A stretch of DNA of 64,000 bases from Clostridiales bacterium. Its GTDB lineage: Bacteria > Bacillota > Clostridia > Christensenellales > UBA1242. The translations under genes and the position numbers were made by a program. Position 1 is the stretch's first letter. Every line of letters starts with the position of its first letter. Below the pieces are notes generated by a model that ran no database searches, was not told where the DNA came from, and saw only the letters and a list, made by a program, of their open reading frames with translations. Shown in pieces: positions 1 through 64,000 of the stretch. Where the stretch lies: positions 1,421 through 65,420 of the forward strand of contig SVIA01000004.1 of assembly GCA_015055535.1 (NCBI GenBank). The letters are read 5' to 3'.

Positions 1-24
1 TATATTTATTTCATATAAATATTT

Positions 25-1371
25 ATGAAAAATTTGTCATTTTTTAATAATATTAATAAAATTTATTTTATAGGTATTGGCGGAATTAGTATGAGTGCTT
101 TAGCTTGTATTATGAAAAATCACGGATTTAATATAAGCGGAAGTGATATAGTTAAAAGTGAAATCACCCAAAAACTAGAAAAAGAAAATATAAAAGTTAT
201 TTATAATCAGCAAGCAAAAAACATTAAAAAATTTCAGCCCGATTTAGTGGTTTATTCTGGAGCTATAAAAGAAGAAAATAAAGAGTTAAAATATGCAAGA
301 ATTCAAAATATTTATTGCTTAGAAAGAAATAAGTTTATTAAAGAATTATTATCGTTTTATAAAAATGTAATTTCAATAAGTGGAACACATGGAAAAAGTA
401 CAACAACTAGTATGATTAGTGAAATTTTTTTTAATGCAAAGTTAAACCCTACAGTTCATATAGGGGCAGAAAGTGTTAATTTAAATTCTAATTTTTTAGT
501 TGGCAAAAATAATTTTTTTATAAATGAAGCATGTGAATATAAAAAATCTTTTTTAGATTTTAAAAGTACACTTGGTGTAATATTAAATATAGAAGAAGAC
601 CACCCAGACTGTTATAAAAATTTAGATGAAATTAAAATTGCTTTTAATAATTTTGCATCAATTTGTAATAATATTGTTATAAATAGTGATTATGAAAACT
701 ATATAATAAATAATAACAAATTAACTTTTAATTTCAAAAATGCACTTTTTAGTGTAAGAAAAATTAAAAATTTATCTAATGGTGGTTATAGCTTTATTGT
801 TTTTAAAAATAATGTTTTTTACGAAAAATTTATATTAAATATTTTCGGAAAACACAACATTTTAAATGCTTTAGCAAGTATTTGTGTAGCAGATTTTTTT
901 AACATAGATAAAAACATTATTAAAAGTAGTTTATATAACTTTAAAGGTTTAAAAAGACGTTTTGAACAGTTTGATTCAAAAAAACTTGAAGGGAAAATAT
1001 ATTTTGATTATGCTCATCATCCTACAGAAATTAAAAAATTATTAGAGGAAGTAAAAATTTTTAACAAACCAGTTATTTGTGTTTTTCAACCTCATACTTA
1101 TTCTAGAACCAAAAAATATTTTGATGATTTTTTACAATCTTTTAAAAACACTTATCAAACAATTTTTTATAAAACTTATCACGCAAGAGAAAAGAAGATT
1201 AAAGGCGGACAAAGTAAAGATATTTATAATAAATTGAAGAAAAATTATAATGTATATTATTATAATTCTTTTTCTAAAATAATTAAACACTTAAAAAAAT
1301 ATGCCAAAATTAATTGTATTGTATTGTTTGTTGGAGCAGGGGATATTTATAACATAAAACAATATTTATAA
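25..1371 (+). CDS. murC: UDP-N-acetylmuramate--L-alanine ligase
   Basis: N-terminal IYFIGIGGISMSALA dinucleotide-binding motif, GTHGKSTT P-loop, Mur ligase length (448 aa). Confidence 0.9.
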   Translation: MKNLSFFNNINKIYFIGIGGISMSALACIMKNHGFNISGSDIVKSEITQKLEKENIKVIYNQQAKNIKKFQPDLVVYSGAIKEENKELKYARIQNIYCLERNKFIKELLSFYKNVISISGTHGKSTTTSMISEIFFNAKLNPTVHIGAESVNLNSNFLVGKNNFFINEACEYKKSFLDFKSTLGVILNIEEDHPDCYKNLDEIKIAFNNFASICNNIVINSDYENYIINNNKLTFNFKNALFSVRKIKNLSNGGYSFIVFKNNVFYEKFILNIFGKHNILNALASICVADFFNIDKNIIKSSLYNFKGLKRRFEQFDSKKLEGKIYFDYAHHPTEIKKLLEEVKIFNKPVICVFQPHTYSRTKKYFDDFLQSFKNTYQTIFYKTYHAREKKIKGGQSKDIYNKLKKNYNVYYYNSFSKIIKHLKKYAKINCIVLFVGAGDIYNIKQYL

Positions 1372-1452
1372 ATTTTAAGGTTTTGTTTTATCTTTTTTTA
1401 AGTTAAAAATTAAGCAATAAAATCAAAAAGTAAAAAAATAAATTAAAAAGTG

Positions 1453-1481
1453 TTGACTTTAAGTTTTGTTTATTATATAAT
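1453..1481 (+). promoter_or_regulatory. sigma-A type promoter upstream of rpmE
   Basis: TTGACT (1453-1458), 17 nt spacer, TATAAT (1476-1481), about 30 nt before the rpmE SD. Confidence 0.5.
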
Positions 1482-1511
1482 AAAACGTATTATAAGAAAA
1501 AGAGGTGTAGT

Positions 1512-1718
1512 ATGAAAAACGGTATTCATCCAAACTATCACGAAGTAGACGTAGTTTGTGCTTGTGGCGAAACTTTCAAAAGTAAATCAACTGTAAATGG
1601 TGATACAATTAGAGTTGAAATTTGTAATAAATGTCATCCTTTTTATACTGGTAAAAGAAAAATGGTTGACTCAAGTGGTAGAGTAGATAAATTTAAGAAA
1701 AAATTTAACATGGAATAG
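1512..1718 (+). CDS. rpmE: 50S ribosomal protein L31
   Basis: MKNGIHPNY start, CxxG...[10 protein letters not shown] zinc-ribbon motif, AGAGGTG SD. Confidence 0.95.
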
Positions 1719-1807
1719 AAAAAGGTATTTACTAACATAGTTTGGCTGTTAAATAGTGCTAAATACGTAGTGAATGTTTTTCGGTAGATTTTTGCTAGAT
1801 GCATTAT

Positions 1808-1837
1808 AAACACAGCCTAAGCTGTGTTTTTATTTTT
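1808..1837 (+). terminator. Rho-independent terminator after rpmE
   Basis: aaacacagc-ctaa-gctgtgttt hairpin followed by a T-run. Confidence 0.7.
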
Positions 1838-1841
1838 AATT

Positions 1842-2651
1842 ATGGAATATAAGAATATAAAACAAGAATTAATTATATTATACGAAAAATTTAATAATAA
1901 AAACATTTTTGAGATAGATTATTTTTTAAGTTATTTTTTAAATAAAACAAATTTAGAGGTTAAATTTTATAATTTTAGTGAAAAAGAATATAAAAAACTT
2001 AAAAAAATTATTTTAAAACATTTAAAAACAAATATGCCTATACAAAAAATTTACAAGAAAGCTTATTTTTATAAACGTGAGTTTTTTGTAAATAATCATG
2101 TTTTAACTCCAAGATTTGATAGTGAGGTTTTAATAGAGTATATTTTAAATAAATCATTTAAAAATGTTTTAGATTTGTGTGCCGGTTCTGGTTGTCTTGG
2201 AATAACAATAAAAAAAGAAAAACCAGAAATTAATTTATCGCTTGCAGATATCAGCAATAAAGCATTAAGAGTTTGCAAAAAAAATTGTATAAAACACAAT
2301 GTTGACTTTAAATTGATAAAGACTAATATGTTTGAAAATATTAAAGATAAATATGATTTAATTATTTGTAATCCACCATATATAGAAACTGAGAATATAG
2401 AAAAATTAAATATAGAAGTAAAAAATTTTGATCCAATAATTAGTTTAGATGGTGGACAAGATGGTTTAAAATTTTATAATATAATTTTTGAAAATATTGA
2501 TAAATACTTATCAGATAATGGAAAATGTATTATTGAGATAGGATATAATCAAGGTCATTTGATAGAAAAATTTAAAACCAAATTTAAAAATGTAAAAAAA
2601 ATTGTTGATTATAACAATTTAGACAGAGCAATATATTTTGAAAAGGAGTAA
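1842..2651 (+). CDS. prmC: release factor glutamine N5-methyltransferase (HemK/PrmC)
   Basis: SAM-binding LDLCAGSGCLG and NPPY motifs. Sits directly upstream of prfA. The ATG at 1842 is preferred because the GTG at 1824 lies inside the rpmE terminator. Confidence 0.85.
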   Translation: MEYKNIKQELIILYEKFNNKNIFEIDYFLSYFLNKTNLEVKFYNFSEKEYKKLKKIILKHLKTNMPIQKIYKKAYFYKREFFVNNHVLTPRFDSEVLIEYILNKSFKNVLDLCAGSGCLGITIKKEKPEINLSLADISNKALRVCKKNCIKHNVDFKLIKTNMFENIKDKYDLIICNPPYIETENIEKLNIEVKNFDPIISLDGGQDGLKFYNIIFENIDKYLSDNGKCIIEIGYNQGHLIEKFKTKFKNVKKIVDYNNLDRAIYFEKE

Positions 2652-2657
2652 ATACTT

Positions 2658-3731
2658 ATGTTAGAAAAATTAAAATCTATTAAAGATAGATACGATGTAG
2701 TTTGTGAAAAACTTGTGTCGCCAGATATATTAAGTAATAATAAAGAGTATGTAAATCTTTGTAAAGAACAAAAAAATTTAGAGCCATTGGTTGATAAATA
2801 CAATGAATATAAAAAAGTTAAAGAAGATTTAATTGCAGCAGAAGAAATGGCTCAAATTGAAACTGGCGAAATGAAAGAGTTTTTAGAAGCGGAAATTTTA
2901 GAAAATAAAGAAAAAATTTTAAAATTAGATGATGAAATTAAAATTTTATTACTTCCTAAAGATGAAAATGATGATAAAAACGTAATCATAGAAATTCGTG
3001 CTGGTGCTGGTGGCGATGAAGCTGCTTTATTTGGTGCGGAAGTAATGAGAATGTATTTAAAGTTTGCCGAAAAGAAACGCTTTAAAGTTGAAGTTTACGA
3101 GTTAAACGACACTGAACTTGGTGGAGTTAAAGATGCAACTTTTAAAATTTCAGGTAATGGTGCTTATGCTCGTTTTAAATTTGAAAGTGGTGTTCATAGA
3201 GTTCAAAGAGTACCAGATACTGAAACACAAGGTAGAGTTCACACTTCAACTATCACTGTTGCTGTTTTACCTGAAGTAGAAGATGTTGAGTTTGAACTTG
3301 ATGAAAAAGAATTAAAAATTGATACTTGTAGAGCAAGTGGTGCAGGTGGACAACATATTAATAAAACAGAAAGCGCAATTAGAGTAACACACCTTCCAAC
3401 TGGCATTGTTGTTTATTGTCAAGACCAAAGAAGTCAAGTACAAAATAAAGAAACTGCTTTGAGAATTTTAAAAACAAAATTGTATGACAAATACAAAACA
3501 GAACAAGATGAAAAGTATGCTGAAAATCGTCGTACTCAAATAGGAACTGGTGATAGAAGCGAAAGAATTAGAACTTATAATTATCCTCAAGGAAGATTAA
3601 CAGACCATAGAATTAACTACACGGTGTATGCGTTAACTGAATTTTTAAATGGTGATATTGAAGAATTAATTGAACAGTTAACTATTGCAGATCAAAGAGC
3701 AAAACTTGAAAAAGGTATTGATGAAATATAG
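2658..3731 (+). CDS. prfA: peptide chain release factor 1
   Basis: SGAGGQHINKTESAIRVTHLPTG (GGQ motif), PxT-class RF1 architecture, 357 aa. Confidence 0.95.
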   Translation: MLEKLKSIKDRYDVVCEKLVSPDILSNNKEYVNLCKEQKNLEPLVDKYNEYKKVKEDLIAAEEMAQIETGEMKEFLEAEILENKEKILKLDDEIKILLLPKDENDDKNVIIEIRAGAGGDEAALFGAEVMRMYLKFAEKKRFKVEVYELNDTELGGVKDATFKISGNGAYARFKFESGVHRVQRVPDTETQGRVHTSTITVAVLPEVEDVEFELDEKELKIDTCRASGAGGQHINKTESAIRVTHLPTGIVVYCQDQRSQVQNKETALRILKTKLYDKYKTEQDEKYAENRRTQIGTGDRSERIRTYNYPQGRLTDHRINYTVYALTEFLNGDIEELIEQLTIADQRAKLEKGIDEI

Positions 3732-3754
3732 TTAAAAATTTATAATTAGAAGTA

Positions 3755-3786
3755 AAAAATCAAGCAATATTTTGCTTGATTTTTTA
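3755..3786. terminator. bidirectional hairpin terminator between prfA and the Cys-rich peptide gene
   Basis: atcaagcaa-tatt-ttgcttgat stem-loop flanked by an A-run and a T-run. Confidence 0.7.
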
Positions 3787-3817
3787 TGTTATAAATTTTT
3801 TGTAAAATATTTATGTC

Positions 3818-4039
3818 TTATGTAAAAAATCTTCTACAGCCACAACTATTACAAGAAGAACAACCGCAACTATTGCAATTATTGTTACTATTGCATCCGC
3901 ATCCACAACCATTATTATTTCCACTTAATGTTAAAAGTAGTAGTAATAAAAAGTTTGAATTTGTGTTTAAGTCAACATTGTTTGTTCCCGCAAAAATCGA
4001 AAGCAAAAGAACTAGTAAAACGTCTTGTGAAAAATCCAT
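3818..4039 (-). CDS. small Cys-rich membrane peptide (hydrophobic N-terminus, CGC-repeat C-terminus)
   Basis: Strong AAGGAGG SD 5 nt upstream of the ATG on the minus strand. Hydrophobic LLVLLLSIFAG segment, then GCGCGCNSNNNCNSCGCSSCNSCGC tail. Resembles FeoB-associated Cys-rich membrane peptides in layout. Confidence 0.6.
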   Translation of the reverse strand: MDFSQDVLLVLLLSIFAGTNNVDLNTNSNFLLLLLLTLSGNNNGCGCGCNSNNNCNSCGCSSCNSCGCRRFFT

Positions 4040-4154
4040 AAGGCCTCCTTTTCTACAAATTATTACTATAAAAGTATTTATGCGATATTTTTTTTAAATG
4101 TGCTAATATTCCCATATTTATAAATTTTGTTATAATAAATTTGGAGGTTAAATT

Positions 4155-4556
4155 ATGGTAAATTTAAATAAAATTTATAACAAAAAATTTGATGATGAAT
4201 TACCAGAGGATGAATTAAATTTAAAGAAAATAAAAGCCGAAGAAAGGATAGTTAAAGATATTAAATATTATCTTCCACAAGAAAAAGTTTTAAGACTCTT
4301 AGCTGAATTTTTTAGTATGTTTAGTGATGAAACACGTATTAAAATATTATCTGCTTTAGGAGTTAGCGAACTTTGTGTAAATGATATTGCTAATATTTTA
4401 AATTTAAATCAAACAACTGTAAGTCATCAATTAAAATTACTTAAGAGTGTCGGGGCTGTTAAGTTTAGGCGTGATGGAAAAACAATTTATTATTCAATAG
4501 CAGATAAGCAAATTAATGATTGTTTGCTTTCTGGTGTAAATTATGTAATGATGTAA
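4155..4556 (+). CDS. ArsR/SmtB family metalloregulator-like transcriptional repressor
   Basis: ELCVNDIANILNLNQTTVSHQLKLLKSVGAV winged-HTH signature typical of ArsR/SmtB. GGAGG SD. Confidence 0.85.
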   Translation: MVNLNKIYNKKFDDELPEDELNLKKIKAEERIVKDIKYYLPQEKVLRLLAEFFSMFSDETRIKILSALGVSELCVNDIANILNLNQTTVSHQLKLLKSVGAVKFRRDGKTIYYSIADKQINDCLLSGVNYVMM

Positions 4557-4560
4557 TACA

Positions 4561-4593
4561 TAAAAAAGAATGAAAAATTTTCATTCTTTTTTA
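4561..4593 (+). terminator. Rho-independent terminator after the ArsR-like gene
   Basis: agaatgaaaa-attt-tcattct hairpin plus T-run. Confidence 0.65.
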
Positions 4594-4676
4594 TTAAAAA
4601 TTATTTTAAAATAAATGTTAATAAATAAATTATTTTTTGATAGTAAAATAAAAATAATTTATGATATAATAATTAT

Positions 4677-6491
4677 ATGAATAATGTGATTTCAGAAAAA
4701 CTAAAAACACTTCCAGATTTTAGTGGTGTTTATTTAATGAAAGATAAAGATAATAATATTATATATGTAGGAAAAGCTAAAAATTTAAAAAAACGGGTTA
4801 ATCAATATTTTGATAAAAGAGAAAAAAATTTAAAAACCGAATTGCTTGTAAGTAATATTGCAAACTTTGATTATATTGTAACGAATAGTGAATACGATGC
4901 TTTAATGCTTGAAAATAATTTGATAAAAAAATATCAACCTCACTATAATATTTTGCTTAAAGATGGTAAAAATTTTGCCTATATTAAACTTGATTTAAAT
5001 AGACCTTTTCCTAAACTGGAAATTACAAGAAAAATAGATTTTAAAAAAAATATTAAATATTTTGGGCCGTATTTCAATGGTGTAACAGCAGCAATGGTTA
5101 TGGATTTAGTAAAATATGCTTATCCTTTAAGAAGTTGTAATCTTAGCTTTAAAAAACTTGAAAAAAGAGCATGTTTAAAATATTCAATTGGTGAGTGCTC
5201 GGCTCCATGTATAAATAAAATTGATAAAGTGAATTATAACAAAATAGTTGATGAAGTAATTAACTTTTTAAATGGTGATACTGAAAAAATAAAAGAAATT
5301 TTAACAAATAAAATGATAAATAGTGCATCTTTAGAAAATTTCGAAACAGCAATTGTTTATAAAAATCAACTTGAAGCATTGGATAAATTGAATAATAAAT
5401 ACACAACTCAATTTACTAAAAAATTAAATATAGATGTTATTGGGGAGTATTCATTAAATAACAGCGTATGTATTAGTGTTTTAATTATAAGAAATGGGAA
5501 AATGATAGGAGCTGAAAATTTTAATCTTTTAAATAAGTTTATAAATGATAACGACTTAATTGATTTTTTTGTACAGTACTATTCAAATAATAAAGTTCTT
5601 CCACATGAAATTTTAGTAAATTCTAGTTTTAAAAGTGAAATGTTATTAGAAGAATTTTTTATCAAGAATTTTGATAAAAAAGTTAATATTATAAAGCCAC
5701 AAAAAGCAAATAAAAAAGTATTGTTAGAAACGGCAAATAAAAATGCTAAAGAATATTTGGAAAAAAGTTTAAATTTAGAAACTTTAAAATTAGAGAGAAC
5801 TATTAATGCTTGTAAAGATTTACAAAAAAAATTATCTTTAAAGCAAATTCCTCTTAGAATAGAAGGATTTGATATTAGTAATATTTCAGGCACAAATAAG
5901 GTTGCTAGTATGGTCGTTTTTATAAATGGTGAGCCAGCAAAGAGTCATTATAGAAAATTTAAAATTAAAACTGTCGATGGAATAGATGATTTTTCTTGTA
6001 TGAAAGAAGTTGTAAAAAGAAGAATGGAAGAGCTAACAAAAAGCAAAGATGAAAGTTTTTCTAGTATTCCTAACTTAATTTTAATAGACGGTGGCAAAGG
6101 TCAGCTTTCTAGTGCAAGCGAAATTATAAGAGAATATAATAAAAATATTGATTTAATTTCACTTGCAGAAAAAAACGAAGAGATTTTTAAAGAAAATAGT
6201 AGTATTCCAATTATATTAAAACGCAGTGATTATAGCCTTCAACTTTTACAAAGGGTTAGAGATGAGGCTCATAGATATGCAATTACTTTTCATCGAAGTT
6301 TGAGAGGAAAAAACGGATTAAAGAGTATTCTTTCAGATATTCAAGGCATTGGAAAAGTAAAAATTAAAATTTTATTCAACGAATTTAAAACTATAGATAA
6401 TTTAAGAAATGCTAGCTATGAAGATTTAATTAAAATAAAAGGTATTACTAAAAAAGATGCTGAAAACATAATTAAATATTTTACTTCTTAA
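4677..6491 (+). CDS. uvrC: excinuclease ABC subunit C
   Basis: GIY-YIG N-terminus (GVYLMKD...IIYVGKAKNLKKRV), UvrC length, C-terminal HhH region. Confidence 0.95.
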   Translation: MNNVISEKLKTLPDFSGVYLMKDKDNNIIYVGKAKNLKKRVNQYFDKREKNLKTELLVSNIANFDYIVTNSEYDALMLENNLIKKYQPHYNILLKDGKNFAYIKLDLNRPFPKLEITRKIDFKKNIKYFGPYFNGVTAAMVMDLVKYAYPLRSCNLSFKKLEKRACLKYSIGECSAPCINKIDKVNYNKIVDEVINFLNGDTEKIKEILTNKMINSASLENFETAIVYKNQLEALDKLNNKYTTQFTKKLNIDVIGEYSLNNSVCISVLIIRNGKMIGAENFNLLNKFINDNDLIDFFVQYYSNNKVLPHEILVNSSFKSEMLLEEFFIKNFDKKVNIIKPQKANKKVLLETANKNAKEYLEKSLNLETLKLERTINACKDLQKKLSLKQIPLRIEGFDISNISGTNKVASMVVFINGEPAKSHYRKFKIKTVDGIDDFSCMKEVVKRRMEELTKSKDESFSSIPNLILIDGGKGQLSSASEIIREYNKNIDLISLAEKNEEIFKENSSIPIILKRSDYSLQLLQRVRDEAHRYAITFHRSLRGKNGLKSILSDIQGIGKVKIKILFNEFKTIDNLRNASYEDLIKIKGITKKDAENIIKYFTS

Positions 6492-6673
6492 GTGTTTTGT
6501 ATATATACTGTGTAAGATATTATATTTATTGTACTTTGTCGAATTGGTTAAAGGAGGCATTTATTAGAGTTTTGTAAAAAAGAAAATTAAAAATAATTTA
6601 AAAATTATTTTAATTAATAAAAAATTGCCTATGGCACAAACATATAAAATCATATTAATGAATAAAATTTAAT

Positions 6674-7744
6674 ATGGTTTTTTTTCGTAAATTTTTTTTA
6701 AAAATAATAATATCTACAATAATTATAGCGTTTTTAATAATATCTCCTTATCCATTATTTTCAAAAATTAATAAATTAAATTATTCTTTAAATAAAGTTT
6801 ATAATTTTAACTTTTCTGGTGTAATAGAACTTTGGAATGTAGACACTTTTGAGGGTGGAAGTGTAAGTCGAGCTGCATTTTTAGAAAAACGAGCAATAGA
6901 GTTTGAAAAGAAAAATAAAGGTGTTTTTATTTCTGTAAATAATTTAACATTAAATCAATTAAAACTAAACTTAGAAAAAGGTAAAAAACCACATATTATT
7001 ACTTTTGGCATTGGCGTAGAAGATATTTTTATAAACGATATAATTAGTTTAAATTCAGCATTTAATGTTAGAGATGATTTAATTAAATCTTCTATTGTTA
7101 ATGAAAAAATAAAAGCTATACCTATAATGATGGGTGGATATTCTTTAATTAGCAATAAAGAATTGACTTTTGGGGAATTTGATAAAGAAATTTTAGATGA
7201 ATTAGTTTATGCTACTACCGATTTTATAAATCCATTAATGAGTTTGTTTGTCAATAATATTAATGCAAAAAAGTTGACTGTAGAAAGTTTATCTAGTTTT
7301 GATGCTTACGATAAATTTATAAACAATAAATATAAAATTTTATTGGGAACTCAAAGAGATTATTATAGATGTAAAAACCGTGAAAACAATTTAAAAATGC
7401 AATGTGATTATAATGTTTTATCGGGGTTTAGTGACTTAATAGTTTATGCTTCAATTTTTAAATCTGAAAATAAAATTGAAAATATTTCTCAACTTTTTTT
7501 AGAATATTTATTAAGTAGTAGTGTTCAAACAAAGTTATCTAATATTAATATGTTTCCGGTAATACAAGCCAATATTTATACGGATAGTTTTTATAAAAAT
7601 TTTAACGAAAAATTATTAAAAGATATAAAAACTTTAAACGTCTTTTACTCTATAGAAACTTTAAATAATATTAAAGAGTTATTAATAAAAAATATTATAA
7701 ATAATGAAAATAATGAAAAAGAAATTTTAAAATATTTAATGTAG
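6674..7744 (+). CDS. membrane-anchored hypothetical protein (solute-binding-protein-like?)
   Basis: Long ORF with an N-terminal TM/signal anchor (IIISTIIIAFLIISPYPLF). No confident family assignment. Confidence 0.55.
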   Translation: MVFFRKFFLKIIISTIIIAFLIISPYPLFSKINKLNYSLNKVYNFNFSGVIELWNVDTFEGGSVSRAAFLEKRAIEFEKKNKGVFISVNNLTLNQLKLNLEKGKKPHIITFGIGVEDIFINDIISLNSAFNVRDDLIKSSIVNEKIKAIPIMMGGYSLISNKELTFGEFDKEILDELVYATTDFINPLMSLFVNNINAKKLTVESLSSFDAYDKFINNKYKILLGTQRDYYRCKNRENNLKMQCDYNVLSGFSDLIVYASIFKSENKIENISQLFLEYLLSSSVQTKLSNINMFPVIQANIYTDSFYKNFNEKLLKDIKTLNVFYSIETLNNIKELLIKNIINNENNEKEILKYLM

Positions 7745-7750
7745 GTGAAT

Positions 7751-8638
7751 ATGAAAAAACATTTTAATTTTTTTAAAAAAATTTTAAAAGAAAATTTTAT
7801 GGTAGATGCCGATTTAAAAAAGTTTACAAATTTTAAAATTGGCGGAACTGCGAAATTTTTATTATTACCAAACACTATTAAACAATGTGTTAAAGTTTTA
7901 AAATATTTATATAAAAATAAATTAGAGTATACTTGTTTGGGTAATGGAACTAATGTTTTAATTAGTGGAAATTTATATATTGTTGTTTGTTTTAAAAACT
8001 TGCAAAACTTAAAAGTAAAAAATAATTTAATATGTGCTGAAAGTGGTGTATCTCTTTTTAAGTTAAATGAGTTTGCCAAAGATAATTTTTTATCTGGATT
8101 AGAAAAAACTTATGGAATACCAGCAAGTGTTGGTGGAGCTGTGGTGCAAAACTGCGGTGCGTATGGACAAAATATTAGTGATAGCTTAAAAGAAGTTATA
8201 ATTTTTAATGGCGTGAAAATAAAAAAAGTAAAAAAAGAGAGTTTGTTTTTTGATTATAGAACTAGTATTTTTAAAAGTTTAAAGAGTTTAATAGTTTTGG
8301 GAGCTGTGTTTGAATTAAAATATGATGAAAAAGATAATATTAATAAAAGAATGCAAGATGTTTTTAAGTTGAGAAAGGCAAAACAACCATATGAATTTCC
8401 AAGCGCAGGAAGTGTTTTTAAAAGAGTAGATGGTGTTATTATTAGTAAGCTTATTGATGAGCTTGGCCTAAAAGGACTTGTTTTTGGTGGCGCTAAAATT
8501 AGTGAAAAACACGCTGGTTTTATTATTAATTATAATAATGCAACATATGATGATGTGATAAATTTAATAAATTTTGTAAAAAATAAAATAAAAATTGAAA
8601 AAAATATTGATTTAGAACTCGAAATTGTATTATTATAA
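7751..8638 (+). CDS. murB: UDP-N-acetylenolpyruvoylglucosamine reductase
   Basis: FKIGGTAKFLL FAD-binding N-terminus, GIPASVGGAV, SAGSVFK motifs. A GTG at 7745 is an alternative start. Confidence 0.9.
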   Translation: MKKHFNFFKKILKENFMVDADLKKFTNFKIGGTAKFLLLPNTIKQCVKVLKYLYKNKLEYTCLGNGTNVLISGNLYIVVCFKNLQNLKVKNNLICAESGVSLFKLNEFAKDNFLSGLEKTYGIPASVGGAVVQNCGAYGQNISDSLKEVIIFNGVKIKKVKKESLFFDYRTSIFKSLKSLIVLGAVFELKYDEKDNINKRMQDVFKLRKAKQPYEFPSAGSVFKRVDGVIISKLIDELGLKGLVFGGAKISEKHAGFIINYNNATYDDVINLINFVKNKIKIEKNIDLELEIVLL

Positions 8639-8642
8639 TAGT

Positions 8643-9347
8643 ATGAAATTACTTTACGATTATCATACGCATACAGTTTTTAGTCATGGTCTTGGAACTA
8701 TTGAAGAAAATGTAATAGTAGCTAAACAAAAAGGCTTAAGTGAAATTGCAATTACTGATCATGGTTTTGAGCATTTGGCTTATCCTGTTAAAAGAAAAAA
8801 ATTAAAAATTATGCGTGAAGAGTGTGATAGATTAACAAAAAAATATGGTATAAAAGTTTTACTTGGAATTGAGGCAAATTTGTTAGATAAAACAGGTAGA
8901 ATAGATATTATAGAAGAAGATAAAAAATATTTAGATATTATTCTTATGGGGTATCATAAACTTGTAAAACTAAAACCAAAGCAACTTTGGTTTTCTTTAA
9001 AAACCAAACTTTTAAAAACCAAAAAACAAATAGAAGAAAATACGGATGCATATATTAATGCAATTAATAAATATAATATAAAAGTTTTAACACATTTAAA
9101 TTATGGAATAAAAGTAAATATAAAACGCTTAGCGAAAGCTTGTAAAGAAAAAGGTGTTTTAATAGAATTAAACGGAAAAAGAATAAATTTTAACAAAGAA
9201 GAAATAGACTACATGAAAGAAATTGATACTAAATTTATTGTAAATTCAGATGCACATAGACCTAAAAAAGTGGGAGAAACAAATATTGGATTTAATTTTA
9301 TAATAAAAAACAATATAAAGTTTAGTAATGTAGTTAACATAGGATAA
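8643..9347 (+). CDS. PHP-domain phosphoesterase (histidinol-phosphatase family)
   Basis: YDYHTHTVFSHG N-terminal PHP metal motif and DHG, SDAH motifs. Confidence 0.75.
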   Translation: MKLLYDYHTHTVFSHGLGTIEENVIVAKQKGLSEIAITDHGFEHLAYPVKRKKLKIMREECDRLTKKYGIKVLLGIEANLLDKTGRIDIIEEDKKYLDIILMGYHKLVKLKPKQLWFSLKTKLLKTKKQIEENTDAYINAINKYNIKVLTHLNYGIKVNIKRLAKACKEKGVLIELNGKRINFNKEEIDYMKEIDTKFIVNSDAHRPKKVGETNIGFNFIIKNNIKFSNVVNIG

Positions 9348-9348
9348 T

Positions 9349-10281
9349 ATGAATTTTTTAATTAATGCTAAAAAGGAAGTTTCAAAAAACTTAAAAAAGT
9401 CATTAAACTCAAATAATAGTTTGAGTTTTTTGTATGCTTTATTTAAAACTATTGGTGAAATTAATTTAGTTGCTAGCGAAATTAATTTTATTACTAATAA
9501 TGAGGAGATTTTTGCTTTAACAAACATAGCATTAAAAAAACTTAATTTTTTAGAGGCTGAGTTTGAAATTGATGATGATAAAATTTTTAATAACGCAGTT
9601 AAATATAAAATTATTATAAATAAAAAAACAAGCGAATGCTTGTTAAATGAATTTGTTTATAAAACTGATTTTAAATTTAATGATGAATTAACAAAAACTG
9701 AAGTTCAAAAAGTCGAATTTTTAAAGGGGATTTTTTTAACTACCATAACTGGTAACATTAGTTTAAATAAAGAAACGAGTGGTTATTTAATGGAATTTGT
9801 TTTAAATGATGAATTATTAAGTAGTGAATTAAGTTGTATTTTAAGTGAATTTGATATTTTTGTAAAAAAAGTTGTTAGGAATAAGCAATTTGTTATATAT
9901 ATTAATAAGTTTGATATTATTTCTGATGTATTAGCTTTAGTTGGAGCAAATAATAGTATGCTTGCTATAAATAATGAAAATGCAATTAGAAGCGTTAGAA
10001 ATAATATAAATAGACAAAACAATTGTTTAGAAGCAAATATTAATAAAACTATTAATGCAAGTTTAAAACAGTTAGATGCAATTAATTTTATTGATAGCAC
10101 TATAGGAATTAACAATTTAGATAGTTCGCTTCAAGAAATTTGTTTATTAAGACTTGCTAATAAAGAGGAAAGTTTAGATAACCTAGTAAAACTTTTAAAT
10201 GGTAAAATTAGCAAAAGCGGATTAAATCATAGATTTAATAAAATTATTAAAATTAGTAATGAGTTAAAAGATAAATTTTAA
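9349..10281 (+). CDS. whiA: DNA-binding protein WhiA
   Basis: ~310 aa, degenerate LAGLIDADG-like core (FLKGIFLTTITGNIS) and C-terminal HTH (SKSGLNHRFNKI). Confidence 0.8.
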   Translation: MNFLINAKKEVSKNLKKSLNSNNSLSFLYALFKTIGEINLVASEINFITNNEEIFALTNIALKKLNFLEAEFEIDDDKIFNNAVKYKIIINKKTSECLLNEFVYKTDFKFNDELTKTEVQKVEFLKGIFLTTITGNISLNKETSGYLMEFVLNDELLSSELSCILSEFDIFVKKVVRNKQFVIYINKFDIISDVLALVGANNSMLAINNENAIRSVRNNINRQNNCLEANINKTINASLKQLDAINFIDSTIGINNLDSSLQEICLLRLANKEESLDNLVKLLNGKISKSGLNHRFNKIIKISNELKDKF

Positions 10282-10333
10282 AAATTTATCTTTTTTAATT
10301 AAAAAAAATAAAATATTGTGATATACTCATATT

Positions 10334-13300
10334 ATGGAAAATTTTGTTCACTTACATGTTCATACAGAATATAGCATGCTAGATGGTGCTGCTAAAATAA
10401 AAGATATAACCAAAAAAGCTTTAAAATATAATATGCCAGGTATAGCAATGACAGACCATGGTAGTATGTATGGTGCGTATAAATTTAGCGAAGAAATTAA
10501 ATCTATAAATGCTAAAATTGATAAAGAAAATAAAGATAAACCCGAAAATGAAAAGAAACCTCATTTTAAGGGTATTTTTGGTTGTGAGTTTTATGTTGAT
10601 GATAATATTTACATAAAACAAGGTAAACCAAATTTAGCCCACTTAATTCTCCTTGCTAAAAATGAAAAAGGCTTTACAAATTTATGTCAGCTTAATTCTA
10701 TTGCATTTGTAGATGGATTTTATTATAAACCAAGAATAGATTATGAAATACTTTCTAAACATACCGAAGGGTTAATTTGTTTAAGCGCTTGTATTGCTGG
10801 TGATATTCCAAGCTTACTTTTAGCAAACCGTTATGATGAAGCAAGAGATTTAGCAATGAATCTAAAAGAAATGTTTAAAGATGATTTCTATATAGAATTA
10901 CAAAATCATTATTTGCCTGAGCAGGTTGAGGTATTACCAAAGCTTGATAAATTAGCAAAAGAATTAAACATAAAAACAGTTGCAACTAATGATGTTCACT
11001 ATACAAATAAAGAAGACGCTGAAATGCAAGATGTAATGATGTGTATTTCAATGAAAAAACTTTTAGATGACCCAAATAGAATGAAATTTGGGACTGACGA
11101 ATTTTACTTTAAAAGTTATGAGGAGATGAAAGAAGTATTGCCTTACTACGTAGAGGCAATTGAAAGAACGATAGAAATTTTAGATAAGTGTGAAGAGTTT
11201 TATATGCACAAAAAACCACTTATTCCAAATTTTACACCGCCAGACAATAAAACTCCAGTTGAATATTTGAAAGAAATTGTTGAAAAGGGATTAAAAGAAA
11301 GATATTCAGAAATTACTCCAGAAATAAGACAAAGAGTTGATTATGAATTAAGTATTATAATTCAAATGAACTTTGTTGAATACTTTTTAATCGTTTGGGA
11401 TTTTGTGCATTATAGTGAAAATCAGGGCTTATTTATGGGCGCAGGCCGAGGTAGTGGAGCAGGTAGTATTGTGGCCTATTGTATGGGTATTACTAAAATT
11501 GACCCTATTAAATATGCTCTTCTTTTTGAAAGATTTATTAACCCAGAAAGGGTTTCTATGCCAGACTTTGATATTGACTTTCAAGATGATAGAAGAAAAG
11601 AAATTATAGATTATGTTACAGAAAAATATTCAGAACCTAAGGTTTGTGGTATATTAGCAGTTTCTACTATGGCTTCTAAAGCAGTTATTAAAGACGTAGC
11701 AAGAGTTTTAAATTTTCCTTACGCTAGAGTTAATGAAATAACTAAAAATATAGATTTTAAACCTATTCAAACAAAAAATAAGTTGGGTTTTGTTTTTGGT
11801 CTTAATAAAGAAGAGGATATTAAAGATCTAAATTTGAGTCCAGAAGCAGAAAAAATGTATAGGGAAGACTTAAAATATGCTAATCCAGAACTTGTTGAAT
11901 TATATAATACCGATCCAGTTGTAAAAAAACTTATCGATTTAGCGGTGAAACTTGAAAATATGCCAAGAGGTTGTTCTCAACATGCGGCAGGGGTTGTTAT
12001 TTGTAAAGAAGTAATTTCAGATAATATTCCACTTCAACGAAATGGTGAAAATATTACAACTCAATTTGAAGCAGTTACTATTGAAGCTCTAGGATTTTTA
12101 AAAATGGACTTTTTAGGACTTCAAACTTTAACAGATATTCAAAAAACACTAGAGTATATTGAAAAAGATTTTGGAATAAAACTTGATCCGTATAAATTTG
12201 ATTTCGAAGATCAAAATGTTTATGGTATGATTTCAAACGGCGATACCGATGCTGTATTCCAACTAGAAAGCCCAGGCATGAAAAAGTTTATGATAGATTT
12301 AAAACCAGATAGGTTTGAAGATATAATTGCCGGCGTTTCATTATACAGACCAGGACCAATGGATTTTATTCCAGACTATATTAAAAACAAGAAAAATCCA
12401 AGTAATATAGATTTTAAAGATGAAACGTTAAAGCCAATATTAGAGCCTACTTACGGTGTTATTGTTTATCAAGAACAAGTTATGCAAATTGTACAAGCAA
12501 TGGCAGGTTATACGCTAGGGCGTGCTGATATGGTTAGAAGAATGATGAGTAAGAAGAAACATGAAGAAATGGCAAAAGAACGTAAAATTTTCTTACATGG
12601 TCAGTATGATGATAATGGCAACTGTATTGTAGAAGGAGCTATTAAAAGAGGACATGATGAAGAAGTTTCTAACGAAATTTATTCTAGAATGGAAACTTTT
12701 GCTAGTTATGCTTTTAACAAATCGCATGCTGCTGCTTATGCAGTACTATCTATTATTACAGCACATTTAAAACATTATTATTTTATTCAATACTTTTTAG
12801 CGGTTTTAAATAATAGAATTAGTAAACCTGATGATTTGAAAAAATATATGATGTATTTAAAAAGTAAAAATATAAAAATTTTACTTCCAGATATTAATAA
12901 AAGTGAAGTGTATTTTTCACACGAAGGTAATGACGTTCGTTATGGCTTGGTTGCACTAAAAAACGTTGGTTTAAATATAATAGAAAATATTATTAGTGAA
13001 AGACAAAATTTTGGTAATTTTACGGATATTCAAGATTTTATAAAAAGAACATATAAATATGGTTTAAACAAAAGGGTGTTAGAAAGTTTAATTTTATCAG
13101 GTGCATTCGATAGTTTTAATGCAAGTAGAAATCAAATGATGCACGTATATGAAAATCTTTTAGATCAAACTGCAGTTGTGAGTAAAAAAGAAGCTACTGG
13201 GCAATTTTCACTTTTCGATACACTTTTAAAAGATGATGAAACACTAAATAAAGTTGTTTATCCAAATGTAGAAGAGTTTAATGAACAAACAAAATTAAAA

Positions 13301-13999
13301 TATGAAAAAGATATTTTAGGCGTTTATGTTTCAGGTCATCCTTTAGAAAAATACATTAATGTATTTAACAATTATACTTTTAATTCTAGTTATATTTCTC
13401 AATCTGGCGATGAAAGTGAAGATGAAATAACTTTAACAGAAGAAAATGAATCTTTAAAAGAAAACAATATTGAAGATGGCCAATCGGTTACTTTTGGCGG
13501 AATAATTTCAGCTGTCAAAAAAACACATACTAAAAAAGACAATAAAGAGTGGGCAATATTAACAATAGAAGATTTGTATGGAAGCATAGATGTTATGGCT
13601 TTTCCAAAAGTTTATACAAAATTTAAGAATAATTTTGAAATAGATAAAATAGTTGAAATTTCAGGAAAAATCAATTTAAGAGATGAACAAAATCCTGTAA
13701 TATTACTTGAAAATATGAAATCTCTTGATTCTGAAGAACAAGAAAATTCAGTTAATGTAGAAAAAAAGACGGAAGAAATAAAGAAACAAAAACTATATTT
13801 AAGGTTTGATTGTACTAATGAAAAATTAAAAAAAGAAGTTTTATCTATTTTAGATAATTACATTGGAGAAACTAAAGTTATAATAAGATGTAGCAAAACA
13901 AAAAATTTATATGAAATTCCAACAACAATTAAACCTAGTAATGCTTTAATTTATGAACTTTATAGTTCTATTGGAGCAGATAATGTTGTGTTAAAATAA
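10334..13999 (+). CDS. dnaE: DNA polymerase III alpha subunit (DnaE type)
   Basis: N-terminal PHP FVHLHVHTEYSMLDGA, PDFDIDF catalytic motif, 1221 aa. Confidence 0.95.
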   Translation: MENFVHLHVHTEYSMLDGAAKIKDITKKALKYNMPGIAMTDHGSMYGAYKFSEEIKSINAKIDKENKDKPENEKKPHFKGIFGCEFYVDDNIYIKQGKPNLAHLILLAKNEKGFTNLCQLNSIAFVDGFYYKPRIDYEILSKHTEGLICLSACIAGDIPSLLLANRYDEARDLAMNLKEMFKDDFYIELQNHYLPEQVEVLPKLDKLAKELNIKTVATNDVHYTNKEDAEMQDVMMCISMKKLLDDPNRMKFGTDEFYFKSYEEMKEVLPYYVEAIERTIEILDKCEEFYMHKKPLIPNFTPPDNKTPVEYLKEIVEKGLKERYSEITPEIRQRVDYELSIIIQMNFVEYFLIVWDFVHYSENQGLFMGAGRGSGAGSIVAYCMGITKIDPIKYALLFERFINPERVSMPDFDIDFQDDRRKEIIDYVTEKYSEPKVCGILAVSTMASKAVIKDVARVLNFPYARVNEITKNIDFKPIQTKNKLGFVFGLNKEEDIKDLNLSPEAEKMYREDLKYANPELVELYNTDPVVKKLIDLAVKLENMPRGCSQHAAGVVICKEVISDNIPLQRNGENITTQFEAVTIEALGFLKMDFLGLQTLTDIQKTLEYIEKDFGIKLDPYKFDFEDQNVYGMISNGDTDAVFQLESPGMKKFMIDLKPDRFEDIIAGVSLYRPGPMDFIPDYIKNKKNPSNIDFKDETLKPILEPTYGVIVYQEQVMQIVQAMAGYTLGRADMVRRMMSKKKHEEMAKERKIFLHGQYDDNGNCIVEGAIKRGHDEEVSNEIYSRMETFASYAFNKSHAAAYAVLSIITAHLKHYYFIQYFLAVLNNRISKPDDLKKYMMYLKSKNIKILLPDINKSEVYFSHEGNDVRYGLVALKNVGLNIIENIISERQNFGNFTDIQDFIKRTYKYGLNKRVLESLILSGAFDSFNASRNQMMHVYENLLDQTAVVSKKEATGQFSLFDTLLKDDETLNKVVYPNVEEFNEQTKLKYEKDILGVYVSGHPLEKYINVFNNYTFNSSYISQSGDESEDEITLTEENESLKENNIEDGQSVTFGGIISAVKKTHTKKDNKEWAILTIEDLYGSIDVMAFPKVYTKFKNNFEIDKIVEISGKINLRDEQNPVILLENMKSLDSEEQENSVNVEKKTEEIKKQKLYLRFDCTNEKLKKEVLSILDNYIGETKVIIRCSKTKNLYEIPTTIKPSNALIYELYSSIGADNVVLK

Positions 14000-14008
14000 G
14001 GAGATGTT

Positions 14009-14965
14009 ATGAAAAATGTTGCAATTTTAACTAGCGGCGGCGATAGTCAAGGTATGAATGCCTATATTTCAAAACTTGTTGGTTTATTAGTTAAAAACAA
14101 AATTAATGTTTACGGAATAAAACGAGGTTTTCAGGGCCTTTTAGATGAAGATTTTATAAAACTTAATTTAAAAAATGTAGAAAACATTTCATTTTTAGGT
14201 GGCAGCGTATTAAAAACAGCAAGATGTACCGAGTTCTATGAAGATAAGGGAGTAGAAAAAGGTTTTAATATTTTAAAAAACCATAAAATTGATTGTTTAG
14301 TAGTTTTAGGTGGTAATGGTAGTTTTAAAGGGGCGCTTAACTTAATAGATAAAGGAATGAATGTTATTTGCATTCCAGGTACGATTGATAATGACTTATT
14401 TTATTCTGACATAAGTCTTGGGTTTGATACTGCTGTCAATAATGCAGTGGATACTATTGAAAAAATAAAACAAACAATGCTTTCTAATAATCGTGGAATT
14501 ATAGTAGAGGTTATGGGTAGAAATTGTGGCAATATTGCATTAAACACAGCACTTAGTGTAAATGCGAATGCTTTAATTATTAATGAAGATAAAAAAAGTA
14601 TTAAAAATGCTGAAAATTATGTAAAAAATGCAATTTTAAATGGAGTAGAAAGTCCGTTAATAGTTCTTCAAGAAAATATTATGGACGGACAAAAACTTGC
14701 TGATAAATTTCAAAAGAAGTTTAAAAAACAATTTAAATTTGAACATATTGGCTATATACAACGCGGTGGAGAGCCAACAGTTAAAGATAAAATTTTTGCT
14801 AATTTACTAGCTATTCAAACAATGAATTCAATTTTAAAAGGAGAATTTAATATAGCTATTGGTATGCAAAAAGAAAGCATTTTTAACATTCCATTAAAAG
14901 AAGCTTTAACAAAAGAAAGTAATTTTAATAAAAATTTATATGAATTATATTTGAGTAATTTATAA
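14009..14965 (+). CDS. pfkA: ATP-dependent 6-phosphofructokinase
   Basis: ILTSGGDSQGMNA, GGNGSF, PGTIDND, MGR motifs. Confidence 0.95.
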   Translation: MKNVAILTSGGDSQGMNAYISKLVGLLVKNKINVYGIKRGFQGLLDEDFIKLNLKNVENISFLGGSVLKTARCTEFYEDKGVEKGFNILKNHKIDCLVVLGGNGSFKGALNLIDKGMNVICIPGTIDNDLFYSDISLGFDTAVNNAVDTIEKIKQTMLSNNRGIIVEVMGRNCGNIALNTALSVNANALIINEDKKSIKNAENYVKNAILNGVESPLIVLQENIMDGQKLADKFQKKFKKQFKFEHIGYIQRGGEPTVKDKIFANLLAIQTMNSILKGEFNIAIGMQKESIFNIPLKEALTKESNFNKNLYELYLSNL

Positions 14966-14992
14966 AAAAAGCAACGTATTGTTGCTTTTTTA
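14964..14992. terminator. bidirectional terminator between pfkA and the DUF378-like gene
   Basis: gcaacg-tatt-gttgc hairpin flanked by A- and T-runs. Confidence 0.65.
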
Positions 14993-15009
14993 ATTTTTTT
15001 ACATTTTTA

Positions 15010-15417
15010 CTAATTATTAGTGTTTTGAATATTTGGATTTTGACTACTTGAAGTTATATTGCTCTCGTTTTGAAAATTTTGATTTGTGTATATAGTTGCG
15101 TTTGGAGGAGTATTTGTATAGATATTGTTATCATTAATTAGTTGAGTATTTGCATTGTAATTTTCAGGTAATTGTTGCTGCATTTTTAGTACTTTATCTT
15201 GATTTATATTTTTTTTAATTGTTAAGCGTCCCTTATAACGTATAACTGCATAAGTTAAAAATACAGAAGCAACACCAAAGACTATATAAATAAATCTACT
15301 AAAAATACTACTTTGTGTTCCAAACAGACCTGCTATAAAATCAAATTGAAAAAATCCAATACATAGCCAATTTAAATTTCCTATAATTGTAATAAAAAAA
15401 GCAAAAAAAGCTAACAT
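15010..15417 (-). CDS. DUF378-like small membrane protein with N/Q-rich C-terminal tail
   Basis: GNLNWLCIGFFQFDFIAGLFG two-TM signature. AAAGGAG SD before the ATG at 15417. Low-complexity N/Q/T tail. Confidence 0.7.
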   Translation of the reverse strand: MLAFFAFFITIIGNLNWLCIGFFQFDFIAGLFGTQSSIFSRFIYIVFGVASVFLTYAVIRYKGRLTIKKNINQDKVLKMQQQLPENYNANTQLINDNNIYTNTPPNATIYTNQNFQNESNITSSSQNPNIQNTNN

Positions 15418-15463
15418 AATTATCTCCTTTTGCTTTATTTTGTGTAAAAATAAAATATTAATA

Positions 15464-15721
15464 CTAATCTTCATAATGTTCAATCATTAAATAATCAAAT
15501 GTTATAAAATCAATAAAATCATCTTTACTAAATCTTGTCATATTATATTCTTCAAATTGATTTTGATGTTTAGAAAGTAGTATTGGCGTTTCAATTTTTA
15601 AATTATAACACAGTTCTTTTAAATACTCGTAAAATTCATCATAACTAAAATTATTTAAATTTAATGTATAATCGTTAACTATTTTTTTATCTTTTAAAAT
15701 TTTTCCCCAAATGTAATTCAT
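15464..15721 (-). CDS. hypothetical protein, probably leaderless
   Basis: The ORF is coding-like from MNYIWGK. TTGTAA-17nt-TATAAT sits 6 nt upstream of this ATG with no SD. The upstream part of the track ORF looks non-coding. Confidence 0.45.
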   Translation of the reverse strand: MNYIWGKILKDKKIVNDYTLNLNNFSYDEFYEYLKELCYNLKIETPILLSKHQNQFEEYNMTRFSKDDFIDFITFDYLMIEHYED

Positions 15722-15857
15722 ATTTAAATTATAATAAAAAACAAACAAATTTACAAATATTTTTAATAAATATAAATAATTTGATAATAATTGAATAAAA
15801 TTATTTGACAAAAAAAAATAAAAAGTATATAATAACAAGGCTTATAAGGAGACGAGT

Positions 15858-16334
15858 ATGGAACAAATTACACATATAACTAAAGAAGGTTTAAAAAAAT
15901 TACAAGAAGAATTAGAATATTTAAAAACTGTAGAAAGATTAAATGTTTCTAAATTAATCGGTGAAGCTAAATCGTTTGGAGATTTAAGTGAAAATAGTGA
16001 ATATGATGCTGCTAAAACTAGAGAAGCAGAAGTAGAAAGCAGAATTTATGAACTAGAAAACTTAATTAAGAATGCTGTTATAATTAACTCTAAAAATCTA
16101 GATACTAGCAAAGTGTCTATTGGTTGTAATGTAGAAATTTATGACGAAATGTTTGATGAAACAGTTAAATATAAAATAATTGGCGCAACAGAAAGTGATC
16201 CACTAAATGGTTTAATTAGTAATGAAAGCCCAGTAGGAAAAGCATTACTTGACAGAAAAGTTAATGATGTTGTAGAGGTTTTAATGCCAAATGGAATGAA
16301 AAACCATTTAACAATTAAAAAAATATCAGCATAA
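15858..16334 (+). CDS. greA: transcription elongation factor GreA
   Basis: ITKEGLKKLQEELEYLK...GDLSENSEYDAAK signature, 158 aa. Confidence 0.95.
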   Translation: MEQITHITKEGLKKLQEELEYLKTVERLNVSKLIGEAKSFGDLSENSEYDAAKTREAEVESRIYELENLIKNAVIINSKNLDTSKVSIGCNVEIYDEMFDETVKYKIIGATESDPLNGLISNESPVGKALLDRKVNDVVEVLMPNGMKNHLTIKKISA

Positions 16335-16419
16335 TAAAAGTGAATTATTCACTTTTATTTTTTTTATCATTTATTTTAAATTATTTTCAGTTTTGTTATA
16401 TTTATGATAAAATATAATT

Positions 16420-17382
16420 ATGAGTAATATTAAATATTTTGCGAAAAGTAGAACATTAATAAAATATTTATCAGATATAAAAAAGAAAGGGTTAAAACAT
16501 GCTTATATTTTTTCATCTTCCGATGAATTAAAAAATCAAACAGCATGCATATTGTTAGCTCTTTTAATTAATTGTAAGCAAAATGAAATTTGCTTTAATT
16601 GTAAAAACTGTTTAAAAATTTTAAATAATAATTGCTTAGATATTTATACTTATCCTAAAAACAAATCTATTGTAGTAGAAGACATTAAAGAAATAATAGA
16701 CTCTTGTTATATAAAGCCTTGTGAACTAGAAAATAAAATTTATATTTTAAATAATTTTGATGAGGCGAATGTTGCAAGTCAAAACAAATTTTTAAAAACA
16801 CTAGAAGAACCACCAAACAATGTAATTTTTTTGTTAAATACAACAAATTTATCTAAGGTTTTAGATACTATAAAAAGTCGTGCTAGTGTTATTAATTTGC
16901 CTGAAATTTCTATTGAAGAAATTGGAGAGATTATAAGTTCTAGTGATATTGAACTTAATAAAATAATTCAAGAAAATTGTGATAACGAACTTGGAAACTA
17001 TTTAAAACTAAATGAAAAAAATTTGGCTAAAACATTTGATTTTTGCTTAGACCTATTAAAAAATTTAAATAGTTCTAGTCAAATTCTAAATTTTTCTAGT
17101 TTAATTTTAAAAGATAAAGAAAATTTATATAATTATTTTTACATATTAACTTTAATTTTTAGAGATTTAATTGTTTGTAAAATAAATAAAAGTTTAGTAA
17201 AAAATCAATCTCATTTAAACGATTTTATTGAAATAAGTGAAAATTTTCATTATAAAGCATTATGTAACATATTAGACAAACTAATTGAAAGTAACAAAAA
17301 ATTAAGTTTTAATACAAACGAAAATTTGATAATTGATAATTTATTAATAAATATTTTGGAGGAAAAATACAAATGGAATTAG
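16420..17382 (+). CDS. holB: DNA polymerase III delta' subunit
   Basis: AAA+-like clamp-loader fold with Cys cluster (CxxCxxC), KTLEEPP motif. Synteny holB-yaaT as in Bacillus. Confidence 0.8.
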   Translation: MSNIKYFAKSRTLIKYLSDIKKKGLKHAYIFSSSDELKNQTACILLALLINCKQNEICFNCKNCLKILNNNCLDIYTYPKNKSIVVEDIKEIIDSCYIKPCELENKIYILNNFDEANVASQNKFLKTLEEPPNNVIFLLNTTNLSKVLDTIKSRASVINLPEISIEEIGEIISSSDIELNKIIQENCDNELGNYLKLNEKNLAKTFDFCLDLLKNLNSSSQILNFSSLILKDKENLYNYFYILTLIFRDLIVCKINKSLVKNQSHLNDFIEISENFHYKALCNILDKLIESNKKLSFNTNENLIIDNLLINILEEKYKWN

Positions 17383-18182
17383 AGGTAATTTCAGCAAAAT
17401 TTGACGATAATTGTAAAGCATATTATTTTGACCCTAAGGGGAATTTTTATAAACCTAAAGACAAAGTTGTTGTAAAAACTATAAACGGGTTAGATGTAGC
17501 TGAAGTGGTTAAGTCAAATTTTAAAATAAATAAAAATGATTTTAATGAAGAATTACAACCGGTTTTAAGAAAGGTTGGTTATAAAGATTTAGAAACAATA
17601 AAAAACCATGAAGAAAAATGTAAAGAAATTTTTGTTGAAGCAGAAAAGATTATAAAAAAATACAATTTAGAAATGAAACTTTTAAAAGTCAAATTTGCTT
17701 TTGAAGGCAATAAATTAATTTTTATTTATTCTGCTGAAAATAGAGTGGATTTTAGAGATTTATTAAAAGAATTTGCAAGCATTTTTAAAGCGAGAATAGA
17801 ATTAAAGCAAATTGGAATTAGAGATGAAGCAAAACTTCTTGGTGGACTAGGGCCATGTGGAAAAAATATTTGTTGTGCTAGTCATTTAAAAGATTTTGAA
17901 AAAGTATCTTTAAAATTTGCTAAAAATCAAGGTTTAGCATTAAATACAAGTAAACTTAGTGGCATGTGTGGAAGACTTATGTGTTGTTTAGCTTATGAAA
18001 ATGATATGTATGTAGATATTTTAAATAAAATGCCAAAAATTAATTCTAAAGTTAAAACTAAAGATGGTAAAGGTGTTGTTGTTTATAATAACATTTTAAA
18101 AGAAACTGTAACTGTTAAATTTGAAGAAGATGAAACAACTCAATTAATAGAATATAAAATAAGTGAAGTTGAAAAGATATGA
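17373..18182 (+). CDS. PSP1-domain protein (YaaT/RicT-like)
   Basis: PSP1 C-terminal region with GPCGKNICCASHL...GMCGRLMCCLAYE Cys motifs. Confidence 0.85.
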   Translation: MELEVISAKFDDNCKAYYFDPKGNFYKPKDKVVVKTINGLDVAEVVKSNFKINKNDFNEELQPVLRKVGYKDLETIKNHEEKCKEIFVEAEKIIKKYNLEMKLLKVKFAFEGNKLIFIYSAENRVDFRDLLKEFASIFKARIELKQIGIRDEAKLLGGLGPCGKNICCASHLKDFEKVSLKFAKNQGLALNTSKLSGMCGRLMCCLAYENDMYVDILNKMPKINSKVKTKDGKGVVVYNNILKETVTVKFEEDETTQLIEYKISEVEKI

Positions 18183-18895
18183 TTAGGTTAGATGACTTGC
18201 AAATAGATAATTTAAAAATCTATCAAGATGATACTTTATATAATTTTTCTACTGATGCAGTGCTTTTAGCTAATTTTGTAAATTTTTCTTCTAAAAGTAT
18301 TGTTGTTGATTTTTGTAGCGGAAATGGTGTTGTTGGAATTTTAGCTTCAAGTAAAAATTTTTATAAAAAAATTTATTTAATTGAAATTCAAGAGAATTTA
18401 GCAAAACTAGCTCAAAAAAGTGTTGAATATAACAAATTAGAAAATATTGAAGTCATTAATGATGATTTATTAAATATAAATAATTACATTAAAAATGAAA
18501 GTGTAGATGTTGTTATGGTAAATCCGCCATATAGAAAACAAGATAATCATTTTATAAGCGAAAATGAGCATTTCAACATATGCAATTATGAAATAAAAAT
18601 AAACTTAGAACAAATTATAAATAAAAGCAATAAACTTTTAAAATTTGGTGGAAAACTTTTTATGGTTAATGATATAAATAGACTTGAAGAAACAATTATT
18701 TTATTAAATAAAAATAATTTTAAAGTTAAAACTTTGCAAATTGTTCAGCCAAATATTAATAAAAATGCGAATGTTTTTTTATTACAAGCAACAAAAGGGG
18801 CAAAAAGTGGAATAAAAGTTTTGCCAACACAATTTTTAAATGATGAAAATGGAAATTATATTGTAAAAGTAAAAAAGGGTAAAAATGAACGGTAA
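18179..18895 (+). CDS. SAM-dependent N6-adenine methyltransferase (YabB/TrmN6-like)
   Basis: DFCSGNGVVG SAM motif and NPPY. ATGA overlap with the upstream gene. Confidence 0.7.
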   Translation: MIRLDDLQIDNLKIYQDDTLYNFSTDAVLLANFVNFSSKSIVVDFCSGNGVVGILASSKNFYKKIYLIEIQENLAKLAQKSVEYNKLENIEVINDDLLNINNYIKNESVDVVMVNPPYRKQDNHFISENEHFNICNYEIKINLEQIINKSNKLLKFGGKLFMVNDINRLEETIILLNKNNFKVKTLQIVQPNINKNANVFLLQATKGAKSGIKVLPTQFLNDENGNYIVKVKKGKNER

Positions 18896-19694
18896 ATTTT
18901 ATTTTGTTGGAACACCTATTGGAAATTTAAAAGATTTTTCACAAAATCAAAAAGAAACTCTAGAAAGCGTAGATGTTATTTTGTGTGAAGATACAAGAAC
19001 TAGTAGGGTTTTGTTAAATCATTATAATATTAATAAAGAACTTTTAAGTTATCATAAATTTAATTATAAAACAATGAACCCAAAGGTTATAGAAATTTTA
19101 AAATCTAATAAAAATGTTGCATTAATTAGTGATGCAGGTATGCCGGTTATATCTGATCCAGGAGCAGAAATAATACAAGAATTAATTAAAAATGGAATAG
19201 AATATACTGTTATTGGCGGTGTAAGTGCATTTGTTAATGCTTTTATTTTAAGCGGCTTTACTTATCCATTTACATTTTTAGGATTTTTGCCAGAAAAAAA
19301 TAAAGAGATTAAAAATTTTTTAATGGAATATATAAATTTAAATTCAACGTTAATTTTTTATAGTTCTGTGCATAATTTAAATAATGATATACAAACTTTA
19401 TATAAATTTTTGGGAGACAGAAAAATTTGCGTAGCTAGAGAATTAACTAAACATTTTGAAGAAGTTAAATTTTCAACGTTAAAAGAAGGAATTAATATTA
19501 CAAATAAAGGTGAGTTTGTTATTGTAATAGATAAACCTATAAAAAATGAAGATGAAGATAATAAAACGTTAGACGAAAAACTTGAATATTATCTTTCACT
19601 TGGTTATAGTAAAAATGATAGTATTAAACAAATTGCAAAAGATAAAAAAATGAGCAAAAGTGAAGTTTATAACTATTTTGTTAAAAAGGATTAA
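18885..19694 (+). CDS. rsmI: 16S rRNA (cytidine1402-2'-O)-methyltransferase
   Basis: YFVGTPIGNLKD, CEDTR, SDAGMPVISDPG tetrapyrrole-methylase-fold motifs. Confidence 0.9.
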   Translation: MNGKFYFVGTPIGNLKDFSQNQKETLESVDVILCEDTRTSRVLLNHYNINKELLSYHKFNYKTMNPKVIEILKSNKNVALISDAGMPVISDPGAEIIQELIKNGIEYTVIGGVSAFVNAFILSGFTYPFTFLGFLPEKNKEIKNFLMEYINLNSTLIFYSSVHNLNNDIQTLYKFLGDRKICVARELTKHFEEVKFSTLKEGINITNKGEFVIVIDKPIKNEDEDNKTLDEKLEYYLSLGYSKNDSIKQIAKDKKMSKSEVYNYFVKKD

Positions 19695-19696
19695 TA

Positions 19697-20545
19697 ATGG
19701 GTATTTTTGATTTTTTAAAAAAGAAAGATAAAAAAACAAAAGAAAAAAAGAAAAATAAAAAAAGAGTAAAACTTGGACTTGCGTTGGGTGGTGGTGGAGC
19801 ACGTGGCTTTGCTCATCTTGGAGCACTTCTTGCGTTTGAGGAACACGGAATAGAGTTTGATTATATTGCTGGAACTAGTGTTGGTAGTTTAGTTGGTGCA
19901 CTCTATAGTAGTGGTTTAAGTGTTCAAGAAATTATTAATAAAGCTAAAAAATTAACTAAAAAAGATATTAAAACTAATAAAATTGTTTTTATGCCAAGTT
20001 CGACAGAGGGGATACAAACAATTATTAAAAGTATGTTAGGAGATATTAATTTTGAAGATTTAAAAAAGCCTTTTTGTGCTGTTGCTGTAGATATTAAAAG
20101 TGGAAAAGAAATTAATATAACACAAGGTAATCTTTCAAAAGCAATAGCTGGTAGTTGTGCTGTTCCAGGAGTATTTAATTTTGTAGAATTTGATGATTAT
20201 AGACTTATGGATGGTGGTCTTCAAAATACTATTCCTAGTGATGTAGTAAAATCTATGGGGGCAGATTTTGTTATAGCTGTAGATTGTAACCCAAATAGAG
20301 GATACGGAACTGAAAGTAAAAAGGTCTTAGATATTTTAACTGCTAGTATTCGAATACTAATGAAAAGTAATGCAATTAAAGGAAAAATGTTTGCAGATAT
20401 TATTATTGAGCCTAATACCAAAAGATTTAAATCTACAAAATTAAAAGGGGCGGAAGAAATGATTGAAGAGGGTTATCAAGCCGCCTTAAAAGAAATAGAA
20501 AATATTAAAAAAATTTCAAATACAAAAATAAAAAGAAAAAAATAA
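19697..20545 (+). CDS. patatin-like phospholipase
   Basis: GGGGARG oxyanion motif, GTSVGS nucleophile elbow, DGG. Confidence 0.85.
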   Translation: MGIFDFLKKKDKKTKEKKKNKKRVKLGLALGGGGARGFAHLGALLAFEEHGIEFDYIAGTSVGSLVGALYSSGLSVQEIINKAKKLTKKDIKTNKIVFMPSSTEGIQTIIKSMLGDINFEDLKKPFCAVAVDIKSGKEINITQGNLSKAIAGSCAVPGVFNFVEFDDYRLMDGGLQNTIPSDVVKSMGADFVIAVDCNPNRGYGTESKKVLDILTASIRILMKSNAIKGKMFADIIIEPNTKRFKSTKLKGAEEMIEEGYQAALKEIENIKKISNTKIKRKK

Positions 20546-20578
20546 CAAAAATAAGGAAAAAATCATAAAACAAAAGAT

Positions 20579-21685
20579 ATGGCAAGAAAAAAGAAAAATA
20601 AATTTTCATTTACAAAAAGTAATATTATAATATTTTTAATTTTATCTGTTATTTTAATTAGTTTTACATTTATTTTTAAAAATAAAATAGAAGCTTTTAT
20701 TAATAAAAATGATATTTCAAATGAGATTGATAATGCTGGGCTAGTTATGCATACAATAGATGTCGGGCAAGCTGAAGCAATTATGATTAAACTACCCGAT
20801 GGTAAAAATATGCTTATCGATAGTGGAAATACTGGAAGTGATAAAATTGAAAGATTAAAAAGCTATTTAAACGATAACTATTTTGCCTCTTTAAATAATA
20901 AAGAAATTGATTACTTTATAATAACTCATTCAGATGCTGACCACTGTGGTGGAGCTTCTATGATATTTGAAAATTTTAAAGTAAACACGGTTTATAGACC
21001 AAATATTTTTTCTAATAAAGTGGCGAGCGAGGAATCAATAGTTACTTCTTATAATAAAAAATATGTATCAACTAATGTTTGGGCAAATACTATAACTAGC
21101 ATGTATAACGAAGAAGATTGTGAAATATTTTTCTCAAAAAGTGGAATTGAAATAATAGAGGAAAGTTATAGTATAAAATTTTTAGCGCCTACTGAAGATA
21201 ACTATTCTAACGTCAATAGTTATTCTCCTTTAATTGTGGTTGAATATAATAACAGAAGAATTATGCTTACGGGTGATGCTACAATAGATACGGAAGAAAA
21301 AGCGATTGATAATTTAATTGAATGTGATGTTTTAAACGTTGCTCATCATGGTAGTACAACATCTACAAGCGTAGAATTTTTAGCAAAAGTAAATCCAAAG
21401 TATGCAGTTATTTCATGTAATAGTGAAGACGGTAATAATTATGGTCATCCACATCAAGAAATTTTAAATAGACTTTTAAATTACATGAGTGAAAGTCATA
21501 TTTATAGAACCGATTTAAATGGAAATATTTTATTAAATATTGCTACTGACGGAGATATTAATGTTTTATTAGATGTAAAAGTTAGTACAACTTTTATTCG
21601 TGCAGAATATATTTTAATTGCATTAGAAGGCATTTTATTTGTAGTATGTTTTACAGTTAATTACAAAAATCAAGAAAAAAATTGA
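20579..21685 (+). CDS. ComEC/Rec2-related metallo-beta-lactamase domain protein, membrane anchored
   Basis: N- and C-terminal TM segments. VGQAEAIMI...THSDADHCGG MBL motif. Confidence 0.75.
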   Translation: MARKKKNKFSFTKSNIIIFLILSVILISFTFIFKNKIEAFINKNDISNEIDNAGLVMHTIDVGQAEAIMIKLPDGKNMLIDSGNTGSDKIERLKSYLNDNYFASLNNKEIDYFIITHSDADHCGGASMIFENFKVNTVYRPNIFSNKVASEESIVTSYNKKYVSTNVWANTITSMYNEEDCEIFFSKSGIEIIEESYSIKFLAPTEDNYSNVNSYSPLIVVEYNNRRIMLTGDATIDTEEKAIDNLIECDVLNVAHHGSTTSTSVEFLAKVNPKYAVISCNSEDGNNYGHPHQEILNRLLNYMSESHIYRTDLNGNILLNIATDGDINVLLDVKVSTTFIRAEYILIALEGILFVVCFTVNYKNQEKN

Positions 21686-21727
21686 TAAAATAAGCTTATT
21701 TGTTTAACAATAAAGCTAAAATTTGAT

Positions 21728-22276
21728 ATGATAAAAATAATGAATCATATAAAGGAATTAGATATATTGAAAAGCAACATTACGCTTATTGCAATTTGTA
21801 ATGAGTTTAAAAACAAAATAGCTACCGAACTAGCCCAAAGGCTAGGTATGTTTGTTGTAAATATAAATGATTTAATTAAATATGATTTATTAAATATAAA
21901 TGAAGTTATAAAAGTTGCAGGACTTGACTATTATAATAAAGTAGAAACTAAAACAGTTAAAGCTGTTTCAAGTTATGAAAATTCATTAATAATATTAGAT
22001 TTAGACACTTTTTTTAACAATGATAATTTTAAAATTTTAAAAGAATCAAGTTTATTTATTTATTTAAATTTAAATTTTGAAGATTATAAAAAAATTTTAG
22101 AAAAATCATACACCCCTGTAAAGCACTTTGAACAAATTTTAAATAAGAAAACATTTAAAGAAAAAGATATCATATTAAAAAGTGTTAGTGATATTATAAT
22201 TAATATAGACTTAAATGAAAATATAGAAGATTTGATTATTGAAAAAATAAAAAATTATTATAAAGAGGTCTTATGA
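21728..22276 (+). CDS. shikimate-kinase-like protein lacking a Walker A motif
   Basis: Layout resembles AroK (ITLIAI....ELAQRLGMFVVNINDLI), but the GxxGxGKS position reads CNEFKNKI. Confidence 0.4.
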   Translation: MIKIMNHIKELDILKSNITLIAICNEFKNKIATELAQRLGMFVVNINDLIKYDLLNINEVIKVAGLDYYNKVETKTVKAVSSYENSLIILDLDTFFNNDNFKILKESSLFIYLNLNFEDYKKILEKSYTPVKHFEQILNKKTFKEKDIILKSVSDIIINIDLNENIEDLIIEKIKNYYKEVL

Positions 22277-24210
22277 AAAATTTAGTAAATAATTTAAGAG
22301 TTTTAGGAGTTGAAACTATAACAAACGCAAAAAGTGGTCATCCTGGCGTTGTTTTAAGCGCAGCTCCAATTTTTTATAGTATTTTTAAAAATCTTAAAGT
22401 AGATTTACAAAATCCTAAATATTTTAACCGCGATTTTTTTGTTGCTTCTGCCGGTCATGCTAGTAGTTTACTTTATTCTACAATGCATTTATTTAATATG
22501 GGAATAAGTGTAAATGATTTAAAAAATTTTAGAAAAGTAAATTCTATAACTCCAGGACATCCAGAACTTGAAACGCCTTTTGTTGATTGCGCTACAGGTC
22601 CATTAGGTCAAGGGGTAGCAAATAGTGTTGGGCTTGCTATTAGTCAAAAACATTTAGCAAAAATTTTCAATAAAAAAGATATTAAAATTTTTAATGGATA
22701 TACTTATTGTTTTTTAGGCGATGGTTGTTTAATGGAAGGAGTAGCCTTAGAAGCTTTTTCAATTGCTGGAAAATTAAAATTAAACAATTTAATATTTGTT
22801 TATGATAGAAATAATAAAACCATTGAAGGCGGATTAGATATTGCTTATGAGGAAGATACTGTTGCTAAATTTAAAGCAATGGGTTTTAATGTTATAGAAG
22901 TAATGGAAGGAAACAACGAAGTTTTAATTGAAAAAGCAATAATTAATGCAAAAGTTAGTGATAAACCCAATCTAATTATTGTAAATACAATAATTGGTTT
23001 TGGCTCACATGTAGAAGATAGTGAAATAAGTCATGGAAAACCTTTTACTACTGAAGAAGTAAAAAAATTAAAGGAAAAATTTAATATAAAAAACGAACCT
23101 TTTCAAATTGATAAAAATATTTATGATTTTATTAACAAAATCAATTTAAGGAAAGAAAAAGAAATTAATAAAGAAAAGAAAATTTTAGAACGATACAAGA
23201 AAAAATATCCTGAAGATTATAAAAAATTAGAAGAATATTTAAATTTTGGTTATAGTGCTGAGGCTATAAAAAAATTAGATAAATTAAATATTGAAAACAA
23301 TTTAAGCACAAGAGAAAATAATCATATTATTTTAAATAGTATTTTTAATACTGTTAAAAATGTGCTTGGAGGTAGTGCCGATGTTAATACATCTACGATG
23401 GTTTATTTAAAAGATGAAAAATATTTGAATGATGATTTTGAAAATCGCAACATACATTTTGGAGTTAGAGAACATGCTATGGGCGCAATTTCTAATGGAA
23501 TTACATTATCTGGAGCATTGCTTAGCTTTTGCTCATGCTATTTGTCTTTTTCAGATTATTTAAAACCAGCGTTAAGAATGGCTGCTCTTATGGATTTACC
23601 AGTGTTTTATCAATTTTCTCATGATAATTTTTTAATTGGAGAAGACGGACCAACACATCAACCAGTAGAACAACTAGTAACACTTAGAGCAACTCCTAAT
23701 GTATATACATTTAGGCCGTATAATAATGCCGAAATAATAGCAGCTTATAGGTTTTATTTAGAAACTAAAAAGCCAACATGTTTAGTTTTGAGTAAAGAAA
23801 AAGTTGAGAATAAAAAATATGGTATTTCAAATGCATTAAAAGGTGCTTATACTGTTTACAAAGAAGAAGGCGAACTTAAAGGCGTTATTCTATCTTCTGG
23901 TATAGAAGTAAGTATTGCTATAAATATTGCAAAAAAATTAAAAGGTGTAAGAGTTGTTAGTATTCCTTGCTTTGAACTATTTGATAAGCAAAGCGAAAAA
24001 TATAAACAAAGTATTTTAACTGATAAACCAAAAATTGCGCTGGAATTTTCTAGCAGTTATAGTTATCATAAATATTGTAAAGATGGTTTGTATTTAACTA
24101 TGGAAAATTTTGGAAAAAGTGGTAATAAAAACGATTTAAGAAAAGATTTTAACCTAGATGATGAAAGTATAATTAAAAAAATAAAAAAATTTTTAAAAGA
24201 AAATGAATAA
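22273..24210 (+). CDS. tkt: transketolase
   Basis: SGHPG, GPLGQG, GDGCLMEG TPP motifs. 645 aa. Confidence 0.95.
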   Translation: MKNLVNNLRVLGVETITNAKSGHPGVVLSAAPIFYSIFKNLKVDLQNPKYFNRDFFVASAGHASSLLYSTMHLFNMGISVNDLKNFRKVNSITPGHPELETPFVDCATGPLGQGVANSVGLAISQKHLAKIFNKKDIKIFNGYTYCFLGDGCLMEGVALEAFSIAGKLKLNNLIFVYDRNNKTIEGGLDIAYEEDTVAKFKAMGFNVIEVMEGNNEVLIEKAIINAKVSDKPNLIIVNTIIGFGSHVEDSEISHGKPFTTEEVKKLKEKFNIKNEPFQIDKNIYDFINKINLRKEKEINKEKKILERYKKKYPEDYKKLEEYLNFGYSAEAIKKLDKLNIENNLSTRENNHIILNSIFNTVKNVLGGSADVNTSTMVYLKDEKYLNDDFENRNIHFGVREHAMGAISNGITLSGALLSFCSCYLSFSDYLKPALRMAALMDLPVFYQFSHDNFLIGEDGPTHQPVEQLVTLRATPNVYTFRPYNNAEIIAAYRFYLETKKPTCLVLSKEKVENKKYGISNALKGAYTVYKEEGELKGVILSSGIEVSIAINIAKKLKGVRVVSIPCFELFDKQSEKYKQSILTDKPKIALEFSSSYSYHKYCKDGLYLTMENFGKSGNKNDLRKDFNLDDESIIKKIKKFLKENE

Positions 24211-24312
24211 TTAAAACAATATAACTCATACTATAATTGTAGTTTAAAACTTCATATATTAATGAGAAGAAAATATTTTAAATATTTTTGTTTGTTTTAA
24301 ACTATAGATAAG

Positions 24313-24345
24313 AAAAACTCAGTTATCAAATTGAGTTTTTTCTTT
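24313..24345 (+). terminator. Rho-independent terminator downstream of tkt
   Basis: aaaaactcag-ttatcaaat-tgagttttt hairpin plus T-run. Confidence 0.6.
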
Positions 24346-24399
24346 TATAAATGTAATTATTTTATTTTAAAATTTATTATTTTATGATAAAATAAAAAT

Positions 24400-24903
24400 A
24401 TGGATTATAGTAAATTAGATATAAAAGAATTATTAACTCATACTCCAGGTGAGTTAACTGACATGGGGATTTGTCCAACTTGTTTAGATAGGCAAACTAA
24501 TCATTCCCTTTATGGTGACGACACTAAATTAAAAACTTATGAAGATGAAGATATTGAGTGTTTATTTGTGCCAAACCCTAGAAGTAATGGGCATATGATG
24601 ATAAGCACAAAAAAGCATTATCACGATTTAAGTGAAGCACCAGACTATTTAAACGAAAAAATCATTCGTTTTTCTAGTGCTTATATGAAAATATTAAAAG
24701 AAGTTTATTTATGCGAACGAGTTTATCTTTGCACTATGTCAGATGGGCCAATGAATCATTATCACGTGCAATTAATTCCAAGATATGCTTTTGAAGAGCG
24801 TGGTTCTAAAAATTTTGTTAAAGCAAGACAAAAATATGTTTTTGATAAAGAAAAATTTGAACTTGTTAAACAGAAAATAACTGAATATGCAAAAAGTAAT
24901 TAA
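24400..24903 (+). CDS. HIT family hydrolase-like protein
   Basis: NHYHVQLIPR histidine-triad motif near the C-terminus. N-terminal CxxC. Confidence 0.75.
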   Translation: MDYSKLDIKELLTHTPGELTDMGICPTCLDRQTNHSLYGDDTKLKTYEDEDIECLFVPNPRSNGHMMISTKKHYHDLSEAPDYLNEKIIRFSSAYMKILKEVYLCERVYLCTMSDGPMNHYHVQLIPRYAFEERGSKNFVKARQKYVFDKEKFELVKQKITEYAKSN

Positions 24904-25094
24904 GTTGTAATTTTTATTATTTAATAAATAAAAATATTTAATAAAATTTAAAAAATATGAATATTGAAAAGAATATTAACATATAATATAATTGTAGCGA
25001 AGTGCTACACAAAAAAGATGGCTTTATCAAATAGCCATCTTTTTTATGATAAATTATAATTTTTAAAATTTACACAATTATAATTATTTAAAAT

Positions 25095-25301
25095 TTAATC
25101 TTCTAAACCTAGTAAATAATCAGTTGATACGCCAAAAAATTGAGATAGGTTTATAATAAAAGTTGCTTTTGGTTCATTAATTGCTTTTTCCCAAAAGTCT
25201 ATTGCTTTTTGCGTAACACCTATTTCTTTTGCAAGGCTTGATTGCGATAAACCTTTTTCTAATCTAAGTTCATAAATTCTTTTAGAATAATTTGATTTCA
25301 T
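25095..25301 (-). CDS. XRE family HTH transcriptional regulator
   Basis: IYELRLEKGLSQSSLAKEIGVTQKAIDFWE HTH_3 signature, 68 aa. Confidence 0.85.
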   Translation of the reverse strand: MKSNYSKRIYELRLEKGLSQSSLAKEIGVTQKAIDFWEKAINEPKATFIINLSQFFGVSTDYLLGLED

Positions 25302-25334
25302 AATAATATGATAGTAGAAAAATACTTAAAATGG

Positions 25335-25364
25335 TTGACTTAGTAGTATTCTACTTGATATAAT
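25335..25364 (+). promoter_or_regulatory. promoter with embedded inverted repeat (possible XRE operator)
   Basis: TTGACT, 18 nt spacer, TATAAT. The spacer contains AGTAG-TATT-CTACT. Confidence 0.4.
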
Positions 25365-25406
25365 AAGTATGTTTAATAAACAAATTTTTATACAAAGGAG
25401 GAAATA

Positions 25407-25979
25407 ATGAGAGGTTTTTCTAAAGGGTATTTTATAGCTGTGTTTATTATGTCACTTTTAATGGCAATAACTGGCATTATTGGAGGATTAATATTATTAG
25501 GTATGGCTTTTACTATTCCTTACGGAATGGGTGTGTATCTACTTATAGCAGTTCCGGTAGTTATAATTGGAATATTCTCAATTTTAGCCTGTGTTAAATT
25601 TATTAAAGCTATATCTATGACAGATGAAGAATTGGTTAAACAAAGAAAAAAAATATTGGGATATGGAATTTTTATTGCCTTAGTTTACTCAGCAACATTA
25701 TTTGGACTAATTGTTATTTTAATTTGTGCAATTAGTGTAAATAAACAAATTAAAAATATTGAAAATGGTAATTTAGATAAGGCTAATAGAACTTTTGGAG
25801 CAGCAGTAAAAGATTCTGCTCAAAGTGTTGTAGATGGAACAAAAGAAGTAATAGGTATTAAAAGTAAAACTGAAAGATTAAAAGAAGATATTGCAGAACT
25901 AAAATCATTATTAGATATGGGAATTATTACTGAAGAAGAGTATAATATAAAAAGAAGTGATTTAGTTGCAAAATTTTAA
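25407..25979 (+). CDS. multi-TM membrane protein with C-terminal SHOCT domain
   Basis: Four hydrophobic helices. C-terminal LKSLLDMGIITEEEYNIKRSDL matches the SHOCT short oligomerisation motif. Confidence 0.7.
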   Translation: MRGFSKGYFIAVFIMSLLMAITGIIGGLILLGMAFTIPYGMGVYLLIAVPVVIIGIFSILACVKFIKAISMTDEELVKQRKKILGYGIFIALVYSATLFGLIVILICAISVNKQIKNIENGNLDKANRTFGAAVKDSAQSVVDGTKEVIGIKSKTERLKEDIAELKSLLDMGIITEEEYNIKRSDLVAKF

Positions 25980-26003
25980 AAAAAACCACATTTAGTGGTT
26001 TTT

Positions 26004-29000
26004 TTATTTTAAAATAGTAGATAGTTTTTTATAAAACTCAAATTCATCTTGTTTTTGTTTTAAAATTTGTTGGAAAGTTTCTTCGGTAATATTAGAATAT
26101 CTACCTTCGCCTAAAATAAAATCATTTAAATAATCAAAGTTAGGTGTACTATCTAGTGTTAAAGTTTTATTTTTAAAAGTTAACAAATTAAAGTAACCGC
26201 TTTTAACCGCATTAATACTTTCTTGTAAGCTATTTTCCATTTTAATTTTATGATTTAAACAAGGAGAGTAAGCTACAATAACACTAGGGCCATTATGATT
26301 AACAGCATCAATTAAACTATTTATACATTGGTTTTTATTTGCCCCCAAACATACCTTTGCAAAATATAAATTGTCGTATTGCATTAAAGAAAGGAATAAA
26401 TCTTTTTTCTTATAATTTTTGCTATTTGTATATTTTGTTTTAGCTCCATATCCTGTTGCTTTACTACTTTGTCCGCCAGTGTTAGAATATACTTCGTTAT
26501 CTAGAATTAAAATGTTTACATTTTTATTACTTGCAACAATATGATCTAGACCAGAAAAATCAATATCATATGCCCAGCCGTCTCCACCAACTATAAAGTG
26601 AACAAGCGGCATTAAAAAGTTGCTATTTTTAAAATTTTCATCAAATTCATTTTCACTTGTTAATTTACACATGTTAATATAGGCATTTTTACATATTTCA
26701 AAGTTTTCATAATTTTCAAGTATATTTTGAGCTTCTTGTTTAAATTTTTCACTCAATAAGTTAATATTTAAATTATCAAAATAATTTTTTCTGCTTAATT
26801 TATAACCTTCAGTTAAGCCATAACCGAATTCAAAATTATCTTCAAATAAATTACTTACAAAACTTGTGCCTAAATTATTTTTATTTTTAATAAACGGACT
26901 ACAACTACTATCTCCGTTGTAAATGCTAGAACAACCTGTTGCGTTACTATAAACTAGATGCTCTCCAAAAAGTTTGCCAAGTAATTTATAGTAAATTGTT
27001 TCACAACAACCAGTACAAGATATACAATTAGAATAATAATCTTCTTTAAAAGCAAGGTCTTTAATATTATTTTCTTGTTTAGATAAGTTTGTTAAGCTGT
27101 TAAAGAATTCAGTATTACTATTTAAATAATCACTTAAGTGTAAGGCTTTACTAGGGCACATTTTAACACAATTTCCACAACCGGTACATTTGTTAGTATC
27201 AATATTTAAACAAAATGCCTGATCATTTTTTAGTTTTATATATTTAAAATCTATAGGTGCATTTATTAATTCTTTAATATCGACTAGTTTTAAATTTATT
27301 GCACTGTGTGGACAAATTAATGCACAATTTGTACATCGTATACACTTATTGTTATCACAGTCAGCCTTTAATGAATTTATAAAATGCTGTCCAAAATTTT
27401 CATTTAAAAATTCGCCGTTTGCTTTAAAATCTGAAACTTTTATTTCTTTTAATTCGTTTAGAGTTACTTTTAAATTTTTCCATTCATTAGAATAAAGGTA
27501 TCTTTTTACAAAAGTTGCAATTTCATCTAAATAATTGCTTTCTATATTGTATTGTTTTTTACTTTCAAGTTTTAATTTGCTGATTGCATCATCATAATCA
27601 ATAAAATCGAGCAAGTTAAACATACCAGCTAACATAATTAAATTGATTTTGTTTCCCAAATTTTGCTCTTTGGCTATTTTTTGAGCGTCAAGAATAAATA
27701 TTTTACAGTTTTTGTTTGCAATTTTATATTTTATTTCATTATTAAAAGCTTCATCTAAATTTTTATTTGTATTAATTAATATTGTTGCATTGTTATTGAT
27801 TGTATCAATTAAAGGGTAGTTATATAATAAATTAACATCATTAACAATTACAAAATCATAGGAATTTAATTTATAATTAATATTTATTTTATCTTTACAA
27901 ATCAACATTTCGCTTTGTGTTAAGTTACCACTTTTTTTACTATCGTAATAAAAATTTCCACTAACATAATTCCCAGTTAAACTTCCAATTATTTTAATGG
28001 CGTTTTTTGTTGCACTAACGCTTCCATCATTACCAACGCCGTAAGTTATAACTTTAAAGATGTTATCATTCTTAATATCTACGTTTTCTACTTTTAACGA
28101 AGTATTTAAAATATCATCATTAATTCCAATAGTGAAGTGGTCAACTTGTGAGTATTCCATATTTTTAAAAATACTAAGTGCCATTTTAACATTAAAATCT
28201 TTCCCACCAAGGCCATAGCGACCTGCTAAAACCTTTATATTTGTATCTTTCAAAGATGCTATAACATTTAATGCTAAAGGTTCGTAAATACTACCACATT
28301 CTTTGGTTCTATCTAAAACTGTTATTGTTTTTGTGTTTTTAGGTAAAACCTTCAAAAATTCTTCTTTAATAAATGGATTAAATACGTTAACAGAAATTAC
28401 ACCATAATCATCGTTTAAGTAATTTAAGCTTTCAATTACAGTTTCAACGCTACTACCCATACAAACAATTATTTTTGTTGCTGTTTCGCTGCCATAATAA
28501 TCAAATACATTATATTTTCTATCTGTTTCTTTATAAAATTCATTAAAACACTCATTAATAACATTTGGTAGTTTTTCATAATAACTACTAATTGCTTCAC
28601 GGTTTTCAAAAAATGCATCTTGGTTTTGATTAGTGCCTAATGTTTTAGGGTTAATATTTGTTAAGCTTGTTTGCTTGAAATCTTGAAACTCTTTAAAAGG
28701 AAATAAGTTTAAAATATTATTGTCACTTAATTCTTCAATAGTATCAATTTTATGTGATGTAATAAAGCCATCAAAAAAATGCATTACAGGAATTTTGCTT
28801 TTTAATGTGATCATATTAGCAAGTAAGGCAAAATCTTCAACCATTTGATTATTTCGTGAGCATAGCATAGTAAAACCAGTTTGACGAGTAGCATAAATAT
28901 CACTATGGTCACAAAAAATATTTAATGCATGAGTTGATAAACTACGTGAAGCTACAGTTAGAACGAAAGGCTTTAAACTACTAGCCATTTTATACATATT

Positions 29001-29276
29001 TGGTATCATAAGTAGTAATCCTTGGCTAGAAGTAAAAGTTGTAGAATATAATCCGCTATTTAAAGCGCCAAAAGAACTAGATATTGCTCCAAGTTCACTT
29101 TGCATAATATCTACTTTTACATTATTACCAAATAAGTTTTTTTCTCCTCTTTCGCTTTTTAACGAAACTTGCTCACCAATATTGCTAGATGGCGTTATTG
29201 GATAAATTGCACTATATTCACTTGTTTTATAGCTAATTTTTGCTACGCTACTTAATGCGTCGGTTATAATTTTCAT
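26004..29276 (-). CDS. nifJ: pyruvate:ferredoxin (flavodoxin) oxidoreductase
   Basis: Single-chain PFOR layout, two CxxCxxCxxxCP ferredoxin motifs, C-terminal TPP domain GGDGWAYDIDF. Confidence 0.9.
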   Translation of the reverse strand: MKIITDALSSVAKISYKTSEYSAIYPITPSSNIGEQVSLKSERGEKNLFGNNVKVDIMQSELGAISSSFGALNSGLYSTTFTSSQGLLLMIPNMYKMASSLKPFVLTVASRSLSTHALNIFCDHSDIYATRQTGFTMLCSRNNQMVEDFALLANMITLKSKIPVMHFFDGFITSHKIDTIEELSDNNILNLFPFKEFQDFKQTSLTNINPKTLGTNQNQDAFFENREAISSYYEKLPNVINECFNEFYKETDRKYNVFDYYGSETATKIIVCMGSSVETVIESLNYLNDDYGVISVNVFNPFIKEEFLKVLPKNTKTITVLDRTKECGSIYEPLALNVIASLKDTNIKVLAGRYGLGGKDFNVKMALSIFKNMEYSQVDHFTIGINDDILNTSLKVENVDIKNDNIFKVITYGVGNDGSVSATKNAIKIIGSLTGNYVSGNFYYDSKKSGNLTQSEMLICKDKININYKLNSYDFVIVNDVNLLYNYPLIDTINNNATILINTNKNLDEAFNNEIKYKIANKNCKIFILDAQKIAKEQNLGNKINLIMLAGMFNLLDFIDYDDAISKLKLESKKQYNIESNYLDEIATFVKRYLYSNEWKNLKVTLNELKEIKVSDFKANGEFLNENFGQHFINSLKADCDNNKCIRCTNCALICPHSAINLKLVDIKELINAPIDFKYIKLKNDQAFCLNIDTNKCTGCGNCVKMCPSKALHLSDYLNSNTEFFNSLTNLSKQENNIKDLAFKEDYYSNCISCTGCCETIYYKLLGKLFGEHLVYSNATGCSSIYNGDSSCSPFIKNKNNLGTSFVSNLFEDNFEFGYGLTEGYKLSRKNYFDNLNINLLSEKFKQEAQNILENYENFEICKNAYINMCKLTSENEFDENFKNSNFLMPLVHFIVGGDGWAYDIDFSGLDHIVASNKNVNILILDNEVYSNTGGQSSKATGYGAKTKYTNSKNYKKKDLFLSLMQYDNLYFAKVCLGANKNQCINSLIDAVNHNGPSVIVAYSPCLNHKIKMENSLQESINAVKSGYFNLLTFKNKTLTLDSTPNFDYLNDFILGEGRYSNITEETFQQILKQKQDEFEFYKKLSTILK

Positions 29277-29371
29277 AAATAAAAAACTCCTAAAAAAATT
29301 ATAAAAAAATAAAAAATAAAAGTCAAATAATTATGATTGATAAAATGGCTTAATTTTGTTATAATTAAAAT

Positions 29372-30121
29372 ATGAAAAATATTAAATTAGAAATAATGTT
29401 TAATGGATTAAATTATTTTGGTTTTCAAAAGCAACCAGATAAACCAACAATTCAAGGTGAAATTGAAAATGCACTTTTTAAATTGTTTAATACTAAAATT
29501 GATTTAATTTATAGTGGACGAACCGATAGAGGTGTTAGTGCAAAAAAAATGGTGGCTAATTTTTTGGTGGATACCCAAATTGAACCTATTAAAATATCGT
29601 TTGCACTAAATCAATTTTTACCAGAAGATATAAAAATATTAAATAGTAGTGAAGAAAAATTAGATTTTCATTCTAGAAAAAGTGCTAAAAATAAAACATA
29701 TTGTTATAGTTTATATGTTTCTAAAATAAATTTGCCAATGTATGTACATGAGACCATGTTTAAAACAAAATTAAATTATAACAAAATGAAACAAGCAATA
29801 AAGAAATTTAAAGGTAAGCATGACTTTACTAGTTTTGTTACTCCCAGCTGTGAAATAGAAGATAAAATTAGAACAATAAGTAAATCAAAAATTAAAAGAA
29901 AAATTGAGAATGGAATTACTCATTATAAATTTTATTTTACAGGGAACGGATTTTTATATAATCAAGTTCGTATTATGGTTGGCACAATAATATTAGCTGG
30001 ATTAAATAAAATTAAACCAAGTGATATTAAGAAAATTATTAAGGGAAAAAACAGAAGTTTGGCTGGAAGTGTTATGCCACCAGAAGGGCTATGTCTAGAA
30101 AATGTTGAATATAATAATTAA
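29372..30121 (+). CDS. truA: tRNA pseudouridine38-40 synthase
   Basis: GFQKQP, SGRTDRGVSA catalytic Asp motif, FLYNQVR. Confidence 0.9.
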   Translation: MKNIKLEIMFNGLNYFGFQKQPDKPTIQGEIENALFKLFNTKIDLIYSGRTDRGVSAKKMVANFLVDTQIEPIKISFALNQFLPEDIKILNSSEEKLDFHSRKSAKNKTYCYSLYVSKINLPMYVHETMFKTKLNYNKMKQAIKKFKGKHDFTSFVTPSCEIEDKIRTISKSKIKRKIENGITHYKFYFTGNGFLYNQVRIMVGTIILAGLNKIKPSDIKKIIKGKNRSLAGSVMPPEGLCLENVEYNN

Positions 30122-30214
30122 TAAATATTACCAAAAATTATTTATCTCATTTTTTTGACAAAAATATTTAAAATGTAGTAAAATTTAAATGTAATATTAT
30201 TTTAGGAGAAAATT

Positions 30215-31084
30215 ATGAAAACTTTAATTTCAACAGATACATCTTGTTTGATTAATTATGACAGTTTAAAAAAATATGATATTAGTGTTTTTCCATTAAA
30301 TGTTATAATAGATGGTGAAGAATTTTTGGATGGAATTACTATTAATCAAGATGAACTAAAGGATGCTATGCGTTCAAATAAAAAAATTAAAACTTCAACT
30401 CCACCATTAGGTGAAGTTATTGAATATTTTGAAAAGCTTTTTGAAAAGGGGTATGATCATATTATTCATTTTACTATTTCAAGTAAGCTTTCATCTATGA
30501 ATCAATTATTTAATAATGTAGCAGAAGAATATTTTAAAGGGAAAATTACGGTTATAGATTCATACGGACTTTCTACAACAATGTTATCTCACGTTTTTTA
30601 TGCATATGATGAAGCTAAAAAAGGAACTGAAATTTCTGAAATTGTTAAAAACATAGAAGAAAGAAAAATTAACGATTACATAGTGTTTATTCCAGAAAAC
30701 TTAGTTGCATTAAAAAATGGTGGAAGAATTTCTCCTTCGGTTGCACTAATTGGAAATATGTTAGGAATTAAACCTCTTTTAAATTTAACTGACGGTGAAT
30801 TAAAAAAAGAATCTATGGTTAAAAATTCTAAAAAAGCACTAGCTGATAAATTAGATAACCTAACTCAAAAATTATTACCTAGTGAATATGACTATACTTT
30901 CATTGATTTTGATGGAAATGCTAACACTGTAAATTGGGTATGTGAATATGCTGAAAAACTAGGGCTTTCTTTAAATAAAGGTATTATCCCAATTAATGTT
31001 TGTGCTCACTGTGGGCCTGGAACAATTGGACTAGTAGTTTCTAAAAAAATCAATGACAAATCTTTAAAAGATTTTATTAACTAA
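30215..31084 (+). CDS. DegV family fatty-acid-binding protein
   Basis: TDTSC..., TSTPP, GGRIS, HCGPG motifs typical of DegV. Confidence 0.9.
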   Translation: MKTLISTDTSCLINYDSLKKYDISVFPLNVIIDGEEFLDGITINQDELKDAMRSNKKIKTSTPPLGEVIEYFEKLFEKGYDHIIHFTISSKLSSMNQLFNNVAEEYFKGKITVIDSYGLSTTMLSHVFYAYDEAKKGTEISEIVKNIEERKINDYIVFIPENLVALKNGGRISPSVALIGNMLGIKPLLNLTDGELKKESMVKNSKKALADKLDNLTQKLLPSEYDYTFIDFDGNANTVNWVCEYAEKLGLSLNKGIIPINVCAHCGPGTIGLVVSKKINDKSLKDFIN

Positions 31085-31094
31085 AGGAAAATAT

Positions 31095-32219
31095 ATGAAT
31101 ATACAAATAAAAGAAGTTATTACAAAAAAAGATTTAAAAAAATGGGTTGATTTTCCAAATAAACTTTATAAAAATGCTGAAAATTTTGTTCCATTTTTAA
31201 CAATGGATGAAATAGAAACATTTACAAAAGAAAAAAATCCTGCTTACGAATTTTGCGATACAAAATTATTTTTAGCATATAAGGATAATAAAATTGTAGG
31301 TAGAATAGCAGGATTAATTAACCATGCTGCAAACAAAAAATGGAGAACAAATGCAATAAGGTTTACTCGTTTTGATTTTATTGATGATTTAAAAGTATCT
31401 TCAGCTCTATTTAATGCGGTTGTTGCTTGGGGAAAAGAAAATGGATTAACTAAAATTATGGGACCAATGGGCTTTACAGATTTTGACCATGAGGGAATGT
31501 TAGTAGAAGGTTATGATGAATTTAATATGTCAATAACATTCTATAACTATCCATATTACTTAGAACATCTAACAAAATTAGGCTTTGAAAAAGATGCCGA
31601 TTGGGTTGAATATCAATTAACAGTTCCAGAAAAAATAGACCCAAAACTTGAAAAAATTAGTAATTACATACAAAAACGTAATGGATATAAATTAGTTACA
31701 TATAAAAGTCGTAAAGTTTTAAAAACAGATGCTTTTGAAGCTTTTAAATTAATTGATGAAGCTTATGCCCATTTACATGGAACAGTTCCACTAACAGAAA
31801 AATTTACAGCTAAATGTATTAATGATTATATTCCTATACTTCATTTAGATTATGTTTGTTCTATTAAAGACAAAGATGATAAAATTGTTGGCTTTGCGTT
31901 ATTAGTCCCTTCTATTGCAAAAGCTAGTAAAAAATCTAACGGAAGACTTTTCCCTTTAGGGTGGATTAGAATGTTAAAAGCATTAAAAGGTTATAACGAT
32001 ACTTTAGAAATGTATTTTATTGCTGTAAAACCAGAATTACAAAAACAAGGAATTCCAGCAATTATTATGGCTCATATGCTTAAAATGCTAATAAAAAATA
32101 AGGTTAAAATATGTGAAACAGGACCAGAACTTGAACTTAATGAAAACGTTCAAAGTTTATGGAAGGATTTTGATGTTAGACAACACAAAAGAAGAAGATG
32201 TTTTAAAAAAGAAATATAA
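31095..32219 (+). CDS. GNAT-like N-acetyltransferase (long form)
   Basis: VKPELQKQGIPAIIMAHM acetyl-CoA motif-A-like segment. 374 aa. Confidence 0.5.
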   Translation: MNIQIKEVITKKDLKKWVDFPNKLYKNAENFVPFLTMDEIETFTKEKNPAYEFCDTKLFLAYKDNKIVGRIAGLINHAANKKWRTNAIRFTRFDFIDDLKVSSALFNAVVAWGKENGLTKIMGPMGFTDFDHEGMLVEGYDEFNMSITFYNYPYYLEHLTKLGFEKDADWVEYQLTVPEKIDPKLEKISNYIQKRNGYKLVTYKSRKVLKTDAFEAFKLIDEAYAHLHGTVPLTEKFTAKCINDYIPILHLDYVCSIKDKDDKIVGFALLVPSIAKASKKSNGRLFPLGWIRMLKALKGYNDTLEMYFIAVKPELQKQGIPAIIMAHMLKMLIKNKVKICETGPELELNENVQSLWKDFDVRQHKRRRCFKKEI

Positions 32220-32300
32220 ATATAAATCTACTTTGTTAAGTAGATTTTTTAATTATAGCTTAAAAAATTTGGAAGTGATTAAATTGAAATAATTTTGTGT

Positions 32301-32329
32301 TGACAATATATATTTTATGTGTTAAACTT
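32301..32329 (+). promoter_or_regulatory. promoter of paralog A
   Basis: TTGACA, 17 nt spacer, TAAACT with a TGT just upstream. AAGGAG SD follows. Confidence 0.5.
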
Positions 32330-32351
32330 ATGCAGTTTTTAAGGAGAAAAA

Positions 32352-32867
32352 ATGTTTGTAGAAAGATTAAATAAAGAGGATTTTTTAAATTTATACAAAT
32401 TAATGATTAAGAAAAATAATAAGGATACTGAAATAATTGTTGTAGATAACAATGGGTATAAAAGATTTTTTAATGAAAACCTAATAAATGGCATTAAAGA
32501 AAAATTGACTAATGATGTTATGATTATAAATGAAGATAGATTTATAACAAATGCAAATGTTAAATTTAATTCTTCCGATGACCACAAAAAACGAGATTAT
32601 TTTGCTTATTGTTTTTTCTGTGTTAAATTAGATAGTAAAAAACAGAAAGCTGCTTTAAAAAATGATTTTATTTTATTAAATGATTTTTTAATTTTATGGG
32701 AAAAAGAAGAGAATTCTCATATAGAAGCGGATGTTTTACATGACTATATGCTTAAAAAGTTTGGCGATGAATATATTTCAGCTTTAAGATTATTTATGAA
32801 AAATGAAACACAAGAAAGAATTAATTTAAAAAAAGTTAATGAGAAAGAATTAACCGAAGAAAACTAA
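32352..32867 (+). CDS. hypothetical protein, paralog A (MFVExL family)
   Basis: AAGGAG SD. Shares MFVE+L..ED, ILLNDFxLxW and KFG-EY blocks with 33003..33545. Confidence 0.6.
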   Translation: MFVERLNKEDFLNLYKLMIKKNNKDTEIIVVDNNGYKRFFNENLINGIKEKLTNDVMIINEDRFITNANVKFNSSDDHKKRDYFAYCFFCVKLDSKKQKAALKNDFILLNDFLILWEKEENSHIEADVLHDYMLKKFGDEYISALRLFMKNETQERINLKKVNEKELTEEN

Positions 32868-32950
32868 GGTGCATGTGGCACCTTTTTTATATTAAGGTTT
32901 ATTTATTTGTAATTATAAATTTATAAATAAAATACTATAAAATTAAGTAT

Positions 32951-32979
32951 TGACAAGTGAAAATTTGTATGTTAAACTA
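32951..32979 (+). promoter_or_regulatory. promoter of paralog B
   Basis: TTGACA, 17 nt spacer, TAAACT. Same architecture as 32301. Confidence 0.5.
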
Positions 32980-33002
32980 TTTTTACAAAAGGGAGAAAGA
33001 TT

Positions 33003-33545
33003 ATGTTTGTAGAAAAATTAACACATGAAGATTTAATAGAAATAATGAAAATGATGTTAAAGAATGAAAGCTTGCTAGCTCAAATTTATACATTAGAAAA
33101 AGAGTTACATACTACCATTAGCAATGATAATGCAATATTAAGAAAAATCTATTTTGCACATGGAAATACTGCCCGTGATATTTATTTAATAAATAAAGAA
33201 TATGTAGATAAAAGTTCTACACAATGTAAATTTGCCGGGAAAACCGAATTTGAAGATTTTTTGGAATGCAGTTTTGATATAATTCATTTAGAACGTATAC
33301 CAACGCTTTTAAATTCAAGAAAAATTAAAAAAACATATATTTCATCACCAATTTTAGTTAATGATTTTAATTTAAGATGGACGCATCCTGCAGATAGAGC
33401 AGTTGTTGATAAAAACCGATTTTATAAATTTATGTACAATAAATTTGGTGAAGAATATAAAATTGAACTAGAAAAACATTTTGAAAGAGAAAGTAAAGAA
33501 AAATTTGAAAAAGCTAAAAAAGAAATTGAAGAATTACAAAAATAA
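33003..33545 (+). CDS. hypothetical protein, paralog B (MFVExL family)
   Basis: GGGAG SD. Paralogous blocks shared with 32352..32867. Confidence 0.6.
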   Translation: MFVEKLTHEDLIEIMKMMLKNESLLAQIYTLEKELHTTISNDNAILRKIYFAHGNTARDIYLINKEYVDKSSTQCKFAGKTEFEDFLECSFDIIHLERIPTLLNSRKIKKTYISSPILVNDFNLRWTHPADRAVVDKNRFYKFMYNKFGEEYKIELEKHFERESKEKFEKAKKEIEELQK

Positions 33546-33610
33546 AAAATCACGGAATTAATCCGTGATTTTTTAATGTTAATTATTATTTGTTTAATTT
33601 ACTCTTATTT

Positions 33611-36600
33611 TTATAATGTAAACAAATTTTTAAGTCCGTCTAAAATTGTTTTATAAGTTGTGCTAGTTGTTTCGTTATTATCAAGAGAGTTTGAATTAGC
33701 TATAACATAGTTTTGAATTTCTGTTTTCTTATCGCTTGGTAAAAGTTCATTGGCTTGTGCACTTTCATTAACATTAGATAGTAAATTTTTAACAATATTG
33801 TTTGTAAATTCGTCAGTAAATGTTTCAGTGTTTCTAATTGTTTCTAATGCGTTAGAAACAGTGGTTGTGTCCATAGTGGAAACATCATCAGTAACACCTA
33901 CTAAATTATTTACATTATTTTTAACTGTGTTCATATCATCAACTAATGTTTTAATATCAATATTTGTTAAACTTTGTTTTAAACTATTTAATTCATCCAC
34001 AATATTTAAATCATCATCAGTAATAGCTGAAATTGCTAAATCAAATGCGTAATTTATAATGTGAGTTTTACAGTTACCTAAAATTTTACTTTCATTTAGA
34101 GTTTCTAAAATATTAGAAAGTGCTTTAATCTCTTCACTTGATAAGTTATCAAAGTTTTGAAGTGTAGTAACGTTATCAGCGAAATCTAACAAGTATTCTA
34201 ATTCAACTCTATAATCAAAGTTTTCAATTTCGCCGTTATTTGCTTTAATTATATTTGTTTTAATTTCGTTAATCATTGCTTTAATATTATTGTTTTCAAA
34301 GTTTTCACTGTCTGGAATTAAAGTGGCAGAGTAGTCAAATATTCCTTTTATTGTACATGTTTCTAATGTTTCATTGTTTATAGTGTCTCTTTTATTTATT
34401 CTTGCATGAACTTTTTCTACTAAATCAGTTATAGTTTGATTATCGGCTATTTGTTTTGCACTATTTAAAACTTCTATAAGTAGTGGTTGCATTTTAGCAC
34501 TATATATAACTGAGTTTGTATCTTGTTCAACTGTGTCAAATTTAGCTACAATATCTAAAAGTTCTAAACTGCTTCTTGCATCTGTTAATTCTAAGTTTTT
34601 AACAGTCATAATTTTATCTAGTAATGGTTTTAGTGCTGTTAGTTCTTTTTCCCAAGAAATATTTGTTTCGGTTATTTTTAAAGTGTCTAGAACTCTACTA
34701 AAAGTAGCCATGCCACTTGTATTTTTAGTTGTATTCAAAATATCATTGTAAGTGTCTTTAATAACGCCACCAAATATAGTTGTTTTTTCTAAATCGTCAA
34801 ACAGTTTTCCAATGTTAGTTAAATTTAATTTTGTAATATCTAATTGAGATTTTCCTTTTAATTCAGTTTTATAAACTAGTTCAAAGTCAGTGAATGCAAC
34901 AGAGAATTTAGTCATTTCGTCATTCCAGTTTGTAACTTTATCTAAATTTTCTATAGCTGAGTCTATATTAAATGGTAATTCTAACATATTTAATAATGAT
35001 TGTACTGATTCAGTTAAATCATTATATTGAGTTGTAGATAATACTTCATTATCTTTTGTTAAGCTTAAAATATTTCCAATATAATTAAACGTTGTTTCAT
35101 CTAAATATAAATCCGAATTAATATCTAAAGTTTTAATTCCATCAATTGCATTACTTAAAATTGTAGATAAAACTGTTTGAGCTTTTTCTTTTGTAATGTT
35201 ATTTGTAGAATAATCTATTTTTAAGAAAGTAAATAATGCATCTAGTCCACCGTCTATTAAACTAGGAGAGATATCATTAATTAAACTTATACTTGTTAAT
35301 TTGTCCGAAATATCTGTACTAAAAGTATCGTTAGAAGATTTAATTAAGACAAAATAATCTTCAGTAGATAATTCTTCACCTGTACTTATTGAATTATATA
35401 CAGGAGTTAAAATGTTATTGTTATTTACTATTTCTAAAGTTGAAACTAAATCTAATAAAATATTTTTAACATTAGAAAAATCATGATTTTTTAAACTTCT
35501 TAATGCACTAGTTGTAATTAAGTTAATAGCTTCTTCTTCAGTTATGCTTTCTGGTAGTTTTATAGAGTAATCAGGATCATCTAAAATGCCTTCTATCACT
35601 TTAGGTAATATATAATTACCAACTGCATTTAGTGTTTTTACTTCAAATACATTGTGCACTAACGTTTTGGTAGTATCTAAAACTTTTGTCATTTCTTCTT
35701 TGGTTAATGTTTCTTTTCTTAAATAGTTGTTTAATGTTAAGTAATCTGTATAAACTGTTACTATACTGTTTACTTCATCAACTAGTTTTATTTCGGTTTT
35801 GTTAACTTTGGCAGAAGCTAAGTTGTTAAATGTAAGTGTACTTAATCCTTCAATTCCGGTAATTCTTGCAAAATTAATTCCAATACAATTATTATATGCA
35901 TTTATATAAGGGGTACAATCTGTACCTATTAAGTCACTTAATAATGTGCTAGATAATGTTTCGTTTGGCAAATCATCTGCGTGCAACACTAATGTGTTAG
36001 ATGTAACAGGGATGCCATTTTCATCTGTTTTAATTTTATTTAATTGAATAAATATGTTGCCCACACCAAAAATAGGTGTAAAAGTTGCAAAAATAATTAT
36101 TAAACCAGAAACAGCACCAATTAATGCACCAACTAAACGATGTTTTTTCTTTTTTACTGGTTTACCATTAGCATTAAATTGTTTTTTCTTATTTCTAAAT
36201 GGTTTTATAATTAATAAAATTAATTTTACTATTAAAGAAATAACAAATGCAATAAGTTTGCAAATCCAAAACAATAGTGTAAATATAATTGGCGAAGCTA
36301 TCATTAGAGGTAATTTAACCACTAGTTCTACAGCTTCTGGATTATTTCCAATAATATCTGCAATTGTTGGTTCAGATTGAAGTAAATCTAATATATATTG
36401 ATTGATTGTTGTAATTTGTTCTCCATTAACTACAATATTGTAACTAGTCAAGTCAAAATCTAAAATAAAGTTTGCAATAGAACCTGTTAGAATTAAAGCT
36501 ATTATAACAATGGTTAAATTTATAAGTCCGTTAACTAAACTAGATTTAAAGCCTTGAATTATACCGTTTAAAATACAAACGGTGATTATCAATAAAATAA

Positions 36601-36634
36601 TGCCTGTAACAATTAAACTAATAGTTGATTCCAT
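33611..36634 (-). CDS. very large membrane protein with CvpA-like N-terminal TM bundle and long helical domain
   Basis: The ATG at 36634 is preceded by TAGGAG. About 200 aa with 4-5 TM helices, then about 800 aa of D/E/N/T/L-rich sequence with no recognisable catalytic motif. Confidence 0.7.
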   Translation of the reverse strand: MESTISLIVTGIILLIITVCILNGIIQGFKSSLVNGLINLTIVIIALILTGSIANFILDFDLTSYNIVVNGEQITTINQYILDLLQSEPTIADIIGNNPEAVELVVKLPLMIASPIIFTLLFWICKLIAFVISLIVKLILLIIKPFRNKKKQFNANGKPVKKKKHRLVGALIGAVSGLIIIFATFTPIFGVGNIFIQLNKIKTDENGIPVTSNTLVLHADDLPNETLSSTLLSDLIGTDCTPYINAYNNCIGINFARITGIEGLSTLTFNNLASAKVNKTEIKLVDEVNSIVTVYTDYLTLNNYLRKETLTKEEMTKVLDTTKTLVHNVFEVKTLNAVGNYILPKVIEGILDDPDYSIKLPESITEEEAINLITTSALRSLKNHDFSNVKNILLDLVSTLEIVNNNNILTPVYNSISTGEELSTEDYFVLIKSSNDTFSTDISDKLTSISLINDISPSLIDGGLDALFTFLKIDYSTNNITKEKAQTVLSTILSNAIDGIKTLDINSDLYLDETTFNYIGNILSLTKDNEVLSTTQYNDLTESVQSLLNMLELPFNIDSAIENLDKVTNWNDEMTKFSVAFTDFELVYKTELKGKSQLDITKLNLTNIGKLFDDLEKTTIFGGVIKDTYNDILNTTKNTSGMATFSRVLDTLKITETNISWEKELTALKPLLDKIMTVKNLELTDARSSLELLDIVAKFDTVEQDTNSVIYSAKMQPLLIEVLNSAKQIADNQTITDLVEKVHARINKRDTINNETLETCTIKGIFDYSATLIPDSENFENNNIKAMINEIKTNIIKANNGEIENFDYRVELEYLLDFADNVTTLQNFDNLSSEEIKALSNILETLNESKILGNCKTHIINYAFDLAISAITDDDLNIVDELNSLKQSLTNIDIKTLVDDMNTVKNNVNNLVGVTDDVSTMDTTTVSNALETIRNTETFTDEFTNNIVKNLLSNVNESAQANELLPSDKKTEIQNYVIANSNSLDNNETTSTTYKTILDGLKNLFTL

Positions 36635-36797
36635 AAACACTCCTATAAAAATATTTTCCTAATTATTTATAATTATAACATAAAATAATAAACAAACAAA
36701 AAATAATGAAGAATTTATTTAATTTAATAGAAAATAAATTTTAATTTTTAATAATTTGTGTTAATTTAAAAATATTAAAAAAGTTTTAATTTTTCAC

Positions 36798-36826
36798 TTG
36801 ACAAAAACGTTATTTTAGAGTAAACT
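36798..36826 (+). promoter_or_regulatory. promoter of the rplM-rpsI operon
   Basis: TTGACA, 17 nt spacer, TAAACT, followed by a ~70 nt leader. Confidence 0.5.
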
Positions 36827-36903
36827 TAAACGTAAATATTTATTTTGAATTAGCCCCTTAAAGTAAATAGTTTAAATTGAATAGATAAATGTTTGGAGGA
36901 ATT

Positions 36904-37347
36904 ATGAAATCATATATGGCAAATCCTTTAAATGTGGAAAGAAAATGGTATGTTATTGATGCTTCTAATATTGCATTAGGAAGACTAGCTAGTCAAGTTG
37001 CATCAATTCTTCGTGGAAAAAACAAACCTACTTATACTCCACATGTAGATACTGGGGATTATGTTATTGTTATCAATAGCGATAAAGTTAAATTAACAGG
37101 TAAAAAATTACAACAAAAAATGTACCGTCATCATACTGGTTACATTGGTAATATGAAAGAAGAAAACTATCAAAAATTAATGAGTGAAAGAAGTGACTTT
37201 GCAGTTGAACTTGCTGTTAAAGGAATGCTTCCAAAAACAAACCTTGGTAGAGAAATGTTAAAAAAATTAAAGGTTTATAAAGGAGCTGAACACAATCATG
37301 AAGCTCAAAAACCTGAAGTTTTAGTTTTAAAGGAGGCAAATAAATAA
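36904..37347 (+). CDS. rplM: 50S ribosomal protein L13
   Basis: RKWYVIDA...LGRLAS...[17 protein letters not shown] signature. GGAGGA SD. Confidence 0.95.
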
Positions 37348-37766
37348 TGGCAGTTACTAAAAAAGTAAAACAAGATAAAACACTTGCTCCTTTAATTGCA
37401 GGAAGAAGAAAAACTTCTGTTGCTAGAGTAAGAGTTACAAGTGGTACTGGTAAAATTACTATTAATAAAAAAGATATTAATGAATATTTTTCATTAGAAA
37501 CAATGAAACAAATTGTTAAACAACCATTAGTTTTAACAAATACATTAGATAAAGTTGATGTATTAGTTAACGTTTATGGTGGCGGATTATCTGGTCAAGC
37601 TGGTGCAATTAGACAAGGTATTGCTAGAGGATTAGTTAAACTTGATGAAACATATAAACCAGAACTTAAAAAAGCAGGCTTTTTAACTAGAGATGCTAGA
37701 AGTAAAGAAAGAAAAAAATATGGTTTAAAGAAAGCAAGAAAAGCACCTCAATTTACAAAAAGATAA
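37347..37766 (+). CDS. rpsI: 30S ribosomal protein S9
   Basis: [10 protein letters not shown]...[19 protein letters not shown]...[12 protein letters not shown]...KAPQFTKR. Confidence 0.95.
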
Positions 37767-37774
37767 TTATTTTA

Positions 37775-37806
37775 TGGCAACAACTATTTGGTTGTTGCTT
37801 TTTTAT
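37775..37806 (+). terminator. Rho-independent terminator after rpsI
   Basis: gcaacaac-tatttg-gttgttgc hairpin plus T-run. Confidence 0.7.
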
Positions 37807-37890
37807 TGACAAATTTATAAATATTTGTTAATTTTGAATTGAATTAAATTAAAAACTATGGATAAATTAAATTAAAACTAAGGAGTTATT

Positions 37891-38811
37891 ATGTACGATG
37901 TTATAATTATTGGCGGTGGGCCTAGTGGAATTACAGCGGGTATTTATGCTATAAGAAGTGGATTAAAAACATTGGTATTAGAAAAAACTAATTTAGGTGG
38001 TCAAGTAATAAATACTTACGAAATAAAAAATTTTCCAACATATACAAACATTAGTGGAACAGATTTTTGTAGTTTATTATATTCTCAAGCAGAGTATAAT
38101 AACTTAGAAATTAAGTATGAAGAAGTTGTGGAAGCTAACTTGTCTGAAAATATAAAAAAAATTAAAACTAACACTAATGCTTATGAAAGCAAAACCGTAA
38201 TAATTTGTAGTGGAGCAAAACCTAAAAATTTAAATTTAGAAAATGAACAAGAACTTGTTGGTAAAGGCATAAGTTATTGTGCGTTATGTGACGGAAATTT
38301 TTTTAAAAATAAAACTGTTGCTGTAATTGGAGGAGGAGATACAGCATTAGAAGATAGTATTTACTTAAGCGGTCTATGCAAAAAAGTTTATATTATAAAT
38401 AGGTCGAATAAACTAAGAGGCCAACAAATTTTACAAGATAGTTTAAAAGTGCATATTCAAGAAAATAAAAACATAGAATTAATGTATAATGCAGAAGTTA
38501 ATAAAATTTATGGCGATAATTTCTTAACAAGTATAGACGTTTTAGACAAAACCACTAATACTATAAAAAATTTAGAAGTGGATGGGATGTTTTTGGCAAT
38601 TGGTAGAACTCCAGATACCGATAAGTTTAACAAACAAATCAAATTAAATGACTATGGCTATATTGTTGTTAATAATAAAATGCAGACATCTTTAAAAGGT
38701 GTTTTTGCTGGCGGAGACTGTATTGAAAAAGAAATTAGACAAATTTTAACAGCATGTAGTGACGGAGCTCTTTGTGCAACTTTTGCAAATCATTATATAA
38801 AAGGGGAATAA
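37891..38811 (+). CDS. trxB: thioredoxin-disulfide reductase
   Basis: IIIGGGPSG, redox-active CALCDG, GGGDTA, GGD motifs. Confidence 0.9.
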   Translation: MYDVIIIGGGPSGITAGIYAIRSGLKTLVLEKTNLGGQVINTYEIKNFPTYTNISGTDFCSLLYSQAEYNNLEIKYEEVVEANLSENIKKIKTNTNAYESKTVIICSGAKPKNLNLENEQELVGKGISYCALCDGNFFKNKTVAVIGGGDTALEDSIYLSGLCKKVYIINRSNKLRGQQILQDSLKVHIQENKNIELMYNAEVNKIYGDNFLTSIDVLDKTTNTIKNLEVDGMFLAIGRTPDTDKFNKQIKLNDYGYIVVNNKMQTSLKGVFAGGDCIEKEIRQILTACSDGALCATFANHYIKGE

Positions 38812-38812
38812 T

Positions 38813-39622
38813 TTGTCTTTATTTTGTGATGGAAAATTAAATATAACTAAATTAAAAAGTGCAAAAGAAATTTTAACTAAAGTTTCTAATGCACTTTTTA
38901 TTTTAAGTAAATCACCAGTTTTTAACAGTAGATTAGCAATAGGCGGAACTTACCATAAAAAATACTACACATATATATGCAAAGGTTTTTTTAATGGTTT
39001 AAATACAGTATTTATGCAAAAAAATGTGCAAATAAGTGAGTTTGTTTATAATTTAAAGCAAAATATGTGCAACTTTGGAATTTATTTTTATAAAGAAAAT
39101 AATCAATTGTTTTTAAAAATTTATGCGGGAAACTCATTTTTAATAGACATAAATCAGCAAAATTTTATTGAAAGCTATTTAAATAAAAACAACATTATAA
39201 TAAACAATAAAGAAAAATTTGAAGAATTTATTAATTTTTATGAGAAAAACTATTTAAAAAAAATAAGTTTATTTAATTTTGAAATTGAAAGCAGAAATAA
39301 TCATATTCAAAACCAAATAGAAAAATATAAACTAAGTCAAAATTGTAAAATTAAAATAGTAATTGAAAAAGATTTAGAATATAAAATTTTAGATGAAGAA
39401 AATAATGAATTAAACAAAGAAAAAATTTTTAAAAATTATAAAAAATCAAATTCGAGCGATGATGAAATTATAAAATTAATAAATTTAACTGGCGAAAAAA
39501 AGTTTGTAAATAAAAACTATTTATTATATAATGAATTAACAAATAATTTTGATGTATTCAAAACTTTGAAATATATTTCTTGGAGAGTAACAAATGATAA
39601 AAATCACAAAAAATTGGTATGA
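38813..39622 (+). CDS. hypothetical protein
   Basis: Uninterrupted 269-codon ORF (TTG start per track) packed between trxB and ung. No motif recognised. Confidence 0.45.
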   Translation: MSLFCDGKLNITKLKSAKEILTKVSNALFILSKSPVFNSRLAIGGTYHKKYYTYICKGFFNGLNTVFMQKNVQISEFVYNLKQNMCNFGIYFYKENNQLFLKIYAGNSFLIDINQQNFIESYLNKNNIIINNKEKFEEFINFYEKNYLKKISLFNFEIESRNNHIQNQIEKYKLSQNCKIKIVIEKDLEYKILDEENNELNKEKIFKNYKKSNSSDDEIIKLINLTGEKKFVNKNYLLYNELTNNFDVFKTLKYISWRVTNDKNHKKLV

Positions 39623-40262
39623 ACTATTAAAAGAAGAATTTGAAAAATCTTATTTTCAAAATCTTCAAAACTTTTTAGATGAAGAATATTCAAATTTTAC
39701 TATTTATCCAAAAGTTGAAAATATTTTTAATGCTTTAAATAAAGTGAAATATGATGATGTGAAAGTTGTAATAATAGGGCAAGATCCTTATCATGAACCA
39801 AATCAGGCACACGGGCTTTCATTTTCCGTTGAAAGTGATGTAAAACTTCCACCATCACTTCAAAATATTTATAAAGAAATAAAAAATGATTTGGGAATTG
39901 AAATTTCAAAATCGGGCAATTTAACTTGCTGGGCAAAACAAGGAGTGTTATTATTAAATACGGTTTTAACCGTTCGTCGCGGTCAAGCAAATTCTCATAA
40001 AGATAAAGGGTGGGAGACTTTAACAAGTAAAATTTTAGAAATTTTAAATAAAAGAGAAAAACCAATAGTATTTTTACTTTGGGGAAATAGTGCTAAAAAA
40101 ATTGGTGAAAAAATTACAAATAACAATCATTTAAAATTGTTTTCTGCTCATCCTAGCCCACTTAGTGCGTATAATGGTTTTTTCGGTTGTAAACATTTTT
40201 CTAAAACAAATGAATTTTTAGAAAAAGTTGGGCAAAAACCAATTGATTGGAGTGTAACATAA
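39594..40262 (+). CDS. ung: uracil-DNA glycosylase
   Basis: GQDPYH, HGLSFSV, LLLNTVLTV, HPSPLS motifs. Confidence 0.95.
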   Translation: MIKITKNWYELLKEEFEKSYFQNLQNFLDEEYSNFTIYPKVENIFNALNKVKYDDVKVVIIGQDPYHEPNQAHGLSFSVESDVKLPPSLQNIYKEIKNDLGIEISKSGNLTCWAKQGVLLLNTVLTVRRGQANSHKDKGWETLTSKILEILNKREKPIVFLLWGNSAKKIGEKITNNNHLKLFSAHPSPLSAYNGFFGCKHFSKTNEFLEKVGQKPIDWSVT

Positions 40263-40339
40263 AATTAAAATTGCCTATTGATTTTGTTAAAATAATGTGA
40301 TACAATTTAAATATAAATGAAAATTAATGGAGATTATTT

Positions 40340-40882
40340 ATGAATGAGACTATTTTAGCACTTTTAATACTTTTTATTTTCATTGCTATTGCAGTGGTAG
40401 TGTTTATTTTTATAAAAAAAGCTGAAAAGAAAAGAGCAAATAATAATAAAAAGGCAAAGTTTGATGGAAAACCTAGACTAAAACTAAATTTACCCTTTTT
40501 AACCAATAATGAAGTTAAATTTTTAGCTGTTTTTCAAAATTCACTTCCAAGTGAATATGTTGCGTTTCCAAAGGTTGTTATGCATAGTTTGGTAAAGCCA
40601 GATGGCGGACTTGTTGTATATAATGAAATTAAAGATGATGTATTAGATGTTGTAGTATTTTTAAAAAATAAAATGCAACCAGTTTTAGTTGTCGATTTAA
40701 TTGACCCAGCAAGAGGAGATAATGCGGCAACAAAATATAACGAGTACACTCAAAAAAGTATTAAAAGTTTAAGTTTACCTGTTTTAAATGTAACACTAGA
40801 TCATGATTTTGATAAAATTGAATTATTAAATGCTTTCTTAGATAAAATGGATCCAATAAGCATTGCACAATTAAAAAAATAA
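40340..40882 (+). CDS. membrane-anchored DUF2726-like (NERD/endonuclease-fold) protein
   Basis: N-terminal TM. Core E..FL..F...LP..Y.AFPKV...LDVVVF.....PVLVVDL resembles DUF2726. Confidence 0.55.
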   Translation: MNETILALLILFIFIAIAVVVFIFIKKAEKKRANNNKKAKFDGKPRLKLNLPFLTNNEVKFLAVFQNSLPSEYVAFPKVVMHSLVKPDGGLVVYNEIKDDVLDVVVFLKNKMQPVLVVDLIDPARGDNAATKYNEYTQKSIKSLSLPVLNVTLDHDFDKIELLNAFLDKMDPISIAQLKK

Positions 40883-41009
40883 AACTCTTAGCGCCTAAGA
40901 GTTTTTTTATTTAAATATATAAAAATGATTGACAAATTAATTTTATATTTATTAAAATATAAATAATTAGCTTTTGTATAGACAAAATATAATAAAGGGG
41001 AATGAGCTA

Positions 41010-41657
41010 GTGATTAATAAAAAAACTGGGTTTAAAAATCTTTTAGTAATTGTTGTGTTGGCTATATTATTGGTAATAAATGCTGTAGTTACACTAGCTT
41101 ACTTTACAGATAGGGATGCAGCGGATGGTACAACAATTAACTTTGGTACAATAGAAATTACTACAAATAAAAATGACTGGTTTAGTACAGCTGAAAATTT
41201 TTATGGTGTAATAAAACCGGGAGATAAAATTTTAGCAAACGATCTTCAATTTAATTTGGCGGCAAATGCTTCTGCTATGTATGTTCGTATAAAGGTAGAG
41301 ATTTCAAGCGAATCTACAAATTCAGAAGTTGTAAAAATGGTTGAATATTTACAAAATGATTGGGCAATTGTTACAAATAGTGAATCAGATTATAATTGGA
41401 GTGTAAAAACTGATGGTTGCTATTATTTAATGAATTCTGATAGTTCTGCGCTTTTATCGGTAGCTAGTGTAAGAACATCGGATTATATATTTTCAACACA
41501 AGAAAATTGTATTATTCCATTTGAACTTGAGTATGATGGTGAATTAATGGAATCTGATTCAATTTTAATTAAAATTACTGTTGAAGCTATACAATCTGCC
41601 AACGTTGAAAACACTATAAGCGCGGCAGCAACTATATTTGATTTAATTACAGATTAA
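41010..41657 (+). CDS. TasA/camelysin-like secreted protein with SipW-type signal peptide
   Basis: GTG start after AAGGGGA. The signal peptide ends in LAYFTDRDAA, characteristic of the SipW-dependent TasA/CalY family. Confidence 0.6.
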   Translation: MINKKTGFKNLLVIVVLAILLVINAVVTLAYFTDRDAADGTTINFGTIEITTNKNDWFSTAENFYGVIKPGDKILANDLQFNLAANASAMYVRIKVEISSESTNSEVVKMVEYLQNDWAIVTNSESDYNWSVKTDGCYYLMNSDSSALLSVASVRTSDYIFSTQENCIIPFELEYDGELMESDSILIKITVEAIQSANVENTISAAATIFDLITD

Positions 41658-41829
41658 AAATGCAGAAATGCATTTTTTTTGATTAATAATAAAAGATTAT
41701 TTTAGAAAAATTTTGGTTAAAATAAATTTTAAATGTTTTTTTTATTTTAAAAAATAATTAATTTAGTTATTTTAGAAAAAATTAAAATATTTTGTTGATT
41801 TTGAAATTTTATTGTGTTATAATTTTATC

Positions 41830-41967
41830 GTAAAGTTAATTATAGCTTTATGTGGGTTACGTTTTTCCTTAATTTAATCTTTTTTATATTTTTTATTGAA
41901 TATTACCCGATCAATATTCAATCCTTTGGTAATCCACTTAAACGCAGAGTTTCACTGCGTTTTTTTA
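41830..41967 (+). ncRNA. candidate small RNA of unknown class
   Basis: TTGATT-17nt-TGtTATAAT promoter (41795-41823). 9-bp closing helix 41852-41860/41929-41937. Perfect 9-bp hairpin 41896-41921. Terminator hairpin plus T7 at 41942-41967. No SD-led ORF. Confidence 0.4.
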
Positions 41968-42107
41968 TTATTTAAATTTTTTATATAGCTAAAATTATTA
42001 AAAATTTTAGCCCATTTTAACTTAATAATTTAATTAAACATAAATAAATATTGTAAAATATTAGTAAAAATTATAAAAATATGTTAAAATAAAATGTAGG
42101 AGTTAAA

Positions 42108-42824
42108 ATGGAAAATTTAGCAAAAAGATTTATTCAGGCTTATAATAAGTTAGATCATACAATTAAAAGCTTATACAATTTTAAAAGAGGTATGCCTTTT
42201 TCTGATTGTATTAGAAGAGCCGTATCACTAAATAGTGTGGTAAGAAAATTTGAAGATGACTTAGTAGATTTTTCAAGACTTAGAAATGCTATTGTTCACT
42301 CGTCTGGTGATAGTGATGATGTTATTGCTGTTCCAAAACAAGAAGTTGTAGAAAAAATTGAACATATTGCAAAACTTATTTGTACTCCACCTAGAGTATA
42401 TGATACTGTTTGTAGAAAAGATGTTTTAAGTGTAGATAGTAAAGTAAGCGTTAAAGAAACAATAGGCTTAATTAGCAAGTCTGGTTATTCTAATTTACCT
42501 GTTTATAAAGACGGACAAATTCTTGGTGTTGCGAACGGACAAAGAATTTTAAATAAAATAGGTAATGTTATTAATGACAATTTAAATGTTTGCAATTTTT
42601 TAGAAAAAACACAAATAGAAGAATTGGTAAGTGGCGAAAAAGAAAATTTTTATACAATTGCTTCTAAAGACCTAACAATAAGCGAGGCGCTAAATCTTTT
42701 TTATCAAAACCGTAAGCTTCTTGTTATACTAATTACTCCAAATGGAAATTTTTTAGAAATGCCAATTGGAATTGTTACAACAAGTGATATTTTAGATATA
42801 AATAAAATTTTAGAAAATTATTAA
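42108..42824 (+). CDS. CBS-pair domain protein with N-terminal helical (possibly HEPN-like) domain
   Basis: The C-terminal 140 aa has two CBS-like repeats (..VSVKETIGLI...SNLPVY.. and ..PIGIVTTSDIL). The N-terminal ~95 aa contains LRNAIVHS (Rx4H). Confidence 0.75.
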   Translation: MENLAKRFIQAYNKLDHTIKSLYNFKRGMPFSDCIRRAVSLNSVVRKFEDDLVDFSRLRNAIVHSSGDSDDVIAVPKQEVVEKIEHIAKLICTPPRVYDTVCRKDVLSVDSKVSVKETIGLISKSGYSNLPVYKDGQILGVANGQRILNKIGNVINDNLNVCNFLEKTQIEELVSGEKENFYTIASKDLTISEALNLFYQNRKLLVILITPNGNFLEMPIGIVTTSDILDINKILENY

Positions 42825-42834
42825 GGATAAATTT

Positions 42835-43518
42835 ATGTTAGATATTTTATACGAAGACAATCATATAATAGTGGTAAAAAAACCATTTAATGTACCAACT
42901 CAACCAGATAGTTCAAGTGATGTTTCTCTTTACGATATGGTAAAAGAATATATTAAAGAAAAATATAATAAACCAGGTAATGTTTATGTTGGAATGCTAC
43001 ATAGACTAGATAGACCAACAGGCGGAATTATAATGTTTGCTAAAACTAGTAAAGCCGCAGAAAGATTAAGTAAAGACATTCAAGATAGAAAAGTTGAAAA
43101 AAGATATTTGGCTGTGCTTTCTGGTGTCCCAAAATCAAAAATTGGACATTTAGAAAACTATCTTAAAAAAGATGAAAAAACAAATACTGTAAAATTAGCA
43201 ACTTTAAGTGAAGAGGGTAGTAAACTTGCTGTTTTAGATTATAGAGTTTTAGAAGAAAATGAAAAATATAGTTTAGTAGATATAAATCTATCAACCGGAA
43301 GAAGTCATCAAATTCGTGTTCAAATGAGTGCAAACAAAACTCCAGTTTTTGCCGATTTTAAATACGGTAAAGGGGTTAAAGATGTAAATTTAGCACTATT
43401 TGCGTATAAATTACAATTTACACACCCAACAACTAAAAAGTTAATGACGTTTATTGTTGAACCACCATTAGATGATATCCCTTGGAAATTCTTTAGTGTT
43501 CAAAAACATATTAATTAG
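42835..43518 (+). CDS. RluA family pseudouridine synthase (short form)
   Basis: HRLDRPTGG catalytic motif and GRSHQIR. Confidence 0.9.
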   Translation: MLDILYEDNHIIVVKKPFNVPTQPDSSSDVSLYDMVKEYIKEKYNKPGNVYVGMLHRLDRPTGGIIMFAKTSKAAERLSKDIQDRKVEKRYLAVLSGVPKSKIGHLENYLKKDEKTNTVKLATLSEEGSKLAVLDYRVLEENEKYSLVDINLSTGRSHQIRVQMSANKTPVFADFKYGKGVKDVNLALFAYKLQFTHPTTKKLMTFIVEPPLDDIPWKFFSVQKHIN

Positions 43519-43568
43519 GTGTCAAAGAGTGTCTAAGACACCTTTTTTGTGCCGTTAGGCACTTTTGT
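43519..43568 (+). terminator. tandem double hairpin terminator
   Basis: gtgtc-taa-gacac plus T6, then gtgcc-gtta-ggcac plus T-run. Confidence 0.6.
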
Positions 43569-43722
43569 TTTTATTAAAATTTGAATTGTTGATTAAGCGA
43601 ATTAAAAAATTATTTTCTTTTGTAACAGACACGTTTTTATTTTTTGTATGAATTAGTGATTAAAAATAAAGTGCCTATGGCACCACTATTGACAATTTAT
43701 AAAAATTTTATATAATTAAAGT

Positions 43723-44241
43723 ATGAGTTATTTTGAGTATGACGATTTATATTTAAAAGCACAACAAAATAAAAACGCAAAATATATTGCGTTTTGTTTT
43801 GATATAAGTAATAGTAAATTAATGGAAAGTAGAGAAAGATTAACTGCTCAAATTAAAAGTTTTGAAACTATTGATTTAGTAATTAAGTGCTTAAACAAAT
43901 TAGAAGATAAAGAAAATAAAAAAATTTTACTTGATGAAAAACCTGTGCAAAAAGTTGAAAGTATAATAAAAACTAAAGATAAAACTTTTAGTTATTTAAA
44001 TAATCCATGTGTTTTGTTTGGTGATAGTTTTGTTTTTTATTGTTATAACAAGTCTATTAGCCCTGAAGATTTCCTAAAAATTTTTCAGGCTTGTTGTAAT
44101 CAAGCTAGGAATAAAACAAAATATCATTTTAATTTGGGACATTTTGAAACTTTAAATTACGAAGATGCAAACAAACAATATTATATTGGTTATATTGCAG
44201 AAAAAATCGCAAAAGAAAAAACTCATATTAAAACTTTTTAA
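43723..44241 (+). CDS. hypothetical protein with class-III nucleotidyl-cyclase/SatD-like motif spacing
   Basis: TTGACA..TATAAT promoter at ~43689-43717. YIAFCFDISNSKLM and VLFGDSFVFY resemble the two metal-Asp segments of the cyclase fold. The similarity is weak. Confidence 0.5.
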   Translation: MSYFEYDDLYLKAQQNKNAKYIAFCFDISNSKLMESRERLTAQIKSFETIDLVIKCLNKLEDKENKKILLDEKPVQKVESIIKTKDKTFSYLNNPCVLFGDSFVFYCYNKSISPEDFLKIFQACCNQARNKTKYHFNLGHFETLNYEDANKQYYIGYIAEKIAKEKTHIKTF

Positions 44242-44270
44242 AAAAGACTTATTTTCATAAGTCTTTTTTA
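44240..44270. terminator. bidirectional terminator between convergent islet genes
   Basis: aaaaaagactta-ttttca-taagtctttttt. Confidence 0.65.
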
Positions 44271-44280
44271 TAATGCTTTA

Positions 44281-44628
44281 TTAAAAGTTTCTATATTCTT
44301 CACTTTGTGTTTTTTTATTTTCTGTGTCTACTATTTTGTTTTCAGTTTCAAAAAATTTTTTAATGGCAATTTTTAATGTATTTAGTTCTTCACTAGTTAT
44401 AGTTTCAGCTTTAACTATATCAGATAATTTAATAATATCAAACATTTCTACATTATAATGTTTTTCTAATGCGCTATATACTGATCTTTTATGTAAATCA
44501 AAAATTGAGCCATCAGTTAAAACTTTGACTTTTGTAATATCATTATTCCAAACATACGGAAAAACTTGTATTTTTTTGTTTTTATCTGTTCCTATATAAA
44601 CTGTAATGTGTTTAGTTTTATAAATCAT
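44281..44628 (-). CDS. hypothetical protein
   Basis: 115-codon ORF with AGGAGAAAAAG SD region on the minus strand. No motif recognised. Confidence 0.5.
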   Translation of the reverse strand: MIYKTKHITVYIGTDKNKKIQVFPYVWNNDITKVKVLTDGSIFDLHKRSVYSALEKHYNVEMFDIIKLSDIVKAETITSEELNTLKIAIKKFFETENKIVDTENKKTQSEEYRNF

Positions 44629-44756
44629 ACTTTTTCTCCTTTAATTGTTAAAATTTTAACATAGGGAAGGCTGTTTGTCAATAGTGAATTTTTAATATAT
44701 ATAAAGTAATAAAAAAGTGTCATCGACACAAAAAAAGTGCCTTACGGCACAAAAAA

Positions 44757-45022
44757 ATCACGCAAGAGAGATTGTAACCTTACTCTATATATTACATTAA
44801 CAGGTAACTCCTACAAAGCCACCTTATGGCACATAACTAGGTTCGCTTAATGCTGCTTCCGTCAAGACCTGACATGGTTCACGATTAGCTATTGCATAAG
44901 ACTTTATACTCAACGCCCCTTATTAACGCAATAATATAAAATAAAAATTCCGACTTCTCCGTTCGACTCTGCTATAGCGGGTTGCAGATACAGGGCACCG
45001 CTAACTCCCCATCCAGCGTGAT
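44757..45022 (-). ncRNA. ffs: signal recognition particle RNA, long Bacillus type with Alu domain
   Basis: The minus strand reads ...CCATGTCAGGTCTTGACGGAAGCAGCATTAAG... (conserved domain IV) and a 5' GGTGCCCTGT...CAACCCGC Alu-like region. 5'/3' ends pair (ATCACGC/GCGTGAT). Followed by tandem terminators. Confidence 0.85.
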
Positions 45023-45111
45023 AGATATATTTTAACACAAAAAATTTATTTTGTAAAGAATTAAAATGAACTATTGTTGCATTTTTTTTATTTTTATGTA
45101 ATAATTAAAAT

Positions 45112-46047
45112 ATGGAATTTGAACATTTACCAATTTTAAAAGATGAAATTATTGATTTATTAAATATAAAACCAAACGGTGTTTATGTAGATTGTACTGT
45201 TGGGGGAGCAGGCCATAGTAGTGCAATTTGTGAAAAGTTAAGTAGTGATGCCACACTAATTTGCTTTGATAAAGATTTAGAGGCGCTAAACGTTAGTAAA
45301 GAAAGATTAAGCAAATTTTCTTGTAATAAAATTTTTATTCATTCAGACTTCCACGCTTATAAAGAAAAATTACAAGAAAATGGAATAAATAAAGTTGATG
45401 GCGTTTTAATTGATCTTGGAGTTAGTAGTTATCAGTTAGATAATTTTGAACGTGGTTTTTCGTATATGCATGATGGTCGTCTTGATATGAGAATGGATCA
45501 AACTAAAGATTTTTCGGCTTACAATGTTGTAAATGAATATTCACCACAAAATCTTACAAAAATTTTATATGAATATGGTGAAGAACAATTTACAAAAAGT
45601 ATTGTAAATAATATAATTAAACAAAGGGGAATTAGCCCCATTTCTACAACTAAAGAACTTGTAGATATAATAAATAGCAGTGTTCCAGCAAAGGTTAGAA
45701 TAGATAAAACAAGTGTTAAACGAGTTTTTCAAGCAATTAGAATAGAAGTTAACGGTGAACTTGAGGGACTAGAAAATACGCTTAAAGATATAATTGATAG
45801 TCTTAGTATTGGTGGAAGATTTGCAGTTTTAACATTTCACTCGCTAGAAGATAGAATTGTAAAAAATTTGTTTAAACTAGAGAGTACAAATTGTATTTGT
45901 GATAAAAACTTACCTATTTGTGTTTGTAATCATAAGGCAAGTGTTAATTTAGTTAATAGGAAACCGATTGTGGCAAACGATAAAGAAATAAAAGAAAATT
46001 CTCGTAGCAAAAGTGCAAAGCTTAGAGTGATTGAAAAAGTGTTCTAA
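45112..46047 (+). CDS. rsmH: 16S rRNA (cytosine1402-N4)-methyltransferase
   Basis: HLPILKDE, DCTVGGAGHS, DLGVSSYQLD motifs. First gene of the dcw cluster. Confidence 0.95.
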   Translation: MEFEHLPILKDEIIDLLNIKPNGVYVDCTVGGAGHSSAICEKLSSDATLICFDKDLEALNVSKERLSKFSCNKIFIHSDFHAYKEKLQENGINKVDGVLIDLGVSSYQLDNFERGFSYMHDGRLDMRMDQTKDFSAYNVVNEYSPQNLTKILYEYGEEQFTKSIVNNIIKQRGISPISTTKELVDIINSSVPAKVRIDKTSVKRVFQAIRIEVNGELEGLENTLKDIIDSLSIGGRFAVLTFHSLEDRIVKNLFKLESTNCICDKNLPICVCNHKASVNLVNRKPIVANDKEIKENSRSKSAKLRVIEKVF

Positions 46048-46072
46048 AATTTTATAAAAAGGAGTATACTAT

Positions 46073-46753
46073 ATGGAAAACGATAATTTAATTTTGACCG
46101 AAACTGAAACAGATTACGAAGAAGTTATAGATAGTGAAGAAGAAACGCTTGAAGATAATTCGTTTGAAATAAGCGATGAAGCTAAAGAGCAAAGTCGTAA
46201 GTTTTTTAAGTTTGGTTCTAAAAAGAAAAAAGATAATCGTAAATTTGAAAGTTTTGAAATTGTAAAAACTTATACTCCAAAAGAAAAACCTAAAAAAGAT
46301 AATGAATTTGATAAAATTTTAGAGGTTTCAAATAATCTTCAAACTACTGAAGAAACTATAAGTGTTAAAAATAAACAAACCAATCAAAAAGTTCAAGTAA
46401 AAATGCGTCCGCAAGGCAAATTAATTTTAGCAGTTATTAGTATTATAATAATTTTATTATCTAGTTTGTGTATTTATAATGCTGTGAATATTAACAATTT
46501 AAATAGAGATATTAACAATTTAAATAATGAAATAACTGTTCAAGATTTTAATGTAGATAAAGCAATTAAAAATTTACAAAATTTAACAGATGACGCTAAA
46601 TCAGATGAACAAGCACTAAAACTAGAACTAGAAAAAGCAACTGATACTCATGAAGTTACTTTGTATATTCGTCAAGAAAGTTCTAGCGTAAAAGAAGTTT
46701 CTAACTGGTTTGACAAACTTTGCAATTTTCTCTCTAAAATTTTAGGAGGCTAA
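46073..46753 (+). CDS. FtsL-like cell division protein (acidic N-terminal extension, single TM, coiled coil)
   Basis: Sits at the ftsL position between rsmH and the PBP gene. One TM (LILAVISIIIILLSSLCIY) followed by heptad-like N/L-rich segment. Confidence 0.5.
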   Translation: MENDNLILTETETDYEEVIDSEEETLEDNSFEISDEAKEQSRKFFKFGSKKKKDNRKFESFEIVKTYTPKEKPKKDNEFDKILEVSNNLQTTEETISVKNKQTNQKVQVKMRPQGKLILAVISIIIILLSSLCIYNAVNINNLNRDINNLNNEITVQDFNVDKAIKNLQNLTDDAKSDEQALKLELEKATDTHEVTLYIRQESSSVKEVSNWFDKLCNFLSKILGG

Positions 46754-46754
46754 T

Positions 46755-48668
46755 TTGTCAAATAAAAATTATAGTATTTTTTCTATTCAAAAGAGGTTAC
46801 TAGCAATAATTTTGCTAATAACCTTTATTTTTTCTCTGCTTATTTTTAGGCTTTGTTATATTCAAATAATAAATGCTGAAAATTTACTAAAAAAAGGTGA
46901 AAGCCAGTGGATAAGAGATTTACCCTTAAACGCCAAACGTGGTACTATTTACGATAAAAATGGAGTTGCTTTAGCGGTTTCTTACACGAGTTACAATATT
47001 TATGTTAGAGCCATTAGTGTAAAAGATCCATCTGGCGTAACAAAAGCTTTAACCGATGTGTTAAATTTGAATTATGAAACTGTTTATCAGAAAGTGACAA
47101 ATAGATTAGTTAGTGAAAGTTTAATAAAACTTCAGGTTGATAGCGCTGATGTCGAAAAGTTAAAGTCGTATAATTTGGAAGGCATTTATTATAGTGAAAA
47201 TAATAAAAGATATTATCCGTATGGAGATTTTTTAAGTCAAGTTTTAGGTTATACAACCATTGATAATATTGGGCAAAGTGGCTTAGAACTTTTTTATAAT
47301 AAATTTTTAACAGGAATAGATGGTTATACTTATAAACAAACGTCAATTCGTGGTGAAGAAATTTTAAATACTTTAGATAGTTATGTGCCATCAATTAGTG
47401 GAAATAATTTATATTTAACAATAGATTATAACATTCAAAAGCTTGCAGAAAATGCTTGTGAAGAAATAATGATAAATGAGAAACCAAAGAGTGCTACTAT
47501 TATTGTTATGGATCCAAATACTGGAGAAATTTTAGCTAATACTAGTAAACCAAGCTTAGATTTAAATAATCTTCCTAGAGATAATATAACTATGTTAAAT
47601 GCCAATAGTAAAAATCTAAGTTTAGTAGATGTTTATGAACCAGGTTCAACATTTAAGGTTTTAACTACAGCAATGGCATTAGAAGAAGGGCTTACTAGCC
47701 CTAATGATAGATTTTATGATCCTGGATATCGTGTTGTTGATGGACAAAAAATAAGATGTTGGAGACTTCATGGCCATGGCTCTCAAACAATGACAGAAGG
47801 ACTTTGCAATAGTTGCAATGCTGTTTTTGTAGATTTAGCATTAAGGCTAGGGGAAGAAAGATTGTATAGTTATTTTGAAAAATTTGGACTAGGAAGCTCT
47901 TTGAATGTTGATTTTCCAGGTGAAAGCGGTGGAATTATAATGAACCGCGAAACAGCACAAAAAGTTGATCTTGCGAGAATGGGGTTCGGGCAGGCAATAG
48001 CAACAACACCTATGCAGTTAATTAATGCAATTTGTAGTGTAGTAAATGGTGGAACACTGCTTAAACCATACTATGTAAACAAAATTACCAATAGCTTTGA
48101 TGTTACTATTAAAGAAAACACTCGAACAGAATTAAATAAAGTTATATCAAACAAAACTAGCGATACTATTAAAATGATGTTTGAAGAAGTTATAAAAAAA
48201 GCAAATGGTGTTAATGCTTTTATTCCAGGTTATAGGGTTGCTGGAAAAACTGGAACAAGTCAAAAATATGAAGATGGGAAAATTAACGGAAAATATGTTT
48301 CTTCTTTTGTTGGAGGGTTTCCTGCCGATAACCCGGAGTATATTTGCTTAGTTGTAGTAGATGAACCTAGTAGTGGGGCATATTATGGTAGTATTGTTGC
48401 CACTCCTTATGCTAAAAAAGTATTTGAGGGAATTATTAAATATAAACAAATATCACCAACTGGTGATTTAGAAAGTGACTTAAAACTTATGGAAGAAAAT
48501 ATTACAATGCCAAATTTAGTTGGAATGAGTTTAAGCAAAGCTATTAGTACTTTAACTAGTTTAAATTTACAATATGAAATAGACGGCGAAGGAGAATTCG
48601 TTTTAACCCAAACGCCACCGCCAAACACAAAAGTTAGAGAACGATCGATAATACTTTTGGAGACATAA
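46755..48668 (+). CDS. class B penicillin-binding protein (FtsI/PBP2B-like) with C-terminal PASTA domain
   Basis: STFK, SCN, KTGT transpeptidase motifs. N-terminal TM. TTG start. Confidence 0.9.
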   Translation: MSNKNYSIFSIQKRLLAIILLITFIFSLLIFRLCYIQIINAENLLKKGESQWIRDLPLNAKRGTIYDKNGVALAVSYTSYNIYVRAISVKDPSGVTKALTDVLNLNYETVYQKVTNRLVSESLIKLQVDSADVEKLKSYNLEGIYYSENNKRYYPYGDFLSQVLGYTTIDNIGQSGLELFYNKFLTGIDGYTYKQTSIRGEEILNTLDSYVPSISGNNLYLTIDYNIQKLAENACEEIMINEKPKSATIIVMDPNTGEILANTSKPSLDLNNLPRDNITMLNANSKNLSLVDVYEPGSTFKVLTTAMALEEGLTSPNDRFYDPGYRVVDGQKIRCWRLHGHGSQTMTEGLCNSCNAVFVDLALRLGEERLYSYFEKFGLGSSLNVDFPGESGGIIMNRETAQKVDLARMGFGQAIATTPMQLINAICSVVNGGTLLKPYYVNKITNSFDVTIKENTRTELNKVISNKTSDTIKMMFEEVIKKANGVNAFIPGYRVAGKTGTSQKYEDGKINGKYVSSFVGGFPADNPEYICLVVVDEPSSGAYYGSIVATPYAKKVFEGIIKYKQISPTGDLESDLKLMEENITMPNLVGMSLSKAISTLTSLNLQYEIDGEGEFVLTQTPPPNTKVRERSIILLET

Positions 48669-50135
48669 ATGAATTTGTATAAAATATTAGAAAATATTGA
48701 CATATTAGAATTTGTTAATATAAACAAAGAAGAGACGAAAAATATTGAAATAAAAAATATTTGTGATAACACAACCAATATAAAAAAGCTAAAAGATAGT
48801 TTATTTGTGTGTATAGAAGGTTTTAATTTTGATAGTCATACAATAGTAAAAGACTTTGAAAGTTTTGGAGTTAAATTTTTAGTATGTAATAAAAAAATTG
48901 AAACAAAAATACCTTGTATTATTGTTAAAAATACAAGAAAAGTATTGGGAGAAATTGCTAGTAATTTTTATGATAACCCTTGTAAAAAGCTAAAAATTAT
49001 TGGAGTTATTGGAACTAATGGGAAAACAAGTACAACATATATAATAAAGCAATTACTAGACAAACAAAATGTAAAAACTAGTTTAATAGGAACAAGCGGT
49101 GTTTATATAAACAATAAAAGGATTAAAGAAACTCTAACAACTCCAGATCCACTACTTTTAAATGAATTATTTTATAAAATGTTTAAAGCAGGTAGTGAAG
49201 TGGTTGTTATGGAAATTTCTGCCCATGCAATTAGTTTAAATAAGGTAGATTTTCTCTGTTGTGACGCACTTATTTTTAGTAATTTTTCTCAAGATCATTT
49301 GGATTTTTTTCAAACAATGGAAAACTATAAAAATACAAAATTTTCATTTTTTAATAGTAAAAATTGCAAAAATGCTATTATAAATATAGATGATAAAGCA
49401 GGAAGTGAACTTTATGCAAACTCAAATGAAAAAATTCCCACTTTTTCATTTGGAATAGAAAATGATGCGGATATTATTGCAAAAGATATAAAACTTTTTT
49501 TAAATAAAACAAATTTAACTATTAAGATTAATGAAAGTTATAAAAAAATTGCTTTTAATCTTTCTTGCCGGTTTAATGTGTATAATTTACTAAGTGCTGT
49601 TTTAACTTTAAAGGTTTTAGATTTTAGTATTAATTTAAATCATATAAAAACTTTAAAGCCTATAAAGGGACGATTTAACATAATTAAACTAAGTAAAAAT
49701 AAATTTATTATTATCGATTATGCTCATACTCCAGAAAGCTTAAAAAGTTTACTTCAAAATGTAAATAAACTTTTTCATGGTAAAATAATTACACTTTTTG
49801 GTTGCCCTGGAAATCGAGATGAAACTAAAAGAGAAATTATGGGAAATATCGCTTATAATTACTCTGATAAAATTTATATTACTAGTGATAATCCAAAGTA
49901 TGAAAATCCATTAATTATTTGTAATCAAATTTTAAAAGGGGCAAAAGAAAAAGGGAAAATAGTAGAAGATAGAGAAAAGGCAATTAAAAAAGCAATAAAA
50001 AATTTAAAAGCAAACGAAGTATTATTAATTGTAGGAAAAGGTAGTGAAAGTTATCAAGACATTAACAATTTAAAAATTCCGTATTCAGACTTTAAAGTCG
50101 TTTATAAGTGCATAAAAAAGTTAAAAAAACAATAA
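48669..50135 (+). CDS. murE: UDP-N-acetylmuramoyl-L-alanyl-D-glutamate--diamino acid ligase
   Basis: GVIGTNGKTST P-loop, Mur ligase middle and C-terminal domains, dcw position. Confidence 0.9.
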   Translation: MNLYKILENIDILEFVNINKEETKNIEIKNICDNTTNIKKLKDSLFVCIEGFNFDSHTIVKDFESFGVKFLVCNKKIETKIPCIIVKNTRKVLGEIASNFYDNPCKKLKIIGVIGTNGKTSTTYIIKQLLDKQNVKTSLIGTSGVYINNKRIKETLTTPDPLLLNELFYKMFKAGSEVVVMEISAHAISLNKVDFLCCDALIFSNFSQDHLDFFQTMENYKNTKFSFFNSKNCKNAIINIDDKAGSELYANSNEKIPTFSFGIENDADIIAKDIKLFLNKTNLTIKINESYKKIAFNLSCRFNVYNLLSAVLTLKVLDFSINLNHIKTLKPIKGRFNIIKLSKNKFIIIDYAHTPESLKSLLQNVNKLFHGKIITLFGCPGNRDETKREIMGNIAYNYSDKIYITSDNPKYENPLIICNQILKGAKEKGKIVEDREKAIKKAIKNLKANEVLLIVGKGSESYQDINNLKIPYSDFKVVYKCIKKLKKQ

Positions 50136-50143
50136 AATAAATT

Positions 50144-51151
50144 ATGGATAAATTTTTTTTAGTTATTACAATTGCATTTATAATAAGTTTAATAATTTCG
50201 CCAATAGTTATAAAGCTTGCTAAAAAATTAAAAGCAAGCCAACCTGTTTATGAATACGTAGATATGCATAACAGTAAAAAGGGTACACCAACTATGGGTG
50301 GAATTATTTTTTTAGTTGGTATTATAGTTACTAGCATACTTTTTTTAACAAGTCAAAATCAATTAGCTGTAATGTGTTTAGGGGTTTTTCTATCTTTTGG
50401 ACTAGTTGGTTTTTTGGATGATTTTTTAAAAATTAAACATAAGCATAACGAAGGGTTAAAGCCTTATCAAAAAATATTTTTTCAACTAGCAATAAGTTTA
50501 ATTGTAAGCTTTTTTGCTTTTAATAATGGTTTAATTGGCTCATCTATTTATCTTCCGTTTGTATCAAATCAAATAAATTTAGGTTATTTTTATATTCCTT
50601 TTACGGTAATAGTTTTTTTAGCAGTAACAAATAGTGTTAATTTAACCGATGGCCTTGATGGACTAGCCGGTGGAGTAAGTTTAAGTTATTTAATTAGTTT
50701 TACATTAATATTTTTTACAATTTTTACAAGTTTAAAAAATGGTGGGGCAAGCTTATTGCTTATTAATGAGTATAACAATTTATCTATAGTTTTAGCTTCT
50801 TCAATTGGGGCGTTACTTGCTTATTTATTGTTTAATAGTTTTCCAGCACGCATTTTTATGGGTGATACCGGCTCTCTTGCTCTTGGTGGATTAATAGCGG
50901 CTATTAACATATTTACGAAACAAACATTATTAATTCCAATTTTAGGAATTATGTTTGTGGTTAGTAGCTTGTCAGTAATTTTACAGGTTGCGAAATTTAA
51001 ATTAACTAAAAAAAGAATGTTTTTAATGGCACCATTTCATCATCATTTAGAGAAAAAAGGCATGCATGAAACTAAAATTGTTTGCGTATATATTATTATA
51101 ACAATTATAGTTGGTGTGGTTTGTGAATTGTTGCAACTAATTTTATTCTAA
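50144..51151 (+). CDS. mraY: phospho-N-acetylmuramoyl-pentapeptide transferase
   Basis: KKGTPTMGG, NLTDGLDGLA, MGDTGSLALGG, PFHHHLE motifs. Confidence 0.95.
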   Translation: MDKFFLVITIAFIISLIISPIVIKLAKKLKASQPVYEYVDMHNSKKGTPTMGGIIFLVGIIVTSILFLTSQNQLAVMCLGVFLSFGLVGFLDDFLKIKHKHNEGLKPYQKIFFQLAISLIVSFFAFNNGLIGSSIYLPFVSNQINLGYFYIPFTVIVFLAVTNSVNLTDGLDGLAGGVSLSYLISFTLIFFTIFTSLKNGGASLLLINEYNNLSIVLASSIGALLAYLLFNSFPARIFMGDTGSLALGGLIAAINIFTKQTLLIPILGIMFVVSSLSVILQVAKFKLTKKRMFLMAPFHHHLEKKGMHETKIVCVYIIITIIVGVVCELLQLILF

Positions 51152-51166
51152 CTATAAAAGGAGCGT

Positions 51167-52510
51167 ATGAAGCTTAAGAATAAAAACGTTTTAGTATATG
51201 GCTTAGGTAAAAGTGGACTTGGTGCAATAAAACTATTAAAAAAGTTAAAATCTAAAATTTTTGTATATGACGATATAAAAGAAAATTTAGAAAATTTTTG
51301 CAATGATAATATTATTAAAGTTTACGAAATTAATGAAGATTTTTTACGAAAAACCGATTTAATTATAGTAAATCCTTGTGTAAGCCAATACTGTGAAAAT
51401 TTAAAACTTGCTAGTTTATTAAAAGTTAAAATGATAAGCGAAATAGAACTAGCATATTTATTTTCAAAAGGCAAAATAATATCGGTTACAGGTAGTAATG
51501 GTAAAAGTACAACAAGTACATTAATATATAACATGTTTAAATTAGCAAACAAAAAAGCTAGTTTGGTTGGGAATATTGGATATAGTTATTCAGAAGAAGT
51601 ATCAAAAAACAAGAAACAAACGTACATTGTAGAAGTTAGTAGCTTTCAACTAGAAACAATAGATAAATATCATTCGAATTGTTCGGCTTTTTTAAATTTT
51701 AGTGAAAATCATTTAGACAGGCATTTTTCGTTAAAAAATTATTTTGAAACCAAATGTAGAATTTTTAATAGAGTAAAAAATAAAGATTTTAAAATTTTAA
51801 ATTACGATGATGAAAAGGTAAAAAATATAAAATTTGATAAAAATTATTATTATTTTAGTTTAAATCAAAAAGTTAAAGGTGCTTATTTTTTTAACGATAA
51901 TATTTATTTTAACAATGGTAAAACCGAAGAATTTATTTTACATAAGTCGAGCATAAAACTAATGGGGGAACATAATATACAAAATGTACTATGTGCAATA
52001 ATTGTAGCTAAACTATATAAAATTAAAAATGAAATTATTAAAAAGGCAGTCGAAAGCTTTTTTGGAATAGAGCATAGAATTGAATTTGTTGAAAATATTA
52101 ACGGGGTAAATTATTATAATGATAGTAAATCTACAACAGTAAAAGCAACATTAACTGCTTTAAATTGTTTTAAAAATAATAGCGTCATTTTAATATTGGG
52201 TGGAAGCGATAAGGGGTTTGATTTTAATGACTTATTTTCAAATATGCCTTCTTACGTTAAATGTATTGTTGCTATTGGTGAAGTAAAAGAAAGAGTTTTA
52301 AACAACGCCAAAGAAAATGGTTTTTACAATGTTTATTTAATAGATGATTTTTTTAATAGTATAAAATTTTCAAAAAATTTAGCCGAAAGTGAAAACTATG
52401 ATACGGTTTTATTAAGCCCAGCTACGGCAAGTTACGATATGTTCACAAGTTTTGAACAACGTGGCGAAACTTTTAAAAATTTAGTAAAGGAATTAAAAGG
52501 TGAAAATTAA
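51167..52510 (+). CDS. murD: UDP-N-acetylmuramoylalanine--D-glutamate ligase
   Basis: GLGKSG N-terminus, GSNGKSTT P-loop, DSKSTT motif. Confidence 0.9.
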   Translation: MKLKNKNVLVYGLGKSGLGAIKLLKKLKSKIFVYDDIKENLENFCNDNIIKVYEINEDFLRKTDLIIVNPCVSQYCENLKLASLLKVKMISEIELAYLFSKGKIISVTGSNGKSTTSTLIYNMFKLANKKASLVGNIGYSYSEEVSKNKKQTYIVEVSSFQLETIDKYHSNCSAFLNFSENHLDRHFSLKNYFETKCRIFNRVKNKDFKILNYDDEKVKNIKFDKNYYYFSLNQKVKGAYFFNDNIYFNNGKTEEFILHKSSIKLMGEHNIQNVLCAIIVAKLYKIKNEIIKKAVESFFGIEHRIEFVENINGVNYYNDSKSTTVKATLTALNCFKNNSVILILGGSDKGFDFNDLFSNMPSYVKCIVAIGEVKERVLNNAKENGFYNVYLIDDFFNSIKFSKNLAESENYDTVLLSPATASYDMFTSFEQRGETFKNLVKELKGEN

Positions 52511-53630
52511 TTTTAAAAAAGTTTTTACAAAAAATAAAGGCACAAATTTTTGGCTACTATCTAGCACCATTTTACTTGTTTTAATTGGACTAGTTTTTGT
52601 TTATAGTGCTAGTTCTTACTCTGCTGAAATTAATTATGGAAACAAATATTATTTTTTAATAAAACAATTAGTCGGTGTAATTTTGGGAACAGGAGCATTA
52701 ATTCTTACTAGTAAAATTGATTATAACATTTATAAAAAATATAAAATTCCAATTTTAGTTGTATCAATTATTTTATTAGCACTGGTTTTTATTCCCGGCT
52801 TAGGAGTGGCGAACTATGGTGCCAGAAGATGGATAAGATTACCCGGTTTTACAATTCAACCAAGTGAAATTGCAAAATTTGGTTTTGTTGTTTTTTGTGC
52901 TGCATATCTATCAAAAAATAAAGATATTGTACATAGCTTTAAAGGGATTTTACCCGTTTTAGCTGCTGGTGGCATTTTATGTGTTTTAATAATGCTTGAA
53001 CCAAATATGAGCATTACAATTTGTGTTGGGTTAACTATGTTTCTAATGCTATTTATTGGTGGCGCTAAAATAAAGCATTTTTTAATTTTAGCTCTTCCAG
53101 TTTTGGCTCTTGGAGTTTTACTTATAATATTAGAACCTTACAGATTACAGCGTTTAATGGCTTTTATTAATCCCTGGGCAAATCCACAAGGTGAGGGTTA
53201 TCAATTAATTCAAAGTTTATATAGTTTATCTTCTGGTGGACTTTTTGGTGTAGGGCTTTTTAATTCAAGACAAAAATATTTATTTTTACCATTTTCAGAA
53301 AGTGATTTTATTTTTTCCATAATAGGTGAAGAAACAGGCTTTTTAGGTTGTTTAACCATAATAGCAATTTTCGGTATAATGATATATCAATGTATTAAAA
53401 TCGCCCACAACGCAAAAGATCGTTTTGGTTGTTATCTAGTAACAGGCATAGTTTCTGTTATTGCAACTCAAGTGTTAGTAAACATTGCAGTAGTTACTGG
53501 CTCAATTCCACCAACCGGAGTTCCGCTTCCGTTTATAAGTGCAGGTTCAACAAGTTTGCTTGTCTTTATGTCTGCGATAGGTGTCGTGTTGAATGTAGAT
53601 AGACAGAGTAGGAATAAAGTGATTCAGTAG
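52500..53630 (+). CDS. ftsW: peptidoglycan glycosyltransferase FtsW/SpoVE (SEDS family)
   Basis: 10-TM SEDS protein. QPSEIAKF, ESDFIFSIIGEE, PPTGVPLPFISAGSTS motifs. GTG start overlapping the murD end. Confidence 0.9.
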   Translation: MKINFKKVFTKNKGTNFWLLSSTILLVLIGLVFVYSASSYSAEINYGNKYYFLIKQLVGVILGTGALILTSKIDYNIYKKYKIPILVVSIILLALVFIPGLGVANYGARRWIRLPGFTIQPSEIAKFGFVVFCAAYLSKNKDIVHSFKGILPVLAAGGILCVLIMLEPNMSITICVGLTMFLMLFIGGAKIKHFLILALPVLALGVLLIILEPYRLQRLMAFINPWANPQGEGYQLIQSLYSLSSGGLFGVGLFNSRQKYLFLPFSESDFIFSIIGEETGFLGCLTIIAIFGIMIYQCIKIAHNAKDRFGCYLVTGIVSVIATQVLVNIAVVTGSIPPTGVPLPFISAGSTSLLVFMSAIGVVLNVDRQSRNKVIQ

Positions 53631-53647
53631 TGAATCACGAAAGATTC

Positions 53648-53696
53648 AAAAATGTATACTTATACAGTATGCATTTTTTTGTTTATGTGTTACACT
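53648..53696 (+). promoter_or_regulatory. ftsW terminator hairpin plus cassette promoter module (copy 0)
   Basis: aaaaatgtatac..gtatgcattttttt hairpin/T-run, then TGTGTTACACT extended -10-like box. TAGGAGA SD before 53716. Confidence 0.55.
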
Positions 53697-53715
53697 AAAA
53701 TAGTAGGAGAATAAT

Positions 53716-54678
53716 ATGAAACTAAAAGAAATATTAGATTGTAAGTTGGGTGTTGCAATTAATACAGAAAATATAAAAACACACAAAGATTTAATAATTA
53801 ATGAATTTAATAGTGTTACTTTTGAAAATGCGTTAAAATTTAACTATAGAATAAAAGAAGATTATTCTTATGATTTTTCCGATGCGGATAAACTTTATAA
53901 ATTTGCAATGGACAATAATTTGGCTGTTAGGGGGCATTGTTTGGTTTGGCATAACGGATTTCCAAAACATATATTAGGTAATTTAAGCAAAAATCAACTG
54001 CTTAATGAAATTAGAAAATACGCAAAAGAAGTTAAGAAAAGATATCCTAAAATTTATGCTTGGGATGTTGTAAATGAAATATGTTCAATGGCGCAAAAGG
54101 GATTAAGAAAAACACCATTTTATGAAATAATTGGAGAAGATTATATTGAGGAGTGTTTTAAAATTGCAAGAGAAGAGCTTGGGCAAGATGTAGAATTATA
54201 TTATAACGAAGAAGATGAATGGTTCCCTGAAAAAATAGAAGAGATTATAAAAATTGCTAAAAAATTAAAAGAAAAGAATGTTCCAATAGATGGGATAGGT
54301 TTGCAGTGTCATATTTCTTGTTTTGAAGACATTTCTCAATATAGATATTTATTAGAAAATATTAGACAATTAGGACTAAAATGCCAAATAACAGAAATGG
54401 AAGTATCGGTATACGATTGGACCGATGGGAATTATAAAGAATGTCCAAAGGAAATTTTGGATAAGCAAGCAGAGGTTTATTTAACAATGTTTAAGTTGTT
54501 TAATGAATATAAAGATATTATTAATTCAATAACTTTTTGGTCGGTAAGTGATGGTTGTACTTGGCGTGATATGTGGCCGGTTGAAAATAGAAAAGATTGG
54601 CCAACACTATTTAATGAAAATGATAAACCTAAAGAAGTATACAATAAAGTAGTTGACCAATTAAATAAAAATTCATAG
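53716..54678 (+). CDS. glycoside hydrolase family 10 (xylanase-like), no signal peptide
   Basis: WDVVNE (acid/base) and ITEMEVS (nucleophile region) GH10 signatures. The stop TAG lies inside the junction motif. Confidence 0.8.
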   Translation: MKLKEILDCKLGVAINTENIKTHKDLIINEFNSVTFENALKFNYRIKEDYSYDFSDADKLYKFAMDNNLAVRGHCLVWHNGFPKHILGNLSKNQLLNEIRKYAKEVKKRYPKIYAWDVVNEICSMAQKGLRKTPFYEIIGEDYIEECFKIAREELGQDVELYYNEEDEWFPEKIEEIIKIAKKLKEKNVPIDGIGLQCHISCFEDISQYRYLLENIRQLGLKCQITEMEVSVYDWTDGNYKECPKEILDKQAEVYLTMFKLFNEYKDIINSITFWSVSDGCTWRDMWPVENRKDWPTLFNENDKPKEVYNKVVDQLNKNS

Positions 54679-54827
54679 TGCAATAACTGATGTTAAGGGG
54701 TTCAATACCGCCAACAGGTTTACCGTTGCCTTTCATTAGTGCTGGCTCAACTTCGCTGTTGGTTTTTATGAGTGCGATAGGGGTTGTGCTGAATGTCGAC
54801 AGGCAATCAAGAAAAGGTAGACTTTAA
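54674..54827 (+). repeat. displaced ftsW 3'-end copy R1
   Basis: Junction CATAGTGCAATAACTGATGTTAAGG, then a frame encoding GSIPPTGLPLPFISAGSTSLLVFMSAIGVVLNVDRQSRKGRL*. Confidence 0.9.
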
Positions 54828-54841
54828 TTTTTTATAATAAG

Positions 54842-54894
54842 TGTATACAAAGTGTAAACATTTTGTATACATTTTTTATTTTTTGTGTTATATT
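54842..54894 (+). promoter_or_regulatory. terminator/promoter module (copy 1)
   Basis: tgtatacaaa/tttgtataca 10-bp hairpin plus T-run, then TGTGTTATATT. Confidence 0.5.
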
Positions 54895-54903
54895 AAATTT
54901 AAT

Positions 54904-55341
54904 ATGAAACCTAATTATGAATTAATAGAAGCAAAAAATGAAGATTTTGAATTTATAAAAAATGCAAAGATCATAACGATTTTTGATTATGCAAAAAATA
55001 TTTCAGATGAAGAAAGAGAAGATATTCTATCTTATGTTAATAGATTTACAGAAAAATTTTTGAAAGACTATAAAATTATTTCAAAAAACAATATAAAATG
55101 TGGAGTATTTTTAATTAGAGATTATGAAGATGGTGTATTACTTGATGAAATTTATTTATTGCCAGAGTACCGAAATTTAGGGATTGGTTCTAATATAATA
55201 AAAAGCGAAATAGTAAAGCATAGTAAAGTATATTTATGGGTGTATAAAGAAAATTTAAAGGCTATAAATTTATATAAAAAACTGGGTTTTGTTGTTTTTA
55301 AAGATGAAGCTGAAAGATATTTAATGCTTTATAGTAATTAA
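54904..55341 (+). CDS. GNAT family N-acetyltransferase
   Basis: LLPEYRNLGIGSNIIK acetyl-CoA motif A. The ATG at 54904 has no SD and lies ~9 nt after the -10 box, so it may be leaderless. The GTG at 54841 lies in the hairpin and is unlikely. Confidence 0.75.
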   Translation: MKPNYELIEAKNEDFEFIKNAKIITIFDYAKNISDEEREDILSYVNRFTEKFLKDYKIISKNNIKCGVFLIRDYEDGVLLDEIYLLPEYRNLGIGSNIIKSEIVKHSKVYLWVYKENLKAINLYKKLGFVVFKDEAERYLMLYSN

Positions 55342-55426
55342 TATAACGGCTGATTGTAAAAGTTTAAATAACTTAAATTTAAAACTAAAATAACACTTTT
55401 TAATGTAAATGTGTGCAAGTTTAAAT

Positions 55427-55461
55427 AATGTGTATACATTTTAAATTTTTTGTGTTATAAT
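55427..55461 (+). promoter_or_regulatory. terminator/promoter module without ftsW tail (copy 2)
   Basis: aatgtgtatacatt, T-run, TGTGTTATAAT. CAGGAG SD before 55485. Confidence 0.5.
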
Positions 55462-55484
55462 AAAAAAACAGGAGAAAATTTTTT

Positions 55485-56024
55485 ATGTTTGAAACAGAAA
55501 GGTTAATTATTAGAAGATTTATGCCAAGTGACGCTATTGATATTTATGAAGCGTGCAACGATTATGAAATGGTAAAAACCACACTAGGTTTGCCTTGGCC
55601 TTATACAAAAGAAATGGCAGAAGGCTGGGTTGGCAAAGTGGCACAAAGGGAAGAAGAAGGTTCTTCTTACGAATATGCAATTTGTTTAAAAGATAATCCA
55701 GATAAGATTGTTGGTTGCATTGCGTTAATGGATTTTAATAACAAAGCAAGAAGGGCAGAAATGGGTTATTGGGTTGCAAGAAAATATTGGAGAAATGGTA
55801 TTGCAACAGAAGCTGCAAAAGCTATGCTTAACTTTGGGTTTGAAAAACTTAACCTACATAGCATTATAGCTAGATATTTCGACATTAATCCTGCTAGTGG
55901 TAGGGTTATGGAAAAAGCCGGAATGAGATATGTTGGGACAATTAGAGATCACGAATTTAGATTTGATAAATTCTTTAACGTTGGCTACTATGAAATGTTA
56001 GAAACAGATGAAAGGGAGCAATAA
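55485..56024 (+). CDS. GNAT family N-acetyltransferase (RimJ/RimL-like)
   Basis: ETERLIIRRF start, YWVARKYWRNGIATEAAKAML motif A. Confidence 0.85.
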   Translation: MFETERLIIRRFMPSDAIDIYEACNDYEMVKTTLGLPWPYTKEMAEGWVGKVAQREEEGSSYEYAICLKDNPDKIVGCIALMDFNNKARRAEMGYWVARKYWRNGIATEAAKAMLNFGFEKLNLHSIIARYFDINPASGRVMEKAGMRYVGTIRDHEFRFDKFFNVGYYEMLETDEREQ

Positions 56025-56038
56025 ATTTGCTCTTTTTT
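56016..56038 (+). terminator. cassette-end terminator (stop codon in the loop)
   Basis: gagcaa-taaa-tttgctc plus T6. Near-identical copy at 58489-58511. Confidence 0.6.
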
Positions 56039-56050
56039 AATGCAAAAAAC

Positions 56051-56205
56051 TTATAGTGCAATAACTCGTGATAAGGGGCTCTATTCCGCCAACCGGAGTT
56101 CCACTACCATTTATCTCTGCGGGTAGCACAAGTTTGCTAGTCTTTATGTCAGCGATAGGAGTTGTATTGAATGTTGATAGACAGAGTAGGAAAGCAAAAA
56201 TTTAA
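56051..56205 (+). repeat. displaced ftsW 3'-end copy R2
   Basis: TTATAGTGCAATAACTCGTGATAAGG junction, then GSIPPTGVPLPFISAGSTSLLVFMSAIGVVLNVDRQSRKAKI*. Confidence 0.9.
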
Positions 56206-56217
56206 GTTTTTTAATGT

Positions 56218-56251
56218 AAATGTATACATTTTTTTGTTTGTGTGATATACT
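56218..56251 (+). promoter_or_regulatory. terminator/promoter module (copy 3)
   Basis: Perfect palindrome aaatgtatacattt, T-run, TGTGATATACT. TAGGAGA SD. Confidence 0.5.
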
Positions 56252-56267
56252 AAAAAGGTAGGAGAAA

Positions 56268-56924
56268 ATGCAAATGAAAAAATTTTATTCAAGTATAATT
56301 AACCTAAAAGATAAAGAGTTGAATTGGAAAAATCAAAATTATTGTTATGCTACTACAATTTTTGTGGTGATAATGATTTTTGTATTAAGTAATATTCTGT
56401 CATCTAAAATATACGAAATTCTTATCACTAATAGTTTTTGGAATTGTTTTTTAATGTCTTTATATCCTAATTTTAGCATGATAATGTTTGGGGCTGTTAG
56501 TTTGTACTTGGAACGTAAATATGGTTCTTTAAATTATTTACTTGTAGTTTTAATGTGTTTGCCGATTGCTAATATTGTTAATTATTCATTTGAATTTTTG
56601 CAAGGTTCTAATTTAGGCTGGGCTGGTTCAATGGGATTTTCTTGCATGGCATTTTTAATGACTGGAATTTTTGTTATAGATTTTATTTTCAGTTTTAAAC
56701 ATCATTTAAAAGATAAATTGAGTTTAATTTTTCCAATTATTATAATCATAATTTGTATAATATTTATGTGTATCAATTTGCCAAATGATATAACACCAAA
56801 TTTTCACTTTGATTTTTTTGGTAGATTGGTGGAAAATTGCGGACATTATGGGCCTTTCATATTTGGGGTTATTATGAGATTATTGGCATTTTTATTTTGT
56901 AAAGATAATAATAAAATTTTATAG
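56268..56924 (+). CDS. polytopic membrane protein, rhomboid-like
   Basis: 6 TM helices. ERKYGS, GWAGSMGFS and GHYGPFIFG segments resemble rhomboid TM2/TM4/TM6 motifs, but the match is weak. The stop TAG is inside the junction motif. Confidence 0.55.
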   Translation: MQMKKFYSSIINLKDKELNWKNQNYCYATTIFVVIMIFVLSNILSSKIYEILITNSFWNCFLMSLYPNFSMIMFGAVSLYLERKYGSLNYLLVVLMCLPIANIVNYSFEFLQGSNLGWAGSMGFSCMAFLMTGIFVIDFIFSFKHHLKDKLSLIFPIIIIIICIIFMCINLPNDITPNFHFDFFGRLVENCGHYGPFIFGVIMRLLAFLFCKDNNKIL

Positions 56925-57076
56925 TGCAATAACTCGTGATAAGGGGCTCTATTCCGCCAACCGGAGTTCCACTACCATTTATCTCTGCGGGTAGCACAAG
57001 TTTGCTAGTCTTTATGTCAGCGATAGGGGTTGTTCTCAACATAGATAAACAGAGTAGGAATAATAAGATTCAGTAG
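56919..57076 (+). repeat. displaced ftsW 3'-end copy R3
   Basis: The first 109 nt are identical to R2. The tail ...VVLNIDKQSRNNKIQ* and the downstream TGAATCA.. resemble the resident ftsW end. Confidence 0.9.
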
Positions 57077-57094
57077 TGAATCATAAAGAAACAA

Positions 57095-57139
57095 AATGTA
57101 TGCGATTTCGTATACATTTTTTATTTTTTGTAGTATACT
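57095..57139 (+). promoter_or_regulatory. terminator/promoter module (copy 4)
   Basis: atgtatgcga-tt-tcgtatacat hairpin, T-run, TAGTATACT. AGAGGG SD. Confidence 0.5.
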
Positions 57140-57156
57140 CTTAGTTAGAGGGTAAA

Positions 57157-57678
57157 ATGAAACATTTAGAATTTGTTAAACTGAATAAAGATAATTTTGA
57201 AAAAGTGTTGACCATTAAACATTTGGCGTTTCCTGAATCAAATTCAGATGATGATTATGTAAAGTATTTTGCCAATGAAGTTAAAGCTAACTATTATTTA
57301 ATAGAGTTTAACGGAGATCCTTGTGCTACTATTGGCTGGTATGACTTTGATGGACAAAAAAGAAATGCCTTTGTTGGTTGGTTTGCGGTTTTGCCAGAGT
57401 ATCAAAATAAAAAGATTGGAACGCGAGCATTAAATTATATAGTTGATGAAGTTAAGTCTTTGGGGTATCAATATTTAAGGGTGTATACAGATAAAGTTGT
57501 AAATTATATCTCAACCAAGTTATATGATAAAATCTTTGACATAAAAGAGAACTATACATACCCTGATGAAATTGGCAAAACAAATAATTTTATTGTTTAT
57601 ACAAAATTCTTAACCGACAAACAAGAAAGATGGAACAACAAACCTTTGAATGAAGATGATAATTATGATTTAGATTAG
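57157..57678 (+). CDS. GNAT family N-acetyltransferase
   Basis: FAVLPEYQNKKIGTRALNYIV motif A. The stop TAG is inside the junction motif. Confidence 0.75.
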   Translation: MKHLEFVKLNKDNFEKVLTIKHLAFPESNSDDDYVKYFANEVKANYYLIEFNGDPCATIGWYDFDGQKRNAFVGWFAVLPEYQNKKIGTRALNYIVDEVKSLGYQYLRVYTDKVVNYISTKLYDKIFDIKENYTYPDEIGKTNNFIVYTKFLTDKQERWNNKPLNEDDNYDLD

Positions 57679-57827
57679 TACAATAACTCGTGTTAAGGGG
57701 TTCAATACCGCCAACAGGTTTGCCTTTGCCGTTCATCTCTGCCGGCTCAACTTCACTGTTAGTTTTTATGAGTGCGATAGGGGTTGTGCTTAATGTAGAT
57801 AGGTAGAGTAGAAAGAGTAAAATATAG
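57676..57827 (+). repeat. displaced ftsW 3'-end copy R4 (with internal CAG to TAG change)
   Basis: TAGTACAATAACTCGTGTTAAGG junction. GSIPPTGLPLPFISAGSTSLLVFMSAIGVVLNVDR, then TAG where other copies have Q. Same subfamily as R1. Confidence 0.9.
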
Positions 57828-57871
57828 TTTTGTATATTGCAATTATTTTAAAAATATGTTATCATAAAAAT

Positions 57872-58498
57872 ATGAAAAATTTATTTATTTTATTGTTTCC
57901 ACAAAAAGAATATGTTGCTGGATATTTTACCGAAGAAGATATATCATTATTTAATGATTGTATTAGAAAAAGATATATTGAAAAAGGATATGACTTTTGC
58001 ATTGCTACCTTTAAAAATTCAAATATGGGTATAGTTTCTTTAAAACCTCATATTATTGTTAATGCCAATATAACTTTTGGAGAGTCAAGTCCATATACCT
58101 GCAAAAATTGGAAATATGCAGATTTTAAAAATCTAGCAGAGAAAGTCGATGTTGATAAATATGCTAATATTGCTGTTGGTGGTTTTCATTGTTATGATTG
58201 TGTTGAAAAATTTGCTAATGAAATTTATTTAACTAATCCTAATGTAATAATCGATACAGATTTGACTGAATTGTTTAGAAATGCATATCGATATGAAGAA
58301 AGTTTTAATATAGAAAAATTTAATCTAAATTTAAAATTAAAAAGAGTTTATAGTGATGGATATATTCCATTAGAAACATTAGAGAGACTACAAGAAAAAT
58401 TTCAAAAACCGATTTGGGGTATCTCTTCTAAAGTTTTAAAGTTTTTAGAAAAAATAATTCAAAAAGAGAAAGAAAACAATATTACTAAAGAGCAATAA
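57872..58498 (+). CDS. hypothetical protein
   Basis: ORF from MKNLFILLF. TTGCAA..TATCAT promoter-like boxes upstream. No motif recognised. Confidence 0.55.
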   Translation: MKNLFILLFPQKEYVAGYFTEEDISLFNDCIRKRYIEKGYDFCIATFKNSNMGIVSLKPHIIVNANITFGESSPYTCKNWKYADFKNLAEKVDVDKYANIAVGGFHCYDCVEKFANEIYLTNPNVIIDTDLTELFRNAYRYEESFNIEKFNLNLKLKRVYSDGYIPLETLERLQEKFQKPIWGISSKVLKFLEKIIQKEKENNITKEQ

Positions 58499-58511
58499 TT
58501 TGCTCTTTTTT
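58489..58511 (+). terminator. cassette-end terminator (second copy)
   Basis: agagcaa-taa-tttgctct plus T6. The ORF also ends ..EQ*, as at 56016. Confidence 0.6.
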
Positions 58512-58524
58512 GTTATTTAATTTT

Positions 58525-58615
58525 ATAATACAATAACTGATTTTAAGAGGTTCAATTCCTCCAACTGGCTTGCCACTACCATTTATCTCTGCCGGCTCAA
58601 CTTCGCTATTATTTT
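58525..58615 (+). repeat. truncated displaced ftsW 3'-end copy R5
   Basis: TATAATACAATAACTGATTTTAAGA junction, then GSIPPTGLPLPFISAGSTSLL. Similarity is lost after that. Confidence 0.8.
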
Positions 58616-58786
58616 TTAGCGAGGCGCAAGAATTTTTTTGTAGTGTTATTGTATTGTTTTAAAAATGGGGACGGGGATTGAAAAGAACAATAAGTGTAAA
58701 AGTTTACAAATTAATATTGACATAAATAGGAAAATTTGATATTATATGAATGAATTAAAATAACATTTTTTGGAAGGAAATATATT

Positions 58787-59344
58787 ATGAGTTATGAAAA
58801 AATTACTGGTTATTTTGTTGACATAAGTGAAAATGATCACAAAGATTTGATTAGTACAAATGATGAATATGCAGAAATTAGTTCTATTATTAAGGATTAT
58901 GAAACTTGTTTATGGTTGGAAAGAAAATATTTTTCAATACAAAAGTGGGATAATGAGAATGATCCAGAATTTAGAGAAGCTTATTATATTTATGACCCTA
59001 ATTTGGCAAAAGAAAATAAAGTATTTTTTGAAAAATGGCCAAAGAAAAGAGAAAAACTTATTGCAAAATTAAATGAGCATAAATATTTATTTAAGACTGC
59101 AAAAAATCGTGACGAAGATATTCTTAAGCACGGTGATATAATATTTAAAGAACTTAAATCGTATTATGAAAAAGATGACAGTTTTTGTAAACTTAAAAAC
59201 GATTTAGAAGAAAAAAGTGTAAAGAGTAATAATGGGGATATTTTATACGATTATATAGTTAAACTTTATGCTAGAAGAAAAAAAATGGTTAAAGAATATT
59301 TGTCTGAAAAGAAAGAATCATTAGAAGGCGAGTTGTCGCTATAA
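58787..59344 (+). CDS. hypothetical protein
   Basis: TTGACA-17nt-TATTAT promoter at ~58717-58745. GGAAGGA SD. 185-codon ORF. Confidence 0.55.
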   Translation: MSYEKITGYFVDISENDHKDLISTNDEYAEISSIIKDYETCLWLERKYFSIQKWDNENDPEFREAYYIYDPNLAKENKVFFEKWPKKREKLIAKLNEHKYLFKTAKNRDEDILKHGDIIFKELKSYYEKDDSFCKLKNDLEEKSVKSNNGDILYDYIVKLYARRKKMVKEYLSEKKESLEGELSL

Positions 59345-59366
59345 ACTAAAATTAGATATTTTAATG

Positions 59367-59422
59367 AAAATGTATACAATTGTAATCAAAATGTATACAT
59401 TTTTTTGTTTGTGTGTTATTAT
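59367..59422 (+). promoter_or_regulatory. terminator/promoter module without ftsW tail (copy 5)
   Basis: Two aaaatgtataca copies, T-run, TGTGTGTTATTAT. A second TGATATAAT box lies at 59481-59489. Confidence 0.45.
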
Positions 59423-59510
59423 AAATTTATAATGAAACTGTTCATTTAGTGTCAATAGGCTTTGAAAAATGTTTTTGGTGTGATATAATATACGCATAGG
59501 AGAATTATAG

Positions 59511-60206
59511 ATGAAAGAACTTGTTACAGATAGATTTGTAATAAATTTTCAAGAAGGTCTAGAAGGTTTTATCAAAAATTCATTAAAAATTGTTGAACAA
59601 CAAATGCCTTTATTGGAAAAATTGTTTCTATCTGAAGTTACAGAAGTTGAAAAACTTAAGGCTTCTTTTTTTATAACAAGAAAAGATTTTGTTGAGTATA
59701 TTAAATCAATTTCAAATGGAAGAACACCACCAGAATGGGCAACTGGTTGCTTTTATAATGGTGAAATTCAAACATTATTAAATATTAATAACGAAGAAGA
59801 TATGAAATATAAAATTTATACATTAACGCACGAAATGGTGCATTTATATATTCAAAAACTTGTTTATGAAAAATATAAAATAGATAGAATAAGATGGTTT
59901 GATGAGAGCTATGCGTCATATATTGGTGGGCACATAAAAAACATGACAAAACAAAAATTACAAACAATATGTGAACAATTAAAAACTTTTAGTCAATTTG
60001 ATTTGAATATTCTTGATGATATTAAAAAAGTAAGAACAACAGAATATGATGGATATAATATGTTTTTGGTGATAGGAAAGTATTTATTTGAAAATAATTT
60101 AGATAAAGATTATATTGAATTATTAAAAATTAATCCAGAAGAAATAAGAAAAGAAGGGAAAAGTATTTTAAAAAAAGCTATAGAGTATGTATTAAAAAGC
60201 TTATAG
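59511..60206 (+). CDS. putative zinc metallopeptidase (HExxH...E)
   Basis: LTHEMVHLY with a downstream WFDESYASY (gluzincin-like spacing). TAGGAGA SD. The stop TAG lies in the degenerate junction TTATAGTGTAATAA. Confidence 0.55.
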   Translation: MKELVTDRFVINFQEGLEGFIKNSLKIVEQQMPLLEKLFLSEVTEVEKLKASFFITRKDFVEYIKSISNGRTPPEWATGCFYNGEIQTLLNINNEEDMKYKIYTLTHEMVHLYIQKLVYEKYKIDRIRWFDESYASYIGGHIKNMTKQKLQTICEQLKTFSQFDLNILDDIKKVRTTEYDGYNMFLVIGKYLFENNLDKDYIELLKINPEEIRKEGKSILKKAIEYVLKSL

Positions 60207-60310
60207 TGTAATAAATCATGGTAAATTACTCCATTTCGCTCCTGGATTATTTTGGCCATTAAAAAAATGTCAAAAAGTTGAATTAGTAAACTAGCATAAA
60301 GGCAATAATA

Positions 60311-60427
60311 AATGGGTTATTTATATACAACTTGTTTTATCATAAGTTTATATTTGATATGTATTATAATATTGGTTTTTATGAAATGTTGGCGACAATT
60401 AAAATAAATAATAATTTAAAAGTATAG
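60311..60427 (+). pseudogene. 3' fragment of a RimJ/RimL-type GNAT gene
   Basis: Frame reads ..FYHKFIFDMYYNIGFYEMLA.., alignable to the C-terminus HEFRFDKFFNVGYYEMLE of 55485..56024. No N-terminal part is present. Confidence 0.35.
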
Positions 60428-60557
60428 GTTTAATATATAAATTACATTATTATAATTTTTATTTGTTAAAGTAATTAAAAATTTATATATTGACATTGAG
60501 AATAAAATATAGTATAATGCTTAAAATTAATAAATTAATTTATTTAAGGAGATAAAA

Positions 60558-61232
60558 ATGAAAGAGTTTTATGGATTGTTTGGAGAGGAATTTACATTAA
60601 AAATGGTTAATCAAATTAACACATCTTCTCATTATGTTAAAGATGTAAAATTACAATCTCTTCCAGCAGATTATGATGAACCAAATGAAAAATTTGTACT
60701 AGACGAACCAGCAAAAAAAAGAGAATATTTGTCGCCTAGAGCAAAAACTATTGATGGTACTATATATCATAATGGTTATCCTTGTTATATTGGAAATTAT
60801 AAGTATCGCTCAGCAATATATAAATCAATGGGTGGTTTAATCATACTTCCAGTTTATAGTCTAGAAAATGATGATTATCTTTGTGCATATTTAAGAAATA
60901 TAAAAGGTTTTGTTATACTAAATAAGGACTTGGAAATTATTTATAAAAATCTTAATACATCATATGAATATTTTAGCAACAAACAAGAATTTTATGATTT
61001 CCTTCATGATTATGGCCCAACCGCATTACAATTTGTGAATCCAGAAGATTTTAATCTTGTAACTCAAAATGCTTTAAGAAGAGTTTACTCTTTAAGAGAA
61101 CAAACACTAAAAGATAATGAAGTTGATTCAGTTGAAATATTAAAAGATAAAGAATTATTTAATAAAGCATTTAATATTTTGAAAAAAGAATATCAAAAAA
61201 TTCAAGAAAAAACTGATAGCAAGGAATGTTAA
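60558..61232 (+). CDS. hypothetical protein
   Basis: TTGACA-17nt-TATAAT promoter at 60491-60519. AAGGAG SD. 224-codon ORF. Confidence 0.55.
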   Translation: MKEFYGLFGEEFTLKMVNQINTSSHYVKDVKLQSLPADYDEPNEKFVLDEPAKKREYLSPRAKTIDGTIYHNGYPCYIGNYKYRSAIYKSMGGLIILPVYSLENDDYLCAYLRNIKGFVILNKDLEIIYKNLNTSYEYFSNKQEFYDFLHDYGPTALQFVNPEDFNLVTQNALRRVYSLREQTLKDNEVDSVEILKDKELFNKAFNILKKEYQKIQEKTDSKEC

Positions 61233-61336
61233 TGCTTAAATTTTAAGTTTAATAAAAAAGTAAAATTTAATTAGTATTGGTATTAACATAATTAAGTTAA
61301 TAATAGTTTAATAATTAATATATAATTATAATAAAA

Positions 61337-61364
61337 TAACACGGGAATTTCCGTGTTATTTTTA
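61337..61364. terminator. hairpin terminator
   Basis: ataacacgg-gaattt-ccgtgttat plus T-run. Confidence 0.6.
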
Positions 61365-61799
61365 TAAAAAGGTTTTTAATGAGTCAACAAATTCTTCTTC
61401 ATAGCTTACTACATCTTTAGCAATAGACAATAATTCTTTGTTTTTGGAGTTAAATTCATTCATTGCTTTTAGGGTATCTGTTATTCCCATTGTTGTACCC
61501 TGAATAAGCATTTCGGCAAGTTTTGGTGAATCATTGTTAATTAAAGTTTTTGTTTTTATGCTTACATATGACATGCCTTTTAAAATGGGATTTATATCCT
61601 TTAATTCAAAACTCATAGTTTTGGCAAATTGCTCAACTTTTTCAACCGTGTTAAGATAATATTTATTTTGTTTTCTTAAAAGTTCAGCTAGTTTAATATT
61701 TTCAATTTTTTCAATAATACAATCTATTGCAAAGCTTGCCATTCTAACATTTTCATAAACTCTGTTTGCTAGTTCAATTTCATTATTTTTTTGTTCCAT
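61362..61799 (-). CDS. hypothetical helical protein
   Basis: AAAGGAG SD on the minus strand. 145-codon ORF. Confidence 0.55.
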   Translation of the reverse strand: MEQKNNEIELANRVYENVRMASFAIDCIIEKIENIKLAELLRKQNKYYLNTVEKVEQFAKTMSFELKDINPILKGMSYVSIKTKTLINNDSPKLAEMLIQGTTMGITDTLKAMNEFNSKNKELLSIAKDVVSYEEEFVDSLKTFL

Positions 61800-62009
61800 A
61801 TTTACTCCTTTAATTTATTTTTTACCTAAATCAAATTTTTATGTATATATTTTGTTGTTAAAATAACTTCGTTTAGTATTAAATAGAGTTTATGTTTTAA
61901 ACTTAATAGTTTTAAAAGTGAAATATATGTCGTTGAATAAGCATATAAAAAGTATTACATATTAAAAAAAAGTTGTATTAACATACAACTTTTAAATTTT
62001 ATTTTTAGT

Positions 62010-62363
62010 TTATTTTTGTTCTAATTCTTCTTTATAACAAACAAGGTGTTTTCTTAAATTGTTTTCAACTTCAACCAAATTTGGGTTTTCATGAACAACT
62101 TCTAATAATTTTTTAAAATTATTTTTATCAATAGTTTTTCCATATCTATCATCGCATAAATCAAGCGAAACAATTAATTCTGCAATTTGTTTAATTGTTC
62201 TTTCATCATCTGATTTAAGAGTATTAATTGCTTTTGTTACTTTTCTTAAAGATGAATTTCTATAAAATTTACTTGTTTCCCAAAATTGTTTTAACTCTGC
62301 TTTCCAGCAAGCCAATATTTCTGTTAATGATTTATTGTCGTTTTCGTCATTAAAATCTCTCAT
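62010..62363 (-). CDS. hypothetical protein
   Basis: TAGGAGAAAAAC SD region. 117-codon ORF. Confidence 0.5.
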   Translation of the reverse strand: MRDFNDENDNKSLTEILACWKAELKQFWETSKFYRNSSLRKVTKAINTLKSDDERTIKQIAELIVSLDLCDDRYGKTIDKNNFKKLLEVVHENPNLVEVENNLRKHLVCYKEELEQK

Positions 62364-62480
62364 GTGTTTTTCTCCTATAAAAATATGTTAACACTTATAG
62401 TCCATTTTGTCAAGATGCAAATTAATTTTTTAATTATAATAATTATAATTTATAGTTAAAAACATATAAAAAAGCATATG

Positions 62481-62813
62481 TTACATATGCTTTTTTCTAT
62501 ATTTATTCAATGTTGTTAGCCACAATAAAAGTTCTTGATGTTTTTCTATTATCTCTTTGTTGGTATTGTTTTTAATTACATCTTTAGTGTGCTCAATTGC
62601 TTCCATTAGTGTCATATATCCTTCAAGAAGGGGATTTTCTTTGTTTATTCCAATTTTACCCATTTCGTAGTCGCTCAATTCTATCAGCCAGTCTAAAATT
62701 TGTTGATGCTGGTTCGCACATTCCAAACAAGAAAAAGTGCTTTCATTTTGTTTTTTAATAAGTAGTTTTAATTGATAAATTTCGTTTTTCAAATTTTTAT
62801 TATTAATTTTCAT
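62481..62813 (-). CDS. hypothetical protein, probably leaderless
   Basis: The ATG at 62813 is preceded by TGTTATAAT, 6 nt upstream, with no SD. The TTG at 62831 is unlikely. Confidence 0.5.
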   Translation of the reverse strand: MKINNKNLKNEIYQLKLLIKKQNESTFSCLECANQHQQILDWLIELSDYEMGKIGINKENPLLEGYMTLMEAIEHTKDVIKNNTNKEIIEKHQELLLWLTTLNKYRKKHM

Positions 62814-62912
62814 GCTCTTATTATAACACAAACTTTATTTACTTGTCTAATTAAAAAGATGTTTCCGTTGATTTTACGCCTCTTTTTTGATATACTAACA
62901 CAAGGGGTAATT

Positions 62913-63155
62913 ATGAATATTGGTATAGATTTAGACGGCGTACTTTTTGACAGCTAAAGCGTATATGAATCATATGCTGGGTTTTACGATTTATATATTA
63001 ACGGAAAAGGAATTGTTAATAAAGATGAAATTTGAATGCAAAAAAATATTCTTGGTCAAAAATGTGGATTACTTTTGGGCAAGAAAAATATAGTTACGAT
63101 GAAAATTTTTTAAAAATTTCAAACTATATTAAAAATAATAAAATTAAAAGATCTT
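62913..63155 (+). pseudogene. disrupted HAD-family 5'(3')-deoxyribonucleotidase-like gene
   Basis: MNIGIDLDGVLFDS (HAD DxD motif), then TAA at 62955. Coding-like sequence continues in other frames (..YSWSKMWITFGQEKYSYDENF..). Confidence 0.5.
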
Positions 63156-63205
63156 GATTTTTATATAATCCTGTAGTATAATTAAGAATAAAATAAGGAG
63201 AAAAT

Positions 63206-64000
63206 ATGTTAACACTTCAACATTCATTAATAACACTATTTGCTTTAAATGGAAATGAAAAACAATTTAAAGAAGAATTGCCATATGTTTTATTGCCAGA
63301 CGCTATAAGAAAATACTTAACAAATAGAAAATATGGGCATTTTGAATTATCGCACGATAAAAAAGATGTTTCTTGGCTTAAATATCCAATAGATATTAAA
63401 AACTTATCGAGCGAAATATTTGATATGGCGGAAAAACATTTGGTATCTGATTTGAGCCCTTGTGTTTTGGGTGAAATAACTCAAGTTGAAAGCTTTGAAA
63501 AACACAATTCTCATTTGCCAATTGTTTATTTTGCGGGAGTAAAAAAACATTTAATTCAAGATAGACTTAATGATGTGTTTATAAGAAAAATAATTGATTG
63601 TAGCAAAATGTATGAAGATATATTTGTTTTTAAAGGCAAAGAATATACTGGAACAGAAATTCGAAAAATAATTAGCGAAATAGAAAATTATGGCTTTTAT
63701 ATTTTAAGTTCTATGTTGTATGATGCTTTTAATATTACAACAAACCAAGAATGGTTTGATAAAAATGTAAAACCAGTTTTGGATAAGGCTTATGGAGAAG
63801 AATTATCTAATGCTACATATCGTTTTATGAAAATACCAGAAGACATTAATGAAAAAATTACTAATCATGACTTTTCGAACTTAGATAAAAATATAATTGA
63901 TATAAATATTTATTTAAATATGTATAAATTAGTAGTAGAGAGTATGAAACAGGTTGATGTTGAGAGAATAAAAAAAGAAAAAACCAATAATGAGAATATA
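63206..64000 (+). CDS. hypothetical protein (3' end beyond window)
   Basis: AAGGAG SD. ATG at 63206. Open frame runs to the window edge (265 codons). Not in the ORF track because no stop is present. Confidence 0.55.
   Translation, partial: MLTLQHSLITLFALNGNEKQFKEELPYVLLPDAIRKYLTNRKYGHFELSHDKKDVSWLKYPIDIKNLSSEIFDMAEKHLVSDLSPCVLGEITQVESFEKHNSHLPIVYFAGVKKHLIQDRLNDVFIRKIIDCSKMYEDIFVFKGKEYTGTEIRKIISEIENYGFYILSSMLYDAFNITTNQEWFDKNVKPVLDKAYGEELSNATYRFMKIPEDINEKITNHDFSNLDKNIIDINIYLNMYKLVVESMKQVDVERIKKEKTNNENI

What the first reader, a model, noticed from the sequence alone, without database searches (positions are those of the whole stretch)
53499..60230. Array of promoter-bearing single-gene cassettes separated by displaced copies of the ftsW 3' end
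The last ~130 nt of ftsW (53499-53630, peptide GSIPPTGVPLPFISAGSTSLLVFMSAIGVVLNVDRQSR..) recur five more times downstream. The copies lie at 54674-54827, 56051-56205, 56919-57076, 57676-57827, and truncated at 58525-58615. All copies are on the + strand. Each follows an unrelated single gene: a GH10 hydrolase, a GNAT, a rhomboid-like membrane protein, a GNAT and a hypothetical. Each copy is headed by the same stop-rich junction motif. Most are followed by the same hairpin/T-run, a TGTGnTATAnT box and a cargo ORF, mostly SD-led. This is the footprint expected if ~0.7-1.3 kb cassettes carrying their own replacement ftsW tail insert repeatedly into the 3' end of ftsW, each event pushing the previous tail downstream. 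That would be analogous to integron cassette arrays or to tandem accretion at tRNA attachment sites. I can see no integrase, transposase or other recombinase anywhere in the 64 kb, so the mobilising activity is unknown. I do not know of a described cassette system that targets ftsW.
Basis: partly seen in the sequence, partly recalled or inferred. Interest (0 to 1): 0.9.

Follow-up and report, generated by a model that had tools for sequence, protein, structure and literature searches.

The report
Gene-cassette array at ftsW's 3' end
In an uncultured gut Clostridia bacterium, at least six small self-expressing gene cassettes have stacked up at the end of the essential cell-division gene ftsW, each with its own spare copy of the gene's last ~43 codons; this integron-like gene-capture site recurs in about a third of related species, I found no description of it, and no recombinase lies nearby.

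Summary
The last ~130 nt of ftsW (53499-53630) recur on the + strand at 54699, 56077, 56945, 57699 and 58549, and as a decayed sixth copy near 60227. Each displaced copy is headed by a 25-30-nt stop-rich junction motif. Most are followed by an AT-rich terminator hairpin, a TGn-extended -10 box, an SD and one or two cargo genes (GH10, four GNATs, a rhomboid-like protein, unknowns).

It is not an artefact. The same array was assembled in three samples. In 83 related Christensenellales/Clostridia loci, 26 carry 1-9 displaced tails with different cargo, while about 14 show the empty site ftsW-(30-300 nt)-murA.

Array-bearing species with very different FtsW bodies share one near-identical "universal" tail peptide. 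Species without detected arrays keep lineage-specific tails (p=2e-6). Tails differ mainly at third codon positions and are not ladder-like within arrays, so each cassette appears to have imported its own tail.

No recombinase domain was found on the 74.7-kb contig or in the array ORFs screened.

Best reading: circular cassettes integrate into the ftsW tail through a trans-encoded, unidentified site-specific recombinase. Homologous recombination is the main rival. I found no published description. It is a new variant of cassette accretion.

The parts
52500..53630 (+). ftsW (376 aa), last gene of the mraY-murD-ftsW run of the dcw cluster
   Evidence: ORF. Pfam FTSW_RODA_SPOVE precomputed. Homologues found.
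53499..53630 (+). Functional tail (GSIPPTGVPLPF..DRQSRNKVIQ*) of the 'universal' cassette type, not the type of the window's closest relatives
53631..53715 (+). Cassette 1 head: a palindrome across the stop codon (53619-53638), a hairpin plus T-run, the extended -10 box TGTGTTACACT (53686-53696) and an SD
   Evidence: repeat families D3/D4.
53716..54678 (+). Cargo 1: glycoside hydrolase family 10. Its stop codon is the TAG of the junction motif
54672..54698 (+). Junction motif 1 (TTCATAGTGCAATAACTGATGTTAAGG)
   Evidence: (D2).
54699..54827 (+). Displaced tail 1 (intact peptide)
54828..54903 (+). Terminator hairpin (54839-54874 plus T-run) and TG-extended -10 promoter-like site (54866-54894)
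54904..55341 (+). Cargo 2a: GNAT acetyltransferase
55382..55484 (+). Internal tail-less terminator/promoter module. It keeps only about 12 nt of a tail end and is homologous to 59343-59425
   Evidence: D5.
55485..56024 (+). Cargo 2b: GNAT (Acetyltransf_3), followed by the hairpin GAGCAATAAATTTGCTC plus T-run, a terminator shared by many cassettes
56050..56076 (+). Junction motif 2
56077..56205 (+). Displaced tail 2 (intact; 91% identical to tail 3)
56206..56267 (+). Hairpin/T-run, extended -10 (56223-56251) and SD
56268..56924 (+). Cargo 3: rhomboid-like membrane protein. Its stop codon is the TAG of junction 3
56917..56944 (+). Junction motif 3
56945..57076 (+). Displaced tail 3 (intact; ..NNKIQ* end type, like the functional tail)
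57077..57156 (+). Terminator hairpin (57093-57120) and promoter-like site (57111-57139)
57157..57678 (+). Cargo 4: GNAT. Its stop codon is the TAG of junction 4
57674..57698 (+). Junction motif 4
57699..57827 (+). Displaced tail 4, with an in-frame TAG at 57804-57806
57828..58515 (+). Promoter-like site (57837-57865), cargo 5 (57872-58498, unknown; 86% nt identical to the first cassette of L010) and a terminator (58487-58508)
58522..58548 (+). Junction motif 5
58549..58690 (+). Displaced tail 5. It is intact to ..SLLF, then interrupted by a small hairpin insert (about 58616-58650), and decays after that
   Evidence: the same insert is in L010; the L021 tail peptide shows a similar interruption.
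58717..60206 (+). Last canonical cassette: promoter (58717-58745), ORF 58787-59344, internal tail-less module 59343-59489, and ORF 59511-60206 (unknown, HEMVH motif; 71% aa identical to the first cassette of L011)
60200..60262 (+). Junction motif 6 plus a strongly decayed tail. This is the distal end of the recognisable array
   Evidence: (D2).
60263..64000 (.). Further variable, non-canonical genes on both strands, with no junction or tail modules. Synteny with relatives resumes only at about 67,034 on the parent contig

Best explanation
**What the region is (shown).** The region is an accretion array of small mobile gene cassettes whose attachment site is the 3' end of the essential gene ftsW. 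A cassette has this order:
- a replacement ftsW tail of about 130 nt (the last ~43 codons plus a stop);
- an AT-rich, probably bidirectional, terminator hairpin built on TGTATACA;
- an extended -10 promoter and an SD;
- one or two cargo genes;
- an optional GAGCAA..TTGCTC terminator;
- a 25-30-nt junction motif.

The junction motif is a diverged, frameshifted copy of the ftsW codons NIAVVT. It carries stop codons in all frames.

Also shown:
- the architecture and its restriction to the ftsW-murA (or equivalent) gap;
- its presence in about a third of related species, with different cargo;
- a horizontally shared 'universal' tail sitting in the functional position;
- no recombinase domain detected on the contig or in the array ORFs that were individually scanned.

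**How it most likely works (inferred).** A cassette exists transiently as a circle in which the junction and the tail are contiguous. This ~300-nt module, running from junction through tail and terminator to promoter, acts as the attP.

The circle recombines with the resident ftsW tail, 3' of the junction's frameshifting insert. The incoming tail then becomes the working C-terminus of FtsW, and the previous tail is pushed downstream behind the new cargo, where it decays.

Because every successful insertion puts the cassette's tail to work in an essential protein, selection keeps one tail peptide that functions in many hosts.

I infer that the strand exchange is done by a dedicated site-specific recombinase encoded elsewhere in the genome. 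It would act in trans, as with ccr-less SCC elements or CIMEs. The tails differ too much (59-84% identity) for efficient RecA recombination, and the non-coding junction is as conserved as first and second codon positions.

After insertion, gene conversion between neighbouring tails and small secondary insertions blur the picture.
For: **Architecture and specificity:**

**Empty versus occupied sites.** The ancestral ftsW-(30-300 nt)-murA-ftsQ-ftsA-ftsZ arrangement is seen in about 14 loci. Gaps of 0.7-7.5 kb occur in others. 26 of 83 non-redundant loci have 1-9 displaced tails, with a median of 758 nt between a tail and the next junction.

**Independent assemblies:** (one ftsW-APH-tail-murA cassette in at least 12 contigs).

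**Tail replacement.**
- 12 of 24 array-bearing loci carry a >=95% 'universal' tail peptide, against 2 of 54 others. One of those two (L040) ends 540 nt after ftsW with a GNAT family-7 match directly downstream; the other (L070) ends 140 nt after ftsW. Mann-Whitney p=2e-6.
- The FtsW bodies of these species differ widely.
- The window's closest relatives have ..STALVVFMASIGILINIHKQS, whereas the window has the universal type.

**Divergence under coding selection.** Information content is 1.36, 1.58 and 0.61 bits at codon positions 1, 2 and 3 of displaced tails. The junction averages 1.37 bits.

**Imported, not locally duplicated.** Within-array identities are 59-84%, against a between-species background of 66 +/- 5.5%. 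There is no ladder: in the window, F-c1 is 68% but F-c2 is 82%.

**Tail and downstream module travel together.** The tail-end type (..IQ* versus ..KI*) goes with a matching terminator type in the window and in L076.

**Turnover.** The same cargo appears at different array positions in different species.

**Decay gradient in the window:**

**No recombinase:**

**Literature:** no description found.
Against: - No recombinase, excised circle or strain-level insertion polymorphism was found, so mobility is inferred from between-species comparison only.
- Breakpoints inside tails are not at one fixed position. Tails c2 and c3 are identical up to ..SAIG and then diverge. L011 looks host-like up to GVIL. 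The two copies in L109 are 94% identical up to ATGAGTGCAAT. Truncated tails and the 110-nt element cluster at PLP|FIS. This pattern fits homologous recombination or gene conversion as well as, or better than, a single crossover site.
- In several single-cassette loci both tails carry the same lineage-specific residues (L020, L021, L028, L054, L060). The model does not predict this unless conversion is added afterwards.
- The decay gradient is not clean in L076 or L077, where tails split by element E lie right next to ftsW.
- Co-occurrence with a recombinase could not be tested, because only ~20-kb slices of the genomes were available.
Confidence: 0.6

Rival explanations
1. No dedicated enzyme is involved. 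Cassettes move by host homologous recombination. A loop-out between two tails makes a circle, or DNA is taken up, and this integrates Campbell-style wherever the ~130-nt tail homology allows. Gene conversion then shuffles the tails. The junction motif would be conserved only because it stops translation from reading into the tail.
For: - Breakpoints within tails are variable.
- Tail pairs are nearly identical in single-cassette loci: L028 97%, L020 95%, L109 94%.
- L020 carries a non-canonical 4-kb insert with no junction motif and no cassette promoter, yet it is flanked by a 105-nt 95-98% duplicate of the tail. This is exactly the product of single-crossover integration of a circle carrying an internal gene fragment.
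- No recombinase was found.
Against: - Tails in the large arrays are only 59-84% identical, with few long identical runs. That is poor substrate for RecA, yet these are the arrays that grew most.
- The first insertion into an empty site of another species needs a circle inside the recipient, and the only homology would be ~130 nt at roughly 75% identity.
- The 25-30-nt non-coding junction is conserved at nearly every position, as strongly as codon positions 1 and 2. That is more than a stop codon requires.
- Cassettes are almost all co-oriented and share one ~300-nt backbone.
Confidence: 0.25
2. The tails are long target-site duplications. An integrase or transposase would cut the two borders of the tail on opposite strands and fill in, as Cas1-Cas2 does with a CRISPR repeat, so that each insertion copies the resident tail.
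For: - Addition appears polar in the window, with a degenerate distal repeat.
- Duplicates are nearly identical in L020, L028 and L109 and include host-specific features.
Against: - Within arrays the newest pair is not the most similar (window F-c1 68% against F-c2 82%; L076 has no ladder).
- Tails differ mostly at synonymous sites, which neutral divergence in place would not produce.
- Functional tails are of a foreign, universal type.
- Displaced copies begin with a junction motif that the resident gene lacks.
Confidence: 0.05
3. The displaced tails are not inert scars but small genes. Each would be translated from the in-frame ATG or GTG in the junction into a ~45-aa FtsW C-terminal peptide, selected in place, for example as a modulator of FtsW or an addiction device. 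This reading can coexist with either integration mechanism.
For: - 28 of 35 displaced tails have ATG, GTG or TTG at the same in-frame position, directly after an in-frame stop. About 26 of 35 keep an open frame to the normal stop.
- The peptide is extremely conserved despite synonymous divergence.
- Gene callers report 92 clusters of such 35-78-aa ORFs.
Against: - There is no SD in front of the start.
- Many copies are broken by stops, frameshifts or insertions, including four of the five in L077 and c4-c6 in the window.
- Orthologous displaced tails in L037 and L051 have decayed.
- GTG could simply be the ancestral Val codon of ..VVTG.
Confidence: 0.1
4. A static locus or an artefact. The repeats would come from mis-assembly of strain mixtures, or from one ancient local duplication inherited vertically with no mobility.
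For: All sequences are metagenome assemblies, and contigs often break at these arrays.
Against: - The same order appears in independent samples.
- The copies differ by 10-40%, so they assemble unambiguously.
- Arrays differ between species in number and cargo, and shared cargo sits at different positions.
- The presence of the universal tail cuts across FtsW divergence.
Confidence: 0.03

Closest known systems
Integrons (IntI / attI / attC cassette arrays, especially sedentary chromosomal integrons)
   Same: - Arrays of many small, co-oriented cassettes, mostly single-gene and of about 0.5-1.5 kb.
- Cargo ORFs often end inside the recombination-site motif.
- Cargo is rich in GNAT acetyltransferases and includes phosphotransferases.
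- Addition appears proximal, with decay distally.
- The inferred intermediate is a circle.
   Different: - No intI next to the array, or anywhere on the contig.
- The repeated unit is a coding-derived direct repeat of an essential gene's 3' end plus a junction motif. It is not an imperfect-palindrome attC, and its single-strand folding is no better than shuffled sequence.
- Each cassette carries its own promoter and terminators instead of depending on Pc.
- The attachment site lies inside a gene and must be repaired by the cassette.
SCC elements and composite SCC arrays at the 3' end of rlmH (orfX) in staphylococci
   Same: - Integration into the 3' end of a conserved housekeeping gene, with the reading frame preserved.
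- Tandem arrays separated by direct repeats of the target end.
- Recombinase-less members (pseudo-SCC) that are mobilised in trans.
   Different: - SCC units are roughly 3-60 kb with multi-gene cargo, and the repeats are about 15-18 bp.
- The ccrAB/ccrC serine recombinases are carried by at least one unit in the array.
- Here the units are about 1 kb, the repeat is about 155 nt, and no unit has a recombinase.
CIMEs and accretion of ICE/IME-type elements at 3' ends of genes (for example fda in Streptococcus thermophilus; rpsI, rpmG, guaA, tRNA genes)
   Same: - att-flanked elements without their own recombination module sit in tandem at the 3' end of a conserved gene.
- The element supplies the replacement 3' end.
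- Mobilisation by an integrase in trans.
   Different: - CIMEs are remnants of large elements and occur singly or in pairs.
- No ICE or IME with an ftsW-specific integrase was seen.
- Here a standardised ~300-nt backbone is combined with many different single genes, which looks like a dedicated cassette system and not like decay products.
tRNA/tmRNA-targeting genomic islands in tandem, including tycheposons of Prochlorococcus
   Same: - The displaced 3' fragments of the target mark successive insertions.
- The cargo consists of small adaptive gene sets.
- Some satellite members lack an integrase.
   Different: - The target here is a protein-coding essential gene.
- The units are ten times smaller.
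- No tyrosine recombinase is present at the locus.
Neisseria 'minimal mobile elements' (variable whole-gene cassettes between two conserved genes, exchanged by transformation and homologous recombination)
   Same: - A fixed chromosomal site between conserved genes (ftsW and murA) holds different genes in different lineages.
- No recombinase.
- This is the model behind the main rival explanation.
   Different: Minimal mobile elements have no internal repeated target fragments, no junction motif and no standard promoter/terminator backbone. They do not form arrays.
CRISPR arrays and casposon tandem insertions (polar addition with duplication of the target or repeat)
   Same: - A repeat-spacer-like layout, with addition that appears leader-proximal and a degenerate distal repeat.
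- Casposons also use the 3' ends of genes (tRNA, EF-2).
   Different: - The repeats here are not copies of the neighbouring repeat.
- The 'spacers' are expressed genes.
- No cas1 or casposase is present.

Membership tests
Integron | An intI tyrosine recombinase gene adjacent to the array (attI next to intI) | tested here: not met
   Upstream of the array are murE, mraY, murD and ftsW. No Phage_integrase or any other recombinase Pfam hit is recorded on the 74.7-kb contig or in related arrays.
Integron | Cassettes bounded by attC sites (imperfect palindromes that fold as single-strand hairpins, with R''/L''-L'/R' boxes) | tested here: not met
   The repeat is a direct copy of the ftsW coding sequence plus a junction. 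Its ssDNA folding has a z-score of -0.20 on the + strand and +0.54 on the - strand relative to shuffles. No attC covariance model was run.
Integron | Mostly promoterless cassettes expressed from a common Pc promoter | tested here: not met
   Each cassette has its own terminator hairpin and an extended -10 box directly upstream of its SD and ORF. These are sequence predictions, not transcription data.
Integron | Arrays of small, co-oriented cassettes, mostly single-gene, that vary between relatives | tested here: met
SCC-type elements / composite islands | Site-specific insertion in the 3' end of a conserved housekeeping gene, flanked by direct repeats of that end, with tandem arrays possible | tested here: met
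   The target is ftsW instead of rlmH.
SCC-type elements / composite islands | ccr (large serine recombinase) genes on at least one element of the array | tested here: not met
   No Resolvase or Recombinase domain appears in any array ORF scanned individually, or among the 25 most frequent families of the 138 gap ORFs.
CIME / integrase-in-trans accretion | att-flanked unit lacking recombination genes | tested here: met
   Each unit is flanked by tail copies, and none encodes a recombinase.
CIME / integrase-in-trans accretion | A cognate ICE, IME or prophage with an integrase specific for the same att site exists in the genome or population | not testable with these tools
   Only ~20-kb slices of the related genomes could be fetched. 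Viral contigs hold no true junction motif.
Long target-site duplication (CRISPR/casposon-like integration) | Flanking repeats are copies of the resident target, so the newest pair is the most similar | tested here: not met
   Identity matrices. It is met only in single-cassette loci (L020, L028, L109), where gene conversion is an alternative explanation.
Minimal mobile element (homologous-recombination-driven gene swapping) | Variable genes between conserved flanks, with no element-specific repeats or sites | tested here: not met
   The junction motif, the tail copies and the standard backbone are present in every unit.

The most novel reading that the evidence does not exclude
This could be a second, independent invention of an integron-type gene-capture platform, in gut Firmicutes. 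Its attachment site would be the coding 3' end of an essential cell-division gene. Each promoter-bearing cassette would travel with a 'universal' FtsW C-terminus that it installs in every new host. It would be driven by a recombination activity that is either a new, trans-encoded enzyme family or not a classical recombinase at all. The displaced tails could possibly be expressed as FtsW-derived micro-proteins.
Probability: 0.35. Interest if true: 0.92.

Novelty: new variant of a known kind. Interest (0 to 1): 0.85.

Why it matters
- **A gene-capture system in a poorly known group.** If confirmed, an abundant but uncultured order of gut Clostridia would have a cassette system comparable in logic to integrons, built from different parts.
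- **Cargo of possible clinical interest.** Its cargo is rich in GNAT acetyltransferases and includes two APH-type phosphotransferases, alongside surface LRR proteins and toxin domains. These are the gene classes that matter for resistance and niche adaptation.
- **An evolutionary oddity.** A mobile element repeatedly rewrites the C-terminus of an essential, conserved membrane protein. This has apparently selected for one tail peptide that works with many divergent FtsW bodies.
- **Practical uses.** The unidentified recombination activity and its ~300-nt site would be candidates for genome engineering at a target conserved across these Clostridia.
- **Annotation.** The many 35-78-aa 'FtsW/RodA/SpoVE family' ORFs in public MAG annotations are displaced tails.

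Tried and rejected
1. **Known RNA families.** Rfam gathering search of the window found only SRP RNA. An E-value search over the L077 array found only sub-threshold chance hits. The window has no tRNA.
2. **More arrays through the junction motif.** The metagenome scan returned 25 stretches, of which only 4 are real. The viral scan returned 2 chance matches in GC-rich DNA. There is therefore no sign of a phage carrier.
3. **Strain-level polymorphism to map the crossover.** Look-ups with MurD, with window ORFs and with displaced-tail ORFs gave the same arrangement in every sample.
4. **Which tail travels with the cargo.** Comparing pairs of homologous cargo gave too few pairs, and those were too diverged (65-89%), to decide.
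5. **A mid-tail crossover at PLP|FIS.** This was suggested by the position of element E, by truncated tails and by the window's PTGV. The nucleotide comparison shows that the window's whole tail, including PTGV, matches cassette tails c2 and c3 better than it matches its relatives. It remains unresolved.
6. **Junction motif as a remnant of the VFMSAIG region, or as an attC-like, dif-like or uptake sequence.**
   - The profile aligner places the native ..ATTGCAGTAGTGACAGG.. (NIAVVTG) on the junction with a 4-7-nt gap. The simplest origin is therefore the ftsW sequence just upstream of the tail.
   - I saw no dyad symmetry.
   - The motif does not occur genome-wide.
7. **Tail-end type versus terminator type.** My regular-expression classifier was too crude to quantify the link across all loci. 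I rely only on the explicit listing.
8. **Literature.** Five full-text searches found nothing relevant.

Full report

ftsW is the ORF 52500-53630. It follows murE, mraY and murD in the dcw cluster.

Its last ~130 nt recur on the same strand five times as recognisable copies. This is shown by exact-seed repeat finding (family D1; the junction family D2 has six members), by multiple alignment (A1), by tblastn of the tail peptide and by an nhmmer profile. A seventh, strongly decayed junction plus tail lies at 60200-60262.

The real gene matches the profile only from the codons for GSIPP onward. Every displaced copy is preceded by the motif TTTATARTRCAATAACTSRTGWTAAGG.

Both the junction motif and the terminator motif GTATACATTTTTT are confined to this array within the 64 kb, and are far above chance: 7 matches against 0.25 expected, and 7 against 1.37 expected.

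Two intervals, however, hold two genes each, separated by a tail-less copy of the terminator/promoter module (55382-55464 and 59343-59425; D5).

In four of six units the cargo ORF ends at the TAG inside the junction motif. In the other two (cargo 2b and cargo 5) the ORF ends earlier, in a conserved GAGCAA..TTGCTC terminator.

**2. Is it an artefact or a one-off?**

No. The parent contig (JGI 3300031555, 74.7 kb) and an independent assembly from sample 3300032167 show the same order of cassettes, and a 1.4-kb contig from 3300029705 carries a fragment of it.

A scan of one genome per species returned 80 loci from uncultured Christensenellales/Clostridia gut MAGs of humans, ruminants, deer and termites.

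- In about 14 of them ftsW is followed after 30-300 nt by murA-ftsQ-ftsA-ftsZ, with an ordinary intergenic region. This is the empty site.
- In others the gap is 0.7-7.5 kb.
- Across 83 non-redundant loci, 26 carry between 1 and 9 displaced tails, always on the ftsW strand and always downstream of it. The median distance from a tail to the next junction is 758 nt.

A protein search with one displaced-tail ORF found 92 clusters of 35-78-aa fragments in public data, some annotated as 'FtsW/RodA/SpoVE family' proteins. Looking some of them up gave:
- a clean single-cassette case, ftsW-APH-tail-murA, in at least 12 contigs;
- further arrays.

In the window's own lineage the gene that normally follows ftsW (a YtxC-like protein) is reached only at about 67.0 kb on the contig. 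The variable region is therefore about 13 kb. Only its first 6.6 kb is made of canonical cassettes.

**3. Do cassettes bring their own tail?**

Four lines of evidence say yes.

(a) *A shared tail peptide.* Array-bearing species whose FtsW transmembrane segments differ widely carry the identical peptide GSIPPTGLPLPFISAGSTSLLVFMSAIGVVLNVDRQSR in the functional position. Most species without detected arrays keep lineage-specific tails.
- The window's closest relatives have ..STALVVFMASIGILINIHKQS.
- 12 of 24 array-bearing loci carry a >=95% universal tail, against 2 of 54 others (p=2e-6).
- One exception (L040) stops 540 nt after ftsW and has a GNAT family-7 match directly downstream; the other (L070) stops 140 nt after ftsW, so an array could not have been seen.

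(b) *Coding selection.* Displaced tails differ from each other mostly at third codon positions. Information content is 1.36, 1.58 and 0.61 bits at positions 1, 2 and 3. They therefore diverged while under selection for the peptide, not as pseudogenes in place.

(c) *No ladder.* Within the large arrays, tails are 59-84% identical. That is about the between-species background of 66 +/- 5.5%. The copy next to ftsW is not the most similar to the functional one (window: F-c1 68%, F-c2 82%). This rules out successive duplication of the resident tail.

(d) *Linked tail end and terminator.* Two tail-end types (..IQ* with a palindrome across the stop, and ..KI*) are each followed by their own terminator variant in the window and in L076. 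The tail and the downstream promoter module therefore travel together.

Cassette turnover is shown by shared cargo in different places:
- Window cassette 5 is the first cassette of L010 (86% nt identity).
- The last window ORF is the first cassette of L011.
- The Acetyltransf_3 GNAT occurs in the window, L010, L018 and L040 at different positions.
- In the close pair L037/L051, a 742-aa LRR gene plus an 81-aa ORF is present or absent between the same promoter and the same decayed tail.

**4. What is the junction?**

The profile aligner places the native sequence ..AATATTGCAGTAGTGACAGGC.. (NIAVVTG) on the junction with a 4-7-nt gap. The motif is therefore most simply a copy of the ftsW codons just upstream of the tail. 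A small insertion and a few fixed substitutions shift the frame and create stops in all three frames.

It is non-coding, yet as conserved as first and second codon positions (1.37 bits). Two haplotypes (..AGTGCAATAACTCGTG.. and ..AATACAATAACTGATG..) recombine freely.

It also contains an in-frame ATG, GTG or TTG in 28 of 35 displaced tails.

The junction plus tail does not fold like an attC site.

**5. Where is the enzyme?**

It was not found near the array.
- Precomputed and fresh Pfam annotation of essentially every gene on the 74.7-kb contig shows no integrase, resolvase, transposase or Cas1 domain.
- The same holds for the 20 largest ORFs in the gaps of other species.
- It also holds for the 25 most frequent families among 138 gap ORFs. 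These are led by GNATs (17 proteins) and include APH, BspA-type LRR, HD and AsnA. Families hit by a single protein were not visible in that summary.
- No protein family is shared by most arrays, so a recombinase is not part of the arrays.

**6. Mechanism.**

The anatomy is what single-crossover (Campbell-type) integration of a circle carrying the 3' end of a gene produces. The left copy is complete and functional. The right copy lacks its 5' part.

I favour a dedicated site-specific recombinase acting in trans, for three reasons:
- the tails of growing arrays are too divergent for efficient RecA recombination;
- the junction is under strong non-coding constraint;
- the units are uniformly oriented and share a ~300-nt backbone of the size of a complex attP.

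The main rival is host homologous recombination plus gene conversion. It is supported by:
- variable breakpoints;
- nearly identical tail pairs that include host-specific residues in single-cassette loci (L028 97%, L020 95%, L109 94%);
- L020, where a non-canonical 4-kb insert without junction or cassette promoter is flanked by a 105-nt duplicate of the tail.

I could not map a crossover point. The nucleotide comparison suggests that in the window the whole tail from GSIPP onward is of cassette type. Other loci look chimeric further 3'.

A target-duplication mechanism is contradicted.

**7. Comparison with known systems.**

It works like an integron in having arrays of small cassettes with similar cargo classes. 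It works like SCC/CIME accretion in inserting into the 3' end of a housekeeping gene, repairing that gene, and including recombinase-less units.

It fails the defining tests of each family:
- no intI, no attC and no common promoter, so it is not an integron;
- no ccr genes and no large elements, so it is not SCC;
- element-specific sites are present, so it is not a minimal mobile element.

Five full-text searches found no description of cassettes or integration at ftsW.

**8. Verdict.**

What remains unknown is the enzyme, the crossover point and direct evidence of movement.

I rate it a new variant of a known kind (site-specific cassette accretion), with high interest.

Noticed in passing
L077 11644-11759, 12498-12602, 14370-14476, 15256-15362; L073 11813-11922, 12812-12921; L068 12392-12503; L072 8359-8472; L010 8893-9008; L076 18121-18232; L094 233-337(-): A conserved ~110-125-nt element ('E': GCGTCAAAACnCTCGCTT - hairpin - CTCGGTTTTTCCTTTTCCCC - hairpin - GGGGGCCCC) sits inside displaced tails, always between the codons PLP and AGSTS. 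Its hairpins show compensatory changes (5 pairs). It has no Rfam match. It is absent from the window.
   Followed up: partly
L109 8871-8968 and 10129-10228 (also L110-L117); L065 1606-1794: The same element E, inverted, lies at the very end of the FUNCTIONAL ftsW. FtsW then ends ..DRQHKDNLGPHKANALKGKGKNRAIG*. E is followed by a partial replacement tail: in L109 starting at (F)MSAIG and ending ..RKSKI*, in L065 starting only at ..VDRQSR. In L109 both tail copies carry E and are 94% identical up to ATGAGTGCAAT.
   Followed up: partly
L008 17115-17230 (tRNA-Leu(CAG) at 17250-17336, minus strand; tRNA-Pro at 16903-16978): Element E also occurs 6 kb from ftsW. There it lies between an intact tRNA-Leu and a 69-nt duplicate of that tRNA's 3' part plus spacer, which is the footprint of a miniature integrative element in a tRNA gene. 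The tRNA-Leu sequence and the ftsW tail share the motif ATAGGCAGA near the E insertion points. This hints at an integrase-type activity in these genomes.
   Followed up: partly
window 58616-58650; L010 ~9040-9075; L021 ~12180-12215: A recurrent ~35-nt hairpin insert (AGCGAAGCGCAAGAATTTTGCAAAAATTCTTTTGTAG) interrupts displaced tails between ..LLVF and SAIG.. in different species. The sequence was read in the window and L010; for L021 the insert is inferred from the interrupted tail peptide (..VVF*RSARKCSFLLSAIG..). The window's 'truncated' copy 5 is an instance of it.
   Followed up: partly
L076 ~18310-18450: A third kind of small insert (~140 nt, with terminal inverted repeats CCACAGGG..CCCTGTGG) sits inside a displaced tail between DRQS and RKSKI*.
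   Followed up: no
L020 11068-15133: A non-canonical insertion. A 1223-aa ORF with a HopA1 effector domain is flanked by a 105-nt, 95-98% identical duplicate of the ftsW tail. It has no junction motif and no cassette promoter. FtsW reads into the insert and gains a long foreign C-terminal extension.
   Followed up: partly
window junctions at 54690, 56068, 56936, 57690 (and 28 of 35 displaced tails overall): The junction motif provides an in-frame ATG, GTG or TTG directly after an in-frame stop. Most displaced tails are therefore open ~45-aa ORFs (M-L/I-R/T-GSIPPTG..). Gene callers and PGAP annotate them as tiny FtsW/RodA/SpoVE proteins.
   Followed up: partly
window 55382-55464 and 59343-59425: Two-gene cassettes contain an internal module with the terminator and promoter but only about 12 nt of a tail end (AAACTAAAAT..). 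The two copies are 77% identical to each other. This suggests a propagated tail-less module type, or a recurrent deletion of junction plus tail.
   Followed up: no
L037 2636-2920 versus L051 11095-13885: Two genomes ~91% identical in this region differ by the presence or absence of a 742-aa BspA-type LRR gene plus an 81-aa ORF. The indel runs from just after a promoter and SD to the start of a decayed displaced tail, which amounts to a cargo-only indel.
   Followed up: partly
L136 1540-1596 and 3317-3376: 'Half' boundaries: a junction motif plus only the first ~30 nt of a tail (to ..PTGLPL), then unrelated sequence or a stub of element E. The break is at the same position where E is inserted elsewhere.
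   Followed up: no
window 60263-64000 (to ~67.0 kb on contig Ga0318466_10008251): Beyond the canonical cassettes lie about 6.7 kb of further lineage-specific genes on both strands: several with no Pfam match, a CitMHS transporter and a radical-SAM protein. They have no junction or tail modules. Synteny with relatives resumes only after them.
   Followed up: partly
L059 3747-6962(-); L042 8843-10519; L008 11215-12510; L025 4422-5564: Beyond GNAT and APH, ORFs in or beside other species' ftsW-downstream gaps include a PT-HINT polymorphic-toxin protein (minus strand, about 1 kb beyond the last detected tail of L059), BspA-type LRR surface proteins, a CotH kinase and a dockerin-bearing protein (in L025, where no displaced tail was detected).
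   Followed up: no
window 44758-45021 (-); window 20579-21685 (+): A bacterial large SRP RNA (166 bits) lies upstream of the dcw cluster. A Lactamase_B protein in the window also hits the Anti-Pycsar Apyc1 family.
   Followed up: no

What the first reader, a model, noticed from the sequence alone, without database searches (positions are those of the whole stretch)
53499..57827. Displaced ftsW tails differ from the resident tail almost only at synonymous positions
I compared the first 38 codons (GSIPP..QSR) by hand. Resident tail versus R2: 15 codons differ and no amino acid changes. Resident tail versus R1: 27 codons differ and one amino acid changes (V to L). Ser codons even switch between the AGY and TCN families while Ser is preserved. 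So the fragments are not recent duplications of the resident gene drifting neutrally. They diverged under purifying selection as parts of functional ftsW genes, presumably in different lineages, or they are still under selection now. This supports horizontal arrival of each cassette together with its own ftsW tail.
Basis: seen in the sequence. Interest (0 to 1): 0.75.

Follow-up and report, generated by a model that had tools for sequence, protein, structure and literature searches.

The report
Gene cassettes carrying spare ftsW ends
Downstream of the essential cell-division gene ftsW, this gut Clostridia genome holds a row of small mobile one-gene cassettes, each paired with a replacement copy of the gene's last 38 codons. 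This looks like an undescribed integron-like gene-capture system, and I could not find the enzyme that moves the cassettes.

Summary
The resident ftsW tail (53499-53612) and four displaced copies differ at 8-35 of 114 bases but at only 0-2 amino acids. dN/dS is 0-0.19, and random placement of the same changes gives P<2e-5 for every pair that includes the resident tail.

The tails are junctions of an array of at least 8 cassettes (53.6-60.2 kb). Each unit is: ftsW tail, terminator hairpin overlapping a promoter-like site, ribosome-binding site, one cargo gene, and a conserved 25-nt "arm".

28 of 80 related Christensenellales genomes carry such arrays, with up to 10 tails. Their resident tail is a shared "cassette-type" peptide regardless of how far the rest of FtsW has diverged. 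In two genomes the native tail sits displaced behind the arm. Cassettes come and go between strains and species: one is absent in 99%-identical strains, and the GH10 cassette is 99.3% identical in a different species.

Distal tails decay, so they are not under selection once displaced. No recombinase was found in the cassettes, the window or the flanks. The junctions do not fold like integron attC sites.

A cassette's own tail is the one upstream of its cargo. Cargo can also move without any tail. I found no published description.

The parts
52500..53630 (+). Resident ftsW (376 aa), last gene of an ftsI-murE-mraY-murD-ftsW run. Its last 38 core codons plus 5 extension codons (NKVIQ) form tail R0.
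   Evidence: Pfam FTSW_RODA_SPOVE on the called gene. 56-78% identical to FtsW of 80 Christensenellales genomes.
53499..53612 (+). R0, the resident tail (GSIPP..QSR). It is cassette-type from about codon 19 onward and unlike the native tail of the closest relatives.
53619..53700 (+). Constant module after the tail: hairpin GTGATTCAGTAGTGAATCAC across the stop codon, an AT-rich TGTATAC hairpin with a T run, a -10-like box and the AGGAGAA ribosome-binding site.
   Evidence: Repeat families D3, D4 and D6; consensus scan. Promoter and terminator function is inferred from consensus only.
53716..54678 (+). Cassette 1 cargo: glycoside hydrolase family 10. Its stop codon is the TAG of the arm.
   Evidence: Pfam E=2e-79. 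99.3% identical block (53621-54689) in a different species, L085/L087.
54676..54698 (+). Arm 1 (TAGTGCAATAACTGATGTTAAGG).
54699..54827 (+). R1, a displaced tail. Its 38 core codons are intact (V8L relative to R0), followed by the extension KGRL and a stop.
54839..54894 (+). Terminator hairpin (two TGTATACA palindromes plus a T run) overlapping the -35 box, then an extended -10 box.
54904..55341 (+). Cassette 2 cargo: GNAT acetyltransferase (145 aa).
55344..55365 (+). Arm-like remnant (TATAACGGCTGATTGTAAAAG) with no tail after it. I read it as a cassette junction that lost its tail.
   Evidence: Read directly from the sequence. The homologous GNAT179 cassette follows a tail directly in L010 and L040. 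This is an inference.
55485..56024 (+). Cassette 3 cargo: GNAT acetyltransferase (179 aa). It ends in ..EQ*, encoded by the 5' arm of a terminator hairpin (56016-56032).
   Evidence: Homologues at 75-79% in L010, L018 and L040.
56054..56076 (+). Arm 2.
56077..56205 (+). R2, a displaced tail with intact core codons, extension KAKI and a stop.
56274..56924 (+). Cassette 4 cargo: rhomboid-like membrane protein. This cassette is absent in 99%-identical strains (L090, L093).
56922..56944 (+). Arm 3. Together with the first 84 tail bases it is identical to arm 2 plus R2.
56945..57076 (+). R3, a displaced tail with intact core codons (V33I, R35K), extension NNKIQ and a stop.
57157..57678 (+). Cassette 5 cargo: GNAT acetyltransferase (173 aa).
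   Evidence: The homologue in metagenome contig L081 is preceded by a different tail.
57676..57698 (+). Arm 4.
57699..57827 (+). R4, a displaced tail with an in-frame TAG at 57804-57806 (codon 36).
   Evidence: This tail plus the next cassette is homologous to the resident tail plus first cassette of L010.
57872..58498 (+). Cassette 6 cargo: 208-aa protein of unknown function. It ends in ..EQ* inside a terminator hairpin (58487-58508).
58526..58680 (+). Arm 5 plus R5. This displaced tail has a ~35-nt insertion (stop codon plus small hairpin) after codon 22 and a decayed 3' part.
58787..60206 (+). Two more cargo ORFs (185 aa and 231 aa, function unknown). A promoter module (59371-59422) lies between them but no tail.
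   Evidence: The 231-aa cassette is the first cassette in L011.
60204..60260 (+). Arm 6 remnant (TAGTGTAATAAATCATGGTAAAT) and a barely recognisable tail. This is the distal end of the array.
   Evidence: (family D2).

Best explanation
The region is an array of small mobile gene cassettes inserted one after another into the 3' end of the essential gene ftsW.

Each cassette carries, in order:
- a replacement copy of the last ~43 codons of ftsW (the PPTGxPLPF loop, the last transmembrane helix and a short cytoplasmic end);
- a terminator hairpin overlapping a promoter-like site;
- a ribosome-binding site;
- one cargo gene;
- a conserved 25-nt arm.

Inferred steps. In the mobile form, presumably a circle, the arm abuts the tail. 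A recombinase supplied in trans, which I did not find, exchanges strands within the ~10 bases (SRTGTTAASR) just upstream of the GGN codon of GSIPP.

What comparisons with other genomes show. The incoming tail becomes the working end of ftsW. The old tail is pushed downstream behind the arm, where an in-frame TAA blocks its translation.

Inferred consequences. Repeating this builds a polar array with the newest cassette next to ftsW. Every tail has served, or must be able to serve, as the end of an essential protein, so tails are held constant at the protein level while synonymous sites drift to near saturation. Displaced tails then decay. Tails that stay identical at the DNA level invite deletion of the cassette between them. 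Cargo can also be swapped between arrays without the tails.
For: Anatomy. Five arms match a 28-nt pattern where chance expects 0.00 matches. The arm is conserved at the DNA level in 30 displaced junctions from genomes with 56-78% identical FtsW, while third-codon positions in the tails vary freely.

Purifying selection. dN/dS is 0-0.19 and the simulation gives P<2e-5 for R0 pairs. Across 666 pairs of cassette-type tails, the mean differences are 20.3 at third positions, 7.0 at first and 4.1 at second, with 2.8 amino-acid differences.

The imported tail becomes resident. At the same body identity (64%), array-bearing genomes share tail peptides at 85% identity versus 72% for array-free genomes. 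L079 and L027 have a cassette-consensus resident tail and a native-like displaced tail. The displaced tail of L027 is 100% identical to the native tail of L026 over bases 1-19, while its resident tail differs from base 3.

The upstream tail goes with the cargo. Window R4 plus its cassette equals the resident tail plus first cassette of L010. Tail 4 of L010 plus its cassette equals the resident tail plus first cassette of L040. In both cases homology starts at the GSIPP codon or within 9 bases of it.

Mobility. The rhomboid cassette is absent in 99%-identical strains. The GH10 cassette is 99.3% identical in a species whose ftsW 3' half is visibly diverged from the window's; the alignment that includes the 99% block averages 85%.

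Exchange region. The GH10 block ends at CAATAACT|. Left and right arm halves reassort between junctions.

Polarity and decay. R1-R3 are intact, R4 has a stop, R5 has an insertion, and R6 is nearly gone.

Spread. 28 of 80 related genomes carry two or more tail matches.
Against: - No recombinase was found: not in the cassettes, not among the recurrent ORF families in the up-to-10-kb downstream flanks of the 80 loci, and not in the window. The window check rests only on reading the ORFs and a crude motif scan.
- No circular form or empty-site junction was observed.
- The GH10 block shared between species excludes both flanking tails, and its left edge lies in the last three ftsW codons, not at an arm.
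- The GNAT173 cassette has different upstream tails in the window and in L081.
- Tails are mosaic: R2 and R3 are identical for 84 bases and then diverge, and the two halves of a tail have different nearest relatives.

These last three points fit homologous exchange as well as, or better than, a single fixed crossover.
Confidence: 0.68

Rival explanations
1. Homology-driven capture with no dedicated recombinase. DNA taken up from relatives (by transformation or transduction) integrates by RecA-type single or double crossovers. The conserved ftsW tail, the promoter module and the arm serve as portable homology arms. Arrays grow and shrink by unequal exchange between tails.
For: Tails are mosaic and block edges vary. 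The rhomboid cassette indel lies inside a 109-nt perfect repeat. The GH10 block is bounded by constant modules, not by tails. Cargo and tail reassort. No recombinase was found.
Against: Tails are only 58-86% identical at the DNA level (apart from R2/R3), with few long perfect runs, which makes them poor RecA substrates. The 25-nt non-coding arm is conserved across very divergent genomes, and pure homology use does not explain that. In L027 the switch from foreign to native sequence sits at the very edge of the homology, within 3 bases, where a homologous crossover is least likely. This model also cannot create the first arm-plus-tail duplication.
Confidence: 0.2
2. The tails are local tandem duplications of the host's own ftsW 3' end, with cargo genes inserted later, and the copies drift apart in place.
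For: The copies are direct repeats in one orientation next to the parent gene. R2 and R3 are 93% identical.
Against: dN/dS is 0-0.19 at up to 35 differences in 114 bases. The resident tail is unlike the native tails of the closest relatives. The same cassettes and tails occur in other species in other array positions.
Confidence: 0.02
3. The displaced tails are expressed today as ~45-residue membrane peptides (M-I/L-R-GSIPP..) from the in-frame ATG/GTG in the arm, and are conserved for that function.
For: R1-R3 are open reading frames of 45-46 codons. Most arms hold an in-frame RTG three codons before GSIPP. Many displaced tails in L076 match the consensus peptide at 35-38 of 38 residues.
Against: No ribosome-binding site precedes the RTG (sequence). 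Divergent arms (L021, L059, L008) lack the RTG. Only 26 of 49 displaced tail matches are full-length, ungapped and stop-free. Decay increases with distance from ftsW.
Confidence: 0.05
4. It is a classical integron, or a cluster of attC sites that has lost its integrase.
For: It is a polar array of mostly single-gene cassettes in one orientation. The cargo is rich in GNAT acetyltransferases and the cassettes hold no recombinase.
Against: No intI-like gene or motif was seen. The junction modules fold no better than shuffled sequence, with z from -0.4 to +1.2. The junctions are coding-sequence copies. Each cassette has its own promoter-like and terminator-like sites.
Confidence: 0.03

Closest known systems
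e14 element and phage 21 inserted in the E. coli icd gene, with the displaced 3' fragment icdC
   Same: The integrating element supplies a substitute 3' end, so the target gene stays functional. The old end is left behind as a fragment. The two ends differ by many synonymous changes and very few amino-acid changes. Excision of e14 produces multiple synonymous changes plus two D-to-E changes in icd (PMC13626634).
   Different: e14 is a single ~15-kb prophage with its own integrase. Here the units are 0.75-1.4 kb with one cargo gene and no recombinase, stacked up to 10 deep. The replacement ends form a family shared across many species.
Integrons (IntI, attI, attC cassettes)
   Same: Works alike: a polar array of one-gene cassettes in one orientation at a fixed chromosomal site. 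Cassettes lack a recombinase. The cargo is varied and rich in acetyltransferases. Cassette content varies between strains.
   Different: Not a member. No IntI was found. Junctions are copies of a coding sequence without hairpin potential. Cassettes carry their own terminator-like and promoter-like sites. Insertion replaces part of an essential gene. From my own knowledge, unchecked: integron surveys report none in Firmicutes.
Tandem accretion of integrase-less elements at the 3' end of a gene: cis-mobilizable elements with ICEs/IMEs, SCC composite islands at rlmH, and ssrA islands of Dehalococcoides
   Same: Direct repeats of the target gene's 3' end flank each unit. Units stack in tandem. Some units have no recombinase and rely on one supplied in trans (reviewed in PMC5704250; ssrA islands in PMC3146451; both surfaced, and I saw only the start of each abstract).
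   Different: Those repeats are short (about 15-60 nt), and the arrays contain or neighbour an element with the cognate integrase. Here the repeat is a 114-130-nt coding segment under protein-level selection, the units are single expression cassettes, and no partner element was seen.
Tycheposons of Prochlorococcus (recalled from memory, not checked here)
   Same: Tandem arrays of small cargo-bearing elements at a conserved gene, each leaving a partial copy of the target.
   Different: Tycheposons target tRNA genes and encode their own integrases. These cassettes do neither.

Membership tests
Integron | An intI tyrosine-recombinase gene next to the array | tested here: not met
   No recombinase domain in cassette or post-array ORFs (Pfam). 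None among the recurrent ORF families in the up-to-10-kb downstream flanks of the 80 loci. Window ORFs at 1-46.7 kb were only read by eye and scanned with crude motifs. The rest of the genome was not available.
Integron | attC sites: imperfect inverted repeats that fold into a hairpin as single strands | tested here: not met
   Four arm-plus-tail modules folded as DNA give z-scores of -0.40, +1.17, -0.02 and +0.18 against shuffles.
Integron | Mostly promoterless cassettes read from a common promoter | tested here: not met
   A conserved extended -10 and -35 consensus plus ribosome-binding site lies before each cargo gene, and a terminator-like hairpin follows each tail. This rests on consensus only; there are no expression data.
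Integron | A polar array of single-ORF cassettes in one orientation, variable between strains | tested here: met
Integrative element that restores the 3' end of its target gene (e14/icd type) | The element-borne copy of the target's 3' end becomes the functional end, and the old end is displaced | tested here: met
   L079 and L027 have a resident tail equal to the cassette consensus and a displaced tail equal to the native type. Window R4 matches the resident tail of L010.
Integrative element that restores the 3' end of its target gene (e14/icd type) | The element encodes its own integrase | tested here: not met
   Cassettes hold one or two cargo genes only.
Cis-mobilizable element (att-flanked, no recombinase) | Flanked by att-type repeats and lacking recombination and transfer genes | tested here: met
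   Each unit is flanked by arm-plus-tail repeats and has no recombinase.
Cis-mobilizable element (att-flanked, no recombinase) | A partner ICE, IME or phage with a cognate integrase using the same att site | tested here: inconclusive
   None was seen in the 28 arrays and their flanks. The arm-tail pattern has 0 hits in viral contigs, and the module has no match in phage or plasmid collections. Whole genomes could not be searched.
Any site-specific mobile cassette | An excised circular form and a precise empty site | not testable with these tools
   Only assembled contigs were available. The one indel seen (rhomboid cassette) lies inside a 109-nt perfect repeat, so it does not separate site-specific from homologous exchange.
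Tandem segmental duplication | Copies derive from the resident gene and diverge neutrally | tested here: not met

The most novel reading that the evidence does not exclude
This is a previously undescribed gene-capture platform of gut Bacillota (Christensenellales) that works like an integron but is built differently. The insertion site lies inside the essential gene ftsW. Every cassette is a self-contained expression unit (terminator, promoter, ribosome-binding site, ORF) that brings a spare copy of the last transmembrane helix of FtsW. A recombinase of unknown, possibly new, type acts in trans on a 25-nt arm plus the first ~17 tail bases. One consequence is that the C-terminal helix of an essential cell-wall polymerase is itself horizontally exchanged, and is held more constant than the native versions.
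Probability: 0.45. Interest if true: 0.88.

Novelty: new variant of a known kind. Interest (0 to 1): 0.8.

Why it matters
- **A second route to cassette arrays.** If the model holds, bacteria have built cassette arrays in another way, in a phylum where integrons are (to my knowledge) considered absent, and in abundant but poorly studied gut and rumen Clostridia.
- **A clean case of selection on a mobile element.** The element is constrained through the host's essential protein. The spare tails are kept at 34-38 of 38 residues while silent sites are close to saturated.
- **Chimeric FtsW.** FtsW in these genomes is routinely a chimera with an imported last helix.
- **Cargo.** The cassettes carry many acetyltransferases, a phosphotransferase-like kinase, surface repeat proteins and glycoside hydrolases. 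This resembles the adaptive and resistance-type content of integrons.
- **Practical use.** The recombinase, once found, would target a site conserved across a whole order. The cassettes are natural ready-made expression units.

Tried and rejected
- **Integron attC-like folding of arm plus tail.** Rejected: it folds no better than shuffled sequence.
- **The R0/R3 ftsW terminus as a second, arm-like site**, which would have explained the left edge of the GH10 block. Rejected: alignment scores of 12-14 against a background of 10.7±2.6.
- **Crossover at the 3' end of the tail**, so that a cassette's own tail lies downstream of its cargo. Rejected: strains lacking the rhomboid cassette keep the 3' part of R3, not of R2, and the GH10 block ends in mid-arm.
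- **Crossover at codons 12-14 as the general rule.** Rejected for arm-type cassettes by the L027/L026 comparison.
- **Xer/dif-like reading of the arm.** By eye there is only a 7-nt resemblance (ATGTTAA) and no dyad. Dropped.
- **Phage or plasmid carriers.** The arm-tail pattern has 0 hits in viral contigs. The module has no match in 50,697 phage or 72,556 plasmid records.
- **Metagenome scan.** Only 3 short contigs were returned.
- **Known RNA or tRNA target.** None found.
- **Exact-protein look-up of the window FtsW.** Failed twice, so strain variants with other first cassettes could not be retrieved that way.
- **Locating the crossover from the window against its closest relatives.** Too noisy at ~75% identity.
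- **Literature.** Six full-text searches found no description of ftsW-linked cassette arrays. Two of them targeted known analogues and supplied those cited under 'closest known'.

Full report
**1. The observation**

The window carries a cell-wall/division gene run, ftsI-murE-mraY-murD-ftsW. ftsW lies at 52500-53630.

The last 38 core codons of ftsW (GSIPP..QSR, 53499-53612) recur downstream at 54699, 56077, 56945 and 57699. A decayed copy starts at 58549. An arm-only remnant lies at 60204-60226.

- R0 versus R2: 15 codons differ and no amino acid changes.
- R0 versus R1: 27 codons differ and one amino acid changes (V to L).

Nei-Gojobori dN/dS is 0-0.19 for every pair. Binomial P values run from 1e-8 to 3e-2. 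When the observed number of base changes is placed at random, none of 50,000 trials gives as few amino-acid changes for any pair that includes the resident tail.

The array is real. It recurs at 100% identity in contigs from other JGI samples, and shorter 99.8-100% pieces recur in ENA assemblies. The window itself is part of JGI contig Ga0318466_10008251.

**2. Anatomy**

Every displaced tail is preceded by a conserved, non-coding 25-nt arm with consensus TATARTRCAATAACTSRTGTTAASR. There are five matches in the window where chance expects 0.00. The arm places a TAA in the tail's reading frame.

After the 38 core codons come, in order:
- 4-5 variable codons and a stop;
- an AT-rich hairpin with a T run, often built from two TGTATACA palindromes;
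- a -35-like box inside that hairpin;
- an extended -10 box;
- an AGGAGAA ribosome-binding site;
- one cargo ORF on the ftsW strand.

Four of the eight cargo ORFs use the arm's TAG as their stop codon. Two others end in ..EQ*, encoded by a shared terminator hairpin.

The cargo genes are a family-10 glycoside hydrolase, three GNAT acetyltransferases, a rhomboid-like membrane protein and three proteins of unknown function.

Two junctions have lost their tail: 55344-55365, and the gap between the ORFs at 58787 and 59511. The array therefore holds at least eight cassettes.

Promoter and terminator function is inferred from consensus only.

**3. It is a lineage-wide system**

Searching one genome per species with FtsW returned 80 loci, all uncultured Clostridia or Christensenellales, at 56-78% identity.
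- 28 loci carry two or more tail matches downstream of ftsW, with up to 10 in L076 and 8 in L077.
- Nearly all cargo ORFs lie on the ftsW strand, mostly one per cassette.
- In relatives, murA, a ftsQ-like gene, ftsA and ftsZ follow the array or the bare ftsW.
- In several array-free genomes murA follows ftsW directly, without the promoter module. The module therefore belongs to the cassettes.

Among 57 cassette ORFs, at least 10 are GNAT acetyltransferases. The rest are varied: BspA-type repeat proteins, a CotH kinase, deaminases, a transporter and others. None is a recombinase. An ORF just beyond the array in L028 is a phosphotransferase-like kinase.

**4. The tails are imported, working gene ends**

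Array-bearing genomes share one cassette-type tail peptide, GSIPPTGLPLPFISAGSTSLLVFMSAIGVVLNVDRQSR, whatever the divergence of the rest of FtsW.
- At equal body identity (64%), tail identity is 85% between array-bearing genomes and 72% between array-free genomes.
- The window's closest relatives (L001, L004, L006) carry a different, native tail..STALVVFMASIGILINIHKQS..
- In 40 cassette-type tails, third-codon positions are almost free (about 1-1.9 bits of entropy). Ser, Leu and Arg codons switch families.
- Across 666 pairs, the mean differences are 20.3 at third positions and 2.8 amino acids.

In L079 and L027 the resident tail equals the cassette consensus (38/38). The last displaced tail matches the native tail of the nearest array-free relative at 0.92 and 0.89.

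In L027 the displaced tail is 100% identical to the native tail of L026 over bases 1-19, while the resident tail already differs at base 3.

Window R4 plus its cassette plus the next arm (57699-58604) is homologous at 86% to the resident tail plus first cassette of L010. Homology begins at the GSIPP codon. Tail 4 of L010 plus its cassette matches the resident tail plus first cassette of L040 in the same way.

So the tail upstream of a cargo gene belongs with that cargo. The resident tail belongs to the newest cassette, and insertion displaces the previous tail.

**5. Mobility**

- Contigs L090 and L093 are 99% identical to the window but lack the rhomboid cassette. The join lies in the 109 bases (arm plus tail bases 1-84) that are identical between R2 and R3.
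- L085 and L087 come from another species. Its FtsW ends in a native-type tail, ..STALVCNMAMVGILLNIDRESRKNMIQ. They carry the GH10 cassette at 99.3% identity from 53621 to 54689.
- That block runs from the last three ftsW codons to the left half of the arm (..CAATAACT). Both flanking tails are clearly diverged, and the next cargo gene is different.
- A homologue of the GNAT173 cassette in L081 has a different upstream tail.

Cargo therefore also moves without tails.

**6. Where strands are exchanged**

Three observations bracket a ~10-nt segment, SRTGTTAASR, between CAATAACT and the GGN codon:
- The GH10 block ends at CAATAACT|.
- The left (..GTGC or ..ATAC) and right (CGTG or GATG) arm halves reassort among 30 junctions.
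- The L027/L026 comparison places the exchange within about 3 bases of the arm/tail border.

Inside the tail, only codon 5 (CCA in 38 of 40 tails) looks constrained at the DNA level. This suggests the site runs as far as CCAAC.

The left edge of the GH10 block is not at an arm-like sequence. Together with the mosaic tails, this shows that homologous exchange or gene conversion between the constant modules also happens.

**7. No ongoing selection on displaced copies**

- In the window, intactness falls with distance from ftsW. R1-R3 are intact, R4 has a TAG, R5 has an insertion and a decayed 3' part, and R6 is nearly gone.
- Across the loci, 49 displaced tail matches include only 29 full-length ungapped ones, and 26 of those lack stops. 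None of the 81 resident tails has a stop within its 38 core codons.
- No ribosome-binding site precedes the in-frame RTG of the arm, and divergent arms lack that RTG.

**8. What I could not find**

- No recombinase was found in the cassettes, among the recurrent ORF families in the up-to-10-kb downstream flanks, or in the window. The window check was only by reading the ORFs plus a crude motif scan.
- The arm-tail junction does not occur in viral contigs.
- The module has no match in phage or plasmid collections.
- Arm-plus-tail modules do not fold better than shuffled sequence.
- No RNA family or tRNA gene is involved.

**9. Interpretation and comparison**

The best reading is an integron-like array of trans-mobilised expression cassettes. 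They insert at a fixed point in ftsW and carry a substitute gene end.

The principle that an inserting element replaces the 3' end of its target with a synonymously diverged copy is known from e14 and phage 21 in icd (PMC13626634). Tandem stacking of integrase-less units at the 3' end of a gene is known from cis-mobilizable elements and ssrA islands.

Several things appear new:
- the combination of ~1-kb single-gene units, each with its own terminator-like and promoter-like sites;
- arrays up to ten deep;
- a protein-coding junction element held constant at the peptide level across an order of bacteria;
- no recombinase in cis.

It fails the defining tests for an integron, because it has no IntI, no attC structure and cassettes that are not promoterless.

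Six full-text searches found no description of it.

The main rival is purely homology-driven capture, which I put at about 0.2. The conserved arm and the edge-of-homology junction argue against it, but it clearly contributes to reshuffling.

**10. Verdict**

The finding is real and correctly interpreted. It is the visible edge of a larger, apparently undescribed cassette system.

Noticed in passing
L073 11780-11994 and 12779-12993; L077 11611-11831, 12465-12675, 14340-14552 and 15223-15438; L068 12359-12575; L072 about 8360-8548; L010 about 8900-9115; also L076 after 18071 and the end of L081: Many displaced tails carry the same ~105-nt structured insertion, which replaces codons 12-13 (FI) between ..PLP and SAGSTS. 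It folds into two or three hairpins (z about -4.5) and has no Rfam match. It is never seen in a resident tail. It could spread by gene conversion between tails or be part of a recombination site.
   Followed up: partly
window 58612-58640; L010 about 9050-9085; L021 about 12195-12230: A second recurrent insertion of ~35 nt (TAGCGAAGCGCAAGAAAATGCAGTTTTCTTTTG: a stop codon plus a small hairpin) sits after ..LLVF in displaced tails of three different genomes. It shows that window R5 is full length rather than truncated.
   Followed up: partly
window 54676-54678, 56922-56924, 57676-57678, 60204-60206; 56016-56024 and 58490-58498: Four of the eight cargo ORFs end on the TAG of the conserved arm. Two unrelated ORFs end in ..EQ*, encoded by the same terminator hairpin (GAGCAATAA). 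Cargo reading frames therefore run into the constant module, which may say something about how cassettes are made.
   Followed up: no
window 54839-54874, 57093-57120, 55431-55438, 56221-56228, 59371-59399: Seven of the eight exact TGTATACA palindromes in the 64-kb window lie in the array, and six of those are in the post-tail modules. There they form an AT-rich hairpin plus T run that overlaps the -35 box. This could be a terminator-promoter overlap or a shared operator for co-regulation of all cassettes.
   Followed up: partly
window 60240-64000: In relatives, murA, a ftsQ-like gene, ftsA and ftsZ follow ftsW or its array. Here the 3.8 kb after the array hold unrelated ORFs of unknown function on both strands. 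The contig continues with a CitMHS transporter gene and a radical-SAM gene. The division cluster is split at this point.
   Followed up: partly
tail codon 5, for example window 53511-53513: The third base of Pro codon 5 is A in 38 of 40 cassette-type tails, while neighbouring Pro codons vary freely. CCAAC is thus the only stretch inside the tail that looks constrained at the DNA level.
   Followed up: partly
window 32352-32867 and 33003-33545: Two adjacent ORFs of 171 and 180 aa, of unknown function, start with similar sequences (MFVE.L..ED....). They look like a local paralogue pair and are unrelated to the array.
   Followed up: no
L041 3409-5464 versus L055 10900-11776: These are two close relatives (FtsW body 97% identical). 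They carry different single cassettes after ftsW. L041 has a 5'-truncated displaced tail with no canonical arm, so the arm-type junction is not the only way cassettes sit at this site.
   Followed up: partly
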